This document shows positions 1-64,000 of a stretch of 64,000 nucleotides of DNA, piece after piece. The translations under genes and the position numbers were made by a program. Position 1 is the first letter of the stretch, and each line of letters opens with the position of its first letter. The notes beneath the pieces were generated by a model. That model made no database searches. It was not told where the DNA came from and saw only the letters and a list, made by a program, of their open reading frames with translations. Source of the DNA: Candidatus Thiothrix anitrata (GTDB lineage: Bacteria > Pseudomonadota > Gammaproteobacteria > Thiotrichales > Thiotrichaceae); NCBI RefSeq assembly GCF_017901155.1, contig NZ_CP072800.1, positions 645,283 through 709,282 on the forward strand, in the 5' to 3' direction.

Positions 1-1
1 C

Positions 2-1873
2 ATGGCGCGGATTGCCAAGTGCTTGGGGGATGCCGCGCATCGTTCTTTGGATGTAATGAAGTTAATGACTGAACGCCTGATGGGTTTGTTGCGTTTGTTT
101 GCCACGGTTGGTTTGACCTTGATTGTCAGTCTGGTGGTGTATAAGGCGATTCAAAGTGCTGATGTGGTGGTAGTTAAGCCGTTTGCTGTTCCCAAAGCCA
201 TTCAGGAAATCAATCCAGATAGCGGGCGAATTATTGCGACACAACTTGATATTGAGCTTAAAGATGCGGAATTATTGATCTATGACACCATTAAAAATGC
301 AGAACAGGCTTGGCAGGGACGTTCACGTTCTAATGCGGATGAATTGACCCAGATTACCGGCAGTGCGGCGGATTTTTTACTGGGTTCTAATATAAAACTG
401 CCTGAAACGGGTATTTCCATCAACGATGTGGTGGAGTTTATTTCCAGCGTTTTCGGGCGGCGCAATATCATTGGCTCGGTGTATCAGGATCAGGGCAAGT
501 TACACCTGCGGGTGGAGCTTGGCAGTGAAGTATTCGCCTATGAACGCTCCTTGGAGGGTGGGAGAGAGAAGGCTCTGAACTTTGATTTGATTCAGCAAAT
601 GCTGGAGGAAAGCCGTTCGGATTTACTTAGTGCAGCATCGCCACAACATAACCTGTATTACTATTGCTCCGGTAAAACCGAGCGGGTGCTGCATCAGGAT
701 AGCCGTTTTACTCAGTGGTTTGATTATTGTGCGCAATTGAAAAATCCACAGGGTGATATTGAGGATTTAACCCAGTTAATTGACACCCTTGAGCTGCTCA
801 ATGCGGAACGTGAAAAGGCAACGGATGGCAGTTTAATTTTGGGAAATGTTTTGTCTAACGCACTTGCTGATGCGCATCAAAAGTTGCAACCCATTTGCCC
901 TGATTATGAGAAAACCAAAGTTTGCGACCCTTCTGTGCAGGTGGCGGCAGCCGAATCCCCGTCTATGCCAGCACCGGTTGAAGTCGCTAACAGTCCTGCC
1001 ATCATTAGCTTTTTTACCCAAGATGATGATGCCAGTGTTGCACCTTCAACACTGCCTGCCCCCTCTGTTGCTTATCCCGAAGATGATGAGCCTGCTGAAA
1101 TCGTGGTTGCGCCGAGTATCATGACTGCCAACCCTGTTGCTGCTGATAATGCATCCACATCCCGTACATGGATTGCGGTGGAAGAGTTGCGTACTCTCTG
1201 GAGTGAGTGTGCAACGCGCCAAATCACTTCGGCGGAAGTGTTGGCCTCGAATCAAACAGAGTCGGAAGGCACGTTTTTATTCAATAATAATGTGCTACAG
1301 CCAGCGGTGGAAAAATACCGGGAGGCATTGCAGCAAAATTGCCGTAATGCGTTCGCATGGGCGAATCTGGGAGTGTTGTTAACAGGGCAATATCAGGCTG
1401 AAACAGCCGTATTCGCGCTGGAAACTGCCATGAGTTTGAATAGTCGAGCTGATTGGATTCCCAATAGTTTATGTATTGCCCAAGCTTATAATGATAAACC
1501 TGAACGAATGCTGGCGTATTTAACCCAAGCTAAACCGAGTGATCCGTGCAGCGTGGCTCGCAGGATTAATCCGGCAAACCGGATCGTTATGGATAGGCAG
1601 TTTTATCTTGCGGTAGCGGAGCGTTTCTTTACGTTGGGAAATTATGCGCAAGCGGCTGACACCTATCAGCAGGTGGTGAGCGTTGATAAAAAGCGGGATT
1701 GCACCACCAGTAAAGTTGTTAACCGCCTTTACACGTTGACAACCAAACACCAAGTCAAAGGTGCTTGGCAGGCGGCGTGTGCCATTCGCGACAGTGCTGT
1801 GCCATTGCTGGATGGGAAAGTGAGTAGCTGCGAGCCGGAATTAGTGGCGTTGCAATGTCCGGCTACGCAGTAA
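2..1873 (+). CDS. Membrane-anchored hypothetical protein with a Pro/Ala-rich linker and C-terminal TPR-like repeats
   Basis: The 623-aa ORF starts at the window edge (ATG at 2). An N-terminal TM segment (LMGLLRLFATVGLTLIVSLVVY) is followed by a low-complexity PAPS linker and TPR-like helices (NAFAWANLGVLLTGQYQAETAVFALETAMSLN). No family assignment is possible by eye. Confidence 0.55.
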   Translation: MARIAKCLGDAAHRSLDVMKLMTERLMGLLRLFATVGLTLIVSLVVYKAIQSADVVVVKPFAVPKAIQEINPDSGRIIATQLDIELKDAELLIYDTIKNAEQAWQGRSRSNADELTQITGSAADFLLGSNIKLPETGISINDVVEFISSVFGRRNIIGSVYQDQGKLHLRVELGSEVFAYERSLEGGREKALNFDLIQQMLEESRSDLLSAASPQHNLYYYCSGKTERVLHQDSRFTQWFDYCAQLKNPQGDIEDLTQLIDTLELLNAEREKATDGSLILGNVLSNALADAHQKLQPICPDYEKTKVCDPSVQVAAAESPSMPAPVEVANSPAIISFFTQDDDASVAPSTLPAPSVAYPEDDEPAEIVVAPSIMTANPVAADNASTSRTWIAVEELRTLWSECATRQITSAEVLASNQTESEGTFLFNNNVLQPAVEKYREALQQNCRNAFAWANLGVLLTGQYQAETAVFALETAMSLNSRADWIPNSLCIAQAYNDKPERMLAYLTQAKPSDPCSVARRINPANRIVMDRQFYLAVAERFFTLGNYAQAADTYQQVVSVDKKRDCTTSKVVNRLYTLTTKHQVKGAWQAACAIRDSAVPLLDGKVSSCEPELVALQCPATQ

Positions 1874-1884
1874 GTAAGGTCGGG

Positions 1885-3459
1885 TTAATCGCGGTCATTG
1901 GTCGCGGAATCAGAACCATCGTCGTCATGCCACTCCCGTTCACGGGCGGGAGTGGGTTTTTGAATAGGCTCTTCCTGTTTTGGCGTGTGTAGTTCATTGC
2001 GTAAGTCACGTGTCATATCGCTGAGCGTGCCGCCTTTTAATCCTACTTCGCCCAGTAAGGTTTCAATCAATGGTACTTGTGCGCGGTAGCGTAATGCACT
2101 GTCAACCACTTGATCAGCTAAGCTGCTGCCTGAAGAGCCACCACCATTACCTTCGCCACCGCCATTATTACGTCCACCACCGATAGCATTGTTAAGCCCG
2201 TCAATGTGCATGATTTTGATGCCTTCGATATTTTCAATCGGGCGCACACTTTCGCGGATAATATTCGGCAATTGTTTAACGATTTCGAGTTTGACCTGCA
2301 TCGCGATCTGGTCGTTGGAAAGCAGGTTGGAGGCTTCATTTAGGGCGCGTTTTCCAGCTGCTTCCACTTCGTAGCGCAGTTGGGCAGCGGTTGCGGCTAG
2401 GCGTTCCACATCGGCATTGGCTTCCGCAATGATGACTTGCCGTCGAGCTTCTTTTTCGGCACTAATGATTTCCACCACACGCCCACGTTCGGCTTCGGCA
2501 CGTTCCCGCGCAGTGCGGATTTCTTCAGAAATTTTTTCAAATTCTGCCTTGATTTTGTTAGTTTCTATCCATGCTAAAGAGACTTCCCGCTCTAATTCGG
2601 CCTGTCGTACATTGGCCTCTTGCTGTACTTGCTCAATCATCAACTCTTTGTTGATGTTGATGGCTTCAATGGCACGTTGAGTTTCGGCCTCATTTTCTGC
2701 CTTTTTACGCTTGGCATCGTTTTGTGCCTGACTTTCTTCATAATCCAGTTGTTCTTTTTTCTTGGTAGCCTCAAGGTTTTTTTGCTTGATGGCGACTTGA
2801 TTATCCTGAGCGATTTGATTGCGGCGTTTTTCACTCTCAGAAACAACTTGTTCCAAAATGGATAAACCACGTGCATCAAACGAGTTGTTCGCATCGAAGT
2901 AATCCTTATCGGTTTGGTCAAGACGAGTCAAGGAAACGGACACTAGTTCCAAACCATTTTTGCGGAATTCGGCATTGACAGCTTCTTCCACGTTGCGTTC
3001 AAAGTCGGCACGTTTTTGATGTAATTCATCCAATTCCATGCCTGCTGCTACCGAACGTAAGGCGGCGACGCATGGTGCTTCAAATACCAGTTTGATTTGC
3101 GTCTCATCAAGGGTGCGTTTGCCTAAGGCGCGAGCTGCTGTACTGATTGCCTGTGCATCTTGGGCGACTCGCAAAAAGAATTCGGCAGTAACATCCACCC
3201 GTAGCGGGTCTTTGGTAACGAGGGCTTGCCCCATTGCGCGAGTGATTTCAATACGCATAGTTTGCATATTGACCGGTAACATGTCGTGGATCACGGGTAG
3301 TACGAACGCGCCACCTCCCATAATGACTTTTTCCCCACCGAGTCCGGTGCGGACATATGAGGTATCTTTTTGGGCGCGAGTATAAAATGAAGTGAAAGCG
3401 ACAGCCACTAACGCTAACAGGATTAACACCCCGCCGAGTATATACAATAAATCCATCAC
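1885..3459 (-). CDS. yqiK: Flotillin-like SPFH/Band-7 protein (YqiK family)
   Basis: An N-terminal TM is followed by an SPFH domain (VRTGLGGEKVIMGGGAFVLPVIHDM...RVDVTAEFFLRV) and a long coiled-coil E/A/K-rich region, which is typical of bacterial flotillin. Confidence 0.8.
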   Translation of the reverse strand: MMDLLYILGGVLILLALVAVAFTSFYTRAQKDTSYVRTGLGGEKVIMGGGAFVLPVIHDMLPVNMQTMRIEITRAMGQALVTKDPLRVDVTAEFFLRVAQDAQAISTAARALGKRTLDETQIKLVFEAPCVAALRSVAAGMELDELHQKRADFERNVEEAVNAEFRKNGLELVSVSLTRLDQTDKDYFDANNSFDARGLSILEQVVSESEKRRNQIAQDNQVAIKQKNLEATKKKEQLDYEESQAQNDAKRKKAENEAETQRAIEAININKELMIEQVQQEANVRQAELEREVSLAWIETNKIKAEFEKISEEIRTARERAEAERGRVVEIISAEKEARRQVIIAEANADVERLAATAAQLRYEVEAAGKRALNEASNLLSNDQIAMQVKLEIVKQLPNIIRESVRPIENIEGIKIMHIDGLNNAIGGGRNNGGGEGNGGGSSGSSLADQVVDSALRYRAQVPLIETLLGEVGLKGGTLSDMTRDLRNELHTPKQEEPIQKPTPAREREWHDDDGSDSATNDRD

Positions 3460-3575
3460 TGATTCCGCCTTGTCACTGGTTGATGAAATTGATTATAAAC
3501 AGGAATTTGTGCAGAGTGGGGATTAATCGGAAAATACCCTATAATGTACGGCCTTTCATCCAGTAGTAATTTCTC

Positions 3576-4619
3576 ATGACCCGACAATATCGTGCTGTTT
3601 CACTCATTTCTGGTGGCCTTGACTCCATGCTTGCGACTAAAGCGGTCTTAGAGCAGGGTGTTCATGTGGAAGGCATTAACTTTTTTACCGGCTTCTGTGT
3701 CGAAGGGCATACCCACGCTATCCGTAAACAGCACGGCGATAAACCTAAGCGCAATAATTCCCTGTGGGTCGCGGAACAGTTGGGGATAAAGTTACATATC
3801 GTTGATATTGTTGATGATTATAAGGATGTGGTTCTGAACCCTAAGCACGGTTACGGCGCAAACATGAACCCTTGTCTCGACTGTAAGATTTTCATGGTGA
3901 AAAAAGCGCATGAGTGGATTCAGCAAAAAGGCTTCGATTTCATCATTACTGGCGAAGTAGTGGGGCAACGCCCCATGTCGCAACGTGCGAAAACCATGCC
4001 GATTGTTGCTGCTGAATCGGGTGCTAATGACGTGCTGCTGCGCCCATTATCCGCGCATAATTTACCGCCTACCAAGCCAGAGCGTGAAGGTTGGATTGAT
4101 CGTGAAAAGTTGTTTGGCTTCAGCGGACGCAGCCGCAAACCCCAAATTGCACTGGCAAATCAGTGGGGCATTGAGGAATACGCGCAACCTGCGGGTGGCT
4201 GTTGTTTCCTCACCGATGCCAATTACACCGATAAATTGAAAGACTTGTGGGCGCACCGTCCCAACCGTGATTACGAGTTGGACGACATTATGCTGCTAAA
4301 AATCGGGCGGCACTTACGTCCACGTGCTAATTTCAAAATGATCGTTTCCCGCGAAGAAGGCGAAACTAATTTTTTGGAAGGTTATAAGAATCAATTCATT
4401 TGGATCAAAACTGCCAGCCATTCCGGGCCGCTCACCATTTTGGATGGCAAAAATATTAGCGATGATGACATCATGTTAGCGGCACAAATTTCCGCGAAAT
4501 TCAGCAAAGGTAAGCACGCGGATCAGGTGGTGTGCAAAGTGGCTCGACCCGGTGAAAACTTTCGCGAAATCAGTGTCGCGCCGTATCCAGAAACATTCCC
4601 TGATGAGTGGTTGCTGTAA
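3576..4619 (+). CDS. PP-loop ATP pyrophosphatase family protein (tRNA thiolation / MnmA-TtcA-like)
   Basis: An N-terminal SGGLDS PP-loop motif (AVSLISGGLDSMLA) sits with conserved Cys clusters (NPCLDCK, GGCCFLTD). The exact subfamily was not resolved. Confidence 0.5.
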   Translation: MTRQYRAVSLISGGLDSMLATKAVLEQGVHVEGINFFTGFCVEGHTHAIRKQHGDKPKRNNSLWVAEQLGIKLHIVDIVDDYKDVVLNPKHGYGANMNPCLDCKIFMVKKAHEWIQQKGFDFIITGEVVGQRPMSQRAKTMPIVAAESGANDVLLRPLSAHNLPPTKPEREGWIDREKLFGFSGRSRKPQIALANQWGIEEYAQPAGGCCFLTDANYTDKLKDLWAHRPNRDYELDDIMLLKIGRHLRPRANFKMIVSREEGETNFLEGYKNQFIWIKTASHSGPLTILDGKNISDDDIMLAAQISAKFSKGKHADQVVCKVARPGENFREISVAPYPETFPDEWLL

Positions 4620-4648
4620 TGGGCGCAGCCGAACAGTCCTTATTGGTA

Positions 4649-5374
4649 TCAAAACAGGATGTTTATTAACCAAGGCAAAATCACCGAAGCCATAAACGCC
4701 GATAACGCCATCGCTAACCCCGCAAACGCCCCCATTTCCGCACTCACCTGAAACGCTCGTGCAGTGCCAATGCCGTGTGCTGCCACTCCCATTGCGACAC
4801 CGCGCACGCTATCATCGCGAATTCGCAACAGATCAAACCATTTCGTACCAAGCACAGCCCCAACAACGCCGGTCATGACTACCAGCACAGCGGTTAACGA
4901 GGGAATGCCGCCAATGCTTTCTGCAATCCCCATTGCCACGGGAGCCGTGACCGATTTAGGGGCGAGTGACAGTAAAATTTGCGCATCCGCCCCCAATAAC
5001 CACGCAATTCCTACCGCACTTGCCCCGCCCACTGTCACCCCCACCAGTAACGCGACTAATACGGGCAGCCATAATGCTTTCAGTTTACCAAATCGCTGAT
5101 ACAGCGGGATCGCCAATGCCACCGTAGCAGGCCCCAGCAGGAAATGCACAAATTGCCCACCTTCAAAGTAATCCTGATACGATGTATCCGTCAGTAGCAA
5201 TAAAGCAATCAGCAGCAGCACCGCCGTTACCACCGGATTCAATAATGGATTCGACTTCCCCCACAGATAAACGCGGTAGGCCATGCCGTAAGCGATCAAG
5301 GTCATGGTCAAACCAAACAGTGGTGTGGCTGACAGATAAACCCAAATTTGTTCCAAATGCGCATCAGGATTCAT
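4649..5374 (-). CDS. lrgB: LrgB/CidB family murein hydrolase modulator (membrane protein)
   Basis: The polytopic membrane protein carries LrgB signature stretches (GPATVALAIPLYQ, APKSVTAPVAMGIAE). It overlaps the upstream lrgA by 11 nt. Confidence 0.85.
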   Translation of the reverse strand: MNPDAHLEQIWVYLSATPLFGLTMTLIAYGMAYRVYLWGKSNPLLNPVVTAVLLLIALLLLTDTSYQDYFEGGQFVHFLLGPATVALAIPLYQRFGKLKALWLPVLVALLVGVTVGGASAVGIAWLLGADAQILLSLAPKSVTAPVAMGIAESIGGIPSLTAVLVVMTGVVGAVLGTKWFDLLRIRDDSVRGVAMGVAAHGIGTARAFQVSAEMGAFAGLAMALSAFMASVILPWLINILF

Positions 5375-5744
5375 CTGCCGCCCCTTTAGCCAATAAGCGG
5401 TGCACTCCCTGCATTACCAATGCGGTTACCGCTAACGTAATGAGTGTCCCAGCTATCAACGCCACAGTAATGGGCAGCCATGCCTCACCCATGCGGTTGA
5501 TGTGTACCATCACGCCGACTCCTGCTGGTACAAACAATAACGACAAATGACTCAACAAGGCACTGGATGCCGCTTCCACCACTGGCTCCACGCGTTTGTG
5601 TAACAACAAGGTAATAAACAGCAATAACATGCCTAATACCGGCCCCGGTACGGGTAAGTGCAGCAAACGTGTACTGACCTCGCCTACCAGTTGATACACT
5701 AGTAACAACGTCATCCCGTTGAGAAAATTAGCCGCCATACACAA
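5364..5744 (-). CDS. lrgA: LrgA/CidA holin-like protein
   Basis: A 126-aa protein with four TM segments sits immediately upstream of, and overlapping, lrgB. Confidence 0.8.
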   Translation of the reverse strand: MCMAANFLNGMTLLLVYQLVGEVSTRLLHLPVPGPVLGMLLLFITLLLHKRVEPVVEAASSALLSHLSLLFVPAGVGVMVHINRMGEAWLPITVALIAGTLITLAVTALVMQGVHRLLAKGAADES

Positions 5745-5758
5745 ACCCCGGATATCCG

Positions 5759-6592
5759 CTACACATAATCGTCACACGCCACGCTGTGTGGCACAGGATC
5801 GGGGGTGTCGAGCCTAATCGCTGTTAACTGTCCACCCCAAACGCAGCCAGTATCCAACGCAATCACCCGTGCGTCATTGTAATATCCCAAAGTTGACCAG
5901 TGCCCAAATACAACTCGCACCTCCAGCGGCTGGCGTTGCGGGTACAAAAACCACGGTATCAGCGTCAGCTTGCTAATATCAGTCGGCAAATAATCGCGGG
6001 GATTCCCTTTCGCATCAAACTCCAGACTGCCATCCAAGCGGCAATAACGCATTCGGGTAAAGGCGTTCAAAATGTAACGGTGGCGTTCAAATAACGCCGC
6101 GTGCGCGTCCCACTGATCTGGTTTGTCGCCATAAACCTGCGCTAACCATGCATGGGACGTGGGGGCAGCCAACTGTTGCTCTATTTCACGGGCGCAAGCT
6201 TGCGCCGTTGCAAGATTCCACTGGGGGGAAATACCTGCGTGACACAGTGCGTAACCCAATCCTGCATCCACATGCAACACCGGACGTTGCGCCAGCCAGT
6301 GAATTAAGTCCGGGTAATCGGGGGCTTCTACTAAGGCTTTCAGGCTTTTGTGCGGTTTACGTAAACCGTGAAAAGCCGCTATCAAACTGATGTCGTGATT
6401 GCCTAATACTGCCACCGCAGCAGTTCCCAGCGAACGCACCAGACGTAAGGTTTCCAGTGAGTGTTTGCCACGATTCACCAAATCACCAGCGAACCATAAA
6501 GTATCTGCACTGGGGTCAAAACGTAATTTTTCTAGCAGTTGCAGCAGGGGCTTATAACAGCCCTGAAGATCGCCAATCGCGTAAATTGCCAT
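5759..6592 (-). CDS. apaH: Bis(5'-nucleosyl)-tetraphosphatase, symmetrical (ApaH)
   Basis: The N-terminus is canonical (MAIYAIGDLQGCYKPLLQLLEKLRFDP...WFAGDLVNRG) and metallophosphoesterase motifs are present (GNHD). Confidence 0.9.
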   Translation of the reverse strand: MAIYAIGDLQGCYKPLLQLLEKLRFDPSADTLWFAGDLVNRGKHSLETLRLVRSLGTAAVAVLGNHDISLIAAFHGLRKPHKSLKALVEAPDYPDLIHWLAQRPVLHVDAGLGYALCHAGISPQWNLATAQACAREIEQQLAAPTSHAWLAQVYGDKPDQWDAHAALFERHRYILNAFTRMRYCRLDGSLEFDAKGNPRDYLPTDISKLTLIPWFLYPQRQPLEVRVVFGHWSTLGYYNDARVIALDTGCVWGGQLTAIRLDTPDPVPHSVACDDYV

Positions 6593-6724
6593 GCCTTTGT
6601 ATCCTGTTTTGCTCTGAACCCAAAAACCTTAAAGGATTAGGGCGTTTCCCCATATTCTCACAAATTTGGCACTATGCTCACCTTGAGATATTTCCATAGC
6701 TGAATAAATGAAAGGAGAATAACG

Positions 6725-7678
6725 GTGAGTGTAGATATTAAACAATTATTCGATGCCGAACCTCAATCACCCTTGTACGTTGCGATCAATCGGGTGCTGG
6801 TTAAAAACGATCCCAATCTCATGACCATGATGAAACAAGCTAGCTCTAAAATGTGCTTAGCAACGGCACTGACCCCCGGTTTTCGCGGATTTGATCTGAC
6901 TCGCCAGATGGGGGCGTGTCCCATGGGAATGCGTTGGGCAGCAAACACGGATATGGGGCAAGAACTGTCGCATATTTGGATTGATCAGTTCACCTACTGG
7001 GATAGCTGGCAAGCACACGAAGCCTTCCACGAAACTTTTGAAGATGTGGTTGTGGATGCTTGTGCACGTTGCGGCGAAGTACTGCTCGAAGGCCCTGAAG
7101 AACCTATTTATCGCATAGTTCATAGCAGCCTACCGAAACTGATTTCCCAAAATCAGTGGCTACAAAAGCATATGCAGGGTGATGCCGCTGGTTATGCGAT
7201 TGATTCCGGCAAGACGGTGACGGTGATGGCTACACACCGTATCAAGCCGGGCAAAGAAGCAGAATTTGAAGCGGCTGAAAAAGAAACCATGGAAAAGCTT
7301 AAGGAAACCACCGGAATGGTGGGTTACATGATCCTCAAGCGTATCGGTCAATCCACCTTGGGCAGCGGTCATGCGACAGTGGCCTCCATGCTGGAAGATA
7401 TGAAAGATAGCTCAGGTAGCAAGCTTAAGCGTACCGCCGAGGTATGGGAAGGTTACACCCTGCCTGCCGAATATCTGGTGATGGTAGAGTGGGAGAGCCT
7501 GTGTGATGCTCAAGGCGGAATGCCCCATGTGAATGTCAAACCTGAATTGTTATTCATTCATGGCCCTAGGGTGTTGGATAACTGTTTGGCCATGCCTACC
7601 GTGAGGATGTCCACCTCGATGTTCCGTGAGCAAACTTACCGTGAAGTGTTGAATCAGGCGGAAAATGCGATGAGTTAA
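6725..7678 (+). CDS. sor: Sulfur oxygenase/reductase (SOR) homolog
   Basis: The 317-aa protein is collinear with archaeal and bacterial SOR. YVAINRVLVKNDP and KMCLATALTPGFRGF hold the Cys31 equivalent. HEAFHETFED is the H-x3-H Fe site. CARCGEV is the C-x-x-C pair. GPEEPIYRIV and VEWESL...GMPHV are C-terminal blocks. The start is GTG at 6725, with AGGAG 10 nt upstream. Confidence 0.8.
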   Translation: MSVDIKQLFDAEPQSPLYVAINRVLVKNDPNLMTMMKQASSKMCLATALTPGFRGFDLTRQMGACPMGMRWAANTDMGQELSHIWIDQFTYWDSWQAHEAFHETFEDVVVDACARCGEVLLEGPEEPIYRIVHSSLPKLISQNQWLQKHMQGDAAGYAIDSGKTVTVMATHRIKPGKEAEFEAAEKETMEKLKETTGMVGYMILKRIGQSTLGSGHATVASMLEDMKDSSGSKLKRTAEVWEGYTLPAEYLVMVEWESLCDAQGGMPHVNVKPELLFIHGPRVLDNCLAMPTVRMSTSMFREQTYREVLNQAENAMS

Positions 7679-7797
7679 CAGAAAAATCATGGTTTTCTGT
7701 GAGGCTGGCTTGAAATTCTTTTTACTCCATGCTTTAAGATGCTTTACAATCGCCCCCTTACGCGCAGCGACTGCGTTTTTCTTTGAGATTTGGACAA

Positions 7798-9894
7798 ATG
7801 ACTGACTTAACACTTTACCGGAATATCGGCATTTTCGCCCACGTTGACGCGGGCAAAACCACCACTACCGAGCGTATCCTGAAACTCACGGGCAAAATCC
7901 ACAAGCTGGGTGAAGTTCACGATGGCGCAGCCACCACAGACTTTATGGTGCAGGAGCAGGAACGCGGGATCACCATCCAGTCGGCTGCAACCACCTGTTT
8001 CTGGAAAGGTCACCGTTTCAACGTTATCGACACCCCAGGGCACGTTGACTTCACCATCGAAGTTTACCGTTCACTGAAAGTTCTCGATGGCGGTGTGGGC
8101 GTATTCTGCGGTTCCGGCGGTGTTGAGCCTCAGTCTGAAACTAACTGGCGTTATGCGAATGATTCCAAAGTCGCACGTATTATTTACATCAACAAGCTTG
8201 ACCGTATCGGTGCTGACTACTACCGCGTAGTCAAACAGGTAGAAGATGTACTGGGCGCACGCCCAATGCCAATGACCTTGCCTATTGGTATTGAAGACAA
8301 TTTCGTGGGTGTCGTTGATCTGTTAACCCGTAAAGCATGGGTGTGGGACAACTCCGGCGATCCAATGAACTACACCATTCAAGACGTGCCTGCTGATATG
8401 GAAGGTCTGGTCGAAGAATGGCGTGAAAAGCTGATTGAAATGGCGGTCGAGCAAGACGACGATATGATGGAAATGTACCTCGGTGGTGAAGAACCAGCCT
8501 TGGAAGACATCAAGCGTTGTATCCGCAAAGGCACGATCAATCTGGACTTTTTCCCGACGTTCGCTGGCTCTTCTTTCAAAAACAAAGGTGTGCAGTTGGT
8601 GTTGGATGGCGTAGTTGATTACCTGCCAAGTCCGATTGATGTAAACCCACAGCCTGAAGTTGACTTGGAAGGTAATGCTACCGGCGAATTCGCGATTGTT
8701 GATGCTAACCGCCCACTGCGTGCCTTAGCGTTCAAAATCATGGATGACAAATACGGCGCGTTGACCTTTACCCGTATCTATTCTGGTACGATGAAAACTG
8801 GCGACACCATCCTCAACACATTTACCGGCAAAACAGAACGGGTCGGTCGCATGGTGGAAATGCACGCGGACGACGCAAACGCGATTGACTTCGCACAAGC
8901 GGGCGACATCATTGCGTTGGTTGGCCTGAAAAACGTGCAGACTGGTCATACCCTGTGTGATCCGAAAAACCCTGCAACCCTTGAGCCGATGGTATTCCCT
9001 GATCCGGTTATCTCTTTGGCAATTTCACCAAAGAACAAAGCTGGCGCGGAAAAAATGGGTGTGGCCCTCAATAAGATGGTCAAAGAAGACCCCTCTTTCC
9101 GCGTTGAAACTGACCAAGAAACTGGTGAAACCATCCTCAAAGGCATGGGCGAGCTGCACTTGGACATCAAAGTCGACATCTTGCTGCGTACTCACGGTGT
9201 TGAAGTTAACATCGGTAAACCACAAGTTGCTTACCGCGAATCTATCACTAGCCGGGTGGAAGACAGTTACACCCACAAGAAGCAGTCCGGTGGTTCTGGT
9301 CAATACGGTAAAATTGACTACACCATCGAACCGAACGAAGTTGGTGCGGGCTACGCGTTTGAATCCGTGGTTGTTGGTGGTTCCGTTCCGCGTGAATTCT
9401 GGCCTGCGGTTGACAAGGGCTTCAAGGAAAGCATGGTAAAAGGCCCATTGGCTGGTTACCCTGTGGTTGACGTGAAAGTAACGTTGCGCGAAGGTGCATA
9501 CCATGCGGTTGACTCCTCTGCCATCGCGTTTGAAATCGCAGCGAAAGGTGGTTTCCGTCAAACCATGCCAAAAGCTGGCCCGCAAATCCTTGAGCCAATC
9601 ATGAAGGTTGACGTATTTGCACCAGACTCTCACGTGGGTGATGTGATCGGTGACTTGAACCGTCGCCGTGCGATGATCAAGTCCCAAGATACCGCGCCTA
9701 TTGGTGCGCGTATCAAGGCTGACGTTCCACTTTCCGAAATGTTTGGTTACATCGGCGACTTGCGCACCATGACTTCCGGTCGCGGTCAGTTCTCGATGGA
9801 ATTCTCACATTATGCGGCTTGCCCACGCTCGGTTTCCGATCAGGTTATCAAAGAAGCGCAAGAACGTAAGAAAGCGTTGGATGCTGAGAAGTAA
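7798..9894 (+). CDS. fusA: Elongation factor G paralog (EF-G2-type translational GTPase)
   Basis: The G-domain is [22 protein letters not shown]...[12 protein letters not shown]...NKLDR. The full five-domain length is about 700 aa. The ORF track starts at TTG 7783, but ATG 7798 aligns with the EF-G N-terminus. There is no rpsL/rpsG/tuf context, so this is probably a second EF-G copy. Confidence 0.85.
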
Positions 9895-9948
9895 TCGGGG
9901 GAAACCCCCACTCCAACCCCTCTCCCTGAGGGCGAGGGGCTAAGAAAA

Positions 9949-9979
9949 GCCTCGCTGGGTAACTGGCGGGGCTTTTTTT
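9949..9979 (+). terminator. Rho-independent terminator after the EF-G paralog
   Basis: A GCCTCGC/GCGGGGC stem with a 10-nt loop is followed by TTTTTTT. An additional GC hairpin lies at 9917..9939. Confidence 0.7.
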
Positions 9980-10057
9980 ATGCGTAACAGAATACCTAGC
10001 ATATCGCAAAACTACGGTATACTTTGCCTACGAAAAACCCAATAGGCAGCCAACCCC

Positions 10058-11245
10058 GTGGTCAATGGACAAGTTATTCTCAAACACGGACGCGATAAAA
10101 ACGTCCGCGCCCATCACCCGTGGGTATTTTCCGGCGCGGTCGATAAAGTCAAAGGCAAACCGCTATCCGGTGAAAGCGTGGAAGTACGCACTGCCAGCGG
10201 TGATTTACTCGGCATCGGTGCTTGGTCGCCTGCTTCACAAATTCAGGTGCGATTGTGGTCTTTCACCGATGTAAGCATTGACCGCGAATTTTTCGTGCAG
10301 CGCATCCAGCAAGCGTTGGCTTACCGGCAAGCATTGGGCATTCCACAACACAGCTCAGGCTACCGTTTAATCAATGCCGAATCCGATGGCTTGCCCGGTG
10401 TGGTGGTTGACGTGTTCGGCGACTGGCTGATTATGCAAGCCCTCACCGCTGGTGCGGAATATTGGAAACACACCATCGCTGAAGCCTTACTCAGCCTGAT
10501 TCCGGCGCAGGGCGTGTACGAACGTTCCGATGTGGAAGTGCGTAAAAAGGAAGGGTTAACCACCACCGTTGGCGTACTCAACGGCGCAACCCCGCCGCCA
10601 TTTATTGATATTCACGAGCATCAACGCCATTACCGTGTCGATGTTATCAATGGTCACAAAACCGGCTTTTACCTTGATCAACGCGATAATCGCAGCCTGT
10701 TGCAACACTATGCGCAGGATAAAACCGTTTTAAACTGTTTTTCTTACACCGGCGGGTTTTCGATTGCGGCTTTGCACGGCGGCGCGAGTCATGCCACCAA
10801 TATTGACGCTTCCCAACCAGCCTTGGATTTAGCCGCTGATGCCGCCACACTGAATGGTTTCGCCGCTGATCGTATGGAAAATATTTTCGGTGATGTGTTC
10901 AAATTATTGCGCGAATACCGTAACGAAGGCCGTCAGTTCGATGTGGTAGTGCTTGACCCACCCAAGTTTGCGGAAAGTCGTAACCAATTGGAAAAAGCCG
11001 CACGCGGTTACAAAGACATCAATTTACTCGGCTTTAAATTGCTGCGTCCGGGCGGTTTATTATTCACTTTTTCCTGTTCGGGCTTGATGGAAAGCGCGTT
11101 ATTCCAGAAAATAGTCGCTGATGCTGCCGTTGATGCCGGATGTGATGCGCGGATTCTCCACAAACTGGATCAAGCCACCGACCACCCGACACGCTTGGCA
11201 TTCCCCGAAGGCTATTATTTGAAGGGGTTGGTATGTCAGAAGTAG
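10058..11245 (+). CDS. rlmI: 23S rRNA (cytosine1962-C5)-methyltransferase RlmI
   Basis: The N-terminus has the RlmI PUA signature (LKHGRDKNVRAHHPWVFSGAVDKVKG), with a C-terminal SAM methyltransferase fold (VVLDPPKFAES). The start is GTG. Confidence 0.85.
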   Translation: MVNGQVILKHGRDKNVRAHHPWVFSGAVDKVKGKPLSGESVEVRTASGDLLGIGAWSPASQIQVRLWSFTDVSIDREFFVQRIQQALAYRQALGIPQHSSGYRLINAESDGLPGVVVDVFGDWLIMQALTAGAEYWKHTIAEALLSLIPAQGVYERSDVEVRKKEGLTTTVGVLNGATPPPFIDIHEHQRHYRVDVINGHKTGFYLDQRDNRSLLQHYAQDKTVLNCFSYTGGFSIAALHGGASHATNIDASQPALDLAADAATLNGFAADRMENIFGDVFKLLREYRNEGRQFDVVVLDPPKFAESRNQLEKAARGYKDINLLGFKLLRPGGLLFTFSCSGLMESALFQKIVADAAVDAGCDARILHKLDQATDHPTRLAFPEGYYLKGLVCQK

Positions 11246-11790
11246 AAACCACCACGGAACAACCTTCCACCAAGCAACGCCTGCTGGAGCTGTTCCAAAA
11301 ACTGTTGCCACTGGTAGACAGCGTTTCCGACAAAATCCGCTTTGCCGCGCTGTTGGGTTTTGGATTGGATGTGTGGATTTTCGTGTGGTTATATTTTATT
11401 AAGCAATTTTCGGCTGGTACGGCTTTGGTTGTCGCTGGAATTTTGCTGGTACCTGTCCTGATTCTGGTGCGTTTTTGGTGGGCACTGGAAGAAATCAAAG
11501 ACCTGCCTAACATTGCCGGACGCATGGTAGATGATGCGAAAGGGGAAATCCGTGAAACGGTGCAAGGCATTCAGGCGGGGCAAGTGCAAAAGCTAAGCTT
11601 TCTCGGTTCAGCGAAAAGCCTGTGGAGCATTGGTTCAATGGCGGGTGAAGCGCGGGAATTGCTGGGTTCTTACATTAGCATTGGCACTTTAGCCAATCCC
11701 TTCGCGCTGATTCTTGGCGCACTATCGCTGGTTGGTGTATTAGGTATGACTTTGCTGGGGCTGATTCTGTTAATGCTCACTTTATTTTGA
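11233..11790 (+). CDS. Hypothetical inner-membrane protein
   Basis: The 185-aa protein has 4-5 TM helices. It overlaps the rlmI stop by 13 nt and sits just upstream of creD. No recognisable family was found. Confidence 0.5.
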   Translation: MSEVETTTEQPSTKQRLLELFQKLLPLVDSVSDKIRFAALLGFGLDVWIFVWLYFIKQFSAGTALVVAGILLVPVLILVRFWWALEEIKDLPNIAGRMVDDAKGEIRETVQGIQAGQVQKLSFLGSAKSLWSIGSMAGEARELLGSYISIGTLANPFALILGALSLVGVLGMTLLGLILLMLTLF

Positions 11791-11913
11791 TTGCGCCAAT
11801 CAATAGTTTGCACCGAATCTGCACTGACTGACACGGGATTTCCATATTCTCCGCATCGAATCTCCACCTGATCTGCCTATAGTGGGGTTATCACAGATAA
11901 CAAGGAGATTCCC

Positions 11914-13347
11914 ATGCAAAGCCGCCGTTTTTACCTTAAATTTGCCGCCATTGCGTTTTTAATGGTGTTTTTACTGATTCCGCAAAGTGCCATTCTTGAT
12001 TTGGTGAGCGAGCGTGTGGGCTGGCGTGAACAAGCTTACCAAAGTATTGGTCAAAGTTGGCCGGGAGAACAAATACTGGCAGGCCCGCTGCTGGTGGTGC
12101 CTTACACCCTCACCTATAACCGTAAAGAAATTGCTAAAGATGACAAGGGCGTAGTGCGCGAAATCCTGCACGAGGAAAAACTTAGCGACGCACTGCATCT
12201 GTTACCCAAGCAATTGCTGATTAACAGCAAACTCGATAGCAGCGTGCGTTCTCGTGGCATTTACGGCGTGCCGGTCTACAACAGTGCCATGCAAGTCAGC
12301 GGCGAATTCAATAATCAGGCGGTACTGGATTTACTCGCGGAAAATCCTGATAAGAAATTTCAGTGGGAAAAACCGTATCTGTCAGTCATGGTGCGTGATC
12401 AGCGCGGCATTGCCCGCCCACCCAGTTTGCAATGGTTAGGCTCTGCACTGGCGTTTCAACCGGGCAGCAATTTATCCGGGAGCAATGCCGCCGCCGGAAT
12501 GCACGCCAAGCTTCCTGCATTAATCGTGGATGCTCCGAGTCGTTTTGCGTTTGCGTTTGATCTTGAACTCAACGGAATGCGGGCAATGAATTTCGCGCTG
12601 CTTTCGGAAGATACCAAAGTAAAACTGCAATCCAACTGGGCAAGCCCCAGCTTTACGGGTGAATTGTTACCCAGCAAGCGCGAGATCAGCGACAGCGGTT
12701 TTAGCGCACAATGGCACGCTTCTTCGTTTTCTTTTAACGTCAGTGGCGCGATGGAACAATGCCGTAAAGGTGAATGCGCCAGCTTGCTGGATCGGGCAGT
12801 GGGTTTCAGTTTGTTGCAGCCGGTGGATGTTTACCAGCAAGCCGAACGCAGTGTGAAATACGCTTTATTGTTCATTGTGCTGACCTTTGGGGTGTTGATT
12901 TTATTTGAGTTGTTAAAAAAACTCCCGATTCATCCGGTGCAATACACATTGGTCGGTTTCGCGCTATTGGTGTTTTACCTGTTGTTGGTATCGTTGTCAG
13001 AACACCTGGCTTTCTGGCTGGCTTACACCACGGCCGGATTCGCCAGCACTGGGTTATTGATGCTGTATTTCGGGAGCATTTTACACAGCCGTAAATTGGG
13101 GTTGCTGCTTGGCTCTGGTTTGGCTGGGCTTTACGCCTTGCTGTATATGATTTTGCAGGCGGAAGAAAACGCTTTGCTGATGGGCAGCGTATTAATTTTC
13201 GTGGTCTTAGCGGTGTTGATGCTGGCAACGCGTCACTTTGACTGGTACGCCTTAACAGCGGGTAATCACAATGGCGGCGAAAAGCCACCGATTACCTGTT
13301 ACAATAAGTCGCAAAATCAAGACTGTAACGACGAGGCTAGTTCATGA
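11914..13347 (+). CDS. creD: Cell envelope integrity protein CreD
   Basis: The CreD N-terminus (FLMVFLLIPQSAILDLVSERVGWREQAYQSIGQSWPGEQILAGPLLVVPY) is followed by a C-terminal multi-TM domain. Confidence 0.85.
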   Translation: MQSRRFYLKFAAIAFLMVFLLIPQSAILDLVSERVGWREQAYQSIGQSWPGEQILAGPLLVVPYTLTYNRKEIAKDDKGVVREILHEEKLSDALHLLPKQLLINSKLDSSVRSRGIYGVPVYNSAMQVSGEFNNQAVLDLLAENPDKKFQWEKPYLSVMVRDQRGIARPPSLQWLGSALAFQPGSNLSGSNAAAGMHAKLPALIVDAPSRFAFAFDLELNGMRAMNFALLSEDTKVKLQSNWASPSFTGELLPSKREISDSGFSAQWHASSFSFNVSGAMEQCRKGECASLLDRAVGFSLLQPVDVYQQAERSVKYALLFIVLTFGVLILFELLKKLPIHPVQYTLVGFALLVFYLLLVSLSEHLAFWLAYTTAGFASTGLLMLYFGSILHSRKLGLLLGSGLAGLYALLYMILQAEENALLMGSVLIFVVLAVLMLATRHFDWYALTAGNHNGGEKPPITCYNKSQNQDCNDEASS

Positions 13348-14912
13348 GACACACAAAAGTACCACGCCGCCGCACTATTCTGCTTATTTTGGACGGTGTT
13401 GGTGTCAATCCTAGCAAGAAATACAATGCGGTACACGAGGCTAATACCCCCAAGCTTGACAGTTACTTTAGCAGATACCCGCACACCACATTGCAAGCTT
13501 CTGGGCGAGCAGTAGGCTTGCCTGATGGTCAAATGGGTAACTCTGAAGTGGGGCACATGACCATTGGGTGCGGTATGGTTCTAAAGCAGGATTTGGTACG
13601 GATTGATGATGCGATTGAAGATGGTAGCTTCGCCCGCAATCATTCCTTGGTCAATGCCATTAACAATGCCAAGCGTGAAAACCGCCCATTACACTTGCTG
13701 GGTCTGGTATCCGATGGCGGGGTGCATAGCCACCTCAACCACCTGATTGCGTTGCTCAAAGCGTGTATGGAACACAATGTTAAACCGGTGTTGCACGTTA
13801 TTACTGACGGACGTGACACCGCACCGAACGTTGCCAAGTCGTTTTTGCGCCATGTGTTAAATGTGATGGAAATGACCGGCGGGGAAATTGCTACCGTTAC
13901 CGGACGCTTTTACGCAATGGATCGTGACAACCGCTGGGAACGCACCAAAGTCGCGTGGGATGCAATGGTGCACGGCATAGGCACGCCTGCCAGCGATGCG
14001 ATGCAAGCGGTGAGTGACGCTTACGCCGTCGGGGAAACCGACGAATTTATTAAACCGCGCATCCTGCCCAATGCCGAACGCATTCAAAGTAATGACAGTG
14101 TATTGTTTTTCAACTTCCGTAATGACCGCCCGCGCCAAACGGCTAAAGCCCTTGCGGATGAAAACTTCGATGGTTTTGAGCGGGGCGACTTCGAGCCGGT
14201 ATCGCTCACCACCATGACCGAATACGACAAACGCTTGCTTGCACCAGTTATTTTTCCGCCCGAACGCCCTGCTACCAATTTGGCACAAATCATCAGTCTG
14301 GCGGGTTTAAAGCAATTGCACTGTGCGGAAACTGAAAAATACGCCCACGTAACCTTCTTTTTCAACGGCGGGCGCGAACGCACTTACGCCGGAGAAGAGC
14401 GCGTGGTAATTCCGTCGCCCAAGGTCGAAACTTACGATCAGCAACCGGAAATGAGCGCGAAACAAGTTGCTGACACCGTGATTGATGCGATTGAAAACGA
14501 CAAATATTGCTTTATCGTGGCGAACTTTGCCAATGGCGATATGGTGGGACATACCGCGATTCGCGATGCCATTATTCAAGCCGTGGAAGTCCTTGATCAC
14601 GAAGTCGGACGAGTACTCGATGCAGCGGTTGCACGTGATTATTCGGTGATTGTTACTGCCGATCATGGCAATTGTGATGAATACGTTGACCCGTTAACCG
14701 GCGGCCCCAACCCGCAACACACGGTTTACCCCGTGCCGTGCCTGATTATCGACAAATCCAACTGGCGATTATCCACCGAAGGCGGTTTAAGCAATCTTGC
14801 CCCTACGGTGTTGCATCTGATGGGCTTGCCTAAACCGGATACGATGAAGGGTAAAACTCTGCTACTCGAAGAGTTACCTTCAGGGCAAAGTGCTAATAAC
14901 GGTGGGTATTAA
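13344..14912 (+). CDS. gpmI: 2,3-bisphosphoglycerate-independent phosphoglycerate mutase
   Basis: ILLILDGVGVNP...GNSEVGHMTIGCG and the C-terminal metalloenzyme blocks (TADHGNCDE) are present. Start and stop are coupled to creD (ATGA overlap). Confidence 0.9.
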   Translation: MRHTKVPRRRTILLILDGVGVNPSKKYNAVHEANTPKLDSYFSRYPHTTLQASGRAVGLPDGQMGNSEVGHMTIGCGMVLKQDLVRIDDAIEDGSFARNHSLVNAINNAKRENRPLHLLGLVSDGGVHSHLNHLIALLKACMEHNVKPVLHVITDGRDTAPNVAKSFLRHVLNVMEMTGGEIATVTGRFYAMDRDNRWERTKVAWDAMVHGIGTPASDAMQAVSDAYAVGETDEFIKPRILPNAERIQSNDSVLFFNFRNDRPRQTAKALADENFDGFERGDFEPVSLTTMTEYDKRLLAPVIFPPERPATNLAQIISLAGLKQLHCAETEKYAHVTFFFNGGRERTYAGEERVVIPSPKVETYDQQPEMSAKQVADTVIDAIENDKYCFIVANFANGDMVGHTAIRDAIIQAVEVLDHEVGRVLDAAVARDYSVIVTADHGNCDEYVDPLTGGPNPQHTVYPVPCLIIDKSNWRLSTEGGLSNLAPTVLHLMGLPKPDTMKGKTLLLEELPSGQSANNGGY

Positions 14913-14962
14913 ACCAAAAGGCAGCCCGAAGACTGCCTAAAGAGGGGGTTGTGGAGAAAGGG

Positions 14963-15409
14963 TTAACTGCGGTTAAACTGCTCGTCTGAACGGTAATCGC
15001 GGCGACTGGGGTCACGGAAATCGGTGTCAATAATGACCCGTAGCCGCCCATTCGCCAAACGCTTGAAGCGAATGTCACGTTTGGCGAAACCTTGGTCAAT
15101 CGTGCCGCGTTTCCAACCGCCTGCGATACTATTCGCACCGACTTCCTGCCATTCACAGGCTGTTGGGTGGCAGGAGCCATAAAGCTTAATGTAAAACGGC
15201 TCGCCAGGTGGGTAAGGTTGCCCATTCAGAATCTGATCTTGGCACTGGAAGCGCACTTCTGCACGTACAATACTGCGGGTGTTAGAATCCACATTTGTCC
15301 ATGCACCCACCTCACCCGGCGTTACACACAAGGCGGCGGCTGGGGCTGCATAAAATCCCGTTAAACTGAGCAAAAACAATAAGCTGGTAATAATATTGGA
15401 ACGTTTCAT
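14963..15409 (-). CDS. Secreted hypothetical protein (4 Cys)
   Basis: A signal peptide (MKRSNIITSLLFLLSLTGFYAAPAAA) is present. The ORF is 148 aa with no family match by eye. Confidence 0.5.
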   Translation of the reverse strand: MKRSNIITSLLFLLSLTGFYAAPAAALCVTPGEVGAWTNVDSNTRSIVRAEVRFQCQDQILNGQPYPPGEPFYIKLYGSCHPTACEWQEVGANSIAGGWKRGTIDQGFAKRDIRFKRLANGRLRVIIDTDFRDPSRRDYRSDEQFNRS

Positions 15410-15504
15410 GATGGGTTCTCCCTCTGCTTTGGTTAGCTTCGCCTTTCGCTAAGGCTTGGGATAAAGATACTGTGAAGCTGTTGCTAAATCTGTGAAAAAG
15501 TACC

Positions 15505-15536
15505 AAAAATAAAAAACCCCGTTAGGGGGAACGGGG
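15505..15536 (-). terminator. Orphan Rho-independent terminator (minus strand)
   Basis: A CCCCGTT/AACGGGG stem is followed on the minus strand by a U-run (the complement of AAAAATAAAAAA). It lies upstream of the 14963..15409 start, so it does not terminate an annotated gene. Confidence 0.55.
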
Positions 15537-15832
15537 CTTGAGATAGTGAGGAGAGAGAGTTGCATTTTTTTATTCGCCTGCGAGGTACACTTGTTCCGAA
15601 CAGTCGCATCCATGCGTTTCAGGGCTTACCTTGTAACCATCAATGCTTATACCTTCCTGGCTGCTAAATGGCAAAACGCACGCTTTGCCTGCCTAAGAGT
15701 GTAGGTGATAACCATCAATTTGCCTGATAAAATCGGGTTAACGGTTATGTTCAGAGTGTAAACGGTTGGATGTAAGGAATTAATGGTGCGTTTAAAAAGT
15801 TTGTTTTACGCTAGGCACTCATCCATCATAAT

Positions 15833-16663
15833 GTGTTATTGACCATGACAACTGCTGCCTCAAAGAGTGTGCGCCTTTGGCAAATTTCCGACAGCCATTG
15901 TTACCCCGATGATTCCACCCCGTTAGAGTGGTCGACGGAAACGGTTTACCCAAATCAATCACTTCGCGCCGTGTTAAACCACCTGAAAGTCCAAGTGGCT
16001 GATCATGACGCATTGTTTATCACCGGGGATTTGGCGCAAGAGGAAACCGCGCAAACTTACCAACGTATTAAGGTATTACTGGATGATTTTCCGCTGCCGA
16101 TACACGTATTGCCCGGTAATCACGACATCCCTGAACTCATGCAGGCGCATTTAGGCGATAAAATTACACTTCCCTCGCAGGTGTCGTTTGGGCAGTGGCA
16201 CGCCATTTTGCTGGACACCCATGCAGCGGGAAAGCCTGATGGGCATCTGGATGACGCGCAATTTAATCAACTGGAACAGCAATTACGCGCCATTCCCGGC
16301 GGCGAATTCGCCATTATTTTGATGCATCACCATCCCATTGACATTGGCAGCGAATGGATGGATCGCATGGGGCTGCAACAAAAACAACGCTTTTGGGAAA
16401 TCGTCAGCACGTTCAACTGCGTGAAAGCGGTGTTTAACGGGCATATCCACCAAGCGTTTCACGGCGAATACCGTACTGCCAGCGGGTGCGTGATTCCGGT
16501 GTTTGGCACGCCTGCTACCTGCATTCAACTCAAACCCACTCACCCGGTGTTCGAGTTTGATCACTTACGCCCAGCATGGCGCGAAATCGTGTTGCATCCT
16601 GATGGTACGTTGGAGACTGAGGTGCATTACCTAGAGTTGTGTAAGTTATCAGAGCATGACTGA
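15833..16663 (+). CDS. cpdA: 3',5'-cyclic-nucleotide phosphodiesterase CpdA/Icc (metallophosphoesterase)
   Basis: LWQISDSHCY...FITGDLAQEE...LPGNHD...ILMHHHP...NGHIHQ motifs are present. The start is ambiguous between GTG 15833 and ATG 15845. Confidence 0.8.
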   Translation: MLLTMTTAASKSVRLWQISDSHCYPDDSTPLEWSTETVYPNQSLRAVLNHLKVQVADHDALFITGDLAQEETAQTYQRIKVLLDDFPLPIHVLPGNHDIPELMQAHLGDKITLPSQVSFGQWHAILLDTHAAGKPDGHLDDAQFNQLEQQLRAIPGGEFAIILMHHHPIDIGSEWMDRMGLQQKQRFWEIVSTFNCVKAVFNGHIHQAFHGEYRTASGCVIPVFGTPATCIQLKPTHPVFEFDHLRPAWREIVLHPDGTLETEVHYLELCKLSEHD

Positions 16664-16766
16664 TTAATTAATGATCAAAGCATCTACCCTCTTTGCTGTG
16701 CATCAGACCATCGCTCCCACTCCGAATGTCAGGATACCGTTGCAATAATTCGGTTAGGACAAAAAA

Positions 16767-16817
16767 TTCACATATTGTGAATCTCAGCATTTATTGTTAC
16801 AGTTCACATACTGTGAA
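16767..16817 (+). promoter_or_regulatory. Two palindromic operator sites upstream of higBA
   Basis: TTCACATATTGTGAA (16767..16781) and TTCACATACTGTGAA (16803..16817) are perfect 6-bp arm palindromes about 36 bp apart. The second overlaps the SD region of higB. Confidence 0.6.
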
Positions 16818-16828
16818 TCAGGAGCAAT

Positions 16829-17143
16829 GTGTTGCACGTCATATCCCGAAAACCCTTTAACGACGCAAGCCTGAAATTTCTCAATGACGCTGATGCGATT
16901 GAGGCGGCCTACAAAACCCTACGGAACGACAATTTTGCCAATCCACTGGCGTTAAAAGCTGTTTTTCCCAGTCTGGATAATTTTCGTTACAAGGATAAAT
17001 GGTGGGTTATCGACATTGGTGGTAACAATCTGCGCTTACTAGCATTCATTGAATTTCGGGATAACCGTATGTATGTCAAACATATTGTTACTCATGCTGA
17101 CTATGACAAACTCTGTAAAAAATACGCACGGGAGGCTGACTAA
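16829..17143 (+). CDS. higB: Type II toxin HigB (RelE/ParE superfamily mRNA interferase)
   Basis: The protein aligns along its length with E. coli HigB: LKAVFPSLDNFRYKDKWWVIDIGGNNLRLLAFIEF...VKHIVTHADYDKL versus ESLKAVFPSLDNFKYLDKHYVFNVGGNELRVVAMVFF...IREVMTHKEYD. Confidence 0.85.
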   Translation: MLHVISRKPFNDASLKFLNDADAIEAAYKTLRNDNFANPLALKAVFPSLDNFRYKDKWWVIDIGGNNLRLLAFIEFRDNRMYVKHIVTHADYDKLCKKYAREAD

Positions 17144-17601
17144 TGGACTTCGCTGCTGTCAAAATTCAAGCAAAAGACCTCTTCACGCAAGCCGGTTTCA
17201 TTACTGAGATACGCAATGACACTGACTACGAAAATGCACTCGCACTATTAGAAGAGTTGCTGGAAGACTATGACGATTACCGCACGCTAATTGGGATTCT
17301 CACCAACACCATTGAGGCGTGGGAAAATGTTGCCCCCGAATTTGCTGCCTTCAATCAGCGTATAGCACAATTGGATGACGGCGTTGCGGTACTGAGGACA
17401 TTGATGGATCAATATCAACTAAAAGCCGACGATTTGAAAAACGAAATCGGTGGTAAGAGCTTGGTTTCCATGATTCTCAATGGATCACGTAATATGACCC
17501 GTGAGCATATTCAAGCCTTATCATTACGCTTTAACTTGAATCCATCGGTGTTTTTCCGTACTGCCAGCGTACCCGTTACGCTGCACTTGGTCACGACATA
17601 G
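17143..17601 (+). CDS. higA: Antitoxin HigA (HTH-XRE)
   Basis: It matches E. coli HigA: YENALALLEELL...IEAWENVAPEFAAFN...DGVAVLRTLMDQYQLKADDLKNEIGGKSLVSMILNGSR. It overlaps the higB stop (TAATG). Confidence 0.85.
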   Translation: MDFAAVKIQAKDLFTQAGFITEIRNDTDYENALALLEELLEDYDDYRTLIGILTNTIEAWENVAPEFAAFNQRIAQLDDGVAVLRTLMDQYQLKADDLKNEIGGKSLVSMILNGSRNMTREHIQALSLRFNLNPSVFFRTASVPVTLHLVTT

Positions 17602-17705
17602 CGCGTTTGAACATCGCGCATCCGCAACGATTCGGCTTTATCAGGGTGTCACAAACCTGTAAGATAAGCACACTCAAATTTGTGCAAAATATAAGCGAGT
17701 GATCC

Positions 17706-18704
17706 ATGCTGAACGCTCATCTTTCCCCAGGGCCGCTACCGTCGCGGATGCAATTGACCGCTGATGGTCAACTGAAACATTTCCTTACCGTGGAAGGGCT
17801 TCCCCCGTTGTTACTGGAAGACATTCTCAAGCGTGCCGAGCAGTTTGTGACCGTCCCTAATAAACAGCAGAAAAAAGCCCCGTTGTTACGCGGCAAAACC
17901 GTGATGAATTTATTTTTTGAGAATTCAACACGCACCCGCGTTACCTTTGAAATTGCCGCGCAACGCCTCGGCGCGGATGTCATTAACCTCGATATTCGTA
18001 CCTCTTCGGCCTCCAAAGGGGAAACCCTGCTGGACACGATCCGCAACCTTGAGGCGATGAATGCGGATATGTTTGTGGTGCGCCACGAACACGCAGGCGC
18101 GGCACATTTTATTGCGCGTTATTGTGCTCCCCATGTCAGCGTGTTGAATGCGGGGGACGGGCGGCATTCGCACCCCACGCAGGCGATGCTGGATATGTTC
18201 ACGATTCGCCAGAAAAAGGGCAGCTTTCAACCGTTGAAAGTCGCGATTGTGGGTGACGTGCTGCATTCACGGGTGGCACGTTCTCAGATTCACGCACTAA
18301 CCACGCTGGCAACAGGTGAAGTGCGAGTGGTTGCGCCGAAAACCTTGGTTCCCGCTGGTATAGAAAAAATGGGCGTAAATGTGTTTCATCGCATGGAAGA
18401 AGGCATTGCCGATGCCGATGTGGTGATTATGTTGCGGCTGCAACGCGAACGGATGCAAACCGCGCTGTTGCCTTCCGAACGCGAGTTTTTCAAGCTGTAT
18501 GGTTTAACCCAAGAGCGCATGGCATTAGCTAAACCCGATGCGATTGTCATGCACCCCGGCCCGATTAACCGTGGGGTTGAAATTGATTCGCAAGTGGCTG
18601 ATGGCAATCAATCCGTTATTTTAGAACAAGTTACCAACGGCATTGCGGTGCGCATGGCGATTATGGCAATGATCATGGGGCCAAAAACCGGAGGTGTGTT
18701 ATGA
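17706..18704 (+). CDS. pyrB: Aspartate carbamoyltransferase catalytic subunit
   Basis: ENSTRTR and HPTQ motifs are present, with the Pseudomonas-type N-terminal extension. Confidence 0.9.
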
Positions 18705-19975
18705 GCCTGTTGATCCGTAATGTCCGCGCCATTGACCCCGCCAGCGGTTTGGATGGTTTGCGCAATATCCTGCTGGATGACGGGCGCATTACTGCGATTG
18801 CCGAAGCCTCAGCCGGATTTACCGCCAACCAAGAAATTGATGCCAGTGGTTTGTGGGCATTTCCCGGTGGTGTCGACCTCGCAGCGTGGTTGCGCGAACC
18901 GGGGCTTGATCACAAAGCCACCTTGAAAAGCGAGACTTACGCCGCCGCCGCCAGCGGTATCACTACCTTGTGTTACCAACCGGAACCGGGGGTAAATTTC
19001 GACAGTGCCGCGCAAGTCAAACTGATTGACGATTTAAACCGGCAAGCGGGATTTGCGCGTGTCGCGGTGTTGGGCAATTTAACCCAAGGCTTAAAGGGCG
19101 AACAGTTAAGCAATATGGGCAGCCTGAAAAAGGCCGGTTGCGTCGCCGTCACCAATGGCTGGCAGCCGTTTAAAAGCCTGCAAACCTTGCGCCGCGCCAT
19201 GGAATACGCCGCGACTCACGAGTTAACCGTGTTTGTGTATCCGCTGGAACATGCGCTGGCAGCCGGTGGTTATATGCACGAAGGCGAAGTATCGGCACGT
19301 TTGGGTTTCCCCGCGATTCCATCCGCAGCGGAAACCGTCGCGGTGGCGCAAACCCTCGCGTTAGCCAGCCATACCGGAGCGCGGGTGCATTTTTGCCGGT
19401 TATCTGCACGTTTAAGCGTTAAATTGATTCGCCAAGGCAAAGACAGCGGTTTAGACATTACCGCCGATGTCGCGGCACATCAATTATTCCTCACGGAAGT
19501 TGATGTTAGTGATTTCAACCCGTTATGCCATGTAATGCCGCCGTTGCGTTCCTCACGTGACCGTGATGCGTTACGTGAAGGTTTAGCCGATGGCACGATT
19601 GACGCGATTTGTTCGGATCATCAGCCGCACGAAATTGATGCCAAACTCGCGCCATTCCAGCAAACCGAACCCGGCATTGCAGGGCTGGAAACTTTATTGC
19701 CACTGACGCTGCGCTTGGTGGAAGAAAAAGTGTTAACCCTGCCCGAAGCCTTACGCAAATTGACCAGCAATCCCGCCCGCATTATTGGCAGCGAGGCAGG
19801 CCGCGTCCGGGTCGGCGCACCAGCGGATTTGGTGCTGTTCAACCCCGATAGTTTGTGGGAGTTAGACCTTAACCACTCGCACAGCGCGGGTAAAAATACC
19901 CCGTTTGCAGGCTGGAATTTCAGCGGTGCGGTACAACAGACCTTCGTCGCTGGAAAACGGGTGTTTCATGTTTGA
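18701..19975 (+). CDS. pyrC': Dihydroorotase-like protein, probably non-catalytic PyrC'
   Basis: The amidohydrolase fold is about 424 aa. The N-terminal metal-binding HxH is absent ([13 protein letters not shown] where DxHVH is expected). The gene is translationally coupled to pyrB (ATGA). Confidence 0.75.
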
Positions 19976-20432
19976 TATTGCCCTTTACCAACCCGAAATT
20001 CCCCCGAATACTGGCAATATTATGCGCTTGTGTGCCAATACCGGTTGCCGCTTGCACTTGATTCATCCGTTGGGGTTTTCCTTGGATGAAAAACAAGTAC
20101 GCCGTGCAGGGATGGATTATCGCGATTTGGCGGTGGTGCAGGAACACGCCAGTTTCGCCGCCTTTAGTGTAGCGATGCAGGGGCGGCGGGTGTTTGCGTT
20201 AAGCACCAAAGTTAACCGCACTTATACCCAAACTGCCTTTGAACCCGGTGATGTGGTGTTATTTGGCCCCGAAACACGCGGTTTACCGGAAGCGTTGTTG
20301 TTAAGTTTGCCGGATGAGTTGAAATTGCGCGTGCCGATGCTTGCCGATAGCCGCAGTTTAAATTTATCCAATACCGTGGCGGTGGTGGTGTATGAAATGT
20401 TACGCCAACACGATTTCCCGGAATTGCGGTAA
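19968..20432 (+). CDS. trmL: tRNA (cytidine34/5-carboxymethylaminomethyluridine34-2'-O)-methyltransferase TrmL
   Basis: [32 protein letters not shown] is the TrmL/SpoU N-terminus. The ORF-track start (19905) lies inside pyrC', so ATG 19968 was chosen. Confidence 0.85.
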   Translation: MFDIALYQPEIPPNTGNIMRLCANTGCRLHLIHPLGFSLDEKQVRRAGMDYRDLAVVQEHASFAAFSVAMQGRRVFALSTKVNRTYTQTAFEPGDVVLFGPETRGLPEALLLSLPDELKLRVPMLADSRSLNLSNTVAVVVYEMLRQHDFPELR

Positions 20433-20441
20433 ACTCAGCGC

Positions 20442-21410
20442 ATGAAATTGATACGCCATATTACCCCCGCCTCAGACGCTTCCCCCGGTTGCGTTGCCAC
20501 CATCGGTAACTTTGACGGTTTGCACCAAGGCCACCGTGCGGTGATTGCGCACGTTGAGCAACAAGCTGCCGCACGCGGTTTACCCGCTACTGTGATCAGT
20601 TTTGAACCCTTGCCGATTGAGTTTTTCCGCAGCCCGCCACCGCCGCGCATTTATGCGTTACGCGACAAATTGCACTTGCTGCAATCGCTGGGGGTGACAC
20701 AGTTTGCGTGCCTGCGTTTCGACCAGCAGCTTGCCAGCATGGAAGCGGAAGATTTCGTGCAAGACATCCTGCTCGCGGGTTTGAAGGTGCGTTATCTGGT
20801 GGTTGGCGATGATTTCCGCTTTGGCAAGGGGCGGCGCGGTGATTATCACTTGTTGCAGCAAATGGGTGCGGCGCACGGCATGGAAGTGGTGGATACCCCA
20901 ACCTTATTGCACACCGATGAGCGCGTCAGCAGCACCCGCATTCGTTTAGCACTCAGCACCGCCGAACTGGAACTCGCCACCACCTTGCTGGGGCAGCCTT
21001 ACCGCATTTCCGGGCGGGTACGTCACGGCGATAAGCGCGGGCGCACCATCGGCTTTCCGACCTTAAACCTGCGCGTGCCGCAACACGTTGCCTTACGCAA
21101 AGGCGTTTACGCGGTACGAGTTATGGGTTTGGGGGAAACTGCGGTGTATGGCGTGGCAAACGTCGGGGTGCGCCCCACGGTGCATGGCATGGAAAACCGT
21201 TTGGAAGCGCATTTATTCGACTTTAATCAACAAGTCTACGGCAAACACATTTGCGTGGAGCCTGTCGCTTTTTTGCGTGATGAAATGAAATTTTCATCAT
21301 TTGACGACCTCAAAACGCAAATTGCCCGCGATGCAGAACAAGCGCGGGCAATTTTCAGTCTTTCTCTCCCTTCCACCCTTGCGGGGGAAGGGTTAGGGAT
21401 GGGGGGTTAA
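20442..21410 (+). CDS. ribF: Bifunctional riboflavin kinase / FMN adenylyltransferase
   Basis: [12 protein letters not shown] and the riboflavin kinase C-terminal domain (GFPTLNLR...HLFDF) are present. Confidence 0.9.
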
Positions 21411-22420
21411 TTGTTGGTGTGATAACCCACGACCAATTCCACTTCATTGCGTGAACCCATTACCACGGGTACGCGTTGGTGCAAATCGCTGGGTTGGATT
21501 TCCATAATGCGTTCGTAAGCGGTGCTTGCCATGCCGCCTGCTTGCTCAACGATAAAGCCCATTGGATTGGCTTCGTACATTAAGCGCAGTTTGCCGGTTT
21601 TGCCCGTCACTTTCATTTTACTATCCATTGGGTAAATGAAAATGCCGCCGCGTGTCAGAATACGGTGAATTTCCGCTACCATTGACGCAACCCAACGCAT
21701 ATTGAAATCTTTACCACGCACGCCTTCCTTGCCTGCCAAGCATTCGCTGATGTAACGTTGCATTGGTGGTTCCCAGTAACGCTGGTTTGACACATTGATC
21801 GCAAATTCTTTGGTATCCGCCGGGATTTTCACGTCTTCGCGAGTCAACAAGAATTCGCCGCAATCTTTATCCAGCGTAAACATATTTACGCCTTTGCCAG
21901 TGGTCAATACCATAATGGCGGATGGCCCGTACAAGCAATAACCCGCTGCGACTTGAGTAGTGCCGGGTTGCATGAAATCGGCGGAGGTAGGATTAGTTAC
22001 GCCTTCTGGTGCTTTGATAATGGAGAAAATCGTACCCACGGATACGTTAACGTCCATATTAGAAGAGCCATCCAGCGGGTCAAATGTTACCAAATAGTGA
22101 CCGCGTGGAATGTGCTTAGGCAGGTTATAAACCTCGTCCATTTCCTCTGAAGCTAGTGCGGCAGTGTGACCACGAGACAACGCTTCAATCATCACGTCAT
22201 TGGTGATGATGTCCATTTTCTTTTGTTCTTCGCCTTGCACATTTTCAGAACCAGCGGAGCCAAGTACTCCGATCAGATCGCCTTTGCTGGTTAGGGCTGC
22301 GATTTTTTTGCAAGCCAGTGAAATGTCGTTTAATACGCAACTGAATTCACCGGTTGCGCCGCTGTATTTGCGTTGTTCTTCGAGGATAAATTGTGTGAGT
22401 GTGGTGCCAATTTGATGCAT
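21407..22420 (-). CDS. fbp: Fructose-1,6-bisphosphatase class 1
   Basis: [12 protein letters not shown]...[13 protein letters not shown]...DPLDGSSN motifs are present. Confidence 0.9.
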
Positions 22421-22525
22421 AACGCTAGTTCCAATGAATAAAAAATCGTAAGCTCACCGCAGTCATTGAGGGTAGTGCTGCTAGTATATCAGAGGATTAT
22501 GATATGCTTATTCACTGCTTGCAAA

Positions 22526-22553
22526 TAAAAAAAGGCGAATCCGAGGATTCGCC
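22526..22553 (-). terminator. Orphan Rho-independent terminator (minus strand) in the fbp/ECF-sigma intergenic region
   Basis: A perfect 8-bp stem GGCGAATC/GATTCGCC with loop CGAG is followed on the minus strand by a U8 run. It lies upstream of the fbp start. Confidence 0.55.
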
Positions 22554-22889
22554 AGAACTTGCGAGGGAGTATTATAACTTTTCAGTATTGCTAGTTAGTG
22601 TATGTGTAGTGTGTCTATCAAACCGGAGTTCACACCGCTTATCTGGGCAATCGTGTCGATGATCAACAGGATTGGCGCGTACCGCTGCGCTTATCTGATT
22701 TGATTAATGGGTTTGTCGTCATGAACGCGACATCGGTTCAAAGAAAATGAAAAAATTTTCATAGGGCTGCTAAGAGTAGTGCCTAAGCACTTGGGGATTT
22801 CTCAAGTATTTGATTTTGTTGAGGTGGTGATTGTCTGGTAAAAAACCATGTAAAATTTTTATCGGGAAAGTCAATTTAATTAGAACCAA

Positions 22890-23522
22890 ATGCATAATAA
22901 GAGCGACACAGTAATGGAAGGCTATCCACACAGTAATGCAGAAATCACTGGCGGCATTGACAGGCCAACCGATGCCATTTTGTTGGAGCGCATTGGGCAA
23001 GGTGATCAACAGGCTTTCAGCCAGTTGTATTTGTATTACCAGCCAAGACTGGTGAAGTATTGCGCTCGCGTATTGCGTGATGATTTGGCGCAGGCGGCTG
23101 ATATTGTGGATGAGGCTATGTTTGATGTTTGGCGGTCAGCCGGTAATTTTGCTGGACGATCTAAGCCATCAACATGGATCTATTCCATTACCCGCAACAA
23201 AGTGATTTCGTGGTTACGTAAAACCTCGGAAGTCGGGTTAGATGATGAATCCTTGTTGGAGGCGTTGGTTGATCCTGCTGCTACGCCCCATGAGGAGTTG
23301 GCAATGAATGATATGACGCAGCAGTTGCTGCGGCTAGTCGACCAATTGAGTGATGAACACCGCGAGGTCTTGAAGCTGACTTACTTTGAGGATATGTCTG
23401 TCAAAGAAGTCGCCGACTTATTGGGAATTTCGGAAAATACTGTCAAAACACGTATGTTCTATGCCCGCAAACGCATGGCGCAATTGCTGGATAAGGCAGG
23501 TATTACTAACGTTGATTTGTAA
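22890..23522 (+). CDS. ECF-family RNA polymerase sigma-70 factor
   Basis: Sigma-2 (FSQLYLYYQPRLVKYCARVL...DIVDEAMFDVWR) and sigma-4 (LSDEHREVLKLTYFEDMSVKEVADLLGISENTVKTRMFYARKRM) regions are present. Confidence 0.85.
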   Translation: MHNKSDTVMEGYPHSNAEITGGIDRPTDAILLERIGQGDQQAFSQLYLYYQPRLVKYCARVLRDDLAQAADIVDEAMFDVWRSAGNFAGRSKPSTWIYSITRNKVISWLRKTSEVGLDDESLLEALVDPAATPHEELAMNDMTQQLLRLVDQLSDEHREVLKLTYFEDMSVKEVADLLGISENTVKTRMFYARKRMAQLLDKAGITNVDL

Positions 23523-23542
23523 GCACACTGAGTAACATTGTT

Positions 23543-24289
23543 ATGAGCTTATTTCCACAAGGCGATCCGGTTGAAGAAGCACGGTTGCTGTTGCCTTGGT
23601 ACATTACTGGCAAGCTTGGCGATGCTGAGCGTGAGCTGGTTGAGCGCATGTTGGCGCAACATCCGTCGTTGCAGGCAGAATACCGTAATGAACTGAATAT
23701 GGTTGGCCTGATCCGCGACAATGCCAGCTTGCTGCAACTGAGCACGGTGGATTCCACCACGCAACGCCTCGATAAACTGATGAAGCGCATTGAGCGCGAA
23801 ACGCAACATGTCGCGCCGCCAGTTGTGTCCGTAGAGTCTGCACACCACCAGCCGTCAGTGAAACCCAAGCCCTCATGGGCTGATTTTTTGCGCAAACTGA
23901 TCCCGGATGCGACTTGGTTTACGCCAGCGAATACGGTTTTTGCCAGTTTGTTGGTGATTCAGATAGGTTTGCTGGGTTGGTATAGCAACTCTCTGACCGT
24001 CAATCCAGAAACCATTTATGTTTCCGCCAGTGTCAGCGAAACCCCGGCAACGGTTGCGGTGACGCAAGGCATGACTTTGTTGGTCAGTTTCCGTGATGAG
24101 GCGCAAATTCGGCAATTACGCCAGTTTCTGCATCAATGGAACGCACACATTATCGACGGCCCAGATAACAATGATTTGTTCCGCTTACAGATACGCGATG
24201 TCCCTGCTACTGATCAGCGTTCCGAAGTGATCTTGGAGCAAATGCAACAGGATCAAAACGTCATTGCTTTTATTGGGCGTGAATTTTAG
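23543..24289 (+). CDS. Anti-sigma factor, single-pass membrane protein
   Basis: It lies immediately downstream of the ECF sigma. An N-terminal cytoplasmic anti-sigma domain (LLPWYITGKL...ELVERMLAQHPSLQAEYRNE) is followed by one TM (VFASLLVIQIGLLGWY) and a periplasmic domain. Confidence 0.7.
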   Translation: MSLFPQGDPVEEARLLLPWYITGKLGDAERELVERMLAQHPSLQAEYRNELNMVGLIRDNASLLQLSTVDSTTQRLDKLMKRIERETQHVAPPVVSVESAHHQPSVKPKPSWADFLRKLIPDATWFTPANTVFASLLVIQIGLLGWYSNSLTVNPETIYVSASVSETPATVAVTQGMTLLVSFRDEAQIRQLRQFLHQWNAHIIDGPDNNDLFRLQIRDVPATDQRSEVILEQMQQDQNVIAFIGREF

Positions 24290-24305
24290 CGTGTTTAACA
24301 ATATC

Positions 24306-25568
24306 ATGAAATTTATCCATACTTTGCCTACACGCTGGCTGTATTCGTTATTGGCGTTTGGTTTACTGAGTGTTTCCGGGTGTAGTACCCCGCCGGAATA
24401 TAAAGTTATCGGTAAAACAACCCATTCAACGACTTGCCAAGTCAGCGCAGCATTGTGCATTGAAAGTCACGTATTTCGCGTAGTTGATTATGAAAAAGAC
24501 GAAATGCTCATCACCTATGACAGCAGCAAACCGGCTGAAGTCGCTGATGATATTTTGAAAAAATACCGGTTGCGGGCGAAACGCAGCGATAATCTCGATA
24601 GCGTCAAAACCACGATGATCACGGCTGCCACTAATGGGCAAGATCCTATGGATTTAGTCGCGGTTATTAAAAAGCAAGAAACAGAAGTCGATGCCAGTAC
24701 CAGTAATTTTTATACCACAGCCAATGTAAGCGGGAATGATCTTTATCCCATGAGCATGACTGGGGTAACTGCGGCACGTGCTCGCACGGGGAGCAGTGGG
24801 GCGGGTGTCACCATTGGGATGATTGATACACCAGTGGATATGAATTACAGCGACTCACTGCAAGCAGCGATTGAGCGGATTAACTTGGTAGCTTCCGGCG
24901 ATGAGCGCAACCGCTTACACGGCACTGAAGTTGCCGGTGTCATGGTAAGTAATAACCCGCGCATCGGCATTGCCCCGCAGTCGCGCTTGGTGGCTATCAG
25001 TGCCTTTAGTACCAATCCGGCAAACCCGGATCAACGCCGAAGCAATTCCGGTTTAGTCGCTCGTGCACTGGAAATCGCGATGGATCAGGGCGTGGATGTG
25101 TTAAATCTGAGTTTTGCGGGTAAATCCGACCCGTTGGTGGATAAGCTGGTGCAAGCAGCAGTGCAGCGCGGCATTGTGGTGGTAGCTTCCGCCGGAAATG
25201 AAGGCCCCGGTGCACAACCCGCTTACCCCGCTGCCATACCCGGTGTTATTGCCGTCACCGCTGTCGACAGAAACCGGCAGGTTTTTGGACGCGCCAACCG
25301 GGGTTCTTACATTGGATTAGCGGCTCCCGGCGTGGGTATATTGACCACCGCCCCGCGTGGTAGTTTTCAGGTTAGCAGTGGAACCTCACTCGCCACTGCT
25401 CACGTTTCCGGCGTAGCAGCATTGTTACTTGCTGCAAATCGTGCAAATTTTAGCCCCAATCTGTTGTATCAAACTGCTACGGATCTTGGTACGCCGGGTC
25501 ATGATGGTGACTATGGGCATGGGCTGGTCAATGTGGAACGTGCGCTTGCCTCAATTGGGGTGCGCTAA
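24306..25568 (+). CDS. S8-family subtilisin-like serine peptidase, lipoprotein
   Basis: The lipobox is LLSVSGC. The catalytic triad sits in IGMIDTPVD (Asp), HGTEVAG (His) and SGTSLATAHVSG (Ser). The start was moved to ATG 24306 (MKFIHTL), which gives a signal peptide. Confidence 0.85.
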   Translation: MKFIHTLPTRWLYSLLAFGLLSVSGCSTPPEYKVIGKTTHSTTCQVSAALCIESHVFRVVDYEKDEMLITYDSSKPAEVADDILKKYRLRAKRSDNLDSVKTTMITAATNGQDPMDLVAVIKKQETEVDASTSNFYTTANVSGNDLYPMSMTGVTAARARTGSSGAGVTIGMIDTPVDMNYSDSLQAAIERINLVASGDERNRLHGTEVAGVMVSNNPRIGIAPQSRLVAISAFSTNPANPDQRRSNSGLVARALEIAMDQGVDVLNLSFAGKSDPLVDKLVQAAVQRGIVVVASAGNEGPGAQPAYPAAIPGVIAVTAVDRNRQVFGRANRGSYIGLAAPGVGILTTAPRGSFQVSSGTSLATAHVSGVAALLLAANRANFSPNLLYQTATDLGTPGHDGDYGHGLVNVERALASIGVR

Positions 25569-25693
25569 AGCACAAAAACTTGATCTGTAGCAAGAAACCC
25601 ACCGAATCTGCCCAAGCGTTTTGACTTCGCTCAAAGCGGGAGTGGAGCCTCCTAATTACGATGATCTCACTCATCACGTAGGAGGCTTACCTC

Positions 25694-25840
25694 ATGACTC
25701 AGTTCTTTACCAGCACTCAAGGCATTCTTTTCATGTCGGTGTTCACCATTGTTTTCATCCTCGGCTTTCTTGGCTACCTGTTTTGGAAATTCATGAAGCT
25801 TTCCAATCACAAGCCACAACCGGGCGAAAAAACATGGTAG
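25694..25840 (+). CDS. Small single-TM membrane protein (48 aa), absent from the ORF track
   Basis: The protein is MTQFFTSTQGILFMSVFTIVFILGFLGYLFWKFMKLSNHKPQPGEKTW. A strong SD (GGAGG, 25681..25685) lies 8 nt upstream of the ATG. It resembles CcoQ/CydX-type single-helix peptides. Confidence 0.5.
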   Translation: MTQFFTSTQGILFMSVFTIVFILGFLGYLFWKFMKLSNHKPQPGEKTW

Positions 25841-25844
25841 AACC

Positions 25845-26816
<972 letters not shown>

Positions 26817-26822
26817 CTAACC

Positions 26823-27413
26823 CTAGTAGGGTTTTTCACCGACCCAATTTCCCGGTGGATTGTAATTACACACCCACAACTGCCCCTGATCGGGACACAC
26901 GGTCATCGCGCAACCTACTTCGGTGGTGCTGCGCCACACCATTTGGGTGTAATGCCCGCATTGCGCTCCGGCACGGCAGGTATTGCGGGCATAGTCGTAA
27001 TCGCTGCGTTCATCCGCCCAATCCTGCGCGACTTTGGCAGGAGCTATGCGCTGCACTTCAATACGCCCATCTGACCAGCGTAACGGGCTACCCCAATAGA
27101 GGTTTTCTCCGACATCCAGACGATTGGCGTGCGCGTGAGAACGGTGCTGCATGGTGCAACGATTATTCGCGGCTAAATGTTCCGCCCATTGTTGCGCATA
27201 GGCTGCCATTGCCCCCGACCAGCGTAACGGCGGCACACCGACCGCTGCTCGTACTTGGTTGTGGGTGGCTAACATGCCTTGCATCGCAGCGGGTTCGGTA
27301 TCCGCTAACGGCGGTGGTACATCACCCAGCGATAGCGGCGCACTCACCACGCACGCGCTGCACAATAAAACGCTGCCTAATAACGGCAATCGACGCATAA
27401 CACACCTCCACAA
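26823..27413 (-). CDS. Secreted CAP-domain (SCP/PR-1-like) protein
   Basis: A signal peptide is followed by the CAP signature (HNQVRAAVG...L.WS...A..WA...........HYTQMVW). There is no gap to the upstream MBL gene. Confidence 0.75.
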   Translation of the reverse strand: MWRCVMRRLPLLGSVLLCSACVVSAPLSLGDVPPPLADTEPAAMQGMLATHNQVRAAVGVPPLRWSGAMAAYAQQWAEHLAANNRCTMQHRSHAHANRLDVGENLYWGSPLRWSDGRIEVQRIAPAKVAQDWADERSDYDYARNTCRAGAQCGHYTQMVWRSTTEVGCAMTVCPDQGQLWVCNYNPPGNWVGEKPY

Positions 27414-28052
27414 TTAACGGATGTAAGGGTTATTGCGGCGTTCCGTGCCTATATCGGTGTTGGAGCCGTGTCCCGGTACAACGGTCACATGATCACCGAG
27501 TGTCCACAATTGGGTTTTAATCGCAGTCATCAATTGCTGATGATTTCCGCCGGGAAAATCGGTGCGCCCCACAGAACCTTGAAACAACACATCACCGGCA
27601 AATACCACAGCAGTTTCACGCTGAAAAAATACCACATGCCCCGGCGTATGACCGGGTGTGTGTAAAACTTCCAATGTGATTTCACCGACTTGCAAGGTGT
27701 CCCCATGCTGTAACCAGCGGGTCGGCACAAATGCGTCGGAATGCGGCAAGCCGAAACGTTGCGCCTGCACTGGCAAGGCATCCAGCCAGTATTTATCGGC
27801 TTCGTGAGGGCCACTGACCGGAATCGCGTAATGTGCCACCAGTGCCAGCGTACCGCCCACATGATCCAAATGCCCGTGGGTCAAAAACACCCCAATCGGA
27901 GTCAAGCCGCGCTGTTCCACAGCAGCAATCAACGCTTCCACGTCGCCACCGGGATCAACAAAGGCACAGGTTTTGGTGGCTTCGCACCAGATAATACTGC
28001 AATTTTGCGCAAAGGCCGTGACAGGAAGGCTGATGTATTGCATAAACGTCAT
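27414..28052 (-). CDS. MBL-fold metallo-hydrolase (glyoxalase II-like)
   Basis: THGHLDHVGG (the HxHxDH motif) and the downstream GHTPGH are present. Confidence 0.8.
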   Translation of the reverse strand: MTFMQYISLPVTAFAQNCSIIWCEATKTCAFVDPGGDVEALIAAVEQRGLTPIGVFLTHGHLDHVGGTLALVAHYAIPVSGPHEADKYWLDALPVQAQRFGLPHSDAFVPTRWLQHGDTLQVGEITLEVLHTPGHTPGHVVFFQRETAVVFAGDVLFQGSVGRTDFPGGNHQQLMTAIKTQLWTLGDHVTVVPGHGSNTDIGTERRNNPYIR

Positions 28053-28081
28053 CTTAGTGAACTAAACAGGACGATTATACG

Positions 28082-28885
28082 GTGGAATGGTACTTAGTGG
28101 TTGCCTTTCTGGCATTGGGCGGGGTCGTGGGATTTCTTGCGGGCTTGTTGGGTATTGGCGGCGGCGGGGTCATGGTTCCGGTATTAACCGCCTTATTCGT
28201 AGGGCAGGCGTTCCCGACGGAACAGGTGGTGCATCTGGCGTTAGGCACGTCAATGGCTGCGATTGTGCCGACCGCACTGTCGAGTTTATGGGCGCACCAT
28301 CGTAAAGGCGCGGTATTGTGGAACGTGGTGCAGCGGATTACACCGGGTATTCTGTTCGGTACGTTTGCGGGAACATTTTTAGCGAGCTATTTATCAACCA
28401 ACAGTCTGGCGATCTTTTTCGCGTGTTTCATGGCGTATGTCGCCTTACAAATGTGGCTGGGTATCAAGCCAACGCCGCATCGTGATGTACCGGGCATGGT
28501 GGGTTTATCCGCAACCGGTGCGGGCATTGGGGGAATTTCCGCGCTGGTAGCGATTGGTGGCGGTACGCTTTCCGTGCCGTTTTTGATGTGGTGCAACGTC
28601 AATATCCGCCAAGCGATTGCGACTTCTTCCGCGATTGGCTTTCCGATTGCGCTGGCGGGAACCGTGGGTTACGTGCTGAATGGCTGGCAGGTTGCGGGTT
28701 TACCGCCGTATACGCTGGGCTTTGTGTATTGGCCTGCGGTGGTGCTGATTGCACTGGTCAGTTTTTTCACCACTAGTTTGGGTGCAAACCTTGCACACAG
28801 TTTACCCGTGGCGGCGTTAAAGAAAGTATTTGCGGTATTGCTGGTGTTGCTCAGTGCGAAAATGTTGCACTCGGTGTTTGCGTAA
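28082..28885 (+). CDS. TSUP family sulfite exporter TauE/SafE
   Basis: The two-fold repeat membrane protein has GGGGV motifs (LLGIGGGGVMVPVL; AIGGGTLSVPFLM). The start is GTG. Confidence 0.85.
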   Translation: MEWYLVVAFLALGGVVGFLAGLLGIGGGGVMVPVLTALFVGQAFPTEQVVHLALGTSMAAIVPTALSSLWAHHRKGAVLWNVVQRITPGILFGTFAGTFLASYLSTNSLAIFFACFMAYVALQMWLGIKPTPHRDVPGMVGLSATGAGIGGISALVAIGGGTLSVPFLMWCNVNIRQAIATSSAIGFPIALAGTVGYVLNGWQVAGLPPYTLGFVYWPAVVLIALVSFFTTSLGANLAHSLPVAALKKVFAVLLVLLSAKMLHSVFA

Positions 28886-28911
28886 GCGGGTGCGGTTTTT
28901 GGGGTGATGCA

Positions 28912-28940
28912 GGTAGAGACGCAAGATTTTGCGTCTCTAC
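28912..28940. repeat. REP-like 29-bp palindrome (copy 1), probable bidirectional terminator/stabiliser
   Basis: GGTAGAGACGCAAGATTTTGCGTCTCTAC has a perfect 12-bp stem. It lies between the convergent tauE and maeB 3' ends. Confidence 0.6.
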
Positions 28941-28959
28941 GGTGGGTGCAGTATTTCGG

Positions 28960-31233
28960 TTAAGCTTTGCGGCTCATGGCTTCGACGCAGGCAAAGGCTG
29001 CCATGTTCACAATCCCGCGCACCGTGGTGCTTTCGGTGAGGATATGTGCGGGGTATTTTGTACCCACCAACATTGGCCCCACAGGTAAACCATCTGCCAG
29101 CGTTTTAGTCATGTTATAAGCAATATTTGCCGAATTCAGATCGGGGCAAACCAGCAAATTGGCTTCGCCCTCAAACGCGCAACCTTTGAACATGCGGTCA
29201 CGGATGTCTTGCGATAACGCCGCATCCGCGTGCATTTCACCTTCCACCAGTAAATCGGGGTGCTTTTCGCGCAAGATTTCTAGGGTGCGGCGCATTTTCG
29301 CGGAATGCACATTCATACGACTACCGAAGTTGGAATGCGACAGCAACGCCGCTTTGGGTTCCATCCCGAAACCTGCCACCAGTTCCGCTGCCAATGCGGT
29401 GTTATCCGCAAGTTGTTCAGCGGTTGGGTCATCGCCAACGTGGGTATCGGTGAGGAAATACGTGCCTTGCTTCAAAATCAGCATGGTGACAGCCGCCACA
29501 TCGCTCAAACCGGGACGTGCCCCAATCAAGTCACGCACGTAATGCAGATGCGAAATAAAGTTGCCCTCCACCCCGCAAATCATCGCGTCAGCATCGCCAC
29601 AACGTACCATCACCGCAGCAATTTGCGTGGTACGTGCTGTCATTACCCGACGGCTGTAGGTTGGTGTCACACCTTTACGGCACATCACCGCGTAATGTTC
29701 TGCCACATGGCGTTCGTAATCGGGGTTATTGCGCGGGTCAACCACGGTAATGTTTTCACCGATTTTCAAGCGCAAATCATAAGCATCAATATTGCGCTGA
29801 ATCAACTCAGGATTGCCCAGCAAAATTGGCTTGCAAACGCCATCATCCACCAATTGCTGCGCCGCGTTGATGACACGTTGCGATTCGCCTTCCGCAAACA
29901 CAATGCGCTGCGGGTTACGCTTGGCTTTGTCGAAAACGGGTTTCATGGTCATGCCGGAGCGGAACACGAAGCTTTCCAGTTGGCGTTCATACGCCTCGAA
30001 ATCGGTAATCGGGCGCGTCGCCACACCGGTTTCCATCGCTGCTTTAGCGACTCGTGGCGGAATGATGGTCATCAGGCGCGGGTCGAACGGCTTGGGAATC
30101 AGGTAGTCGCGCCCAAAGTGGAATTCCGCCCCGCCATATGCGGAAACTACTGCATCGGAGGCTTCGCGCATCGCCAAATCGCCAATGGCTTCGACCACCG
30201 CAATTTTCATCGCTTCGTTGATTTCGGTTGCGCCCACATCCAACGCGCCCCGGAACAGGAATGGGAAGCACAGCACGTTATTCACTTGGTTGGGGTAATC
30301 GCTGCGCCCGGTGGCAATGATGGCATCAGAACGTACTTCGTACACGAGTTCGGGGCGAATTTCCGGCTCAGGGTTAGCAAGCGCGAGAATCAGGGGGTTT
30401 TCCGCCATCACCTTCACATGATGCTGTTTCAACACCCGTGGCGCGGATAAACCGAGGAACACATCCACGCCGTCCATCACGTCATCCAGCGTGCGTGCGT
30501 CGGTGTCGATGGCGTAAGCGGCGTTGTACGGGTTCATCTCCTCCACCCGCCCTTTGTAGATAATGCCGAAGCGGTCGTTAACGGTGATGTTTTCTTTCTT
30601 TAAACCCATTTCCACCAGCAGATTCATGCAGGCAATCGCTGCTGCACCTGCGCCAGAACACACCAACTTCACGTCTTCGATATTCTTGCCCGCGACGCGC
30701 AAACCGTTACGGATTGCCGCTGCCACACAAATCGCCGTGCCATGCTGGTCGTCGTGGAACACCGGAATCTTCATCATCGCTTTAAGGCGTTTTTCCACCT
30801 CAAAACATTCCGGGGCTTTAATATCTTCGAGGTTAATGCCGCCGAATGTCGGTTCGAGCAAGCTGATTGCGTCCACCAAACGGTCAACGTCGAGCGTGTC
30901 CATTTCAATGTCGAAGGCATTTACGCCCGCAAATTTCTTGAACAATACCGCCTTGCCTTCCATCACGGGTTTGGAGGCGAGTGCGCCAATCGAACCCAAG
31001 CCCAACACCGCCGTGCCGTTGGAAATGACCGCCACCAGATTGCCGCGTGAAGTGTAATCTGCCGCACACGCGGGGTCAGCCGCAATCGCAAGGCTTGCTG
31101 CCGCGACACCGGGGGAATACGCCAGTGCCAAATCGCGCTGGTTCGCCATGTTTTTGGTGGGGGTGACTTCGAGTTTGCCCGGTTGCGGGAAGCGGTGGTA
31201 GTCGAGTGCGGCTTGGTCTAATTCGTCTTTCAT
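28960..31233 (-). CDS. maeB: NADP-dependent malic enzyme (malic enzyme + PTA-like domain)
   Basis: The protein is 757 aa. The malic enzyme N-terminal domain (VAVISNGTAVLGLGSIGA) is followed by a C-terminal phosphate acetyltransferase-like domain. Confidence 0.9.
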   Translation of the reverse strand: MKDELDQAALDYHRFPQPGKLEVTPTKNMANQRDLALAYSPGVAAASLAIAADPACAADYTSRGNLVAVISNGTAVLGLGSIGALASKPVMEGKAVLFKKFAGVNAFDIEMDTLDVDRLVDAISLLEPTFGGINLEDIKAPECFEVEKRLKAMMKIPVFHDDQHGTAICVAAAIRNGLRVAGKNIEDVKLVCSGAGAAAIACMNLLVEMGLKKENITVNDRFGIIYKGRVEEMNPYNAAYAIDTDARTLDDVMDGVDVFLGLSAPRVLKQHHVKVMAENPLILALANPEPEIRPELVYEVRSDAIIATGRSDYPNQVNNVLCFPFLFRGALDVGATEINEAMKIAVVEAIGDLAMREASDAVVSAYGGAEFHFGRDYLIPKPFDPRLMTIIPPRVAKAAMETGVATRPITDFEAYERQLESFVFRSGMTMKPVFDKAKRNPQRIVFAEGESQRVINAAQQLVDDGVCKPILLGNPELIQRNIDAYDLRLKIGENITVVDPRNNPDYERHVAEHYAVMCRKGVTPTYSRRVMTARTTQIAAVMVRCGDADAMICGVEGNFISHLHYVRDLIGARPGLSDVAAVTMLILKQGTYFLTDTHVGDDPTAEQLADNTALAAELVAGFGMEPKAALLSHSNFGSRMNVHSAKMRRTLEILREKHPDLLVEGEMHADAALSQDIRDRMFKGCAFEGEANLLVCPDLNSANIAYNMTKTLADGLPVGPMLVGTKYPAHILTESTTVRGIVNMAAFACVEAMSRKA

Positions 31234-31370
31234 AGCGGTCTGTCATCCTAAAAACGTAGCGGAGTTTTGTCGGTTATGTGAGGGCGTGCTTGCGCCGTGG
31301 GTTTGATATTACTCCAGTTTTGTGCAATGCGGAAAATGTTTGTGCAGCGTTAACCGGTGGGAGTTGTCGA

Positions 31371-31399
31371 GGTAGAGACGCAAAATTTTGCGTCCCTAC
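31371..31399. repeat. REP-like 29-bp palindrome (copy 2)
   Basis: GGTAGAGACGCAAAATTTTGCGTCCCTAC lies just 3' of the SPFH gene stop (31419) and upstream of maeB. Confidence 0.6.
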
Positions 31400-31418
31400 T
31401 GGCTTGCATTGTTGAAGG

Positions 31419-32582
31419 TTATGCGGCTTTACTCTTGTCGGTCAACTTAACCAAATCGTTCATGACGCCATCCAGACCGCCGTAGACGTTCAGGGTGCTG
31501 ATGCGCCCGGTGATCTTTTCCAAAATTTCCAGCTCTTTGAGACGCAGCAAGACCGGGTTGCCTTCCATGACTTTGGCGGTGTTGTGCATGGAGCGCGTTT
31601 CCTGCGTTTCTTCACGGCGGCGGATTTGGTTAGCTTCGGCCTTTTTCTCGGCTTCAACGACTTGCGCCAAAATCGCTTTCATATCACCGGGCAATACGAT
31701 GTCACGCGCCCCGACGGTTTTCAGGTCGATGCCGTAAGCTGTCGCTTTTTCCGCCACCGTTTGCTGGATGGATTGGTTCAGCAGGTTTTTGTCTGCCAGC
31801 AATTCGTCCAGCGTTTGGGTGGAAACCACTGCACGTAACGCCAGTTGCAGTTCGCGGTACAGGTAGTCTTTGTGGTCTGCCAGTGCCGTTTTGACTTGCT
31901 GCGGGTCAACAATCTGCCACATGGCGGACAGGTTGATGCGCAAGCCCACGCGGTCTTTGGTGAGGATTTCCTGACCGTTGACTTCCATGTTTTGCAAACG
32001 GCAATCCAGTTGGGTTGCTTCGATGGTGTGGTTGAACTTCCACCAAACGTGCGTACCTGCTGTCAGCATTTCGTGCTGTTCGCCGTCAACTTCCAGAAAA
32101 CCGCTGTGGCCTTCGGGGATGGTGGCGATAGCCATTGCATTTAATGCCGCCGCCCGCAAGATGGGGTCTTTGGCTGCCAGCAATTGGCTTGCCAAGGCTT
32201 TGGGCAATTTGAAATCGGCACTGATGTCGAGCTTGCGGATTTCAATGCTGCGTTGACCTTGCCAGCACGCGCCACGTTGTGCGGGTGGCTTGATGTCTTT
32301 CAGCACCTTGTCTTGGTACAGCAAACCGACTTCCTGTTCGCCGGTTTCCCAGCGATGGAGGTGCGTGGCGAATTTGTCGGCGTGCAAGTCGGCAAGGCTG
32401 ACGACATCATCCGGCACGAAGGTTTGCGCACTGCCTGTGACGGCGAATTGCTGGACGCGATACTGGTTTTTCCAGCCGTAAAAGGTGTGGACACCCGCAG
32501 GCAGGATTTCAACGAACTGTTCGTCTTTGAACAACAGCCCGCGATGTGTTTCTGGAACAATAATTTTGGTTTTGAATAACAT
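31419..32582 (-). CDS. SPFH/Band-7 (stomatin/HflC-like) domain protein
   Basis: The start was moved to ATG 32582 (MLFKTKIIVPETHRGLLFKDEQF). The ORF-track start 32774 would run into the tRNA region. The SPFH core is LTKDRVGLRINLSAMWQIVDP, with a C-terminal coiled coil. Confidence 0.7.
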   Translation of the reverse strand: MLFKTKIIVPETHRGLLFKDEQFVEILPAGVHTFYGWKNQYRVQQFAVTGSAQTFVPDDVVSLADLHADKFATHLHRWETGEQEVGLLYQDKVLKDIKPPAQRGACWQGQRSIEIRKLDISADFKLPKALASQLLAAKDPILRAAALNAMAIATIPEGHSGFLEVDGEQHEMLTAGTHVWWKFNHTIEATQLDCRLQNMEVNGQEILTKDRVGLRINLSAMWQIVDPQQVKTALADHKDYLYRELQLALRAVVSTQTLDELLADKNLLNQSIQQTVAEKATAYGIDLKTVGARDIVLPGDMKAILAQVVEAEKKAEANQIRRREETQETRSMHNTAKVMEGNPVLLRLKELEILEKITGRISTLNVYGGLDGVMNDLVKLTDKSKAA

Positions 32583-32832
32583 GGCGTTGTCCTTTAAAAA
32601 TTGGGTGGCATTCCCCCACACCCGTGCAGGCTTGACGGTTTGTGTCGGATGGGAAATCCGCGTGAGCCGAAGCCGTTGCGGTTTCGCATCCACCAAACCC
32701 ACCGTCAAGGCGGCGCGGGTGCTGGTCGTTGCCGTCGGGTAATCCGTGCCGAAACACGTGCTGCCGTCAGGCATTGACCTTGGTGGTTTGCCGTTTGTTT
32801 ACCCTTGCGGGCCAAGCTACCGTAAAAGGGTA

Positions 32833-32905
32833 GTTCACTAGCCGGAGTTGAACCGGCGACAACCAGATACCAGATCCAGTGCTCTACCAGACTGAGCTAT
32901 AGTGA
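32833..32905 (-). tRNA. tRNA-like gene 1 (Pro-UGG-like anticodon loop, non-canonical)
   Basis: The D-arm is ATAGCTCAGTCTGGTAGAGC and the T-arm is GCCGG-TTCAACT-CCGGC. The anticodon arm is CTGGA-TCTGGTA-TCTGG, with C33 and U37. There is an A1·A72 mismatch and no encoded CCA. The 5' end abuts the CCA of the next tRNA. Confidence 0.4.
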
Positions 32906-32980
32906 TGGAGCAGCCAGTTGGAGTTGAACCAACGACCGACCGAATCTCTCGGTTGCTCTACCAGACTGAGCTATGGCTGC
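32906..32980 (-). tRNA. tRNA-like gene 2 (perfect acceptor/T-arm + CCA, shortened anticodon arm)
   Basis: The sequence is GCAGCCA-TA-GCTCAGTCTGGTAGAGC-A-ACCGA/GAGAT/TCGGT-CGGTC-GTTGG-TTCAACT-CCAAC-TGGCTGC-T-CCA. Only a 5-nt loop fits between the anticodon stems. The isotype is undeterminable. Confidence 0.45.
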
Positions 32981-33324
32981 ATGGTTGTGACCATCGAAAC
33001 AGATACGCGGGTACACCAGCGGTGGCAGCGTCAGGCAGGCGGTTGAACCTGCTCCACGAGTAACGAAAGTCGCTAATGGTTTTGCAAAGTGTGTGCCAAC
33101 TGCGCTTTTTTTCTTTAAGTGGTTGATAAAAGATGACTTGATGTGGAGGGTGGTCGCTGGTGGGAAAGCAAGACTATCGAAATTGCTATCTATAAAAATA
33201 CAAATCTATTTTTTGTTAAACCAACCTTTCTCCAACCTTGATGCCGTATGTTATCGCTCAAGAGCCAAGTAGAGGACGCGGCTCTACCCGATACCATCAT
33301 GGATAATGAGAGAGGAGAACAGTC

Positions 33325-34845
33325 ATGCAATACGCAAATCCCAATACCGAAGGCGCAGTCATCCACTTCAAAGAACGCTATGAAAACTTCATTGGCGGTG
33401 CTTGGGTTGCCCCCGTCAACGGCGAATACTTCGACAATATTTCCCCGGTCAACGGCAAGCCGTTCTGCCAAATCCCGCGCTCCAGTGCGGAAGACATTGA
33501 ACTGGCACTGGATGCTGCCCACGCTGCTAAAGATGCATGGGGCAGAACTTCCGTGACTGCACGTTCCAATATCCTGCTGAAAATCGCCGATCGCATCGAC
33601 GCGAATCTGGAAGTGCTGGCAGTCGCGGAAACCTGGGATAACGGCAAAGCCGTGCGCGAAACCCTCAACGCTGACGTGCCGCTTTCCTCCGACCATTTCC
33701 GTTATTTCGCAGGCTGCTTGCGTGCACAAGAAGGCACGATGGGCGAAATCGACGAAAACACCGTCGCCTACCATTTCCATGAGCCATTAGGCGTGGTGGG
33801 TCAAATCATCCCGTGGAACTTCCCACTGCTGATGGCGTGCTGGAAACTGGCTCCGGCACTGGCAGCAGGCAACTGCGTAGTCTTGAAACCTGCCGAACAA
33901 ACCCCTGCCTCCATCCTGATCATGATGGAACTGATTGCGGATTTATTGCCGCCGGGCGTACTGAACGTGGTTAACGGTTTCGGCGTAGAAGCAGGCAAAG
34001 CACTCGCCACCAGCACCCGCATTGCCAAAATCGCGTTCACCGGCTCCACCCCCGTCGGCTCGCTGATTATGAAATACGCGGCGGAAAACATTATTCCTTC
34101 CACCGTTGAACTCGGCGGCAAATCCCCGAATATTTTCTTCGCCGATGTGCTGGATCAGGAAGATGCGTTTGTCAGCAAAGCGGTCGAAGGTGCGGTACTG
34201 GCATTCTTCAACCAAGGCGAAGTCTGCACTTGCCCGTCACGCCTGCTGATTCAGGAATCCATTTACGAGAAATTCATCGGCATGGTGATCGAGCGTTCCG
34301 CACAAATCAAACGCGGCAACCCGCTGGATACCGAAGTCATGGTGGGTGCGCAAGCCTCGCAAGAGCAGTACGACAAAATCCTCAGCTACATCCAGATCGG
34401 CAAAGACGAAGGCGCGGAAGTCATTACAGGCGGCGCGGTCGAAACGATGGAAGCGGCTTACTGCGAAGGCTATTACATCCAGCCGACCTTGCTGAAAGGC
34501 ACGAACAATATGCGCGTGTTCCAGGAAGAAATCTTTGGGCCGGTGGTGTCAGTGGCGACCTTCAAAGACGAAGCCGAAGCATTGGCGATTGCCAACGACA
34601 CCGAATTCGGTCTGGGTGCAGGGGTGTGGACTCGTGACATGAACCGTTCTTACCGCATGGGTCGTGGCATCCAAGCCGGTCGGGTGTGGACAAACTGCTA
34701 CCATCTGTATCCGGCGCACGCGGCATTTGGTGGCTACAAAAAATCCGGCGTAGGCCGCGAAACCCACAAGATGATGCTTGATCATTACCAGCAGACCAAA
34801 AACCTGCTGGTAAGCTACGACATCAATCCGTTGGGCTTCTTCTAA
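33325..34845 (+). CDS. NAD(P)-dependent aldehyde dehydrogenase (AldB/ExaC-like)
   Basis: The protein is 506 aa. The ALDH Glu active site is VELGGKSP. The VCTCPSR stretch is where the catalytic Cys would be expected. Confidence 0.85.
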
Positions 34846-34873
34846 GTTTCCTCCTCCTCGCGTGGTGTAGTGT

Positions 34874-34897
34874 GCGGGTCGGCTTAGTCTGACCCGC
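34874..34897. terminator. Hairpin between the convergent aldh and dsbB genes
   Basis: A GCGGGTC/GACCCGC 7-bp stem has a 10-nt loop and a short T-run. Confidence 0.4.
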
Positions 34898-35384
34898 GTT
34901 TAAACAACGCCCACACGGCAACGACCAACGCTGACGCGAAAGAAACCAACGCCCAATTGGCGAGCGAAAGCCCCATAATCACCAATTCCTCGTCTTCACA
35001 CAAACCGCAGACCTCAAACAAGCTGGGCACGTTGTCGCTCAGGAAATAAACAAATTGCTCAATCAAGCCGGGTTGACTGCCCGCACAAGAAGCACTACCG
35101 GGCGGCTGTAATTGCAACCAGGTTTGATAACTCGCCGTAGCCGTTCCCACGCCTGCCAGCAATAGCACCAGACTACCCCACACTTTTTCACCAAACCCGG
35201 TTGCTGCCAGCAGCCCGAATACCGCAATCAGCATGAATAACAGTCGCTGGAAAATACACAAATAGCAGGGGTGGAGATCCAGCCATGCTGTCAGCACAAA
35301 GCTGCTTGCTGCGAGGCTTAGCGCGATCAGGCCAATCGCCAGCCAGAGGGATTTAGGGGTTAGTGTTAGCATGGGTAGGAGCAT
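34884..35384 (-). CDS. dsbB: Disulfide bond formation protein B
   Basis: Four TM segments are present, with a Cys pair (CYLCIFQR) in the first periplasmic loop and a second Cys pair (CAGS...C) later. Confidence 0.8.
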   Translation of the reverse strand: MLLPMLTLTPKSLWLAIGLIALSLAASSFVLTAWLDLHPCYLCIFQRLLFMLIAVFGLLAATGFGEKVWGSLVLLLAGVGTATASYQTWLQLQPPGSASCAGSQPGLIEQFVYFLSDNVPSLFEVCGLCEDEELVIMGLSLANWALVSFASALVVAVWALFKRGSD

Positions 35385-35453
35385 CCTTTGTTCAGGTGTT
35401 GTCAGTGTAATCTATTTTCGCACACATCGTAAAATAGTCTGGATTTTTTTACG

Positions 35454-36695
35454 ATGTACCATAGAATAATACAAATGAAACGCTTTTATACCAATATCTT
35501 ACAAAACGAACTGCTGGGACAGCGGCAAATGCTGTTTGTCTCTGGATCCCGTCAGGTCGGCAAAACCACACTGGCAAAAGCCATCGTTGAACAGCAACAC
35601 GGGCAATACTACAACTGGGATAACCGCCAGCATCGGCAATGGATTCTGGAAAGCGTCAGCAATATGAGCAACGCTACCCTGCTTAATCAGATGGGTGTGC
35701 ATGAGTTACACGACCAGCGGGCAGTGGTGGTTTTCGACGAATTGCACAAGTACAAGGACTGGAAAAACTACCTCAAAGGCTTGTTTGACTTGTACGAACA
35801 ACAACTGGCGGTGTTGGCGACGGGCAGTGCGCGGATGGATATTTTCCGCAAGGGTGGCGATAGCCTGATGGGGCGTTATTTCCATTACCGGATGCACCCC
35901 TTGAGTTTGCGTGAAATCAGTGCGCCTTTTGTCGCTGGGCAATTGCTGCAAGACCCGCATAAACCCGAACCCACTGCGCTGGAACAGTTACGCCGTTTTG
36001 GTGGTTTCCCTGAGCCATTCCTCAAAGCGGATACCCGTTTTTACAACCGTTGGCAGCAATTACGCCAGCAACAACTGATTCAGGAAGACATCCGCGACAC
36101 CAATACCGTGCAAGACATCGCCCATCTGGATGTACTCGCCACCCTGTTGCGGGAACAATGTGGGCAGGTGGTGCGTTACAGCTCGCTGGCAAACCAGATC
36201 AATGTCAGTGTGGATACCATCCGCCGCTGGGTGACGCTGCTGGAAAGTTTCTACTATGCCTTTCGGGTTACGCCTTGGTTCAATAATCTTGCATCTGCCT
36301 TGCGCAAAGAGCCGAAAATCTATCTGTGGGATTGGTCGCAGGTGAAAGACATCGGTGCGAAAAACGAAAATCTGATTGCCAGCCATTTGCTCAAAGCCGT
36401 GCATTGGTGGACAGATCATGGGTTGGGCGATTACCAACTGCATTATTTGCGCACCAAAGACCAGAAAGAAGTCGATTTCCTCATCAGCCGCGATAACCAG
36501 CCCTGGTTGTTGGTGGAAGTGAAAAGTTCTGCCAACCAACCGCTTAACAAGCATCTGGGCTGGTTTCAGGAACAACTGGGTGCGGAACATGCCTTGCAGG
36601 TGGTGATGGATATGCCGTATGTGGAAGCGGATTGCTTTGCAGTGGGAAAGCCTGTGAAAGTGCCGGTGGAGACGTTGTTGATGCGGTTGGTTTGA
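35454..36695 (+). CDS. AAA+ superfamily ATPase with DUF4143 C-terminal domain
   Basis: Walker A is SGSRQVGKTTL, Walker B is VVVFDELH, and a C-terminal DUF4143-like region follows. Confidence 0.7.
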   Translation: MYHRIIQMKRFYTNILQNELLGQRQMLFVSGSRQVGKTTLAKAIVEQQHGQYYNWDNRQHRQWILESVSNMSNATLLNQMGVHELHDQRAVVVFDELHKYKDWKNYLKGLFDLYEQQLAVLATGSARMDIFRKGGDSLMGRYFHYRMHPLSLREISAPFVAGQLLQDPHKPEPTALEQLRRFGGFPEPFLKADTRFYNRWQQLRQQQLIQEDIRDTNTVQDIAHLDVLATLLREQCGQVVRYSSLANQINVSVDTIRRWVTLLESFYYAFRVTPWFNNLASALRKEPKIYLWDWSQVKDIGAKNENLIASHLLKAVHWWTDHGLGDYQLHYLRTKDQKEVDFLISRDNQPWLLVEVKSSANQPLNKHLGWFQEQLGAEHALQVVMDMPYVEADCFAVGKPVKVPVETLLMRLV

Positions 36696-36696
36696 G

Positions 36697-37840
36697 TGCC
36701 AATATGGCGAATTCGTATCATAAGTGCATAACCCGTTAATCGAGACGGGATGCGGCTTTCCTCATAAGGTCAGAGGCAAGATGTGGTAAAAAGCATCCCG
36801 AAAAACCACTGACGGGAGAGCTTCATGACTTACACACACCTTACCTCTGAGGAGAGGTATTATATCGAAACACGGCACAAGATGAAGGAGTCGGAGTCAA
36901 CAATAGCCCTCGCCTTGGGGCGCAGCCAATCGACGATCCACCGTGAACTGACCCGCAACCGAGGGCAACGCGGCTACCGGCACAAACAAGCGCACGCCAA
37001 AGCACAGCAACGGCATGTTGAGAAGCCCAAGGTGGTCAAGTTGACCCCAGAGCTGGCGGGCAACATTGGTACATTGTTGGAAGAACAGCAGTGGAGTCCA
37101 GAGCAAATCAGTGGCAGGCTGAAAGCCGATGGTAAAGCGAGTGTTTGCCATGAAACCATCTACCAGCACGTGCTGAAGGATAAGCGTGCGGGCGGTAAGC
37201 TATACCTGAACCTGCGCCGTCATGCGAAGAAATACCGCAAACGTTATGGTAGTGGCACTGGCAGTGTCAAAGGCATCCCTAACCGGGTGGACATTGAGGA
37301 ACGCCCGGAAGTCGCCAACCAGCGTGAACGGCTGGGCGACTGGGAAGCGGACACCATGATTGGCAAGAGTCACAAAGGCGCACTGGTGACGCTGGACGAA
37401 CGCAAATCCAAGCTACGCCTAGCTCTACCGGTGGCAAACAAGACCGCAGAGGCAGTGACCAGCAGCATTATTAGCTTACTGTCCGGCTTCAAGGATTACG
37501 TACACACGCTCACCTTCGATAACGGCAAGGAGTTTGCCAAACATGAGCAAGTTGCCCAAGCCATTGGGTGCGAAACGTATTTCGCCAAGCCCTACCATTC
37601 GTGGGAGCGTGGGCAAAATGAGAATGCCAATGGGCTGTTACGCCAATACTTCCCCAAGGCAATGGGGCTATTGGACGTGACCACCCGACAGGTAGTTGAG
37701 GCTGTGCATAAACTCAACAACAGACCAAGGAAGTGTCTGGGGTTCAAGACACCTTACGAGGTGTTCCGCGAGCTATCCGGCATGGATGCTGAAAAGTTGG
37801 TGGGTTATGCACTTATTACTTGAATTCACCAATCTGGTCT
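36697..37840 (+). mobile_element. IS30-family insertion sequence (about 1.15 kb) with imperfect terminal inverted repeats
   Basis: IRL is TGGCGAATTCGTATCATAAGTGCATA (36705..36730). IRR (reverse complement of 37807..37832) is TGGTGAATTCAAGTAATAAGTGCATA, matching at about 21 of 26 positions. An intact transposase lies inside. Confidence 0.75.
36825..37823 (+). CDS. IS30 family transposase (DDE)
   Basis: An N-terminal HTH (IALALGRSQSTIHRELTRN) is followed by the IS30 DDE core (GDWEADTMIG...LTFDNGKEF...NENANGLLRQYFPK). Confidence 0.9.
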   Translation: MTYTHLTSEERYYIETRHKMKESESTIALALGRSQSTIHRELTRNRGQRGYRHKQAHAKAQQRHVEKPKVVKLTPELAGNIGTLLEEQQWSPEQISGRLKADGKASVCHETIYQHVLKDKRAGGKLYLNLRRHAKKYRKRYGSGTGSVKGIPNRVDIEERPEVANQRERLGDWEADTMIGKSHKGALVTLDERKSKLRLALPVANKTAEAVTSSIISLLSGFKDYVHTLTFDNGKEFAKHEQVAQAIGCETYFAKPYHSWERGQNENANGLLRQYFPKAMGLLDVTTRQVVEAVHKLNNRPRKCLGFKTPYEVFRELSGMDAEKLVGYALIT

Positions 37841-38298
37841 TCATTCAACTGCGCCATCACGTTATGCACCGAATCGCCATGTGGCATCGCAAACCCAAAC
37901 AGGCGTTGGTAGTTCTCCGCAAACTGCGCATCACCACGGTAGTGATTGTATTGGTTACGCGATTCGGACTTAAACAAAAACAAGGCCAGACAAGCTGTCA
38001 GGTGGGCTGCCAGTTCATAATCCGAGGCTTTCTTGCGGCGGTCATCCACTTGGCGCATCCAATCCAGAAGGTGGGGGAAGTGTTGGAGGATGGTGCGGTG
38101 CATTTCATACACCAAGGCGGTTTTTTTGCGCTGCTGCGCGGCAATGACACGCTTTTGGGCTGATACGTCGCGCTGCTTAATTTTGCTTGCCTGACGTGGG
38201 CTTAAACGGCTACGCTGTTTGGCTGGTGGGGTTTTTTCATGAGTTTCACTTTGTAGTAGGGGTTGGAATGATTGGAAAATACCCACCTTTTGCCACAA
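37816..38298 (-). pseudogene. Hypothetical ORF truncated at its 3' end by the IS30 insertion (possibly a transposase N-terminal fragment)
   Basis: The 160-aa ORF has its C-terminus running into IS30 IRR. It is basic, with an HTH-like N-terminal region (RKKASDYELAAHLTACLALFLFK). Confidence 0.35.
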
Positions 38299-38377
38299 TA
38301 GCCGGAAAAATAAAAGACCAAAACCCCTTAAATCATTGATCAGTGAGGCGAATAGTTATGTTCTGAATCGCTGCCGT

Positions 38378-41300
38378 TTAGCGTGGCACTGCACCGTAGA
38401 TAACGAAGTTCGCGTTGGCATCCGTATTTACGGGGTGCACCATAATATTCCCCAACAAAATGTTAAGGTCATTGCTTGGCCCGGAAAATACCGTCAAACC
38501 ATCCAAATTCAAATCGGTAGCGTAATAACCTGCCATTCTGAAATGCGTCGTTACTAGAGTATTTTCTGGTGCAATTAAGATCGCGCCCAACATAATATTA
38601 GTATCACTACCCGGCCCAGAACCCACTACCGAATTGCTATTATTACTATCACCAGCCCACAGAAACGCCTTATCATCTACCAAATAACGCTGATTTTCAC
38701 CGTAAACCGGATAAGTTGGCTTGGTAAAATCAAGCGGCACGGCAGTTTCACCCAAACTCAACGGCATCGCTGTCATCAGCCCGATATGATTGCGATGACG
38801 CAGCACCACGTAATAGCTTCCCGGTGCGACGCCTCGGAATACAATATTGGTAGAACCGGTTGCTGCATTAATGACATCACCATCACGTTGTAACAAAGCC
38901 GCCTTCCCTGCCACACGTCGTGCCGGATTAGCCACCTCACGCAACTCCAACAATACCCAGTCTACGGGCGCATTCTCCGCTGTCATCGCGGCAACGCTGT
39001 CACTGATACGCTCATCGCCGTGATAATTGAACGGTGGAATACCCTCAAACACCGTGTAACCAAAACTAGTCACCAATTTATTAAACGGCTGCGGCTTGGG
39101 CACATACCCTTTAGTAAACAGCTGATTGTTCATCAAAGCCGTTTGAGCGTTATATGCTCCTTGCAAATACGCCCGCATAGACAAGTGTACACTTGGCTCG
39201 TCGTTGTTATCCAAATAATTAGAAATCCCATCATCATCGCTATCAATCGCATCTGAAGGGTTGCCATCACCATTAGGATCAGCACGTTCAGTGCTTGTCA
39301 ACTTACCGTCACCATCATCATCGGCATCCAAATAATCCGGCTTGTCATCACTGTCGGTATTCCGTGCATCTGCTGGATTACCATCACCATTGGAATCAGC
39401 CATCTCATGCTGAGTTAAAATACCATCACCATCATCATCAGGGTCACGGTAATCGGGAATACCATCACTATCCGTATCTTTTCCGTTACTAAATGGATCT
39501 ACCGTGCCCGACTCAATTTCGTATTGATCAAGAATGCCATCAGCATCTGTATCTTCTGGTACATCGGTAATTTTGACGGTCAATTTTTGGGTAGTACAAC
39601 CGCCTTTACTATCGCAAACCGTAACCTGCACCTCGTAAGTGTTCTTTTTATCCACATCCAACGGACGCTCAAAGTCAGGTACTCCTGTAAACTCCAGCCA
39701 ACCTTTAGCAGGGTGCATCGTAAATGCCCATTTATCTTCCCCACCGGTAATCAACCATGTCAAACCATTGCCTTCGATGTCACCATCCGCATCCGTTGCG
39801 TCATAGTCCAGTACCAATAAGTTGGAAGTGTTTTCCACATAACTTTGGGTATGCGTGGCGGCATTACTACCGGGCAGGATAACGGGCAAAGCGTTTTCAG
39901 TGGTGTCATCGGTAACAGTCACGTTTATGCTCTGCTTTGCCGTCAATTTGCCGTCACTTACCGTCACTTGTACCAGGTAGCTGTTGTTTTTATCCGCATC
40001 CGCAGGCTTTTCATAATCCGGGGCACTAATGAACCGTAATACGCCCGTGTTGGCATTAATCACAAACTTGCTGCCATCGACTCCGCCGCTAATACTGTAG
40101 CTAAGGGTATCACCATCAACGTCGCTACCTTTCACCGTACTCACTGCCGTGGTGTTTTCCAAAACGGAAACGCTCGCGGTAGCGGCTAGGCTGGGAGCTT
40201 CATTGACGTTAACCAAGCTCACAGTTAAGGTCTGCTTTGCCGTCAATTTGCCGTCACTTACCGTCACTTGTACCAAGTAGCTGTTGTTTTTATCCGCATC
40301 CGCAGGCTTTTCATAATCCGGGGCACTAATGAACCGTAATACCCCTGTGCTGGCATCAATCACAAACTTGCTGCCATCGGCTCCACCGCTAATACTGTAG
40401 CTAAGGGTATCACCATCAACGTCGCTACCTTTCACCGTACTCACTGCCGTGGTGTTTTCCAAAACGGAAACGCTCGCGGTAGCGGCTAGGCTGGGAGCTT
40501 CATTGACGTTAACCAAGCTCACAGTTAAGGTCTGCTTTGCCGTCAATTTGCCGTCACTTACCGTCACTTGTACCAGGTAGCTGTTGTTTTTATCCGCATC
40601 CGCAGGCTTTTCATAATCCGGGGCACTAATGAACCGTAATACGCCCGTGTTGGCATTAATCACAAACTTGCTGCCATCGACTCCGCCGCTAATACTGTAG
40701 CTAAGGGTATCACCATCAACGTCGCTACCTTTCACCGTACTCACTGCCGTGGTGTTTTCCAAAACGGAAACGCTCGCGGTAGCGGCTAGGCTGGGAGCTT
40801 CATTGACGTTAACCAAGCTCACAGTTAAGGTCTGCTTTGCCGTCAATTTGCCGTCACTTACCGTCACTTGTACCAGGTAGCTGTTGTTTTTATCCGCATC
40901 CGCAGGCTTTTCATAATCCGGGGCACTAATGAACCGTAATACGCCCGTGTTGGCATTAATCACAAACTTGCTGCCATCGACTCCGCCGCTAATACTGTAG
41001 CTAAGGGTATCACCATCAACGTCGCTACCTTTCACCGTACTCACTGCCGTGGTGTTTTCCAAAACGGAAACGCTCGCGGTAGCGGCTAGGCTGGGAGCTT
41101 CATTGACGTTAACCAAGCTCACAGTTAAGGTCTGCTTTGCCGTCAATTTGCCGTCACTTACCGTCACTTGTACTAGGTAGCTGTTGTTTTTATCCGCATC
41201 CGCAGGCTTTTCATAATCCGGGGCACTAATGAACCGTAATACGCCCGTGTTGGCATTAATCACAAACTTGCTGCCATCGACTCCGCCGCTAATACTGTAG

Positions 41301-43228
41301 CTAAGGGTATCACCATCAACGTCGCTACCTTTCACCGTACTCACTGCCGTGGTGTTTTCCAAAACGGAAACGCTCGCGGTAGCGGCTAGGCTGGGAGCTT
41401 CATTGACGTTAACCAAGCTCACAGTTAAGGTCTGCTTTGCCGTCAATTTGCCGTCACTTACCGTCACTTGTACTAGGTAGCTGTTGTTTTTATCCGCATC
41501 CGCAGGCTTTTCATAATCCGGGGCACTAATGAACCGTAATACGCCCGTGTTGGCATTAATCACAAACTTGCTGCCATCGACTCCGCCGCTAATACTGTAG
41601 CTAAGGGTATCACCATCAACGTCGCTACCTTTCACCGTACTCACTGCCGTGGTGTTTTCCAAAACGGAAACGCTCGCGGTAGCGGCTAGGCTGGGAGCTT
41701 CATTGACGTTAACCAAGCTCACAGTTAAGGTCTGCTTTGCCGTCAATTTGCCGTCACTTACCGTCACTTGTACTAGGTAGCTGTTGTTTTTATCCGCATC
41801 CGCAGGCTTTTCATAATCCGGGGCACTAATGAACCGTAATACGCCCGTGTTGGCATTAATCACAAACTTGCTGCCATCGACTCCGCCGCTAATACTGTAG
41901 CTAAGGGTATCACCATCAACGTCGCTACCTTTCACCGTACTCACTGCCGTGGTGTTTTCCAAAACGGAAACGCTCGCGGTAGCGGCTAGGCTGGGAGCAT
42001 TGTTAGCGACAGGCCTGACGATCACACTTGTGGTGTCGTCTTCATTAGCATTGATATGGCGGTTGAAAGGCGTTGAATCCGGGTCTTCGTTGAATGCATA
42101 AATAATTTCACCGCTAGCGGTATAGCTTGAGGCAGCTCCTACTTTGGCACGTACCTTTAAAGTTTTCACACCGTTTGCGGGCATACCACCAACATTCCAC
42201 TCCCCTGTTGTCCTATTGTAAGCTCCGCCGGAGTCATCGCCGACCCAAGTGACACCCACGGGCCATTCCAAGCCCACCTGCACCAAACTGGTCGGAAGAT
42301 TGGTGGCATTAGCGACTGTCCATGTAAACTCAACCTCACTATTGTAAGCAGGCGTAGGTTTATTCACACTGGCCACCAAAGACAAATCCACTGGTGTCGA
42401 ATTGGTACTGGTAAGCCACTTAAACGCTGCCCCGGAGTCATACCCCGAATCGCCTGCATCAGCCATCGTTAGTTTCACATGGTAAACTTGCCCCGCCTGC
42501 AAACCTGTAATAGCAGTGGTCAAAGTCTTAGTAAAACCATCCAACTGCGAAACCACACTCCCTGTCCCGTTGCCATTATCAATAAAATACTGCGTATTCG
42601 ATAATTGGCACGCTGCACCATCGGCTTGAGAACCAGGCTTGCCACCATTCACATTATTAACCGCGATCGGTGTCTGGGTATTCGGCAACACCGCAGCATT
42701 GCGTGTACCTGTAATGCCTGGCCCAGTGATAAAAAGACCGAATGCATCGTTATACTGGCTGCACACGAATTCCGGGAATTCTTCCGAACCGAAGCTAAAA
42801 ATGAAATTCGCCCGATCCCCTTGCGGCACAATGTCGAACTCAAAGGCTACCGAATCAAACCGTGCATGAGGACTAATCGCCAATAAATCAGGGTCGCGGT
42901 AAATACCCTGAGGCGTATCGTAGCTATAATGCGAGCTGTTGTTGGGTGGAGCAAGACTAGCAACCCGTCCAGTCGTCAAAAAGACACCCGAATCAAAGCC
43001 CAACAAAGACTTCGCACCACTCACAAGCCCGTACTGTTCAAACGCCCCACGGGTAATTTGCGGATTATGAATGCTTAGTCCTGGTCCATCTAAGGCAGCG
43101 GCCATTTGCGCAGGTGTAACATTCGGATTAAAGGTCATCCCTGCACTGACCGTGCTACTCAAGCTGATGAGCAAGCAAGCGAAAAACGACCACAATAAGG
43201 TTTCCGTGCGGATTGTCTTTATTTTCAT
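38378..43228 (-). CDS. Giant secreted repetitive adhesin with DUF11, 7x cadherin-like and thrombospondin type-3 Ca-binding repeats
   Basis: The protein is 1616 aa from ATG 43228, which gives the signal peptide MKIKTIRTETLLWSFFACLLISLSSTVSAG. An N-terminal domain of about 230 aa is followed by a DUF11-like domain and 7 near-identical 100-aa repeats (APSLAATASVSVLENTTAVSTVKGSDVDGDTLSYSISGGVDGSKFVINANTGVLRFISAPDYEKPADADKNNSYLVQVTVSDGKLTAKQTLTVSLVNVNE). A partial BIg-like unit follows, then D-rich TSP3 repeats (DTDADGILD, DTDSDGIPDYRDPDDDGDG, DADDDGDG) and a C-terminal domain of about 350 aa. Confidence 0.85.
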   Translation of the reverse strand: MKIKTIRTETLLWSFFACLLISLSSTVSAGMTFNPNVTPAQMAAALDGPGLSIHNPQITRGAFEQYGLVSGAKSLLGFDSGVFLTTGRVASLAPPNNSSHYSYDTPQGIYRDPDLLAISPHARFDSVAFEFDIVPQGDRANFIFSFGSEEFPEFVCSQYNDAFGLFITGPGITGTRNAAVLPNTQTPIAVNNVNGGKPGSQADGAACQLSNTQYFIDNGNGTGSVVSQLDGFTKTLTTAITGLQAGQVYHVKLTMADAGDSGYDSGAAFKWLTSTNSTPVDLSLVASVNKPTPAYNSEVEFTWTVANATNLPTSLVQVGLEWPVGVTWVGDDSGGAYNRTTGEWNVGGMPANGVKTLKVRAKVGAASSYTASGEIIYAFNEDPDSTPFNRHINANEDDTTSVIVRPVANNAPSLAATASVSVLENTTAVSTVKGSDVDGDTLSYSISGGVDGSKFVINANTGVLRFISAPDYEKPADADKNNSYLVQVTVSDGKLTAKQTLTVSLVNVNEAPSLAATASVSVLENTTAVSTVKGSDVDGDTLSYSISGGVDGSKFVINANTGVLRFISAPDYEKPADADKNNSYLVQVTVSDGKLTAKQTLTVSLVNVNEAPSLAATASVSVLENTTAVSTVKGSDVDGDTLSYSISGGVDGSKFVINANTGVLRFISAPDYEKPADADKNNSYLVQVTVSDGKLTAKQTLTVSLVNVNEAPSLAATASVSVLENTTAVSTVKGSDVDGDTLSYSISGGVDGSKFVINANTGVLRFISAPDYEKPADADKNNSYLVQVTVSDGKLTAKQTLTVSLVNVNEAPSLAATASVSVLENTTAVSTVKGSDVDGDTLSYSISGGVDGSKFVINANTGVLRFISAPDYEKPADADKNNSYLVQVTVSDGKLTAKQTLTVSLVNVNEAPSLAATASVSVLENTTAVSTVKGSDVDGDTLSYSISGGADGSKFVIDASTGVLRFISAPDYEKPADADKNNSYLVQVTVSDGKLTAKQTLTVSLVNVNEAPSLAATASVSVLENTTAVSTVKGSDVDGDTLSYSISGGVDGSKFVINANTGVLRFISAPDYEKPADADKNNSYLVQVTVSDGKLTAKQSINVTVTDDTTENALPVILPGSNAATHTQSYVENTSNLLVLDYDATDADGDIEGNGLTWLITGGEDKWAFTMHPAKGWLEFTGVPDFERPLDVDKKNTYEVQVTVCDSKGGCTTQKLTVKITDVPEDTDADGILDQYEIESGTVDPFSNGKDTDSDGIPDYRDPDDDGDGILTQHEMADSNGDGNPADARNTDSDDKPDYLDADDDGDGKLTSTERADPNGDGNPSDAIDSDDDGISNYLDNNDEPSVHLSMRAYLQGAYNAQTALMNNQLFTKGYVPKPQPFNKLVTSFGYTVFEGIPPFNYHGDERISDSVAAMTAENAPVDWVLLELREVANPARRVAGKAALLQRDGDVINAATGSTNIVFRGVAPGSYYVVLRHRNHIGLMTAMPLSLGETAVPLDFTKPTYPVYGENQRYLVDDKAFLWAGDSNNSNSVVGSGPGSDTNIMLGAILIAPENTLVTTHFRMAGYYATDLNLDGLTVFSGPSNDLNILLGNIMVHPVNTDANANFVIYGAVPR
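39931..41998 (-). repeat. Tandem array of 6.9 x 300-bp near-identical coding repeats inside the adhesin gene
   Basis: The period is exactly 300 bp (TCTGCTTTGCCGTCAATTTGCCGTCACTTACCGTCACTTG recurs at 39931, 40231, 40531, 40831, 41131, 41431 and 41731). Copies differ by 0-6 substitutions. The copy at 40231 is the divergent one. Confidence 0.9.
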
Positions 43229-43438
43229 AGCCCAGTTCTTTTGATTATTATGGTGTGACGTGCCCCGGCACAACACCTGTAACGCCAATGTTACTGTATT
43301 AAACCGTTACTTTTCCACTTTAAGTACGCCGCTTGTCTGATAGTACCGTTAGCGGGTGTTGTGAAGCTGATTTTATCCGCATAATCAATCTTACCCAAAC
43401 TAACCAATCATAATAACAATAACGCACAGGGTACTTGC

Positions 43439-44689
43439 ATGTTCAGACACTACGTTGCCGCAGTCACACTGCTACTGGGAAGTTTGATGTTACCTCAGTC
43501 GGTCGTAGCGAATGTACCCGCTTGGGAATCATGGCGACCCATCTATACGCCACAACCTTACGTACAACCCTATCAACAACAACGAAGGGAATATGCGCCG
43601 CCACGTCAAGGCAATCCGATTTATCGCCAAACAGCCTACCGCCCCCACACCTCCTTCGACAGATCACTTGAATGTGGTTACGCGCAAGCATTACAACTCC
43701 CCGATCAATGTATTCATAAAAATGCCCATACCCGTCATGGCTTGGAAACACTGGTGAATTACCTAAAACGCGTACCACCAGCACAAAAAGCGGGCATTGG
43801 CTGGGTCAATATTTCCAATGCAGCACTGTTGGAAACTGTAAACGAACTACTAAACTGGCACGAAGGGATAACACCCGGCACCCTCCGTGAGCGTTTCTCA
43901 ATGCGTGAAATCAGCACATGGCGCGGCGATGCCAAGGCACAATACACGGGTTATTTCACTCCTTTTCTTGAAGTGCGCCATCATCCTAACAGTGAATTTC
44001 GCATTCCTATTTACCGCAAACCCAACGGCACATTAGCGCAATTGAGCCATGCGGATATTGCCCGGCGAGCGTTAAACGGCAGAGGGCTGGAAATTGCTTG
44101 GACGAATGATCTAGCTAATTTATTTTTTGCACAGGTGCAAGGCTCCGGAATTGCACGCTATCCCGATGGCAAAGAAATGCTGCTGGAATACGGCGGAGAT
44201 AATGGCAAAACGTTCAGCAGTATTGCCCACTACATGAAGCAACGCGGCATCAAACTGCGTAATTACGGCAATGAAGCCATCCGTGATTGGTTGCGGGCTA
44301 ATCCACAACGCGCTGGAGAAATCATTACCTCCAATCCACGTTACGTCTTTTTTAAATTGACGACAGGGTTACCCACCACGGCCTCAGGCACACGTGTGAT
44401 TCCGGGGCATACGGTCGCGGTGGATCGTAATTACATCCCTCTAGGTGCGGTTTTACTGGCAGAAGTGCCACGCATTGACGCAAATGGGCGCGAAGTTGGG
44501 CGGGATTGGCGGCTATTATTTGCACAAGACCAAGGTGGTGACATCAAAGGTGCAGGACGTTTAGACCTTTATACCGGCTTTGGGCGACATGCGGAAAACA
44601 TTGCACACAGCGTTACTGGCTTCCGCAAAGCCTATATGCTGGTGCGAAAACCAGGTTATGGGCGCAACACCAACATTGCTAATCGCTGA
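43439..44689 (+). CDS. mltA: Membrane-bound lytic murein transglycosylase A (MltA family), paralog 1
   Basis: A signal peptide is present, with an MltA domain (GRGLEIAWTNDLANLFFAQVQGSGIARYPDGK) and a 3D domain at the C-terminus. Confidence 0.8.
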   Translation: MFRHYVAAVTLLLGSLMLPQSVVANVPAWESWRPIYTPQPYVQPYQQQRREYAPPRQGNPIYRQTAYRPHTSFDRSLECGYAQALQLPDQCIHKNAHTRHGLETLVNYLKRVPPAQKAGIGWVNISNAALLETVNELLNWHEGITPGTLRERFSMREISTWRGDAKAQYTGYFTPFLEVRHHPNSEFRIPIYRKPNGTLAQLSHADIARRALNGRGLEIAWTNDLANLFFAQVQGSGIARYPDGKEMLLEYGGDNGKTFSSIAHYMKQRGIKLRNYGNEAIRDWLRANPQRAGEIITSNPRYVFFKLTTGLPTTASGTRVIPGHTVAVDRNYIPLGAVLLAEVPRIDANGREVGRDWRLLFAQDQGGDIKGAGRLDLYTGFGRHAENIAHSVTGFRKAYMLVRKPGYGRNTNIANR

Positions 44690-44771
44690 ATTCCTGCAAT
44701 TTGGTAGGCAAAGCGATAATTTACGCATAGAATCAATCCCGAAACTGTCAGTCATAAAATGTTGAGGGCTT

Positions 44772-45872
44772 GTGATGCAACGGAAGATTAGGCTAACCAT
44801 CGGGCTATGGTTATTAGTTGCTTGTTGCGCGGTAAACGCCACGGAAAATACTCCAAAACCCGTCAATTGCGAGGTGCAGATTCGCGGTTCCAGCTTAGAT
44901 TTGGACGAAGCCTGCATCCGCAAAACTCCAGAGTTACGCCGCGCCTTGGTCGACATGGCCGTTTATTTACAATCCACTGATGCCAATAAACTCACCGCAC
45001 CCGGCTATCACGGACCGATGGATAAACAACGCCTGATTAAAACCGTAGAGCAGTTGGTCGCTTGGTTGGACAGCGAACCAAACACCCAACAACCGATTGG
45101 GAAACAGTTCGATTTTTATGCCCTCGGCGATCCACAGGATAAACGTCCGGTACAATACGGTGGGTATTTCACCCCGCAATTGGGCGTACAAGCCCACGAG
45201 TCAGCGGAATACCGCTACCCGGTTTACACCAAACCCAAAGGCGATGCCGCACTTCCTTCACGTCGTGAAATCATGCAGGGTGCGCTGAAAGGTAAAGGTT
45301 TGGAAATTGCTTGGACTAACGACCCGATTGGTTACTACTTCATGCAAGTACAGGGGTCAGGACTCATGCGTTTCCCCGACGGTAAAACCCAGTTGCTAGG
45401 GTTTGCCGGTAAAAATGCACACCCTTACACCAGTATCGGGCGTTATATGCAAGACAAAGGGTATTTACGCACTGACAACTTATCAAATACCGCAGTACGC
45501 CAATGGTTGAAACTAAATCCCGATAAATTGGACGAAGTATTGGGAGCGAATCCATCGTTTGTGTTTTTCCGCCCGGTGAAAGACGTGGTACGCAGCGCAT
45601 CAACCTTACCGGTGATTGCAGGACACACTGCTTCAGTCGATAACCGCATGATTCCTTTCGGTTCGGTTTTATTAGTCGAGCTACCGATACGTGACAACAA
45701 CGGTAAAATCGTGCAACATGAGTGGCGGTTATTGCTGGCCAGTGATCGCCGCTCAGATGATCGTGGCGTTGTCCGCATTGGGATTTACACGGGTGAGGGG
45801 GAAGCAGGCCGCTTAGAGGCTCAACGTTTTTTCCCGGCAGGGAGGGCTTTCCTGCTACAAAGCGGTTCGTAA
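44772..45872 (+). CDS. Lytic murein transglycosylase A family protein, paralog 2
   Basis: GKGLEIAWTNDPIGYYFMQVQGSGLMRFPDGKTQLLGFAGKN has the same architecture as the upstream gene. A signal peptide is present. Confidence 0.8.
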   Translation: MMQRKIRLTIGLWLLVACCAVNATENTPKPVNCEVQIRGSSLDLDEACIRKTPELRRALVDMAVYLQSTDANKLTAPGYHGPMDKQRLIKTVEQLVAWLDSEPNTQQPIGKQFDFYALGDPQDKRPVQYGGYFTPQLGVQAHESAEYRYPVYTKPKGDAALPSRREIMQGALKGKGLEIAWTNDPIGYYFMQVQGSGLMRFPDGKTQLLGFAGKNAHPYTSIGRYMQDKGYLRTDNLSNTAVRQWLKLNPDKLDEVLGANPSFVFFRPVKDVVRSASTLPVIAGHTASVDNRMIPFGSVLLVELPIRDNNGKIVQHEWRLLLASDRRSDDRGVVRIGIYTGEGEAGRLEAQRFFPAGRAFLLQSGS

Positions 45873-45908
45873 CCGCACATAACAAACAAAACGCATAGGG
45901 GGCTACTC

Positions 45909-47138
45909 ATGTTGAGTTACATAGACTGGATTATTATCTTAATCGCACTGATCGCTATGGGGATTGCGTTGCTGCTATTTTTCCTCCCCGCTAGTGACAA
46001 CAGCGCGCAAACTGCATTGCGTGATCTGCGCTTGCAAGCCGAAAAAGACCGTAAACGCATTGCTGACGTGCTGGAAGTGACCCAACACGGCGCGAAAGAT
46101 GCAGAAAATTTGGTGCATAAATTACGTAGCCAAGTCGATGACATTAGCCACAACCATCAAACCAGCCAAGCCAAAATCGAGCAGGCTGAGCATATTATTG
46201 AACGGGTGCGGGCGGCTGAACACGAGATGCGTGATATTTCCACCCAACTAGGTGAACGTTTACAACATTTACAAAGCTACTGGGATGAACAACTTGGCGA
46301 CTCCATCGAGAGCGTACAGCGCATCAAAAGTAAGCTCAAAGAAGGTTTAGAGCATGTTGATGACAGCCTGTTCCGCTTGCGTGATCAAGAAAAAATGGCG
46401 CAGGGCTTCACCCGTAAGTTAATTGAGCACCATCAGGAACAAGTACAAAACCAACAAGAAAACTCACGTTTATCGGCAGCAGTACATACCCGTTTAGAAG
46501 ACATGTTGAAAGAATCTGGTCATTTACTGGAGAAAATGCAGCGTTACCAGCAAGATGCTGACGCAGTATTCAATAGCTTCAGCCAAGAAATGTCCGGTTT
46601 GGAAAGCCAAGCGAGTGAACACTTCACGGGTGTATTCCAAACCACTGATCAAGCCCGCACTGAATTGCTGGCAGGATTGGATGAAAGCCGCCAGCTCTTG
46701 AGTGAAATGCGCTTACGCGAGGCACAAAGCGATGATCTGACGCGCCGCGTTATCCAGCAATTCGAGCAAATTGATCACTTACGGGTCGAGCGTATCAGCA
46801 AAACACTGGATCTAACCGACCAGATTTCTACCGATTTGCATAACGGTGTCACCAGTGCACGCCAAATGCTGGCAACCCTAGAACGTGCTGTGTCTGATGT
46901 TTCTGCGACCTTGACGGATAACCCCACACCCGTAGCGACCAAACCGTTGCATATTGCCAGCGTGGAACCATTGATAACGGCTGCACCAGTGCATACCGAC
47001 AAGAGCGTCAGCAATATCCATAACGTTACCGACGACAAAGCACTACTGGACGTTTTGAGTGACCTAACGCCGGTGGAACTTACTGATAGCACGGAGGATA
47101 TGCAGCGTAATCTGGTATCATTACGTGCATATCGCTAA
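45909..47138 (+). CDS. Membrane-anchored coiled-coil protein (hypothetical)
   Basis: An N-terminal TM (IIILIALIAMGIALLLFFL) is followed by about 330 aa of Q/E/R-rich heptad-like coiled coil and a Thr/Val-rich C-terminal tail. Confidence 0.55.
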   Translation: MLSYIDWIIILIALIAMGIALLLFFLPASDNSAQTALRDLRLQAEKDRKRIADVLEVTQHGAKDAENLVHKLRSQVDDISHNHQTSQAKIEQAEHIIERVRAAEHEMRDISTQLGERLQHLQSYWDEQLGDSIESVQRIKSKLKEGLEHVDDSLFRLRDQEKMAQGFTRKLIEHHQEQVQNQQENSRLSAAVHTRLEDMLKESGHLLEKMQRYQQDADAVFNSFSQEMSGLESQASEHFTGVFQTTDQARTELLAGLDESRQLLSEMRLREAQSDDLTRRVIQQFEQIDHLRVERISKTLDLTDQISTDLHNGVTSARQMLATLERAVSDVSATLTDNPTPVATKPLHIASVEPLITAAPVHTDKSVSNIHNVTDDKALLDVLSDLTPVELTDSTEDMQRNLVSLRAYR

Positions 47139-47255
47139 TCCAAAGCACTTTCATACGTTCAATCTGGACAGAAAGTGGTTTGATACTTGAGTTTTCGGTG
47201 GCCTACTTCTACGCTAGACACTTATCCACCAGCTATTACCATGAGGGGAGCACGT

Positions 47256-48716
47256 ATGCTGAATTGGCGCATCACCACCTTGACTGTTTTGTCCATCTCA
47301 CTGGCTGCTTGCAGCTCTCAACCTGCACCACAAAGTGCAGCATCGGCTCAAAGCAACTACAGTGATGATGTGTTGCAATCGTCACCTGCGAATCCGAGTC
47401 GATCTAATCGTACACAATACACTCCTCCATCTAGCGTAGTACAGCGGCCTACACGTCTTGCCTCAGCGGGCGGTGATAAAACTTTTCGGGGAGCGGGTCG
47501 GTTAAACCGCTTACCGGACAGCATTGCTCACAGTTTGCGGTTACGTGGTTTATCCGAACAGAATATGGGCGCGTACATCCGCCCCGTTAATGGCGGTCAG
47601 CCGCTATTAACCGCGTATGCAGACACACCGCGCAACCCTGCCTCCACCATGAAACTGGTAACCACTTATTCAGCCTTAGGTGTCTTGGGGCCGGATTATC
47701 GCTGGCCTACCGAAATTTACACCGCAGGTAATCTTGCTGGCGACACCTTGCAAGGTGACGTGATTATCAAAGGTTATGGCAACCCCGACTTTCGTGAGGG
47801 TGATTTCCGCCAATTACTGCAAGCGTTACGTGCTCGTGGGATACGCAATATCGCGGGTAACTTTATTATCGACAAAACTTATTTCAACGTACCGAATCAA
47901 GGCAGTATTGATGGTAAAGACGGCGCATCCTACAACGCCCTTCCCGAAGCACTGCTCTACAACGAACGCGGCAGTTGTTACGAAGTACGTGGCAAAGCCG
48001 GACAAATTCAACGCATTTGTCCGATTGCCCCGCGCAACAGTAATGAGCTGAACGTAAACTTGTTTGGTGATTTCTGGCGTATCTGGGTGGGTGAAATGGG
48101 TGGTCATTTAGCTGGTGGGTTGCGTATTGCAGGACTACCGGGCGGCGCACAATTGGTGCACACTCACCACTCAACACCACTGCGAAATGTGATTGCAGAA
48201 ATCAACAAAGACAGCAATAACGTGATGGCGCGTCAACTACTGTTGAGCATGGGCGCGAAACAACACGGCGCACCGGGAACCACTCAAAAAGGTGCGTCAG
48301 CCGTTGGACAATTCCTCGAAAGTCGCGGCTTACGCTTCAGCAATTTACGCATTGACAATGGTTCCGGCTTAAGCCGCTCCGAGCGCATTTCCGCACGTGA
48401 AATGGGTGAGATGTTAGTCGATATTTACAATAGTCCTTACCGTCATGAATTGATGTCATCAATGGCAGTACTGGGCGTGGATGGCACGGTGAAAAACCGC
48501 ATGAAAAACCTCACGGGGCGCGGCAAGTTCAAGACCGGCACACTGCGTGACGTGCGTGCACTGGCCGGTTATTTGACGGCTGCTAACGGGCAACCTTACG
48601 TCATTTCGATTTTACACAACGATGCCAATATTCGTGCATCAGCTAAAGCAGCGCACGATGATTTGGTTGAGTGGGTCTATTACGGTGGGCAAAATAACGT
48701 TGCCAGCGCACGTTAA
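47256..48716 (+). CDS. dacB: D-alanyl-D-alanine carboxypeptidase/endopeptidase PBP4 (S13)
   Basis: [13 protein letters not shown] holds the SxxK motif. SNN and KTG-like motifs are present (DGSGLSR; KTGTL). The start was moved to ATG 47256 (RBS GAGGGGAG), giving the lipoprotein-like signal [19 protein letters not shown]. Confidence 0.8.
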
Positions 48717-50029
48717 TTAATTACTTCTGCCCAAAGGTCGTGTTCATCCGCATGGGTGACACGCACCTTAACAAACTCACCCACTGGCAACTCCACGCCT
48801 TCGATGACCACTTGTCCGTCAATTTCTGGTGCGTCGCGGTAACTGCGGGCAAGGCTTTGCCCATCTTCCGCATCGTCAACGAGAACCGTCAGGGTTTTAC
48901 CAATCATCCGACTGAGTTTCGCAGCACTGATCTCTGCCTGTACTTCCATGAAACGCTCTAAACGCTCTTCTTTCACGTCTTCAGGGACTGCCCCTTCCAG
49001 CGCGTTAGCAGGCGCACCCTCGACGGCTGAATAGGTGAATGCCCCTACGCGGTCAAGTTCGGCTTCTTGCAGGAAATCCAGTAAGGTTTCAAAGTCATCG
49101 TCGGTTTCGCCGGGGAAGCCAACGATAAAGGTACTGCGCACCGCAATATCCGGGCAGACATCGCGCCATTTACCCAAGCGTTCCAGCACTTTTTCCGCAT
49201 GAGCCGGACGGCGCATATTTTTCAGGACGCTGGGGCTGGCGTGTTGGAACGGAATGTCCAAATACGGCAGGATTTTACCGTCTGCCATCAACGGCAGCAG
49301 GTTATCGACGTGCGGATACGGGTAAACGTAATGCAAGCGCACCCACACACCCATATCACCCAACGCTTCCGCCAATTGCTGCGAATGGGTTTTAATCGGG
49401 CGACCTTGCCAGAAACCGGTGCGGTATTTCACATCAATCCCGTAAGCACTGGTGTCTTGCGAAATCACCAGCAATTCTCTCACCCCGGCATTCACCAGAT
49501 TTTCGGCTTCCTGCAACACATCCCCAATCGGGCGCGACACCAAGTCACCGCGTAACGACGGAATAATGCAGAACGAACAACGGTGATTACAGCCTTCTGA
49601 AATCTTCAGGTAAGCGTAATGACGCGGGGTTAAACGCACCCCTTGCGGTGGCACAAGGCTGGTGTAGGGGTCATGCAATGGCGGTAAATGGGTATGCACC
49701 GATTGCATCACCGCTTCATAGGCATGAGGCCCAGTGACGGCTAACACATTGGGGTAAGCGTCCAGCACTTTATCCGCATTCGCGCCCAGACAGCCGGTGA
49801 CAATCACTTTGCCGTTTTCGTCTAAGGCTTCACCAATCGCTTCCAACGATTCGGCAACGGCGGAATCAATAAAACCGCAGGTATTCACCACCACTAAATC
49901 AGCTTCGTCATAACTACCGCTAATGGTGTAGCCTTCCGCACGGAGTTGGGTCAGGATGCGTTCGGAATCCACCAAAGCTTTCGGGCAACCGAGGCTCACG
50001 AAACCGACACGGGGTTGAGATTGTTTCAT
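48713..50029 (-). CDS. rimO: Ribosomal protein S12 methylthiotransferase RimO
   Basis: An MTTase N-terminus ([18 protein letters not shown]), the radical-SAM CxxxCxxC (CNHRCSFC) and a TRAM domain are present. The start was moved to ATG 50029 (MKQSQPRV). Confidence 0.9.
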
Positions 50030-50421
50030 AAGTTGACTAGAACTGGGTAACAACAAAGCGCGGCATTGTAACTGATTTACCCTGTTTGTGCTGCTGCAAA
50101 TGCGTAACACACAACATCTTGTGTCAAGGTTTTTCCACAGCGATAAATGTTATACACACACGACACTTAACCATCACACACAAGTTTCAAAACTGCACCA
50201 ACTTGTCAATACCCTAACAAAAATAAACCAACCTATTGATTATAAAGAAAAATAACTTTGACTATTTTTTAGTCATTCTGCGGAGAACCCTTTAAAAACA
50301 AGACTTGGCGTATCCTATTCACAAAACAATCCACACAGTTATCCACAGGCTCTGGGGATAACATGAATAACTGCATGATTACACAATGATTAAAACACTA
50401 GGATACGCCCTTATGGAATTC

Positions 50422-51405
50422 CTAGCCTTGCGCCAAGTCGATTAGCACCCGCCCACGAACGCGCCCATTAATAATATCTTGGGCGGCTTGCGGCACGGCT
50501 TCGAGCGCGATGCTCTGCACTAGATCTGCGTAAGCGGCTTCCGGCAATTCCGCAGCAAGGCGTTCCCACGCACGTACCCGTCGTGCCAATGGGCAACTCA
50601 CCGAATCCACCCCGCGCAAACTCACATTACGCAAAATAAACGGCATCACCGTGGTATCCAGTTTGAAACTGCCCGCCAAACCGCAAGCCGCCACCGCTCC
50701 ACCGTAAGCCGTTTCTGCCAGCACCCGCGCCAGCATTTCACCACCCACTACATCCACCGCACCTGCCCAACGTTGTGCTTCTAACGGACGGCAAGGCTGG
50801 TTCATGGTTTCGCGACTGATGAATTCCTTTGCGCCCAATGTGCTTAAAAACGCATGAGTTTCCGGGCGACCAGTGACGGCTACCACGTGATACCCCAGAC
50901 GCGCCAACAACAAGACCGCCACGCTACCCACACCACCTGCCGCACCCGTGACTAACACTTTCCCAGCATCTGGGGTTACGCCCGCGTCTTCCAACGCCAT
51001 CACGCACAACATCGCGGTCAGCCCCGCCGTGCCAATAATCATGGCTTTTTGCGCGTTCAACCCCGCAGGCATCGGCACTAACCACTCACTATTCACCCGT
51101 GCTTTCTGGGCAAAGCCACCCCAATGATTTTCCCCAACACCCCAACCCGTGAGAATCACCGCATCGCCCGGACAAAACCGCTCACTCGCCGATTCCGCCA
51201 CAGTTCCGGCAAAATCAATACCGGGAACCATTGGAAACTGGCGCACAATTTTGCCTTTACCCGTGACTGCCAAACCGTCTTTGTAATTGAGCGACGAATA
51301 CGCCACATCGACTAAGACATCACCAGCGGGTAAATCGTCTACGGTTAACTGCCGAATGCTCGCGTGGGTTTTAGCGTCCTGTTGTTCCAAAACTAAGGCT
51401 TTAAA
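50422..51405 (-). CDS. YhdH/AcuI-type NADPH:quinone oxidoreductase / acrylyl-CoA reductase (MDR superfamily)
   Basis: MFKALVLEQ...VLVDVAYSSLNYKDGLA...TGAAGGVGSVAV are present. The start was moved to ATG 51405. Confidence 0.75.
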   Translation of the reverse strand, partial: FKALVLEQQDAKTHASIRQLTVDDLPAGDVLVDVAYSSLNYKDGLAVTGKGKIVRQFPMVPGIDFAGTVAESASERFCPGDAVILTGWGVGENHWGGFAQKARVNSEWLVPMPAGLNAQKAMIIGTAGLTAMLCVMALEDAGVTPDAGKVLVTGAAGGVGSVAVLLLARLGYHVVAVTGRPETHAFLSTLGAKEFISRETMNQPCRPLEAQRWAGAVDVVGGEMLARVLAETAYGGAVAACGLAGSFKLDTTVMPFILRNVSLRGVDSVSCPLARRVRAWERLAAELPEAAYADLVQSIALEAVPQAAQDIINGRVRGRVLIDLAQG

Positions 51406-52555
51406 CATGGGAAACTCCTGAAAGGTAATGTTCAATATCGCGTAAAAACACCCTGACTGGGATAATTTTTATGCCATCTATTTCCAACTTATCATCGCCG
51501 CCATACACAAGGTAAGGCGTAACTTGTGGATAATCTTCGCGGAAACTCTTGAGTCCGCTCAAATGCTTGGCAGAAACCGTGCGGTTACGCTTAACTTCAA
51601 TCGCATAAAATCCAGCATCGCCGTAACAAACAATATCCACCTCCTGCCCAGCGGCGGTGCGCCAAAACGAAAGGGTGTAACCCCAATCCTGATAAGCATT
51701 TAAGGCACGTATTTCCTGCAAAATAAAAGACTCAAGGCACACACCTTCCAATTCTTCCGGGCTATCCAACACCCCTTTAGGGCGCAGGTGGTAATAAATA
51801 CCAGTATCGAAAAAATAGAATTTACGGTGCTGCGTCATTTTGCGTTTGGCGCGTTTGGTAAATACCGGCAAACGGTAGGCAATCAACAAATCCTCAAGGA
51901 TAGAAAAATAATTTTCAGCCACCTTGCGGTTAATGTGCGCCTCCCGCGCTACGTCGGTAATGTTCAGCGATTCACCTTGGGAAAAACTAGCAATTTCCAG
52001 AAAGCGACTGAATGCACCGATATTACGGGTCAAACCTTCCTGCTGTACCTCCTGCTCCAAATAGGTTTGGATATAGGCTTGCAGGTAATGCTTAGGATTT
52101 TCTTCAGTGAAAATAGACGGCAACATCCCGAACTGTAACGCTTTGGTCAGATCAAAATCGTCAGCGCATTCTGCCACCGTTAACGGGAAAAAATGGTACT
52201 GCAATGCCCTGCCTGCCAACAGGTTGACGTTACTGCGGCGCAGTTTTCTGGCACTTGAGCCGGTAAGCACAAACCGCAGGTTTTTGCGGGTTTCAATCAG
52301 ACGATGGACTTCATCCAGCAAATTGGGGATTTTTTGAATTTCATCCAAGATGACCCAGCCTACGTAATCGGCAGGAATATATTCTTCCAGCCGATTTTCC
52401 GACCCCAACAAACGCTGAAACAAATCAGGTCTGAGGAAATCGAGGTAAATGGCATCACCAAAATATGTCTTCAACCAAGTGGTTTTCCCCGTGCCACGCG
52501 GCCCGAATAGGAAAAAACTTTTGTTGGCGGGCGGGGTAAATAACCTGTTGTACAT
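51401..52555 (-). CDS. AAA+ superfamily ATPase with DUF4143 domain (second copy in window)
   Basis: Walker A is FGPRGTGKTT and Walker B is WVILDEIQ. The stop overlaps the downstream oxidoreductase start, so the two genes are translationally coupled. Confidence 0.7.
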   Translation of the reverse strand: MYNRLFTPPANKSFFLFGPRGTGKTTWLKTYFGDAIYLDFLRPDLFQRLLGSENRLEEYIPADYVGWVILDEIQKIPNLLDEVHRLIETRKNLRFVLTGSSARKLRRSNVNLLAGRALQYHFFPLTVAECADDFDLTKALQFGMLPSIFTEENPKHYLQAYIQTYLEQEVQQEGLTRNIGAFSRFLEIASFSQGESLNITDVAREAHINRKVAENYFSILEDLLIAYRLPVFTKRAKRKMTQHRKFYFFDTGIYYHLRPKGVLDSPEELEGVCLESFILQEIRALNAYQDWGYTLSFWRTAAGQEVDIVCYGDAGFYAIEVKRNRTVSAKHLSGLKSFREDYPQVTPYLVYGGDDKLEIDGIKIIPVRVFLRDIEHYLSGVSHV

Positions 52556-52565
52556 AACTTACACG

Positions 52566-53285
52566 CTAAAGTGGATTCGTTAACGCCATTTTATCAGTAT
52601 TTATGGCGTTTCTACATCCAAAAATTGCCGTGCCAATCCGCACAATGGTTGCGCCCTCAGCAATCGCGGCTTCCATATCGTCGGTCATGCCCATCGACAA
52701 GGTATCCAGCGCGAACCCTTTCGCATTCAAATCCTGTTGCAGCAAACGTACCTGCGCAAATACCCCACGTTGGCGTTCAAACTCGTGTTCAGGAGCGGGA
52801 ATCGCCATTAAACCGCGCAACTTTAAACCCGGTAACAGCGTGATTTGCCGCGCCAGTTCTGGCACTTGCGATGGTGCAACCCCTGACTTGGAGGCTTCAT
52901 CACTGATATTCACTTGTAAACACACATTAATAGCTGGGGCGGAAGCAGGTTTTTGCGCACTCAAACGTTGCGCTACTTTCAAGCTATCAACCGAATGTAC
53001 CCACCGCGCTGTCGCCGCAATCGCTTTGGTTTTATTGGATTGAATCGGCCCGATAAAATGCCACTCAATCCCTGTGTCGGTTAATTCAATCGCTTTTTCG
53101 GTCATTTCCTGCACATAATTTTCGCCGAAACAGCGTTGCCCGACGGCGAAAGCTTCACGAATAGCGGCGGCGGGATGTTTCTTGCTCACCGCGAGTAACT
53201 GCACGCTACCCGGTTCACGCCCGAAACGTTGTTCGGCAGCACGGATGCGCTCACCGATTGTCTGGATGTTCTCACCTATTGTCAT
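52566..53285 (-). CDS. yggS: YggS family pyridoxal-phosphate homeostasis protein
   Basis: LLAVSKKHP holds the PLP-binding Lys. FIGPIQSNK is also present. Confidence 0.85.
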   Translation of the reverse strand: MTIGENIQTIGERIRAAEQRFGREPGSVQLLAVSKKHPAAAIREAFAVGQRCFGENYVQEMTEKAIELTDTGIEWHFIGPIQSNKTKAIAATARWVHSVDSLKVAQRLSAQKPASAPAINVCLQVNISDEASKSGVAPSQVPELARQITLLPGLKLRGLMAIPAPEHEFERQRGVFAQVRLLQQDLNAKGFALDTLSMGMTDDMEAAIAEGATIVRIGTAIFGCRNAINTDKMALTNPL

Positions 53286-53336
53286 GGCTTATGTTAATTT
53301 CCTTGGTTAATTGTACCTACGGGAATAATAACAACA

Positions 53337-54371
53337 ATGGACATTACCCAACTGCTGGCCTTTGGCGTGAAAAACAACGCCTCCGACTTGCACCTTTCCG
53401 GCGGAATGCCGCCCATGATTCGTGTTGATGGCGAAATGCGCAAAATCAACTTACCCGTGCTAGAGCACAAGGAAGTCCACGCGCTCGTCTATGACATTAT
53501 GAACGACCATCAACGCAAAACCTATGAAGAACACTGGGAATGCGATTTCTCGTTTGAAATCCCCGGCGTGGCACGCTTCCGGGTGAATGCGTTTAACCAA
53601 AATCGCGGAGCGGGTGCGGTATTTCGTACCATCCCCAGCAAAGTGTTGACGCTGGATCAGCTCGGCGCACCCAGCATTTTCCGTAAAATTGCTGACAATC
53701 CACGCGGTTTAGTGTTGGTTACAGGGCCGACAGGTTCGGGCAAATCCACCACCCTTGCAGCAATGGTCGATTACAAAAACGACACCGATTACGGGCATAT
53801 CCTCACCATTGAAGACCCGATTGAATTCGTGCACCAAAGCAAAAAAAGCTTGGTCAACCAACGTGAAGTCCACCGCGATACCCGTGGGTTTGAAAACGCG
53901 CTGCGTTCTGCGTTGCGTGAAGACCCGGACACCATTTTAGTCGGGGAAATGCGTGACCTCGAAACCATCCGGCTGGCATTGACCGCAGCGGAAACCGGGC
54001 ATCTGGTGTTTGGCACATTGCACACCACTTCTGCCCCGAAAACTATTGACCGTATTGTCGATGTGTTCCCAGCGGCGGAAAAAGACATGGTGCGCTCGAT
54101 GCTGTCCGAATCGTTGCAGGCGGTGATTTCCCAAACCCTGCTCAAGAAAAAAGGCGGCGGTCGGGTAGCCGCGCACGAAATTTTAATCGGTACACGCGCT
54201 ATCCGTAACCTGATTCGCGAAAACAAAATTGCCCAAATGCGCTCATCCATGCAAACCGGGCAAACCGACGGAATGCAAACCCTTGACCAATCACTGAAAA
54301 GTTTGGTTATGAAAGGATTAGTTGATCGCAACGAAGCCCGCCGCAAAGCGGATAGCCCGGATAGTATTTAG
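53337..54371 (+). CDS. pilT: Type IV pilus retraction ATPase PilT
   Basis: SDLHLSGG, Walker A (GPTGSGKSTT), the Asp box and the His box are present. The protein is 344 aa. Confidence 0.9.
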   Translation: MDITQLLAFGVKNNASDLHLSGGMPPMIRVDGEMRKINLPVLEHKEVHALVYDIMNDHQRKTYEEHWECDFSFEIPGVARFRVNAFNQNRGAGAVFRTIPSKVLTLDQLGAPSIFRKIADNPRGLVLVTGPTGSGKSTTLAAMVDYKNDTDYGHILTIEDPIEFVHQSKKSLVNQREVHRDTRGFENALRSALREDPDTILVGEMRDLETIRLALTAAETGHLVFGTLHTTSAPKTIDRIVDVFPAAEKDMVRSMLSESLQAVISQTLLKKKGGGRVAAHEILIGTRAIRNLIRENKIAQMRSSMQTGQTDGMQTLDQSLKSLVMKGLVDRNEARRKADSPDSI

Positions 54372-54380
54372 GAGTAAGGC

Positions 54381-55538
54381 ATGGATCGTGATACCGCCGT
54401 CAGTTACGTACACAAATTGCTTGCCACCATGCTCGAAAAAGGCGGCTCCGATTTATACATCACCGCTGAAGCCGCGCCGTCAATCAAACTCGACAGCGAA
54501 CTGGTCGCGCTGACCAATCAGCCGTTAAATGAAAGCAATGCGCGGATGTTGGTGCGTTCGATTATGAACGACCGCCAGTTAAAGCAGTTTGAAGAAGACA
54601 TGGAATCCAATTTCGCGATTAGCTTACCGGGCAAAGCGCGGTTCCGGGTCAATACCTTCACCCAGCGCGGCTGTGCGGGCATGGTATTGCGCCATATTCC
54701 TAACCACATTCCCGATTTAAAAACGCTGAATTTACCACCAGTCTTGCGTGACATTGCCATGACTAAACGCGGTCTGGTGGTCATGGTCGGGGCAACGGGT
54801 TCGGGTAAATCCACCACGCTGGCTTCGATGGTGGATTACCGTAATGAAAATTCCAAAGGCCATATTGTCACCATTGAAGACCCGATTGAATTCGTCCACG
54901 CACATAAAGGTTGTTTGATTACACAACGCGAAGTTGGGGTGGATACCGCCAGTTACGAAATTGCCATGAAAAACACGTTGCGCCAAGCTCCAGACGTAAT
55001 TTTACTGGGGGAAATTCGTGACCGTGAAACCATGGAATACGCGATTGCCTACGCAGAAACCGGGCACTTATGCCTATCAACGTTGCACGCCAATAGCTCC
55101 AACCAAGCAATTGACCGCATTATTAACTTCTTCCCGGAAGAACGTCGCAACCAATTACTGATGGATTTATCCCTCAATCTCAAAGCGGTGGTCTCGCAAC
55201 GCCTAGTGCGCAAAGCCAAAGACGACGGGCGTTTACCGGCGGTTGAAGTGGTGATCAATACCCCGCTAATGGCAGAGTTAATCCTCAAAGGCGACGTGCC
55301 GGGGATGAAAGATTTAACCGCTAAATCCCGCGAACACGGAATGCGCACCTTTGACCAAGCTCTGTTCGATTTGATTGAAACCCGCAAAATCACCGTGCAT
55401 GAAGGCTTACGCCACGCCGATTCACAAAACGACCTGCGGCTGCGTCTCAAGCTGGAAAGCCGCTTTGCCAAAGATAATGACTTCTTCAAAGGGCTGGATG
55501 ACATGAGTATGGAACCATTGGAGCAACGCCTGAAATGA
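54381..55538 (+). CDS. pilU: Type IV pilus ATPase PilU
   Basis: SDLYITAEAAPSIKLD and GATGSGKSTT are present. The gene lies immediately downstream of pilT, as in Pseudomonas. Confidence 0.85.
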   Translation: MDRDTAVSYVHKLLATMLEKGGSDLYITAEAAPSIKLDSELVALTNQPLNESNARMLVRSIMNDRQLKQFEEDMESNFAISLPGKARFRVNTFTQRGCAGMVLRHIPNHIPDLKTLNLPPVLRDIAMTKRGLVVMVGATGSGKSTTLASMVDYRNENSKGHIVTIEDPIEFVHAHKGCLITQREVGVDTASYEIAMKNTLRQAPDVILLGEIRDRETMEYAIAYAETGHLCLSTLHANSSNQAIDRIINFFPEERRNQLLMDLSLNLKAVVSQRLVRKAKDDGRLPAVEVVINTPLMAELILKGDVPGMKDLTAKSREHGMRTFDQALFDLIETRKITVHEGLRHADSQNDLRLRLKLESRFAKDNDFFKGLDDMSMEPLEQRLK

Positions 55539-56692
55539 CCGCCACTATTCCCCCGACCGAAACCCACGGACATCGCATTCACCCGCTGCTGCACATGATG
55601 GTGAAACAGGGTGCTTCTGACTTGTATTTAACCACAGGCGCGAACGCTTCGATTAAAGTGCGCGGGCAATTACGCTCCATCAGCCGCGAACCGATGCGCC
55701 CCGGCAATATCCGTCAACTTGCCGAAGAAATCCTTGCCGCCAATGAGTTAGATAACTTTTATGCCGATCGCGAACTCAACAAAGGCTATTCAATGCCCGG
55801 TGTTGGGCGTTTCCGCATGAATTTTTACTTCCAGCGCGGGGAAGTGTCGATGGTCATCCGCCATATCCGCTCAGAAATTCCTACACCGGAAAGTTTAAAT
55901 TTACCGCTGGTTTTGAATGATCTGGTGATGCAAAAGTCAGGGTTGGTTTTGTTCATTGGCTCGACTGGTTCGGGGAAATCCACTTCAATGGCGGCACTGA
56001 TTCAACGCCGCAACGAACACCATCAAGGTCATATTTTAACCATCGAAGACCCGATTGAGTACACCTTTCACCACAACCGTTCGATCATTGGGCAGCGTGA
56101 AGTCGGTTTTGATACCTTGAGTTACGCCAATGCGATGCGTGAAGCGATGCGCGAAGCACCGGACATGATTATGGTCGGGGAGGTGCGTGACACCGAAACC
56201 ATGAGTGCGGTCATGGGTTTTGCGGATACCGGTCATTTGGTATTAACAACCTTGCACGCCACCAACGTTATCCAAGCGTTAGAACGCATCCTGTATTTAT
56301 TCCCCAGCGAAAACAAAAGCCGGATATTGATGGATTTATCTCTTAACCTACGCGCTATCGTAGCGCAACGCCTTGTGCCGGGAAAACAGGACAGCTTGCA
56401 CCTAGCCGCTGAAGTTTTAATCAACACACCTTATGTTGCCGAATTAATCCGCAAAGGTAATCTTAATGATTTACGCGATATTATTGCCAAGGGCAGTAGC
56501 GATGGAATGCAAAGCTTTGACCAAGCCCTGTTAAAACTCTACCGCGAAGAACACATCAGCAAAGCCCGCGCCTTGGAATACGCCAGCTCCCGCAACGACA
56601 TGGAATGGCAACTCAATTTTGGTGCTGGTGAAATCACGGCTATAGAATCATCCCCACGGATGCCAGAAATTATTGATGGTTTACCCGCATAA
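55535..56692 (+). CDS. Third PilT/PilU-family ATPase paralog
   Basis: SDLYLTTGANASIKVRG and GSTGSGKSTS are present, with a full-length PilT-like fold. It is translationally coupled to pilU (ATGA). Confidence 0.8.
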   Translation: MTATIPPTETHGHRIHPLLHMMVKQGASDLYLTTGANASIKVRGQLRSISREPMRPGNIRQLAEEILAANELDNFYADRELNKGYSMPGVGRFRMNFYFQRGEVSMVIRHIRSEIPTPESLNLPLVLNDLVMQKSGLVLFIGSTGSGKSTSMAALIQRRNEHHQGHILTIEDPIEYTFHHNRSIIGQREVGFDTLSYANAMREAMREAPDMIMVGEVRDTETMSAVMGFADTGHLVLTTLHATNVIQALERILYLFPSENKSRILMDLSLNLRAIVAQRLVPGKQDSLHLAAEVLINTPYVAELIRKGNLNDLRDIIAKGSSDGMQSFDQALLKLYREEHISKARALEYASSRNDMEWQLNFGAGEITAIESSPRMPEIIDGLPA

Positions 56693-56833
56693 AAATGTGA
56701 ATAAATCACAGATTCGCTGCTCATCGACAACGTACAGTAAACTACAGGCTGGAGAATGTCCCGCAGGAGCGGGCGTAAATCAAGGATGAGTGCGTTTTCC
56801 AGCCTCATTATCGTATCTAGGAGGGCAAACATT

Positions 56834-57229
56834 ATGAAGTACCGTGACACTGCTATTCGCACCCTGTTGTGTCTAGCCGTACTTAACGCGCCGTTAGCAA
56901 TGGCTGGGGAACGCTGCCAACAGCTCAATATCAACATTACCAATAAGTCCGAAGCGGAAATCAAAATCACCGCTGTGGATTACTTCGATCCGCAGCAACG
57001 CCAATGGCGTAATGAGGCACGTATCGAACAAATCCTAGCCAACAACGCACAATGGCAATGGCGGCGCAGCTTAGAACAAGTGCGCGATGCCACTACCCGC
57101 TTACGGATTACCTATCAAACCCGACTTACCGGCTTACACCTTAACAATTACAGCGCAAAACGTACCGCCGAATCCGCACCGTTTACCTGCACCAATAATG
57201 GCGATAGTCCATTAATTGAGCTGCGTTAA
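56834..57229 (+). CDS. Secreted hypothetical protein
   Basis: The start was moved to ATG 56834 (RBS AGGAGGGC), giving the signal peptide MKYRDTAIRTLLCLAVLNAPLAMA. The protein is 131 aa with two Cys. Confidence 0.55.
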   Translation: MKYRDTAIRTLLCLAVLNAPLAMAGERCQQLNINITNKSEAEIKITAVDYFDPQQRQWRNEARIEQILANNAQWQWRRSLEQVRDATTRLRITYQTRLTGLHLNNYSAKRTAESAPFTCTNNGDSPLIELR

Positions 57230-57927
57230 GCGGTTTGCCATAACGGAATGGTGGTGAACGCCTGCAAATCCGCAGCATTATCCATTCCAAAAGGCGGGGG
57301 ATTGCGCCGATTCAGGGCAATCCCCGCTATCTGCAAACCGCGCCGTTGAGCTGCTTCCAAACTCAACAATACCGGACTTAGGCAACCCACCCGATCCTCT
57401 GTCACTAACAACACCGGCAATCCCAACGCAACCGCCAAATCTGCATTTAAACCATCCGCAGCCAGCGGTGAATAAAAACCACCCGCACCTTCCACCAACA
57501 AATACTGCTGCCCTGTCACCCCTGCCCAACAAGCTTGCTGCAAAGTTGCAATGTTCAGGGTTACGCCCTCCAAAGCAGCCGCACGCGGTGGCGACAATGG
57601 TGCGTGAAAATGATACGGGCAAACCTGTGCAGGATCATTACCCGCTGCCTGTCCCAATTGCCAAGCATCCGTGGTGGTCATATCCACGGCATTCCAACCG
57701 GACTCCACCGGCTTACGCGCCACAACGTCCAAGCCATGCGTGCGTAACGCGCCAATCACCTGCCGACCTACCCACGTTTTTCCAACACCCGTATCTGTTG
57801 CCGTCACAAACACCCCTCGCGCCCTTGCAAGACCCGTTGCCGCTAACCAAGCTTGTAAATCAGACATTACATCCATCGCTTCCACCTCAAAAACACCATT
57901 TGTCGGATAATAACCCATTGATACCAT
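57226..57927 (-). CDS. bioD: ATP-dependent dethiobiotin synthetase BioD
   Basis: GVFVTATDTGVGKT is the P-loop and KPVESGW is present. The true start is uncertain, because the N-terminal extension is about 30 aa longer than typical BioD. Confidence 0.75.
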   Translation of the reverse strand: MVSMGYYPTNGVFEVEAMDVMSDLQAWLAATGLARARGVFVTATDTGVGKTWVGRQVIGALRTHGLDVVARKPVESGWNAVDMTTTDAWQLGQAAGNDPAQVCPYHFHAPLSPPRAAALEGVTLNIATLQQACWAGVTGQQYLLVEGAGGFYSPLAADGLNADLAVALGLPVLLVTEDRVGCLSPVLLSLEAAQRRGLQIAGIALNRRNPPPFGMDNAADLQAFTTIPLWQTA

Positions 57928-58071
57928 AATGATACTGATAAGCAGCCCTCGTTAATGATAGATTTATTTTATAAACACATGAACCTCTACGCGCTTCATC
58001 GCGACCTATGGAAAACAATAGTGATGCTGGGGGCAGCACACTGTTAGAAAACGATAATTCTTGCGACTTGC

Positions 58072-58608
58072 TTGGTAACAATAATGATGAAAATGACCAA
58101 ATTGACTGCGTTATGCGCAGTGGGCTACGTGCTATTAGCAACCCAAACGCCGCTACTGGCGGCACAAGAATGCAATAGCAGATCAGCGTTACCCGCCAAT
58201 GGCGAACGCTTCACCTCTCACTCAAATGGCACAGTAACGGATAAACAAACACAACTCATGTGGAAGCAATGCATGGAAGGACAACGCGGCGCACGTTGCT
58301 TGGGTCAAGCCGCCATCTTGCCGTGGGATCGTGCCTTGCAAACAGCCTACACCGCCAGTCAGGTAAACTTTGCGGGTCACAGTGATTGGCGTTTACCGAC
58401 AGTCGAGGAATTACTCAGTTTGGTAGACAAACAATGCCGCGAACCAGCCATTAACTTACGCTTTTTTCCTGCCACACCGGCAAGCAGCTTATGGTCGGGC
58501 AACCAATCCGACCCTAATGCTTGGAGTGTCGATTTTAGTGCAGGCCACCCGTTCCAGTCTTTCAAGGCTGGCGGTAAATACGTCCGCTTGGTGCGCAACT
58601 TACACTAA
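58072..58608 (+). CDS. Secreted DUF1566 (Lcl C-terminal domain) protein
   Basis: A signal peptide is present, with NGTVTDKQTQLMWKQC...DWRLPTVEELLSLVD...LWS. This is characteristic of DUF1566. Confidence 0.7.
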   Translation: MVTIMMKMTKLTALCAVGYVLLATQTPLLAAQECNSRSALPANGERFTSHSNGTVTDKQTQLMWKQCMEGQRGARCLGQAAILPWDRALQTAYTASQVNFAGHSDWRLPTVEELLSLVDKQCREPAINLRFFPATPASSLWSGNQSDPNAWSVDFSAGHPFQSFKAGGKYVRLVRNLH

Positions 58609-58758
58609 ACCGGTGTCAATGCATCTCGCGACCACCCCATACTGGCACTGGTGTCGGTTGAATCTGCTCCCCTGTGGATAGATCGACATCAGTACCGGTA
58701 TACCTTTACGGACTATTCACTCTCTTCAAAAATAGCCACTCGGGCAGCGAAAAAATAC

Positions 58759-58787
58759 TTTACATTAGTAAATGCTAATATTATAAT
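58759..58787 (+). promoter_or_regulatory. Near-consensus sigma70 promoter for the Gly/Asn/Tyr-rich secreted protein gene
   Basis: The -35 element is TTTACA (58759..58764). A 17-bp spacer follows, then the -10 element TATAAT (58782..58787). The SD AGGAG lies at 58823. Confidence 0.6.
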
Positions 58788-58835
58788 TCTCTCCAAGATA
58801 CACATAGTTACTAACACTTTGCTAGGAGATTACTC

Positions 58836-59282
58836 ATGAAATTACAAACTATCGTTTTTGCTACCCTGATCGCAATGTCTGGCACTGCTTCTGCTGAATT
58901 CTTCGGTGACAATGGCACTGCAACTGGTCAAGGCAACAACCAAGGCTCTGTAAACACAGCAGCAAACACCAATGGCTACGGCAACGGTGCTGGCGACCTG
59001 AACGGTTTCAGCAAAAACAAAGGCACTGCTGACGGCGAAGTTGAATTCAGCATCAACTTCAAAGGCAAAGGCAAAACTGACATGGCTAGCGACATGGCTG
59101 CTAACGGCAAAGGCAACGGCGACTGGTATGCTGCTGGTAACGGTTATGGCTACGGCGACACCAAGAACAACGTTTACGCGACTGGTCAATCTTCACAAGA
59201 TGGCAACAACTTTGCTCCTATGATGCCAGCAGCTCCGGCAATGCAAGCTCCTGCGGCTCCAGTAGCAGCACCTGCTAAGTAA
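58836..59282 (+). CDS. Small secreted Gly/Asn/Tyr-rich low-complexity protein, candidate sulfur-globule (Sgp-like) or other structural envelope protein
   Basis: A signal peptide (MKLQTIVFATLIAMSGTASA) is followed by GNGYGYG / GYGNGAG motifs and a Pro/Ala-rich tail. Codon choice is strongly biased (GGC, AAC, GCT). It is flanked by a consensus promoter and a strong terminator. Confidence 0.6.
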   Translation: MKLQTIVFATLIAMSGTASAEFFGDNGTATGQGNNQGSVNTAANTNGYGNGAGDLNGFSKNKGTADGEVEFSINFKGKGKTDMASDMAANGKGNGDWYAAGNGYGYGDTKNNVYATGQSSQDGNNFAPMMPAAPAMQAPAAPVAAPAK

Positions 59283-59309
59283 TCACTCGCTTACCAAGTG
59301 ATTAAAAAA

Positions 59310-59331
59310 GGCTCCTTCGGGAGTCTTTTTG
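59310..59331 (+). terminator. Rho-independent terminator
   Basis: A GGCTCC-TTCG-GGAGTC hairpin with a GNRA-like tetraloop is followed by TTTTT. It is preceded by a second hairpin, AATCACT...AGTGATT. Confidence 0.7.
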
Positions 59332-59412
59332 CGTTTAGACGTTACGGCATATAGACGAATGCCCAAAAAGTTTGCTATTAAACCCGCTGATTTTTCATGG
59401 TAATGCAACATT

Positions 59413-60162
59413 GTGACCGAAGCACCTCTTACCCCCACTCTTCTCCCATTTTTTGGGGATGAATTCGCGACACTGACTAAAGCGGTCAGTGACTTAGGCT
59501 TTGACGGCGTGTTGTACTCTTTCTACCCCAAGCCGATGTACATGAGTAAAGATGTGCAACCCGTGCTGCACTATTCCGTCAGCCTTGCCCCTTTCGTGGC
59601 GCATTACATTCAGCACAATTACGGCAACCGGGATTTTGTGCTGCGGCTGGCATTACAGGATTGGAAAAAAGCGATTGACTGGTGGGAAGAAATTAACGCT
59701 GGTCACGTCAGTCGCGAAGAACGCGCCGTCACCGAAGATGCCAGAAAGCACTTTGGCATCCAGTACGGCCTATCTGTCCCGGCACTGCGGGGAACCTTTG
59801 CGATTGCCGGAATCTCTGTCATTAGTAAAAACCAGAGTTTGGCACACTTCCAAAATCTGAAAAAAACGCATCTCGCGCAACTTTTCACGCTTGCCAGCGA
59901 CTATCACGCTACTGTGATTAACTCCAAAGAATCGCTGCGCTTTTTCATTCAGCCGCTACTGGAAAATTTGAATACCACGCAAAAAACGGTACTCAAACAC
60001 CTGTTGACCGGCAAGCCGATGAAAAGCATTCCGCATACCTTCGGGATCGCACCGCGTTACGCAGAAAAAGTATTACTCGGCATTCGGCAGGAATTTGGCA
60101 ACATTACTAGCAATGAGCTGTTGTACATACTCGGCATGGTTAACATTCACGAATATTTGTGA
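59413..60162 (+). CDS. LuxR-family regulator (autoinducer-binding-like N-domain + C-terminal HTH), solo
   Basis: The protein is about 249 aa. The C-terminal HTH-like segment is NTTQKTVLKHLLTGKPMKSIPHTFGIAPRYAEKVLLGIRQEFG. No luxI lies nearby. The start is GTG. The family call is tentative. Confidence 0.45.
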   Translation: MTEAPLTPTLLPFFGDEFATLTKAVSDLGFDGVLYSFYPKPMYMSKDVQPVLHYSVSLAPFVAHYIQHNYGNRDFVLRLALQDWKKAIDWWEEINAGHVSREERAVTEDARKHFGIQYGLSVPALRGTFAIAGISVISKNQSLAHFQNLKKTHLAQLFTLASDYHATVINSKESLRFFIQPLLENLNTTQKTVLKHLLTGKPMKSIPHTFGIAPRYAEKVLLGIRQEFGNITSNELLYILGMVNIHEYL

Positions 60163-60225
60163 GCCTTTTTGCTGGGGCGGATTTCGTCTAAACTGCCAAG
60201 ACTAATTCGTCCACAGGAGATTGAC

Positions 60226-61182
60226 GTGCTGCCACTTTATCCCCCCATCCACGAAAACCGGCATTTTTTCCTCGCCGTGGACGAGATACACACCCTTTAC
60301 GTTGAAGAATGCGGCAATCCAAACGGAGTTCCGATTGTGTTTTTGCACGGCGGCCCCGGCTCTGGCTGTGAAACCTGGCATCGGCAGTTTTTTGACCCCA
60401 CCCGTTACCGCATTATTTTATTCGATCAGCGCGGTTGCGGACGTTCCACGCCTCATGCTTCGTTGGAAAATAACACCACATGGGATTTGGTCAGCGACAT
60501 GGAATTGATTCGTGAAAGCCTAGGTCTCGACGAATGGGCGATTTTTGGCGGGTCATGGGGTTCCACGCTGGCACTGGCGTATGCGCAACAATACCCTGCG
60601 CGGGTAAGCGGCATGGTGTTGCGCGGTATTTTCTTATGTCGGCAGCGCGATATTGCGTGGTTTTACGAACAAGGTCAGGGAATTGAACGGATTTACCCGG
60701 ATTACTGGCAAGATTATCTCGCACCGATTCCGCTGAATGAGCGCGATAATATGCTGGCGGCGTATTACCGGCGATTGACCGGGGAAAACGAAATTGCGCG
60801 GATGCAAGCCGCCAAAGCATGGTCGGTGTGGGAGGGGCGCACTGCGAATTTGCAACCTAAAGAGAGTGTCGTTGCACATTTTTCCGACCCTTACACCGCG
60901 ATGAGCGTGGCGCGGATTGAAGCGCACTATTTTATCAATGACGGTTTTTTCGAGCCGGATCAATTGCTGCGCGATGCGCACCGGATAGCGCATTTACCGG
61001 GCAGCATTATTCACGGGCGTTATGACATGATTTGCCCACTGGAACAGGCCACTGCATTGCATAAGGTGTGGCAAAACGCGGATTTCCACATTATTCCTAA
61101 CTGCGGGCACGCCGCGAGTGAAACCCCGATTCAACAAGCGTTAGTAGATGCCACCGATGCTTTGCTGGATAAACTTGCATGA
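60226..61182 (+). CDS. pip: Prolyl aminopeptidase (proline iminopeptidase)
   Basis: The alpha/beta hydrolase has GGSWGSTLALAYAQ as its nucleophile elbow and VFLHGGPGSG near the N-terminus. The start was moved to GTG 60226, after the RBS CAGGAGA. Confidence 0.85.
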   Translation: MLPLYPPIHENRHFFLAVDEIHTLYVEECGNPNGVPIVFLHGGPGSGCETWHRQFFDPTRYRIILFDQRGCGRSTPHASLENNTTWDLVSDMELIRESLGLDEWAIFGGSWGSTLALAYAQQYPARVSGMVLRGIFLCRQRDIAWFYEQGQGIERIYPDYWQDYLAPIPLNERDNMLAAYYRRLTGENEIARMQAAKAWSVWEGRTANLQPKESVVAHFSDPYTAMSVARIEAHYFINDGFFEPDQLLRDAHRIAHLPGSIIHGRYDMICPLEQATALHKVWQNADFHIIPNCGHAASETPIQQALVDATDALLDKLA

Positions 61183-61616
61183 TCGCACTGCTTCAGCGGG
61201 TTACTCGCGCTCAGGTGGAGGTGGATGGGGTGAATGTCGGGCAAATCGGGCGCGGTATTTTGCTATTGCTGGGTGTGGAAAAAGCCGACACCGCCGCTGA
61301 TGCGCAACGTTTGTTAGAGCGCGTGCTGGGCTACCGGATTTTTGCCGATGATGCGGGCAAAATGAATTTGTCGTTGCGCGATATTGAGGGTGGGCTGCTG
61401 ATCGTACCGCAATTCACCTTGCCTGCGGATACCCGTAAAGGCACGCGCCCCAGCTTTACCCCAGCCGCTCCACCAGCACAGGGAAAATTGTTGTTTGAAA
61501 GCTTTTGCAGTTATGCCACCCAACAATATCCACAGGTTGCTACCGGAATATTTGCAGCAGATATGCAAGTCACGCTGACTAATGACGGGCCGGTCACGTT
61601 TTGGTTACAACAGTAA
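61179..61616 (+). CDS. dtd: D-aminoacyl-tRNA deacylase
   Basis: MIALLQRVTRAQVEVDG...SNDGPVT is canonical for Dtd. The gene is coupled to pip (ATGA). Confidence 0.9.
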   Translation: MIALLQRVTRAQVEVDGVNVGQIGRGILLLLGVEKADTAADAQRLLERVLGYRIFADDAGKMNLSLRDIEGGLLIVPQFTLPADTRKGTRPSFTPAAPPAQGKLLFESFCSYATQQYPQVATGIFAADMQVTLTNDGPVTFWLQQ

Positions 61617-61705
61617 TGTCATGCAAAACCCTGATTTTCTCTGTCTATTTGCAATACCCGCGAGGGCGCAGTAAATAGTTGAAAATACTCGTTACGGAAT
61701 CTGTT

Positions 61706-63475
61706 ATGCGCCTATTCGTGTCGTTAATGCTGTGTTTGTTTTGGTTGCCACTTAACGGTCATGCGGCACACAACACCGTATTACGCGACCACCCCTCCCC
61801 GTATTTCCGCTCCCACGCCGATGACAGCATTCATTGGAACACCTTCAGTGCCACCGCTTTTGAACAGGCAAAAACCAGTGGCAAACCCATCTTGATTTCC
61901 AGCGGTTATTCGAGTTGTTACTGGTGTCACAAAATGAAACAAGACACCTTCAGCGACAAAGCAGTGGGGGAAACCGTGAATGCCGGTTTCATCCCGATCA
62001 TTGTGGATCGCGAGTTAGAACCGGAGGTCGATGCCTATTTGCAAACCATTATGGAACAGCAACGTGGTTTCGGGGGCTGGCCGCTCACGGTGATGCTGAC
62101 ACCGGACGCGCTACCCATCGGTGGCTTTAACTACACCAAAGCGGATGAGTTTAACGCAACCCTGCAACGTTTCCTCAACGATTGGGCAACCGATAAAACC
62201 AGCATTCAAGAAAAAGCCCAAGCGAAAGCCAATACGCTGACACAACAACGCGATGCGGCGATAACGGTGGCTGACACCACCACGCCCGTCGATGTATTGC
62301 AAGCGTTTCTGCAACACGTCAGTGGCGCGGGCGATGAAGAATACGGTGGGTTTGGTGATCAGGAAAAATTCCCGAACTTGCCGCAGTTAAGTGCCCTGTT
62401 TACCCTGCATCAACTGAAGCCGGATAAAGACTTGTATGCTTTTTTGCAAACCAGTTTGGCAGCATTAATTGGCGGCGGTTTGCGCGATCATCTGGGCGGT
62501 GGATTTTTCCGTTATACCGATGACCGCCGCTGGATACACCCGCATTACGAGCAGATGCTATACACCCAGGTATTGGCAGCACCCTTGTTGATTCGGGCAG
62601 GCGTGGAATTCAAACAACCGGCATACTTGCAAGCCGGACGCGAGGCATTGTTACATACCCTCACGGCATTCCGGCGCGATGATGGCTTATTGCGTGCCGG
62701 ATTATCCGCCGTGGGTGGCGATGGCACAGCAGGCGGTTATTACCTGTGGAAACCGGAACAGCTCAGTGCCAGCGTCGGCAAGGATTGGCAAAACAGCGTG
62801 CATAACCTGTTGGGTGAGGAAGCCGATAAGGTATTGCCTTTCGTAAAAGTGCAAGGCGATGCGGGCAAAGCTTTGCGGGGAAAATTACTGAGCGAACGGC
62901 GTGTGCGTCCCCTAAGCAGCGATGATAAAGCCTTGCTGGGTTGGAACGGGTTAGCCTTGAATGCCTTTGCCGCTGCCAAGGGGCTTGATCCCGAACTGCA
63001 ACAAGCCGGTGAAAAGCTTGCTGCACAATTACTGGCTCTCACCAAACAAGACACGTTGCCGCGCCTGATCGGTGAACCGGCAGCGGGGGAAGCGCAATTC
63101 GCGGATCGGGTGTATCTGGCTTACGGTTTGGCAACGTGGGGCAAAGCCAACGAACAAAGCGCGTTTACCGACGCGGCACGTCAGTTATTGCACGACACCT
63201 ACCAGCGTTATTACCAAGGCAAGGGCTGGGTGCAAAGTGAAGCGAACCCGCTACTGGGGGAAATTGCCGTGCCGGTGATTGCGGATTCACAATTGCCGTC
63301 GCCTTCCGCGTTATGGTTGGTCACGGTTTGGCAAGTCGCCGATCAAGACCCGGTATTACGCAAAATTGCCGAAGAAATCAGCGCAATCTTGCCGAATGCC
63401 TTACGCGATAATGCTTTTTTCCATGCTACCCACATTGCTGCACTCGTCCAACACGCTACCCAGGAGAAACCATGA
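61706..63475 (+). CDS. Thioredoxin-domain (DUF255, YyaL-like) protein with C-terminal six-hairpin glycosidase-like domain
   Basis: YSSCYWCHKM is the thioredoxin-like CxxC. The C-terminal region is an N-acylglucosamine epimerase-like fold. The start was moved to ATG 61706, giving a signal peptide. Confidence 0.75.
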   Translation: MRLFVSLMLCLFWLPLNGHAAHNTVLRDHPSPYFRSHADDSIHWNTFSATAFEQAKTSGKPILISSGYSSCYWCHKMKQDTFSDKAVGETVNAGFIPIIVDRELEPEVDAYLQTIMEQQRGFGGWPLTVMLTPDALPIGGFNYTKADEFNATLQRFLNDWATDKTSIQEKAQAKANTLTQQRDAAITVADTTTPVDVLQAFLQHVSGAGDEEYGGFGDQEKFPNLPQLSALFTLHQLKPDKDLYAFLQTSLAALIGGGLRDHLGGGFFRYTDDRRWIHPHYEQMLYTQVLAAPLLIRAGVEFKQPAYLQAGREALLHTLTAFRRDDGLLRAGLSAVGGDGTAGGYYLWKPEQLSASVGKDWQNSVHNLLGEEADKVLPFVKVQGDAGKALRGKLLSERRVRPLSSDDKALLGWNGLALNAFAAAKGLDPELQQAGEKLAAQLLALTKQDTLPRLIGEPAAGEAQFADRVYLAYGLATWGKANEQSAFTDAARQLLHDTYQRYYQGKGWVQSEANPLLGEIAVPVIADSQLPSPSALWLVTVWQVADQDPVLRKIAEEISAILPNALRDNAFFHATHIAALVQHATQEKP

Positions 63476-64000
63476 GCCGTGATTCTTACATGCCATTTTA
63501 CGGCTGGTTGCTGTGGTTTGGGTTGATGCTGTTTGGTGGTTTTTTGCTGTGGCAATACGGCTTGTGGGCGGAGTTATGGGCGAAAGACCAGACGCATTTA
63601 TCCGCCATCATTGTATTGCTGCTGGTATTGGTGAGCTTGTATTTGGGGCGTTGCGCTTGGCAGTTGTCGCAGCAAGCTGCTGCTGCTGAAGCCTTGAGTG
63701 CTGGTTTACTGAAACTGACTCCGCAACAGTGGGAGGGGGCGCGTTGGCTGGAAACACATCCGGTCAGTTGGGCGCAGGAACACCTGACGCTGGTGTTGCG
63801 GCAGATGCAAATACAGGGACAAGGCGCACCCGCCGATAGCTTGCAGGCACGCTTGATTGAGCGGGTGCATAGCGGGCACAGTTCGGGTTGGTTTTTATCC
63901 GATTTAATGTTGCGCTTAGGCTTGGTGGGCACGGTGATCGGTTTTGTGCTGATGTTGGGTTCGGTGTATGAATTGCAGGCGGAAGGCATTAATGCACTCA
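63472..64000 (+). CDS. MotA/TolQ/ExbB-family proton-channel protein (3' end beyond window)
   Basis: The ATG at 63472 overlaps the previous stop (ATGA). TM helices are present, and the C-terminus LGLVGTVIGFVLMLGSVYEL matches the conserved ExbB/TolQ segment. The ORF runs off the window. Confidence 0.55.
   Translation, partial: MSRDSYMPFYGWLLWFGLMLFGGFLLWQYGLWAELWAKDQTHLSAIIVLLLVLVSLYLGRCAWQLSQQAAAAEALSAGLLKLTPQQWEGARWLETHPVSWAQEHLTLVLRQMQIQGQGAPADSLQARLIERVHSGHSSGWFLSDLMLRLGLVGTVIGFVLMLGSVYELQAEGINAL

What the first reader, a model, noticed from the sequence alone, without database searches (positions are those of the whole stretch)
6725..7678. Complete sulfur oxygenase reductase (SOR) homolog in a gammaproteobacterial chromosome
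The 317-aa product aligns along its length with Acidianus/Aquifex SOR. Every residue that SOR chemistry needs is conserved. That includes the persulfide-forming Cys (KMCLATALTPGF), the C-x-x-C pair (CARCGEV) and the 2-His-1-carboxylate mononuclear Fe site (HEAFHE ... EEPIYR). SOR is a rare enzyme that disproportionates S0 with O2 to sulfite, thiosulfate and sulfide without cofactors. It is known mainly from thermoacidophilic archaea and a few bacteria. Here it is a stand-alone gene with its own SD (AGGAG), between apaH and an EF-G paralog, in a genome that also carries a TauE/SafE sulfite exporter. This suggests a cytoplasmic S0-disproportionation route that parallels Sox/Dsr in a filamentous sulfur oxidiser.
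Basis: partly seen in the sequence, partly recalled or inferred. Interest (0 to 1): 0.8.

Follow-up and report, generated by a model that had tools for sequence, protein, structure and literature searches.

The report
Known-type sulfur oxygenase reductase gene
The gene is a genuine, intact sulfur oxygenase reductase in the filamentous sulfur bacterium Candidatus Thiothrix anitrata, but GenBank already names it as such and it is 72% identical to a characterised, structurally solved enzyme, so it is a correct but ordinary call.

Summary
Window 6725..7678 (+) is a 317-aa ORF with a GTG start and an AGGAG Shine-Dalgarno 7 nt upstream. It matches Pfam SOR (PF07682) end to end at 213.8 bits (cutoff 25).

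All six catalytic residues are in register with Acidianus SOR: C44=C31, H98=H86, H102=H90, C113=C101, C116=C104, E126=E114.

It is not new. The exact protein is WP_210228311.1, [quoted passage not shown]. It is 72% identical to Thioalkalivibrio paradoxus SOR (TpSOR, PDB 9rdn). TpSOR is a 24-mer with an 80 °C optimum and, per its paper's title, atypically low reductase activity.

The gene belongs to a well-populated gammaproteobacterial clade: at least 120 clusters at 90% identity and 54 GTDB species genomes. Within Thiothrix it is an accessory gene. It is present beside an EF-G paralogue in T. anitrata and T. winogradskyi and cleanly absent from the same site in T. sulfatifontis and T. lacustris. 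It is under strong purifying selection (dN/dS about 0.01).

There is no conserved sulfur-gene neighbour, and the TauE gene lies 20 kb away, unlinked.

The likely function is cytoplasmic, O2-dependent oxidation of zero-valent sulfur, mainly to sulfite. Its role in the cell is untested. Interest is low.

The parts
6725..7678 (+). sor coding sequence, 317 aa plus stop. Identical to WP_210228311.1 / QTR50619.1, 'sulfur oxygenase reductase family protein' of Ca. Thiothrix anitrata.
   Evidence: ORF list. Pfam SOR 213.8 bits. PDB 9rdn E = 1.9e-156. Exact-sequence look-up.
6713..6717 (+). Shine-Dalgarno AGGAG, 7 nt upstream of the GTG start.
   Evidence: Read directly from the sequence. The start position agrees with the N-termini of TpSOR and the other Thiothrix SORs.
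6854..6856 (+). Codon for Cys44, equivalent to the essential substrate-binding Cys31 of archaeal SOR.
   Evidence: Alignment. Invariant in 120/120 clade members and in 5 distant representatives. The role of Cys31 is taken from PMC7398979.
7016..7030 (+). Codons for His98 to His102 (HEAFH), equivalent to iron ligands His86 and His90.
   Evidence: Ligand roles from PMC7398979.
7061..7072 (+). Codons for Cys113 to Cys116 (CARC), equivalent to Cys101 and Cys104.
7100..7102 (+). Codon for Glu126, equivalent to the bidentate iron ligand Glu114.
7157..7195 (+). Shortened chimney loop (about residues 145-157). It is 7 residues shorter than in archaeal SOR. F133 becomes W145, V137 is deleted and F141 becomes H149.
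   Evidence: MAFFT alignment with StSOR, AaSOR and 9rdn. W145 is invariant in the close clade. The shorter loop is shared with TpSOR/9rdn.
6665..6678 (+). Upstream block TTTGGCACTATGCT, conserved in three Thiothrix sor loci. Candidate promoter or regulatory site, unproven.
   Evidence: Alignment of upstream regions of the window, L055 and L002. It resembles a sigma-54 -24 element, but the -12 GC is imperfect.
7659..7674 (+). Junction where homology to the T. winogradskyi sor gene ends and homology to its EF-G upstream region begins. The 2.6-kb HisKA/response-regulator pair found there is absent here, and the last 4-5 SOR residues differ.
   Evidence: blastn of the window against L055. C-termini and junction sequences.
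5759..6592 (-). Flank: apaH, divergently oriented. Not functionally linked and not conserved next to sor in other species.
7783..9894 (+). Flank: EF-G-family paralogue with its own promoter-like site at 7721-7750. It is the only neighbour shared with the sor loci of other Thiothrix species.

Best explanation
This is a bona fide, intact, chromosomal sor gene of the gammaproteobacterial, TpSOR-like clade in Candidatus Thiothrix anitrata.

Shown here: it is a full-length SOR-family protein. It has the 2-His-1-carboxylate iron site (H98, H102, E126), the essential cysteine (C44) and the CxxC pair (C113, C116). It has no signal peptide or membrane segment, so it is cytoplasmic. It is under strong purifying selection. 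It is an accessory gene inherited vertically within a Thiothrix subclade.

Inferred from 72% identity to the characterised and solved T. paradoxus enzyme, and from the archaeal structures: it assembles into a hollow homo-24-mer. Zero-valent sulfur (linear polysulfide or persulfide sulfur) enters the sphere, is bound as a persulfide or polysulfide on Cys44, and is oxygenated by O2 at the mononuclear non-haem iron to sulfite. Thiosulfate forms non-enzymatically, and there is probably only minor H2S formation.

Inferred for the cell: SOR itself conserves no energy. The sulfite would be oxidised by the cytoplasmic SoeABC or AprBA/Sat systems, which belong to the Thiothrix core genome. That would give an O2-dependent bypass of reverse Dsr for stored sulfur.
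For: Identity:
- Pfam SOR 213.8 bits against a cutoff of 25, full length.
- 13 SOR chains in the PDB match. The best is 9rdn at E = 1.9e-156, which is exactly WP_006748120.1 of T. paradoxus ARh 1 and 72% identical over 313 residues.
- The exact protein is named SOR family in NCBI, UniRef and JGI.

Residues:
- All six catalytic residues align and are invariant in 120/120 clade members and 5 distant representatives.
- Alanine mutants of these residues abolish or reduce activity about 10-fold in StSOR (PMC7398979).
- The Zn-site histidines (H171, H279) and pore Met299 are also conserved.

Cytoplasmic location: maximum Kyte-Doolittle 19-residue hydropathy is 0.95, and the N-terminus is not hydrophobic.

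Selection: dN/dS is 0.010-0.012 against three other Thiothrix copies.

Vertical descent:
- GC content equals that of the flanks.
- 82.6% nucleotide identity to T. winogradskyi sor matches the genome ANI of below 81.4%.
- The Thiothrix copies are monophyletic.
- The EF-G neighbour is shared.

Sulfite sinks: SoeABC and AprAB/Sat are in the Thiothrix core genome (PMC8570282).

A gammaproteobacterial Sor protein was detected in the metaproteome of a mesophilic, sulfur-storing gas-vent biofilm (PMC8056087).
Against: - No activity, expression or oligomer data exist for any Thiothrix SOR.
- The NCBIfam equivalog model NF047630 scores only 182 bits against a cutoff of 400, so curated rules do not treat this clade as an automatic functional equivalent of the archaeal enzyme.
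- TpSOR has its optimum and melting point at 80 °C (PMC6060420). Activity at the temperature of a sulfidic spring may therefore be low.
- The chimney thought to admit sulfur is shorter and lacks two of three hydrophobic ring residues, and trimer-channel Arg99 is Asp. Substrate entry may differ.
- How zero-valent sulfur from the stored sulfur inclusions would reach a cytoplasmic SOR is unknown.
- No sulfur gene is linked to sor in the window or consistently across 54 loci.
- The in-vivo role is undetermined even in Thioalkalivibrio (PMC6382920).
Confidence: 0.85

Rival explanations
1. The enzyme is a catalytically competent SOR but physiologically marginal in Thiothrix. It would be a thermozyme working far below its optimum, serving at most as an overflow or detoxification sink for cytoplasmic sulfane sulfur when O2 is plentiful, rather than as a real energy-pathway branch parallel to rDsr.
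For: TpSOR, the nearest characterised homologue, has an 80 °C optimum, and HnSOR from a mesophile is described as a 'thermozyme' (title cited). The gene is accessory: the syntenic site is empty in T. sulfatifontis and T. lacustris, which still have the sulfur-oxidation genes the papers assign to the Thiothrix core genome. The Thiothrix genome papers describe complete sulfur oxidation without it. It has no operon partners.
Against: dN/dS of about 0.01, with synonymous sites saturated between species, shows long-term strong selection to keep the protein. A gammaproteobacterial Sor protein is abundant enough to be detected in a mesophilic biofilm metaproteome.
Confidence: 0.3
2. The gene is a recent horizontal acquisition, a mobile cassette, rather than a resident Thiothrix gene.
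For: The distribution is patchy. A clean 1.28-kb presence/absence polymorphism sits in an otherwise syntenic block. Genomic context varies across the gammaproteobacterial clade. The clade also includes MAGs labelled delta proteobacterium and Desulfobacterales.
Against: GC content is indistinguishable from the flanks. No integrase, transposase or repeats lie at the borders. Divergence between the T. anitrata and T. winogradskyi copies (82.6% nt) equals the genome-wide ANI (below 81.4%). The Thiothrix copies are monophyletic and keep the same EF-G neighbour. Any transfer therefore predates the species split. Ancient gain in one lineage and loss in the other cannot be told apart here.
Confidence: 0.1
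3. The gene is an inactive relic or pseudogene, or the ORF arose by chance.
For: None beyond the lack of experimental data and the altered C-terminal 4-5 residues at the deletion junction.
Against: The reading frame is intact and full length, with a Shine-Dalgarno site. All catalytic residues are retained. dN/dS is about 0.01. E-values are as low as 1e-156.
Confidence: 0.02

Closest known systems
Thioalkalivibrio paradoxus ARh 1 sulfur oxygenase reductase (TpSOR; WP_006748120.1; PDB 9rdn; Ruhl et al. 2017, J Bacteriol 199:e00675-16)
   Same: 72% identity over the full length with one 1-residue gap. Both share the 13-residue N-terminal extension, the chimney loop shortened by 7 residues, Phe in place of Met297, and the extra cysteines C65 and C287. 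All six catalytic residues are the same. They fall in the same gammaproteobacterial clade.
   Different: The host is a neutrophilic freshwater filamentous Thiothrix, not a haloalkaliphilic soda-lake unicell. Position 145 is Trp, which is invariant in the 120 closest relatives, whereas TpSOR has Phe. Position 111 is Asp against Thr in TpSOR, and position 149 is His against Arg. No biochemistry exists for the Thiothrix protein.
Archaeal SORs: Acidianus ambivalens (2cb2), A. tengchongensis (3bxv), Sulfurisphaera tokodaii (6m35)
   Same: They align over residues 18-311 against 5-308 with E = 1e-39 to 1e-44. The iron ligands, Cys31/101/104, Zn-site His166/His277 and pore Met296 equivalents are identical. 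The fold and 24-mer architecture are presumably the same.
   Different: Identity is only about 33-37%. The score is below the NCBIfam equivalog cutoff (182 against 400). The chimney is 7 residues shorter and lacks V137 and F141 equivalents. Trimer-channel Arg99 is Asp and Met297 is Phe. The host is a mesophilic neutrophile rather than a thermoacidophile.
SOR genes of other Thiothrix: T. winogradskyi CT3 (CP091244), Ca. T. namsaraevi, uncultured Thiothrix MAGs
   Same: 95-96% amino-acid identity. The upstream motif is the same and so is the EF-G paralogue neighbour.
   Different: In T. winogradskyi a convergent HisKA/response-regulator pair (2.6 kb) separates sor from EF-G, and the upstream gene is not apaH. 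In the window that pair is absent and the SOR C-terminal tail differs.

Membership tests
Sulfur oxygenase reductase family (Pfam PF07682; EC 1.13.11.55) | Full-length match to the SOR profile above the curated gathering score | tested here: met
   213.8 bits against a cutoff of 25. Protein residues 17-306 cover profile positions 2-300 of 300.
Sulfur oxygenase reductase family (Pfam PF07682; EC 1.13.11.55) | Mononuclear non-haem iron site: 2-His-1-carboxylate triad (His86, His90, Glu114 in Acidianus numbering) | tested here: met
   H98, H102 and E126 are in register. They are invariant in 120/120 close and 5 distant homologues.
Sulfur oxygenase reductase family (Pfam PF07682; EC 1.13.11.55) | Essential Cys31 plus the Cys101-x-x-Cys104 pair in the active-site pocket | tested here: met
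   C44, C113 and C116 are aligned and invariant.
Sulfur oxygenase reductase family (Pfam PF07682; EC 1.13.11.55) | Hydrophobic chimney (tetramer channel) lined by Phe133, Val137 and Phe141 | tested here: not met
   W145 aligns with F133. V137 falls in a 4-residue deletion. H149 aligns with F141, and the loop is 7 residues shorter overall. The shorter loop is shared with the solved TpSOR, so it is a clade variant and does not exclude membership.
Sulfur oxygenase reductase family (Pfam PF07682; EC 1.13.11.55) | Active-site pore methionines Met296 and Met297 | tested here: inconclusive
   M299 is conserved. Position 300 is Phe in all 120 clade members and in TpSOR.
Sulfur oxygenase reductase family (Pfam PF07682; EC 1.13.11.55) | Soluble cytoplasmic protein with no signal peptide | tested here: met
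   No hydrophobic N-terminus and no segment above 0.95 mean hydropathy.
Sulfur oxygenase reductase family (Pfam PF07682; EC 1.13.11.55) | Hollow homo-24-mer | not testable with these tools
   Inferred only from 72% identity to TpSOR, which PMC6060420 describes as having 24 identical subunits.
Sulfur oxygenase reductase family (Pfam PF07682; EC 1.13.11.55) | O2-dependent conversion of S0 to sulfite, thiosulfate and H2S without external cofactors | not testable with these tools
   Requires an enzyme assay.
NCBIfam NF047630 SulOxRed (equivalog of the archaeal-type enzyme) | Score at or above the curated equivalog cutoff of 400 bits | tested here: not met
   182 bits. This fits the RefSeq name 'SOR family protein' rather than 'sulfur oxygenase/reductase'.
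Gammaproteobacterial TpSOR-like SOR clade | High full-length identity to TpSOR and placement inside the clade | tested here: met
   72% identity. The NJ tree places the Thiothrix copies inside the clade with Thioalkalivibrio, Chromatiaceae and Ectothiorhodospiraceae.
Gammaproteobacterial TpSOR-like SOR clade | Clade-specific traits: N-terminal extension, shortened chimney loop, Phe300, Cys65 and Cys287 | tested here: met
Gammaproteobacterial TpSOR-like SOR clade | High oxygenase but atypically low reductase activity | not testable with these tools
   Known only for TpSOR, from the title and citations of Ruhl et al. 2017. That paper is not held in the library.

The most novel reading that the evidence does not exclude
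In a subset of Thiothrix species, SOR is a physiologically important O2-dependent sulfur oxygenase that bypasses reverse Dsr when stored sulfur is oxidised at high O2. Its presence or absence would then separate ecological niches within the genus. The clade-specific features (shortened chimney, Trp145, Asp111, extra invariant Cys65 and Cys287) would adapt it to a carrier-bound persulfide or polysulfide substrate at moderate temperature rather than to bulk S8. T. winogradskyi CT3 is a cultured strain with a 96% identical gene, and close relatives have an empty site, so this would offer a tractable system for the still-open question of what SOR does in mesophilic bacteria.
Probability: 0.25. Interest if true: 0.45.

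Novelty: already known. Interest (0 to 1): 0.15.

Why it matters
As a discovery it matters little. The gene is correctly annotated in public databases. Its clade has a characterised and structurally solved member. The idea of SOR as a cytoplasmic side-route in sulfur-storing Gammaproteobacteria is already published.

Some value remains. The Thiothrix genome and pangenome papers I read list Sox, rDsr, Soe, Apr/Sat, SQR and FCSD but never mention sor. The analysis here shows sor is an accessory gene under strong selection, with a clean present/absent polymorphism between closely related species. One carrier, T. winogradskyi CT3, is culturable, so the genus offers a natural comparison for testing the unresolved in-vivo role of SOR in mesophiles.

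Tried and rejected
- The primary TpSOR paper (PMC5287398) and Veith et al. 2011 (PMC3128934) are not held. TpSOR properties were taken second-hand from PMC6060420, PMC6382920 and PMC7398979.
- A search for '9RDN' in the literature found nothing. Its identity was settled by exact-sequence look-up instead.
- I looked for a conserved functional partner next to sor in 54 related loci. No neighbour cluster occurs in more than 11 loci, and those that recur are housekeeping genes by my reading of their sequences, unscanned: SbcB-like, TsaB-like, a quinone oxidoreductase and a NUDIX protein. A BicA-like SulP transporter also recurs (870.7 bits against a cutoff of 880).
- A SoeABC-like trio follows sor in only two related Ectothiorhodospiraceae MAGs, and no curated model confirms it.
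- The TauE link is rejected: the gene is 20 kb away and is a generic anion-exporter family. The metallo-beta-lactamase-fold gene beside TauE is not a confident persulfide dioxygenase. It is below the GloB and Blh cutoffs.
- A sigma-54 promoter reading of the conserved upstream TGGCAC block was considered. The -12 element is TTGG or TCAC instead of TTGC, so it is left as unproven.
- The large dS gap between sor (2.3) and the adjacent EF-G (0.33) first suggested separate histories. The published ANI of below 81.4% shows sor is typical and EF-G is the conserved outlier.
- The weak ABM-domain hit (16.2 bits against a cutoff of 23.1) was not pursued.
- Structure prediction was not run, because a solved structure at 72% identity makes it uninformative.

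Full report
**Observation**

Window 6725..7678 (+) is an uninterrupted 317-codon ORF starting with GTG. AGGAG lies at 6713-6717, 7 nt upstream of the start. The gene sits 132 nt from a divergently oriented apaH at 5759..6592 (NCBIfam NF001204, 335.8 bits against a cutoff of 176). It lies 104 nt upstream of an EF-G-family gene at 7783..9894 that has its own promoter-like site.

**Family tests**

- Pfam PF07682 (SOR) matches end to end at 213.8 bits against a gathering score of 25.
- Against the PDB, thirteen chains match and eleven are SORs. Acidianus ambivalens 2cb2 aligns residues 18-311 to 5-308 at E = 5e-43.
- The best match is 9rdn at E = 1.9e-156.
- An exact-sequence look-up shows 9rdn is WP_006748120.1, the SOR of Thioalkalivibrio paradoxus ARh 1. 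This is the biochemically characterised TpSOR, and it is 72% identical (224/313, one gap) to the window protein.
- The same look-up shows the window protein is exactly WP_210228311.1 / QTR50619.1, already named 'sulfur oxygenase reductase family protein [Candidatus Thiothrix anitrata]', on a 3.55-Mb contig.
- The NCBIfam equivalog model built on archaeal-type enzymes scores 182 bits against a cutoff of 400. That explains the 'family protein' wording in RefSeq.

**Residues**

I aligned the protein with S. tokodaii SOR, A. ambivalens SOR and 9rdn. I used the mutagenesis and structural roles summarised in PMC7398979.

Conserved:
- Cys44 = Cys31, which is essential.
- His98, His102 and Glu126 = the iron ligands His86, His90 and Glu114.
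- Cys113 and Cys116 = Cys101 and Cys104.
- His171 and His279 = the Zn-site His166 and His277.
- Met299 = pore Met296.

The six catalytic positions are invariant in all 120 closest database homologues and in five distant family representatives.

Different from the archaeal enzymes:
- Arg99 is Asp111.
- Met297 is Phe300.
- Phe133 is Trp145.
- The chimney loop is 7 residues shorter and has no Val137 or Phe141 equivalents.

TpSOR/9rdn shares the shorter chimney loop and the Phe at position 300, and it also lacks Arg99 (it has Thr there), so these look like clade traits. Trp145 is not shared, since TpSOR keeps Phe there, but Trp is invariant in the 120 closest homologues. Cys65 and Cys287 are also invariant in the clade but absent from archaeal SORs. 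The protein has no signal peptide or hydrophobic segment, so it is cytoplasmic.

**How common is it?**

In a library of 1.84 billion representatives at 50% identity, only 58 clusters match at E <= 1e-3, and most of those are fragments. SOR is therefore a small family in sequence space. The window protein's own clade is nonetheless well populated:
- 418 clusters at 90% identity match, and the top 120 are all at least 77% identical.
- 54 loci were found in GTDB species genomes. They are labelled Thiothrix, Thiotrichaceae, Thioalkalivibrio, Ectothiorhodospiraceae, Chromatiaceae, Halochromatium, Lamprobacter, Thiohalocapsa, Sedimenticolaceae and others.

A neighbour-joining tree puts the Thiothrix copies in a tight monophyletic group inside this gammaproteobacterial clade. 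The clade also contains TpSOR and is separated by a long branch from the archaeal and other SORs.

**Context and evolution**

No sox, dsr, soe or apr gene was found among the window ORFs scanned (nearly all those of 120 aa or more). The surroundings are LrgAB, ApaH, EF-G, an RlmI-like methyltransferase, CreD, iPGM, pyrimidine genes and similar housekeeping genes. The TauE/SafE gene is at 28082..28885, 20 kb away. Across the 54 related loci, no neighbour cluster occurs in more than 11, so sor is a stand-alone gene with variable context.

Within Thiothrix the picture is sharper.
- In T. winogradskyi CT3 the order is IlvD, M23 peptidase, a 276-aa gene, SOR, HisKA, a response regulator, then EF-G.
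- Ca. T. sulfatifontis and a T. lacustris MAG have the same block without SOR. 1,282 bp are replaced by 207 bp, and the flanks are 85% identical.
- T. nivea has no sor near its EF-G orthologue.
- In the window, the HisKA/regulator pair is missing instead. The sor 3' end is fused at about 7659/7674 to the EF-G upstream region, which changes the last 4-5 residues.

Several results argue against recent transfer:
- GC content across sor equals that of the flanks.
- No mobile-element genes or terminal repeats border it.
- dN/dS against three other Thiothrix copies is 0.010-0.012.
- Synonymous divergence from T. winogradskyi is saturated (dS about 2.3), whereas the adjacent EF-G shows 0.33. The published ANI of T. 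winogradskyi to all other Thiothrix is below 81.4% (PMC9319827). So sor at 82.6% nucleotide identity is genome-typical, and EF-G is the unusually conserved gene.

Together these indicate an accessory gene that has been resident and selected since before the two species diverged. It was either gained in that lineage or lost from the lacustris/sulfatifontis lineage. The data here cannot polarise the event.

**Mechanism**

By homology, the protein should form the hollow 24-mer with a 2-His-1-carboxylate iron site described for SORs, including TpSOR (PMC6060420; PMC7398979). The steps are:
1. Zero-valent sulfur enters the sphere.
2. It is bound on Cys44.
3. O2 oxygenates it to sulfite at the iron.
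4. Thiosulfate forms chemically from sulfite and sulfur.
5. The disproportionation branch gives H2S (reaction scheme in PMC7398979).

The nearest characterised enzyme was published as 'a sulfur oxygenase ... with atypically low reductase activity' (title cited). It has its optimum and melting point at 80 °C. For the Thiothrix enzyme, oxygenation to sulfite is therefore the better guess than balanced disproportionation, and its rate at spring temperature is uncertain.

Thiothrix core genomes encode cytoplasmic SoeABC and AprAB/Sat to oxidise the sulfite, and rDsr as the canonical S0-to-sulfite route (PMC8570282). SOR would thus be an O2-dependent bypass that conserves no energy itself. All of this physiology is inference. 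The in-vivo role is stated to be undetermined even in Thioalkalivibrio (PMC6382920).

**Comparison with the literature**

SOR in mesophilic Gammaproteobacteria is established: HnSOR, TpSOR and three Thioalkalivibrio strains. A free-living relative of the Zoothamnium symbiont is likewise drawn with cytoplasmic Sor (PMC10952691).

The two Thiothrix genome papers I checked do not mention sor at all. The only gap is one of discussion, not of annotation.

**Verdict**

The finding is already known: an annotated orthologue of a characterised, structurally solved enzyme, in a clade that is common among gammaproteobacterial sulfur oxidisers. Interest is low at 0.15.

The most novel reading still open is that SOR is a niche-defining, physiologically important sulfur oxygenase in some Thiothrix species. 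That could be tested in cultured T. winogradskyi against sor-less relatives.

Noticed in passing
L055 7674-8955 against L059 4129-4335 and L061; window 7659-7674: There is a clean presence/absence polymorphism of a 1.28-kb sor cassette inside an otherwise syntenic block (IlvD, M23, a 272/276-aa gene, [SOR], HisKA, RR, EF-G) among Thiothrix species. In the window, a separate 2.6-kb absence of the HisKA/response-regulator pair fuses the sor 3' end to the EF-G leader.
   Followed up: yes
window 6665-6678 (also 6606-6613 and 6622-6632); L055 about 7948-7961: Sequence blocks upstream of sor are conserved in three Thiothrix species despite about 82% genome-level identity. TTTGGCACTATGCT resembles a sigma-54 -24 element, but the -12 element is imperfect (TTGG or TCAC instead of TTGC). 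It may be a regulatory site.
   Followed up: partly
window 6917-6919 (Cys65) and 7583-7585 (Cys287): Two further cysteines are invariant in all 120 close homologues and in TpSOR. Archaeal SORs have Ile/Leu/His and Leu at these positions. Their role (disulfide, sulfur relay or structural) is unknown.
   Followed up: partly
window 7783-9894 against L055 11668-13776: The EF-G paralogue next to sor is unusually conserved between species: 98% amino-acid identity, 92.5% nucleotide identity including its leader, and dS of 0.33 against about 2.3 for sor. Genome ANI is below 81.4%. One database source names a relative 'EF-G paralog VC2342'. A terminator-like hairpin (7762-7776) sits in its leader just after a promoter-like site (7721-7750).
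   Followed up: partly
L008 and L009 (Ectothiorhodospiraceae MAGs), three genes immediately downstream of sor: In these MAGs sor is followed by a molybdopterin oxidoreductase of about 950 aa with no apparent Tat signal in its N-terminus, a 243-aa 4Fe-4S subunit and a membrane subunit of about 330 aa. This is a SoeABC-like (cytoplasmic sulfite:quinone oxidoreductase) architecture. If confirmed, it would be the only sulfur-related linkage seen for this SOR clade. No curated model passes its cutoff.
   Followed up: partly
window 27414-28052 (-) and 28082-28885 (+): A TauE/SafE-family exporter is divergently paired with a 211-aa metallo-beta-lactamase-fold protein. The latter is below the GloB cutoff (106.5 against 200.8 bits) and has only weak similarity to the Blh sulfurtransferase/dioxygenase. 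This pairing may be more relevant to sulfite handling than the distant sor, but it is unproven.
   Followed up: partly
window 38378-43288 (-): A 1,636-aa protein with many cadherin and bacterial Ig (Big_9) repeats plus DUF11. It is probably a large surface adhesin, which would fit an attached, filamentous lifestyle.
   Followed up: no
window 53337-56692 (+): Three consecutive T2SSE-family ATPase genes (344, 385 and 385 aa), possibly PilT/PilU-type twitching-motility ATPases in tandem.
   Followed up: no
window 35454-36695 (+), 36825-37823 (+), 51401-52555 (-): Two AAA_14/DUF4143 ATPase genes and an HTH_38/rve integrase-type (IS-like) gene. These are the only mobile-element-like content in the window, and they lie about 29 kb from sor.
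   Followed up: no
window 2-1873 (+), 11233-11790 (+), 45909-47138 (+): Sizeable ORFs (623, 185 and 409 aa) have no Pfam hit, and the first two have no NCBIfam hit either. The 185-aa ORF has homologous DNA in other Thiothrix loci (L002, L059 at about 70-72% nucleotide identity).
   Followed up: no

Follow-up and report, generated by a model that had tools for sequence, protein, structure and literature searches.

To our knowledge, nearly all experimental work on sulfur globule proteins (Sgps) has been done in Allochromatium, apart from one study in Beggiatoa. Thiothrix lays down extracytoplasmic globules of elemental sulfur during the oxidation of sulfide or thiosulfate. It is a classical globule-forming genus, and six sgp genes have been predicted in T. 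caldifontis (PMC10386293). The Beggiatoa study backed one Sgp with a transposon-disruption phenotype and with mass spectrometry (PMC7356093). The helical, possibly coiled-coil protein SgpD, of which an mCherry fusion has been made, is almost restricted to the Chromatiaceae (PMC10386293). Our literature searches found no mention of sgp-like genes in the comparative genomic studies of Thiothrix that were consulted and no transcriptomic or proteomic reports on Thiothrix Sgps, and in Thiothrix genomes the homologues of the protein described below carry the label 'hypothetical' or 'unknown' and score under the Pfam threshold.

The locus considered here lies in a 64-kb stretch of DNA (the window) and its features are listed in Table 1. 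We consider it likely, on the basis of sequence comparisons, that it constitutes a monocistronic and probably strongly expressed unit encoding a diverged SgpA/SgpB-type (CV1-type, Pfam SGP) protein of Thiothrix. The host had been surmised to be Thiothrix-like, and PyrB encoded in the window is 100% identical to proteins recorded by NCBI for 'MULTISPECIES [Thiothrix]' and for Ca. Thiothrix anitrata. The same organism carries the anticipated SOR gene, at positions 6725–7678 of the window (PF07682, 213.8 bits). The 148-aa product was also found as described, with its signal peptide, its G-Y/G-N repeats, GYGNGAG at residues 47–53 and GNGYGYG at residues 101–107, and its Pro/Ala tail. A look-up of the exact 148-aa sequence matched no record, and no second copy of the family was found within the 64-kb window.

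Table 1. Features of the sgp-like gene and its flanking signals, in window coordinates.
Feature	Position	Strand	Basis or remark
ORF/CDS, 148-aa SgpA/B-type sulfur globule protein homologue	58836..59282	+	ATG start, TAA stop included
A-tract, UP-element-like, just 5' of -35	58750..58755	+	Sequence reading; putative function
-35 hexamer TTTACA	58759..58764	+	Promoter scan; invariant in ~50 homologue promoters
Inverted repeat ATTAG-N6-CTAAT in promoter spacer, candidate operator	58764..58779	+	Conserved in homologues; putative operator role
-10 hexamer TATAAT, 17-nt spacer	58782..58787	+	Promoter scan; TA(T/G)NAT at same position in homologues
Predicted 5' leader, ~42 nt, A/C-rich, unstructured	58794..58835	+	Predicted transcription start
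Shine-Dalgarno AGGAG, 7 nt 5' of ATG	58824..58828	+	Inside block GCTAGGAGA, conserved in homologues
Sec-type signal peptide, residues 1–20, predicted cleavage ASA|EFF	58836..58895	+	n/h/c organisation and AXA, by eye
Conserved core ADGEVEFSINFKGKGKTDM, residues 65–83	59028..59084	+	Alternating hydrophobic/polar residues, then GxGx
Pro/Ala-rich C-terminal tail, residues 127–148, Lys at end	59214..59279	+	Sequence reading
First downstream hairpin, 8-bp stem, 9-nt loop, from stop codon on	59280..59304	+	RNA folding
Intrinsic terminator GGCUCC-UUCG-GGAGUC, flanking A-run and U-run	59305..59330	+	RNA folding
Peptide of window protein			GTADGEVEFSINFK

The proposal that the product is Sgp-like is supported by homology to the Pfam family SGP (PF17228). 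The raw match amounts to 18.4 bits (E 0.004, model positions 7–89 of 93), which lies below the curated gathering threshold of 26.7 bits and, taken by itself, counts against an Sgp assignment. Such sub-threshold scores are normal outside the Chromatiaceae, because the Beggiatoa-type Sgps that were compared score similarly weakly, with only 27.7 bits for the experimentally supported Sgp of B. leptomitoformis (ALG67575.1), 22.7 for B. alba (EIJ43877.1) and 21.4 for Thioflexithrix (OUD13142.1); the threshold is too strict for recognising Sgps of this kind. Within alignment A1, consisting of the window protein and 20 homologues, the SGP model matches 14 of the 21 sequences, with a best E of 2.2e-6.

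Similarity to Sgp families was detected by phmmer, BLASTP and hhalign against PF17228-positive proteins. A phmmer search of 5.8 billion sequences matched the PF17228-annotated protein P0017 with E 1.6e-7, and composition-adjusted pairwise BLASTP yielded 4e-18 to P0017 and 5e-9 to P0315. The family profile, searched against 1.84 billion representatives, also finds PF17228-positive proteins, and the bridge protein P0050 matches both the family profile (E 1.3e-14) and PF17228 (40.7 bits). When a Thiotrichaceae-only profile was aligned by hhalign to the PF17228-positive set, E was 7.5e-11 with the signal peptides included and 6.3e-8 (score 49.8) after their removal, ADGEVEFSINFKGKGKTDM of the former pairing with GDFSMNFSGRGRTNM of the latter; 100 composition-preserving column shuffles gave a mean score of 9.6 (sd 1.9, maximum 16.7). 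As judged by these alignments, composition does not account for the significant relationship to accepted SGP members, among which are proteins that bear the NCBI name 'sulfur globule protein CV1'. In the direct comparison with only the three Beggiatoa and Thioflexithrix Sgps, the profile-profile match was weak (E 0.027, 12 columns), which is why the broader PF17228-positive set was needed, and the core that it picked was the same segment.

A confident match to a different low-complexity family was sought among Pfam and NCBIfam and none emerged, the other matches all lying far below their thresholds. Pfam TrAA12, below threshold and matched by the Gly/Asn-rich linker, and NCBIfam ser_rich_anae_1, which scored 19 bits where the cut-off is 650, were both rejected as composition noise, and a PDB sequence search produced chance matches only, e.g., to lysozyme with E ~0.1. 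SGP is the only family in these searches to which the protein is specifically similar. This speaks against an explanation that we regard as unlikely, namely that the protein has Sgp ancestry and is now a secreted low-complexity structural protein located elsewhere than on the globule, in some other Thiothrix-specific structure, for example in the sheath, in holdfast or rosette material, on the surface of gonidia or in the matrix of biofilms.

The composition of the protein bears on the same question. By eye and by rule, MKLQTIVFATLIAMSGTASA|EFF exhibits the n-region, h-region and AXA motif of a Sec signal peptide, which is near-invariant across about 78 homologues and aligns with the signal peptides of PF17228 proteins. 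The mature protein has a mass of 12.8 kDa and a pI of 4.6, it lacks cysteine and it is hydrophilic (GRAVY -0.74), a point against an Sgp, although the comparison proteins from Beggiatoa and of the PF17228 type are hydrophilic too. The original prediction described it as Gly/Asn/Tyr-rich, and this holds for Gly (18%) and Asn (13%) and not for Tyr, at only 4%; Ala accounts for 16% and the tail reads APMMPAAPAMQAPAAPVAAPAK. Relative to the Chromatiaceae-type and Beggiatoa Sgps compared, the protein is rich in Asn, Ala and Lys and poor in Tyr (4% vs 11–16%), Pro (5% vs 5–17%) and Trp (one residue, where the Beggiatoa proteins and P0101 have four to six), and Lys replaces Arg. This departure from the Tyr/Pro/Trp-rich composition tells against the Sgp reading and favours a structure other than the globule, whereas the whole architecture, from the signal peptide through to the Pro/Ala-Lys tail, is common to the Sgps.

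The invariant columns of the family fall mostly in the core (G63, G67, F71, K76 and G79), and the core aligns with the DFSMNFSGRGRTNM core of PF17228 proteins and with DFNMSMGGGGRG of the Beggiatoa Sgps. The motif acidic-F-x-[MI]-x-[FM]-G-x-G, with basic residues, is present: EVEFSINFKGKGKTDM aligns to GDFSMNFSGRGRTNM (P0115, P0101) and to Beggiatoa GDFNMSMGGGGRG. AlphaFold2, run on the 21-sequence alignment, yielded no confident structure (mean pLDDT 37.4, pTM 0.13), so that no fold search was justified and the idea of a beta-strand in the core derives from the sequence pattern alone.

For the distribution of the family, 166 related genome loci were found, and taxonomy was read from the best 80 of these. 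Almost all of the best 80 come from Thiothrix, Thiolinea or further members of the Thiotrichaceae, whose genomes hold several copies, and this overwhelming concentration among the identifiable organisms argues against a structural role elsewhere. The same set includes Cocleimonas, for which a literature search found nothing on sulfur globules, and a MAG labelled Leucothrix mucor; both occurrences count against an Sgp and can be cited for the alternative. The multi-copy family fits the published count of sgp genes predicted for T. caldifontis (PMC10386293). It also includes a member on a T. fructosivorans plasmid (L013) and longer variants of 246–278 aa. With four to six paralogues in a genome, or even more, the family seems larger than a simple envelope would need, which again lends some weight to a structure elsewhere. 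Moreover, no sulfur-metabolism gene adjoins the sgp-like gene at this locus and none of the seven neighbouring genes (0/7) is kept next to homologues. This absence of sulfur-gene linkage and of conserved synteny is a further point against the Sgp reading, and the former is one that the alternative can claim.

The expression signals were examined for the gene and its homologues together. The near-consensus promoter TTTACA-17-TATAAT was confirmed at 58759–58787 with 11/12 matches, and it is the sole promoter-like site that a promoter scan found in 58400–59700. Because shuffled sequence yields a mean of 1.1 such sites, the lone match is not significant as such, and the significance of the promoter derives from the comparative evidence: 67% of 76 homologue upstream regions match at 10 or more of the 12 positions, at a similar distance from the ATG, as compared with 1.8% of 130-nt segments drawn at random from these loci. 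Most homologue promoters also have in common an A-rich stretch 5' of the -35 hexamer. The predicted AGGAG does lie at ideal spacing, and in most homologues the corresponding distance is 7–9 nt. No RNA structure was detected in the 5'-leader, the leader and start region folding at -4.1 kcal/mol (z = +0.64), and the homologue leaders are likewise A/C-rich.

Of the side results, the one of most interest concerns the promoter, which contains an invariant repeat, ATTAG-N6-CTAAT, that resembles an operator. Among 32 aligned upstream regions its arms are nearly invariant and the 6-nt centre is variable. The exact form TTTACATTAG-N6-CTAATATTA occurs a single time in the window, and it is present once each in 40 of 88 loci, always just 5' of the matched sgp-like gene. 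One speculative and rather unlikely extension would be that the Thiotrichaceae sgp-like genes form a regulon. All paralogues would then be driven by one invariant promoter, CTTTACATTAG-N6-CTAATATTA(T/G)NAT, and a sulfur-, sulfide- or redox-responsive regulator would bind the spacer repeat. The short, long and coiled-coil-tailed paralogues might build compositionally distinct envelope layers or different structures rather than one redundant coat. The adjacent LuxR-type gene was considered as the regulator and is unsupported, because it recurs only in the near-identical contig L087.

Codon use is more biased than in the neighbouring genes, as had been predicted. The effective number of codons (Nc) of 36.4 is the lowest of 51 window ORFs (median 47.2, minimum 37.7 vs the gene's 36.4), and among the other window ORFs the codon preference closest to that of the sgp-like gene is found in EF-G, 2.8 sd above the mean. 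A simple codon likelihood test against the window background gave a modest result (z = -2.1) and was less informative than the Nc and EF-G comparisons.

Downstream from the gene, the double-hairpin terminator with its U-run was borne out, the two hairpins having a total folding energy of -22.3 kcal/mol (z = -3.8), with 0/200 shuffles folding as well. A GNRA-like loop had also been proposed, but the loop is a UUCG (UNCG-type) tetraloop, since the second hairpin reads GGCUCC-UUCG-GGAGUC followed by UUUUU. In a near relative, GGAGCC converts a G-U pair of the terminator stem to G-C, and terminator-like hairpins occur 3' of 63 of 79 homologues, compared with 17 of 312 random segments. The terminator was absent from the output of the consensus scan, in our reading because the stem runs into the flanking A-run and U-run. 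The gene is probably a monocistronic, strongly expressed unit, the indirect hallmarks of expression being the conserved near-consensus promoter, Shine-Dalgarno motif and terminators, an open leader, the lowest Nc and EF-G-like codons.

In the near-identical metagenomic relative L087, an in-frame TAA is present at codon 91. It might be taken to mean that the ORF arose by chance or that the gene has lost its function, an explanation with a negligible probability that the conservation data effectively refute: in more than 100 homologues the signal peptide and the core are conserved, along with promoter, RBS and terminator, the codon bias is extreme and the ORF is intact in the window.

A role in transient periplasmic handling of sulfur or polysulfide, or in scaffolding (nucleation or size control, as for SgpC) rather than in a bulk envelope, is also improbable. 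It would accord with the different roles of the A. vinosum Sgps, of which SgpC controls globule expansion (PMC10386293), and with the varying lengths of the Thiothrix paralogues and the C-terminal helical extensions of some family members. However, the protein lacks a cysteine on which sulfane sulfur could be carried, its core motif belongs to the CV1 (SgpA/B) type and a bulk structural product is what the signs of expression suggest.

We therefore retain the reading of a diverged SgpA/SgpB-type protein. The precursor would be exported via Sec and cut after Ala20, releasing a Gly-, Asn- and Ala-rich protein that is predicted to be largely disordered and that, to judge from its homology to the proteins of Allochromatium and Beggiatoa, would form a thin envelope on the extracytoplasmic sulfur globules. 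VEFSINF followed by KGKGK may constitute an amphipathic beta-strand and a basic Gly-rich turn, a likely element for self-association or contact with sulfur, with the low-complexity arms and the Pro/Ala tail acting as spacers.

The gene is an expected part of Thiothrix rather than something new, because its product is related, in diverged form, to the proteins coating stored sulfur droplets, and the finding fills in expected biology without surprise. As the Thiothrix proteins carry the SgpA/B core and architecture, they provide a signature that can be used to annotate sulfur storage in genomes and metagenomes of Thiotrichaceae. In addition, VEFSINF-KGKGK, as the single conserved segment, is a place to probe envelope assembly, and the sharply conserved promoter with its candidate operator offers a starting point towards a regulator of sulfur-globule formation.

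Among the known systems, SgpC (CV3) and SgpD of A. vinosum resemble the window protein in being secreted and repetitive and are located on sulfur globules. The window protein lacks SgpD-like helices, and a helical C-terminal module is present only in other members of its family. The A. vinosum genes for SgpA, SgpB and SgpC are Alvin_1905, Alvin_0358 and Alvin_1325. Like the window protein, the PF17228 proteins (SgpA/B, CV1-type) have a Sec signal peptide, a mature mass of ~10–13 kDa, an acidic and cysteine-free Gly-rich sequence of low complexity and an aromatic pair at the mature N-terminus (WWG, compared with EFF in the window protein). The common core can be written [DE]-F-[SN]-[MI]-x-[FM]-x-G-[RK]-G-[RK]-T-[ND]-M, the Pro/Ala tail recurs in P0050, P0315 and P0325, and a C-terminal helical extension occurs in some members of both the Thiotrichaceae family and the PF17228 group. 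The window protein, whose localisation on globules is predicted by homology, differs in its longer Asn/Gly-rich N-terminal arm and, relative to the Chromatiaceae-type P0101, in having much less Tyr, less Trp, somewhat less Pro and more Lys, Thr and Asp, with Lys in place of the core Arg.

The Beggiatoa and Thioflexithrix Sgps also derive from filamentous, colourless sulfur bacteria. The Beggiatoa Sgps show the same architecture, with a core, GDFNMSMGGGGRG, that aligns to VEFSINFKGKGKT, a tail of the ...PAPAAPEAK type resembling the Pro/Ala-Lys tail of the window protein and, for the Beggiatoa-type proteins as a group, a mature mass of 11–13 kDa and a pI of ~4.5. Unlike the window protein, they are rich in Tyr and Pro (~15% each) with (G)YAPAPY-type repeats, and Beggiatoa carries one copy per genome (PMC10386293), whereas Thiothrix carries several.

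The 148-codon gene considered here had been proposed from its sequence to encode a secreted sulfur globule protein (Sgp). Its product matches the Pfam family SGP 'Sulphur globule protein' (PF17228) with 18.4 bits (E 0.004, model positions 7–89 of 93), below the gathering score of 26.7 bits. PF17228 was calibrated with Sgps listed in the PMC7356093 supplement, and those of Beggiatoa leptomitoformis, B. alba and Thioflexithrix scored 27.7, 22.7 and 21.4 bits, respectively. B. leptomitoformis no longer formed globules once a transposon had disrupted its sgp gene, and mass spectrometry identified the Sgp protein (PMC7356093). Judging by these low Beggiatoa-type scores, PF17228 evidently centres on Chromatiaceae proteins, and a protein can belong to the family while scoring below the threshold. 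Matches to TrAA12 (Pfam) and ser_rich_anae_1 (NCBIfam) lay far below their thresholds and were rejected as composition noise.

A phmmer search of 5.8 billion proteins yielded 20 homologues, nearly all without annotation; one belongs to an 'uncultured Thiotrichaceae bacterium', and P0017 (E 1.6e-7) and P0020 are annotated with PF17228. Their alignment reveals a near-invariant signal peptide and a single sharply conserved segment, ADGEVEF-x-I-x-FKGKGKTDM, located between variable Gly/Asn-rich arms. Profile searching was extended exhaustively to 1.84 billion representatives and recovered 119 proteins. These grade continuously from the Thiothrix type, via intermediates such as P0041 (GDGEMDFSMKFKGRARADM) and P0050 (ADGEMDFSMTFKGRGRGNGNM), into the Chromatiaceae type (P0101, P0115 and P0123, with core GDAAGSGDFSMNFSGRGRTNMRGYG). 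Proteins of the latter type score 36–56 bits to PF17228 and lead, by further searching, to entries with the NCBI name 'sulfur globule protein CV1'. An extra C-terminal module of helical or coiled-coil appearance (e.g. QLKAMWEAQRKQAEEMLKRIEAAQK) occurs in P0009, P0011, P0013, P0015, P0016 and P0018–P0025. The window protein lacks this module, and Chromatiaceae-type SGP proteins (PF17228 proteins P0308 and P0338) have a comparable extension.

Composition was controlled for by aligning a profile of Thiotrichaceae-type sequences only, with three PF17228-annotated rows left out, to a target of eight PF17228-type proteins (seven at or above the gathering score and one at 26.0 bits) and the three Beggiatoa-type Sgps. 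With signal peptides included, hhalign gave a probability of 97% (E 7.5e-11, 67 columns) and, with these removed, 95% (E 6.3e-8, score 49.8, 30 columns centred on the core), while 100 column-order shuffles of the query profile, which keep composition and per-column conservation, scored 9.6 ± 1.9 (maximum 16.7). Composition-adjusted pairwise BLASTP of the window protein against PF17228 proteins gave 4e-18 for P0017 and 5e-9 for P0315. Homology at the sequence level supports the proposed identity, as a putative SgpA/B-type sulfur globule protein gene of a Thiotrichaceae subfamily.

The aspartate carbamoyltransferase encoded in the window is 100% identical to NCBI entries for 'MULTISPECIES [Thiothrix]' and Candidatus Thiothrix anitrata, and the host is therefore Thiothrix, a classical sulfur-globule former (PMC10386293). 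Both the Thiothrix-like host and its sulfur oxygenase reductase had been correctly recognised. An sgp-like gene is expected biology for Thiothrix and its product a known kind of protein. The family is multi-copy, with at least four loci in T. caldifontis, at least five in T. fructosivorans, where one paralogue (L013) lies on the 153-kb plasmid pTfr153, and at least two in T. lacustris. Six predicted sgp genes have been published for T. caldifontis (PMC10386293), and these may not belong exactly to the family of the window protein. No second family copy was found in the window.

The gene constitutes a free-standing monocistronic unit. Immediately around it lie bioD (-) and genes for an Lcl_C-domain protein, a LuxR-type autoinducer-binding protein, an alpha/beta hydrolase and a DsbH-like thioredoxin protein. 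None of seven neighbouring genes tested, these five included, is conserved beside homologues elsewhere.

Features of the sgp-like gene and of other parts of the window (window positions)
Feature	Position	Strand	Detail
Sulfur oxygenase reductase gene	6725-7678	+	PF07682, 213.8 bits
Stand-alone EF-G homologue	7783-9894	+	directly 3' of sulfur oxygenase reductase gene
IS-type transposase gene	36825-37823	+	HTH_38 and rve domains; adjoins 1636-aa ORF
1636-aa ORF	38378-43288	-	
Two MltA-domain lytic transglycosylase paralogues	43439-45872	+	in tandem
D-Ala-D-Ala carboxypeptidase (S13) gene	47187-48716		beyond MltA pair
Three T2SSE-family (PilT/PilU-like) secretion or twitching ATPase genes	53337-56692	+	in succession
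AAAAAA tract	58750-58755	+	5' of -35 hexamer
Promoter TTTACA-17-TATAAT	58759-58787	+	11/12 match to sigma-70 consensus
Inverted repeat ATTAG-N6-CTAAT	58764-58779	+	within conserved promoter stretch 58758-58787
AGGAG	58824-58828	+	7 nt ahead of ATG
sgp-like ORF, 148 codons	58836-59282	+	ORF call; ATG start
Hairpin 1	59280-59304	+	folding; 3' of stop codon
Hairpin 2, GGCUCC-UUCG-GGAGUC then UUUUU	59305-59330	+	folding; UUCG tetraloop
LuxR-type autoinducer-binding domain protein gene	59413-60162	+	PF03472, E 5.6e-14; directly downstream of sgp-like gene

Within positions 58400–59700 the promoter is the sole promoter-like site that the scan detected, and since shuffles average 1.1 such sites, a lone consensus match is not significant. 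The predicted promoter, ribosome-binding site and terminator are convincing through comparative evidence across homologues. Scanning 185,579 species genomes for a peptide pattern gave 166 related loci; the best 80 were kept, and 78 family ORFs were re-identified in them. Among 76 homologue upstream regions, 67% carry a -35/-10 match of at least 10/12, compared with 1.8% of 130-nt segments drawn at random from these loci; most matches read TTTACA-17-TA(T/G)NAT and end 44–62 nt 5' of the ATG, and AGGAG lies 7–9 nt from the start codon in most regions. Hairpins of terminator type with U-runs occur downstream of 63 of 79 homologues, as against 17 of 312 random segments, and in many the loop is UUCG, and in a near-identical metagenomic relative a G-U pair of the terminator is replaced by G-C. 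The near-consensus promoter and well-spaced AGGAG of the original prediction were borne out in this way. Its double-hairpin terminator with U-run also stands (jointly -22.3 kcal/mol, z = -3.8, with 0 of 200 shuffles folding equally well), although the loop is a UUCG tetraloop and not GNRA-like. The leader and start region (67 nt) is essentially without structure (-4.1 kcal/mol, z = +0.64).

A longer subfamily in Thiothrix genomes, with N-terminus MKHTKIAL...ASAEFFDGFDNG (190 aa in L074; 246–278 aa in L038, L040, L042 and L058), lacks the conserved TTTACA promoter and AGGAG site. In an ENA contig (L087:2386-2658) encoding a protein about 93% identical, codon 91 is changed in frame from AAA to TAA, through a nonsense mutation or an error of sequencing; elsewhere the gene is intact, and so is its terminator. 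The upstream neighbour there is a Proton_antipo_M gene, as against Lcl_C in the window.

Codon use is, as had been noticed, more biased than in neighbouring genes, the effective number of codons (36.4) being the lowest among 51 window ORFs (minimum 37.7 and median 47.2 for the remainder). GGA and GGG are absent from the 24 Gly codons, and AAC accounts for 15/17 Asn codons, GAC for 7/8 Asp codons and GCT or GCA for 23/25 Ala codons. The closest preferences among the other 50 ORFs are those of the EF-G homologue (2.8 sd above the mean), and the bias therefore runs in the direction expected for translationally selected, abundant products. Together, the near-consensus promoter with A-tract, open leader, strong Shine-Dalgarno sequence, optimal codons and tight terminator predict an abundant product.

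In 32 aligned upstream regions, the conserved block CTTTACATTAG-N6-CTAATATTA(T/G)NAT extends well past both hexamers, the spacer being near-invariant on either side of a variable 6-nt centre. The 19-base motif TTTACATTAG-N6-CTAATATTA occurs once in the window and exactly once in 40 of 88 loci; in each of these 40 (up to about 12 kb of sequence apiece) the only site lies just 5' of the matched sgp-like gene. Of 54 exact matches in a metagenome scan, 16 lie ahead of Sgp-like ORFs and most others sit in AT-rich contigs. One match, in L135 (Ga0114931_10006438, 54% G+C), lies at 2710-2734 (-) ahead of an rpoH-like (sigma-32) ORF, which could reflect chance or a shared regulator; the same sample is the source of the Sgp-like genes L100, L127 and L142. 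Recognition by sigma-70 does not require such spacer conservation, which suggests a regulator binding site, and the spacer with its inverted repeat may be regarded as a tentative, rather doubtful, candidate operator.

The precursor N-terminus, MKLQTIVFATLIAMSGTASA followed by EFF, is built like a Sec signal peptide and includes an AXA cleavage site, in accordance with the secreted 148-aa product that was predicted. The predicted mature protein (128 aa, 12.8 kDa, pI 4.6, GRAVY -0.74) contains 18% Gly, 16% Ala and 13% Asn and lacks Cys and Arg. The anticipated GYGNGAG and GNGYGYG motifs and Pro/Ala tail, of 22 residues and ending in Lys, are all present, and the description as Gly- and Asn-rich holds, whereas Tyr-rich does not. 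AlphaFold2 gave no confident fold (mean pLDDT 37).

Alongside the documented gene anatomy, homology, conserved expression signals, codon bias and host identity, a mechanism can be proposed. The precursor would be exported by Sec and cut after Ala20, and the mature, largely disordered protein would join the thin proteinaceous envelope of extracytoplasmic S0 globules, where the predicted abundance would fit the need of a stoichiometric coat. Allochromatium mutants without SgpB and SgpC lose sulfide/thiosulfate oxidation and lack sulfur inclusions (PMC10386293). The only strongly constrained segment, VEFSINF then KGKGK, alternates hydrophobic and polar residues and appears to resemble an amphipathic beta-strand that leads into a basic, Gly-rich turn; it could mediate self-association or face the sulfur, the low-complexity arms and the Pro/Ala tail acting as spacers.

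Relative to known Sgps, the Thiothrix-type protein is low in Tyr (4% versus 11–16%) and Pro (5% versus 5–17%), carries one Trp versus four to six in the Beggiatoa and P0101 proteins, and is richer in Lys, Thr and Asp, with Lys instead of Arg in the core. This shift, the score below the Pfam threshold and the presence of homologues in Cocleimonas and in a MAG labelled Leucothrix mucor leave room for an alternative in which some paralogues, or all, form a different extracellular structure, which we consider distinctly unlikely. A literature search turned up no report of sulfur globules in Cocleimonas. As a putative SgpA/B-type Sgp, the window protein shares its order of elements with the PF17228 proteins: a signal peptide ending ASA, an aromatic pair at the mature N-terminus (EFF or DWF in the Thiothrix type, WWG in PF17228 proteins), a Gly/Asn/Tyr-rich arm, the core, a second Gly-rich arm and a Pro/Ala tail ending in Lys or Glu (...AAPVAAPAK in the window; ...APQAPAAK, ...PAPAAPEAK and ...APVAPVAK elsewhere).
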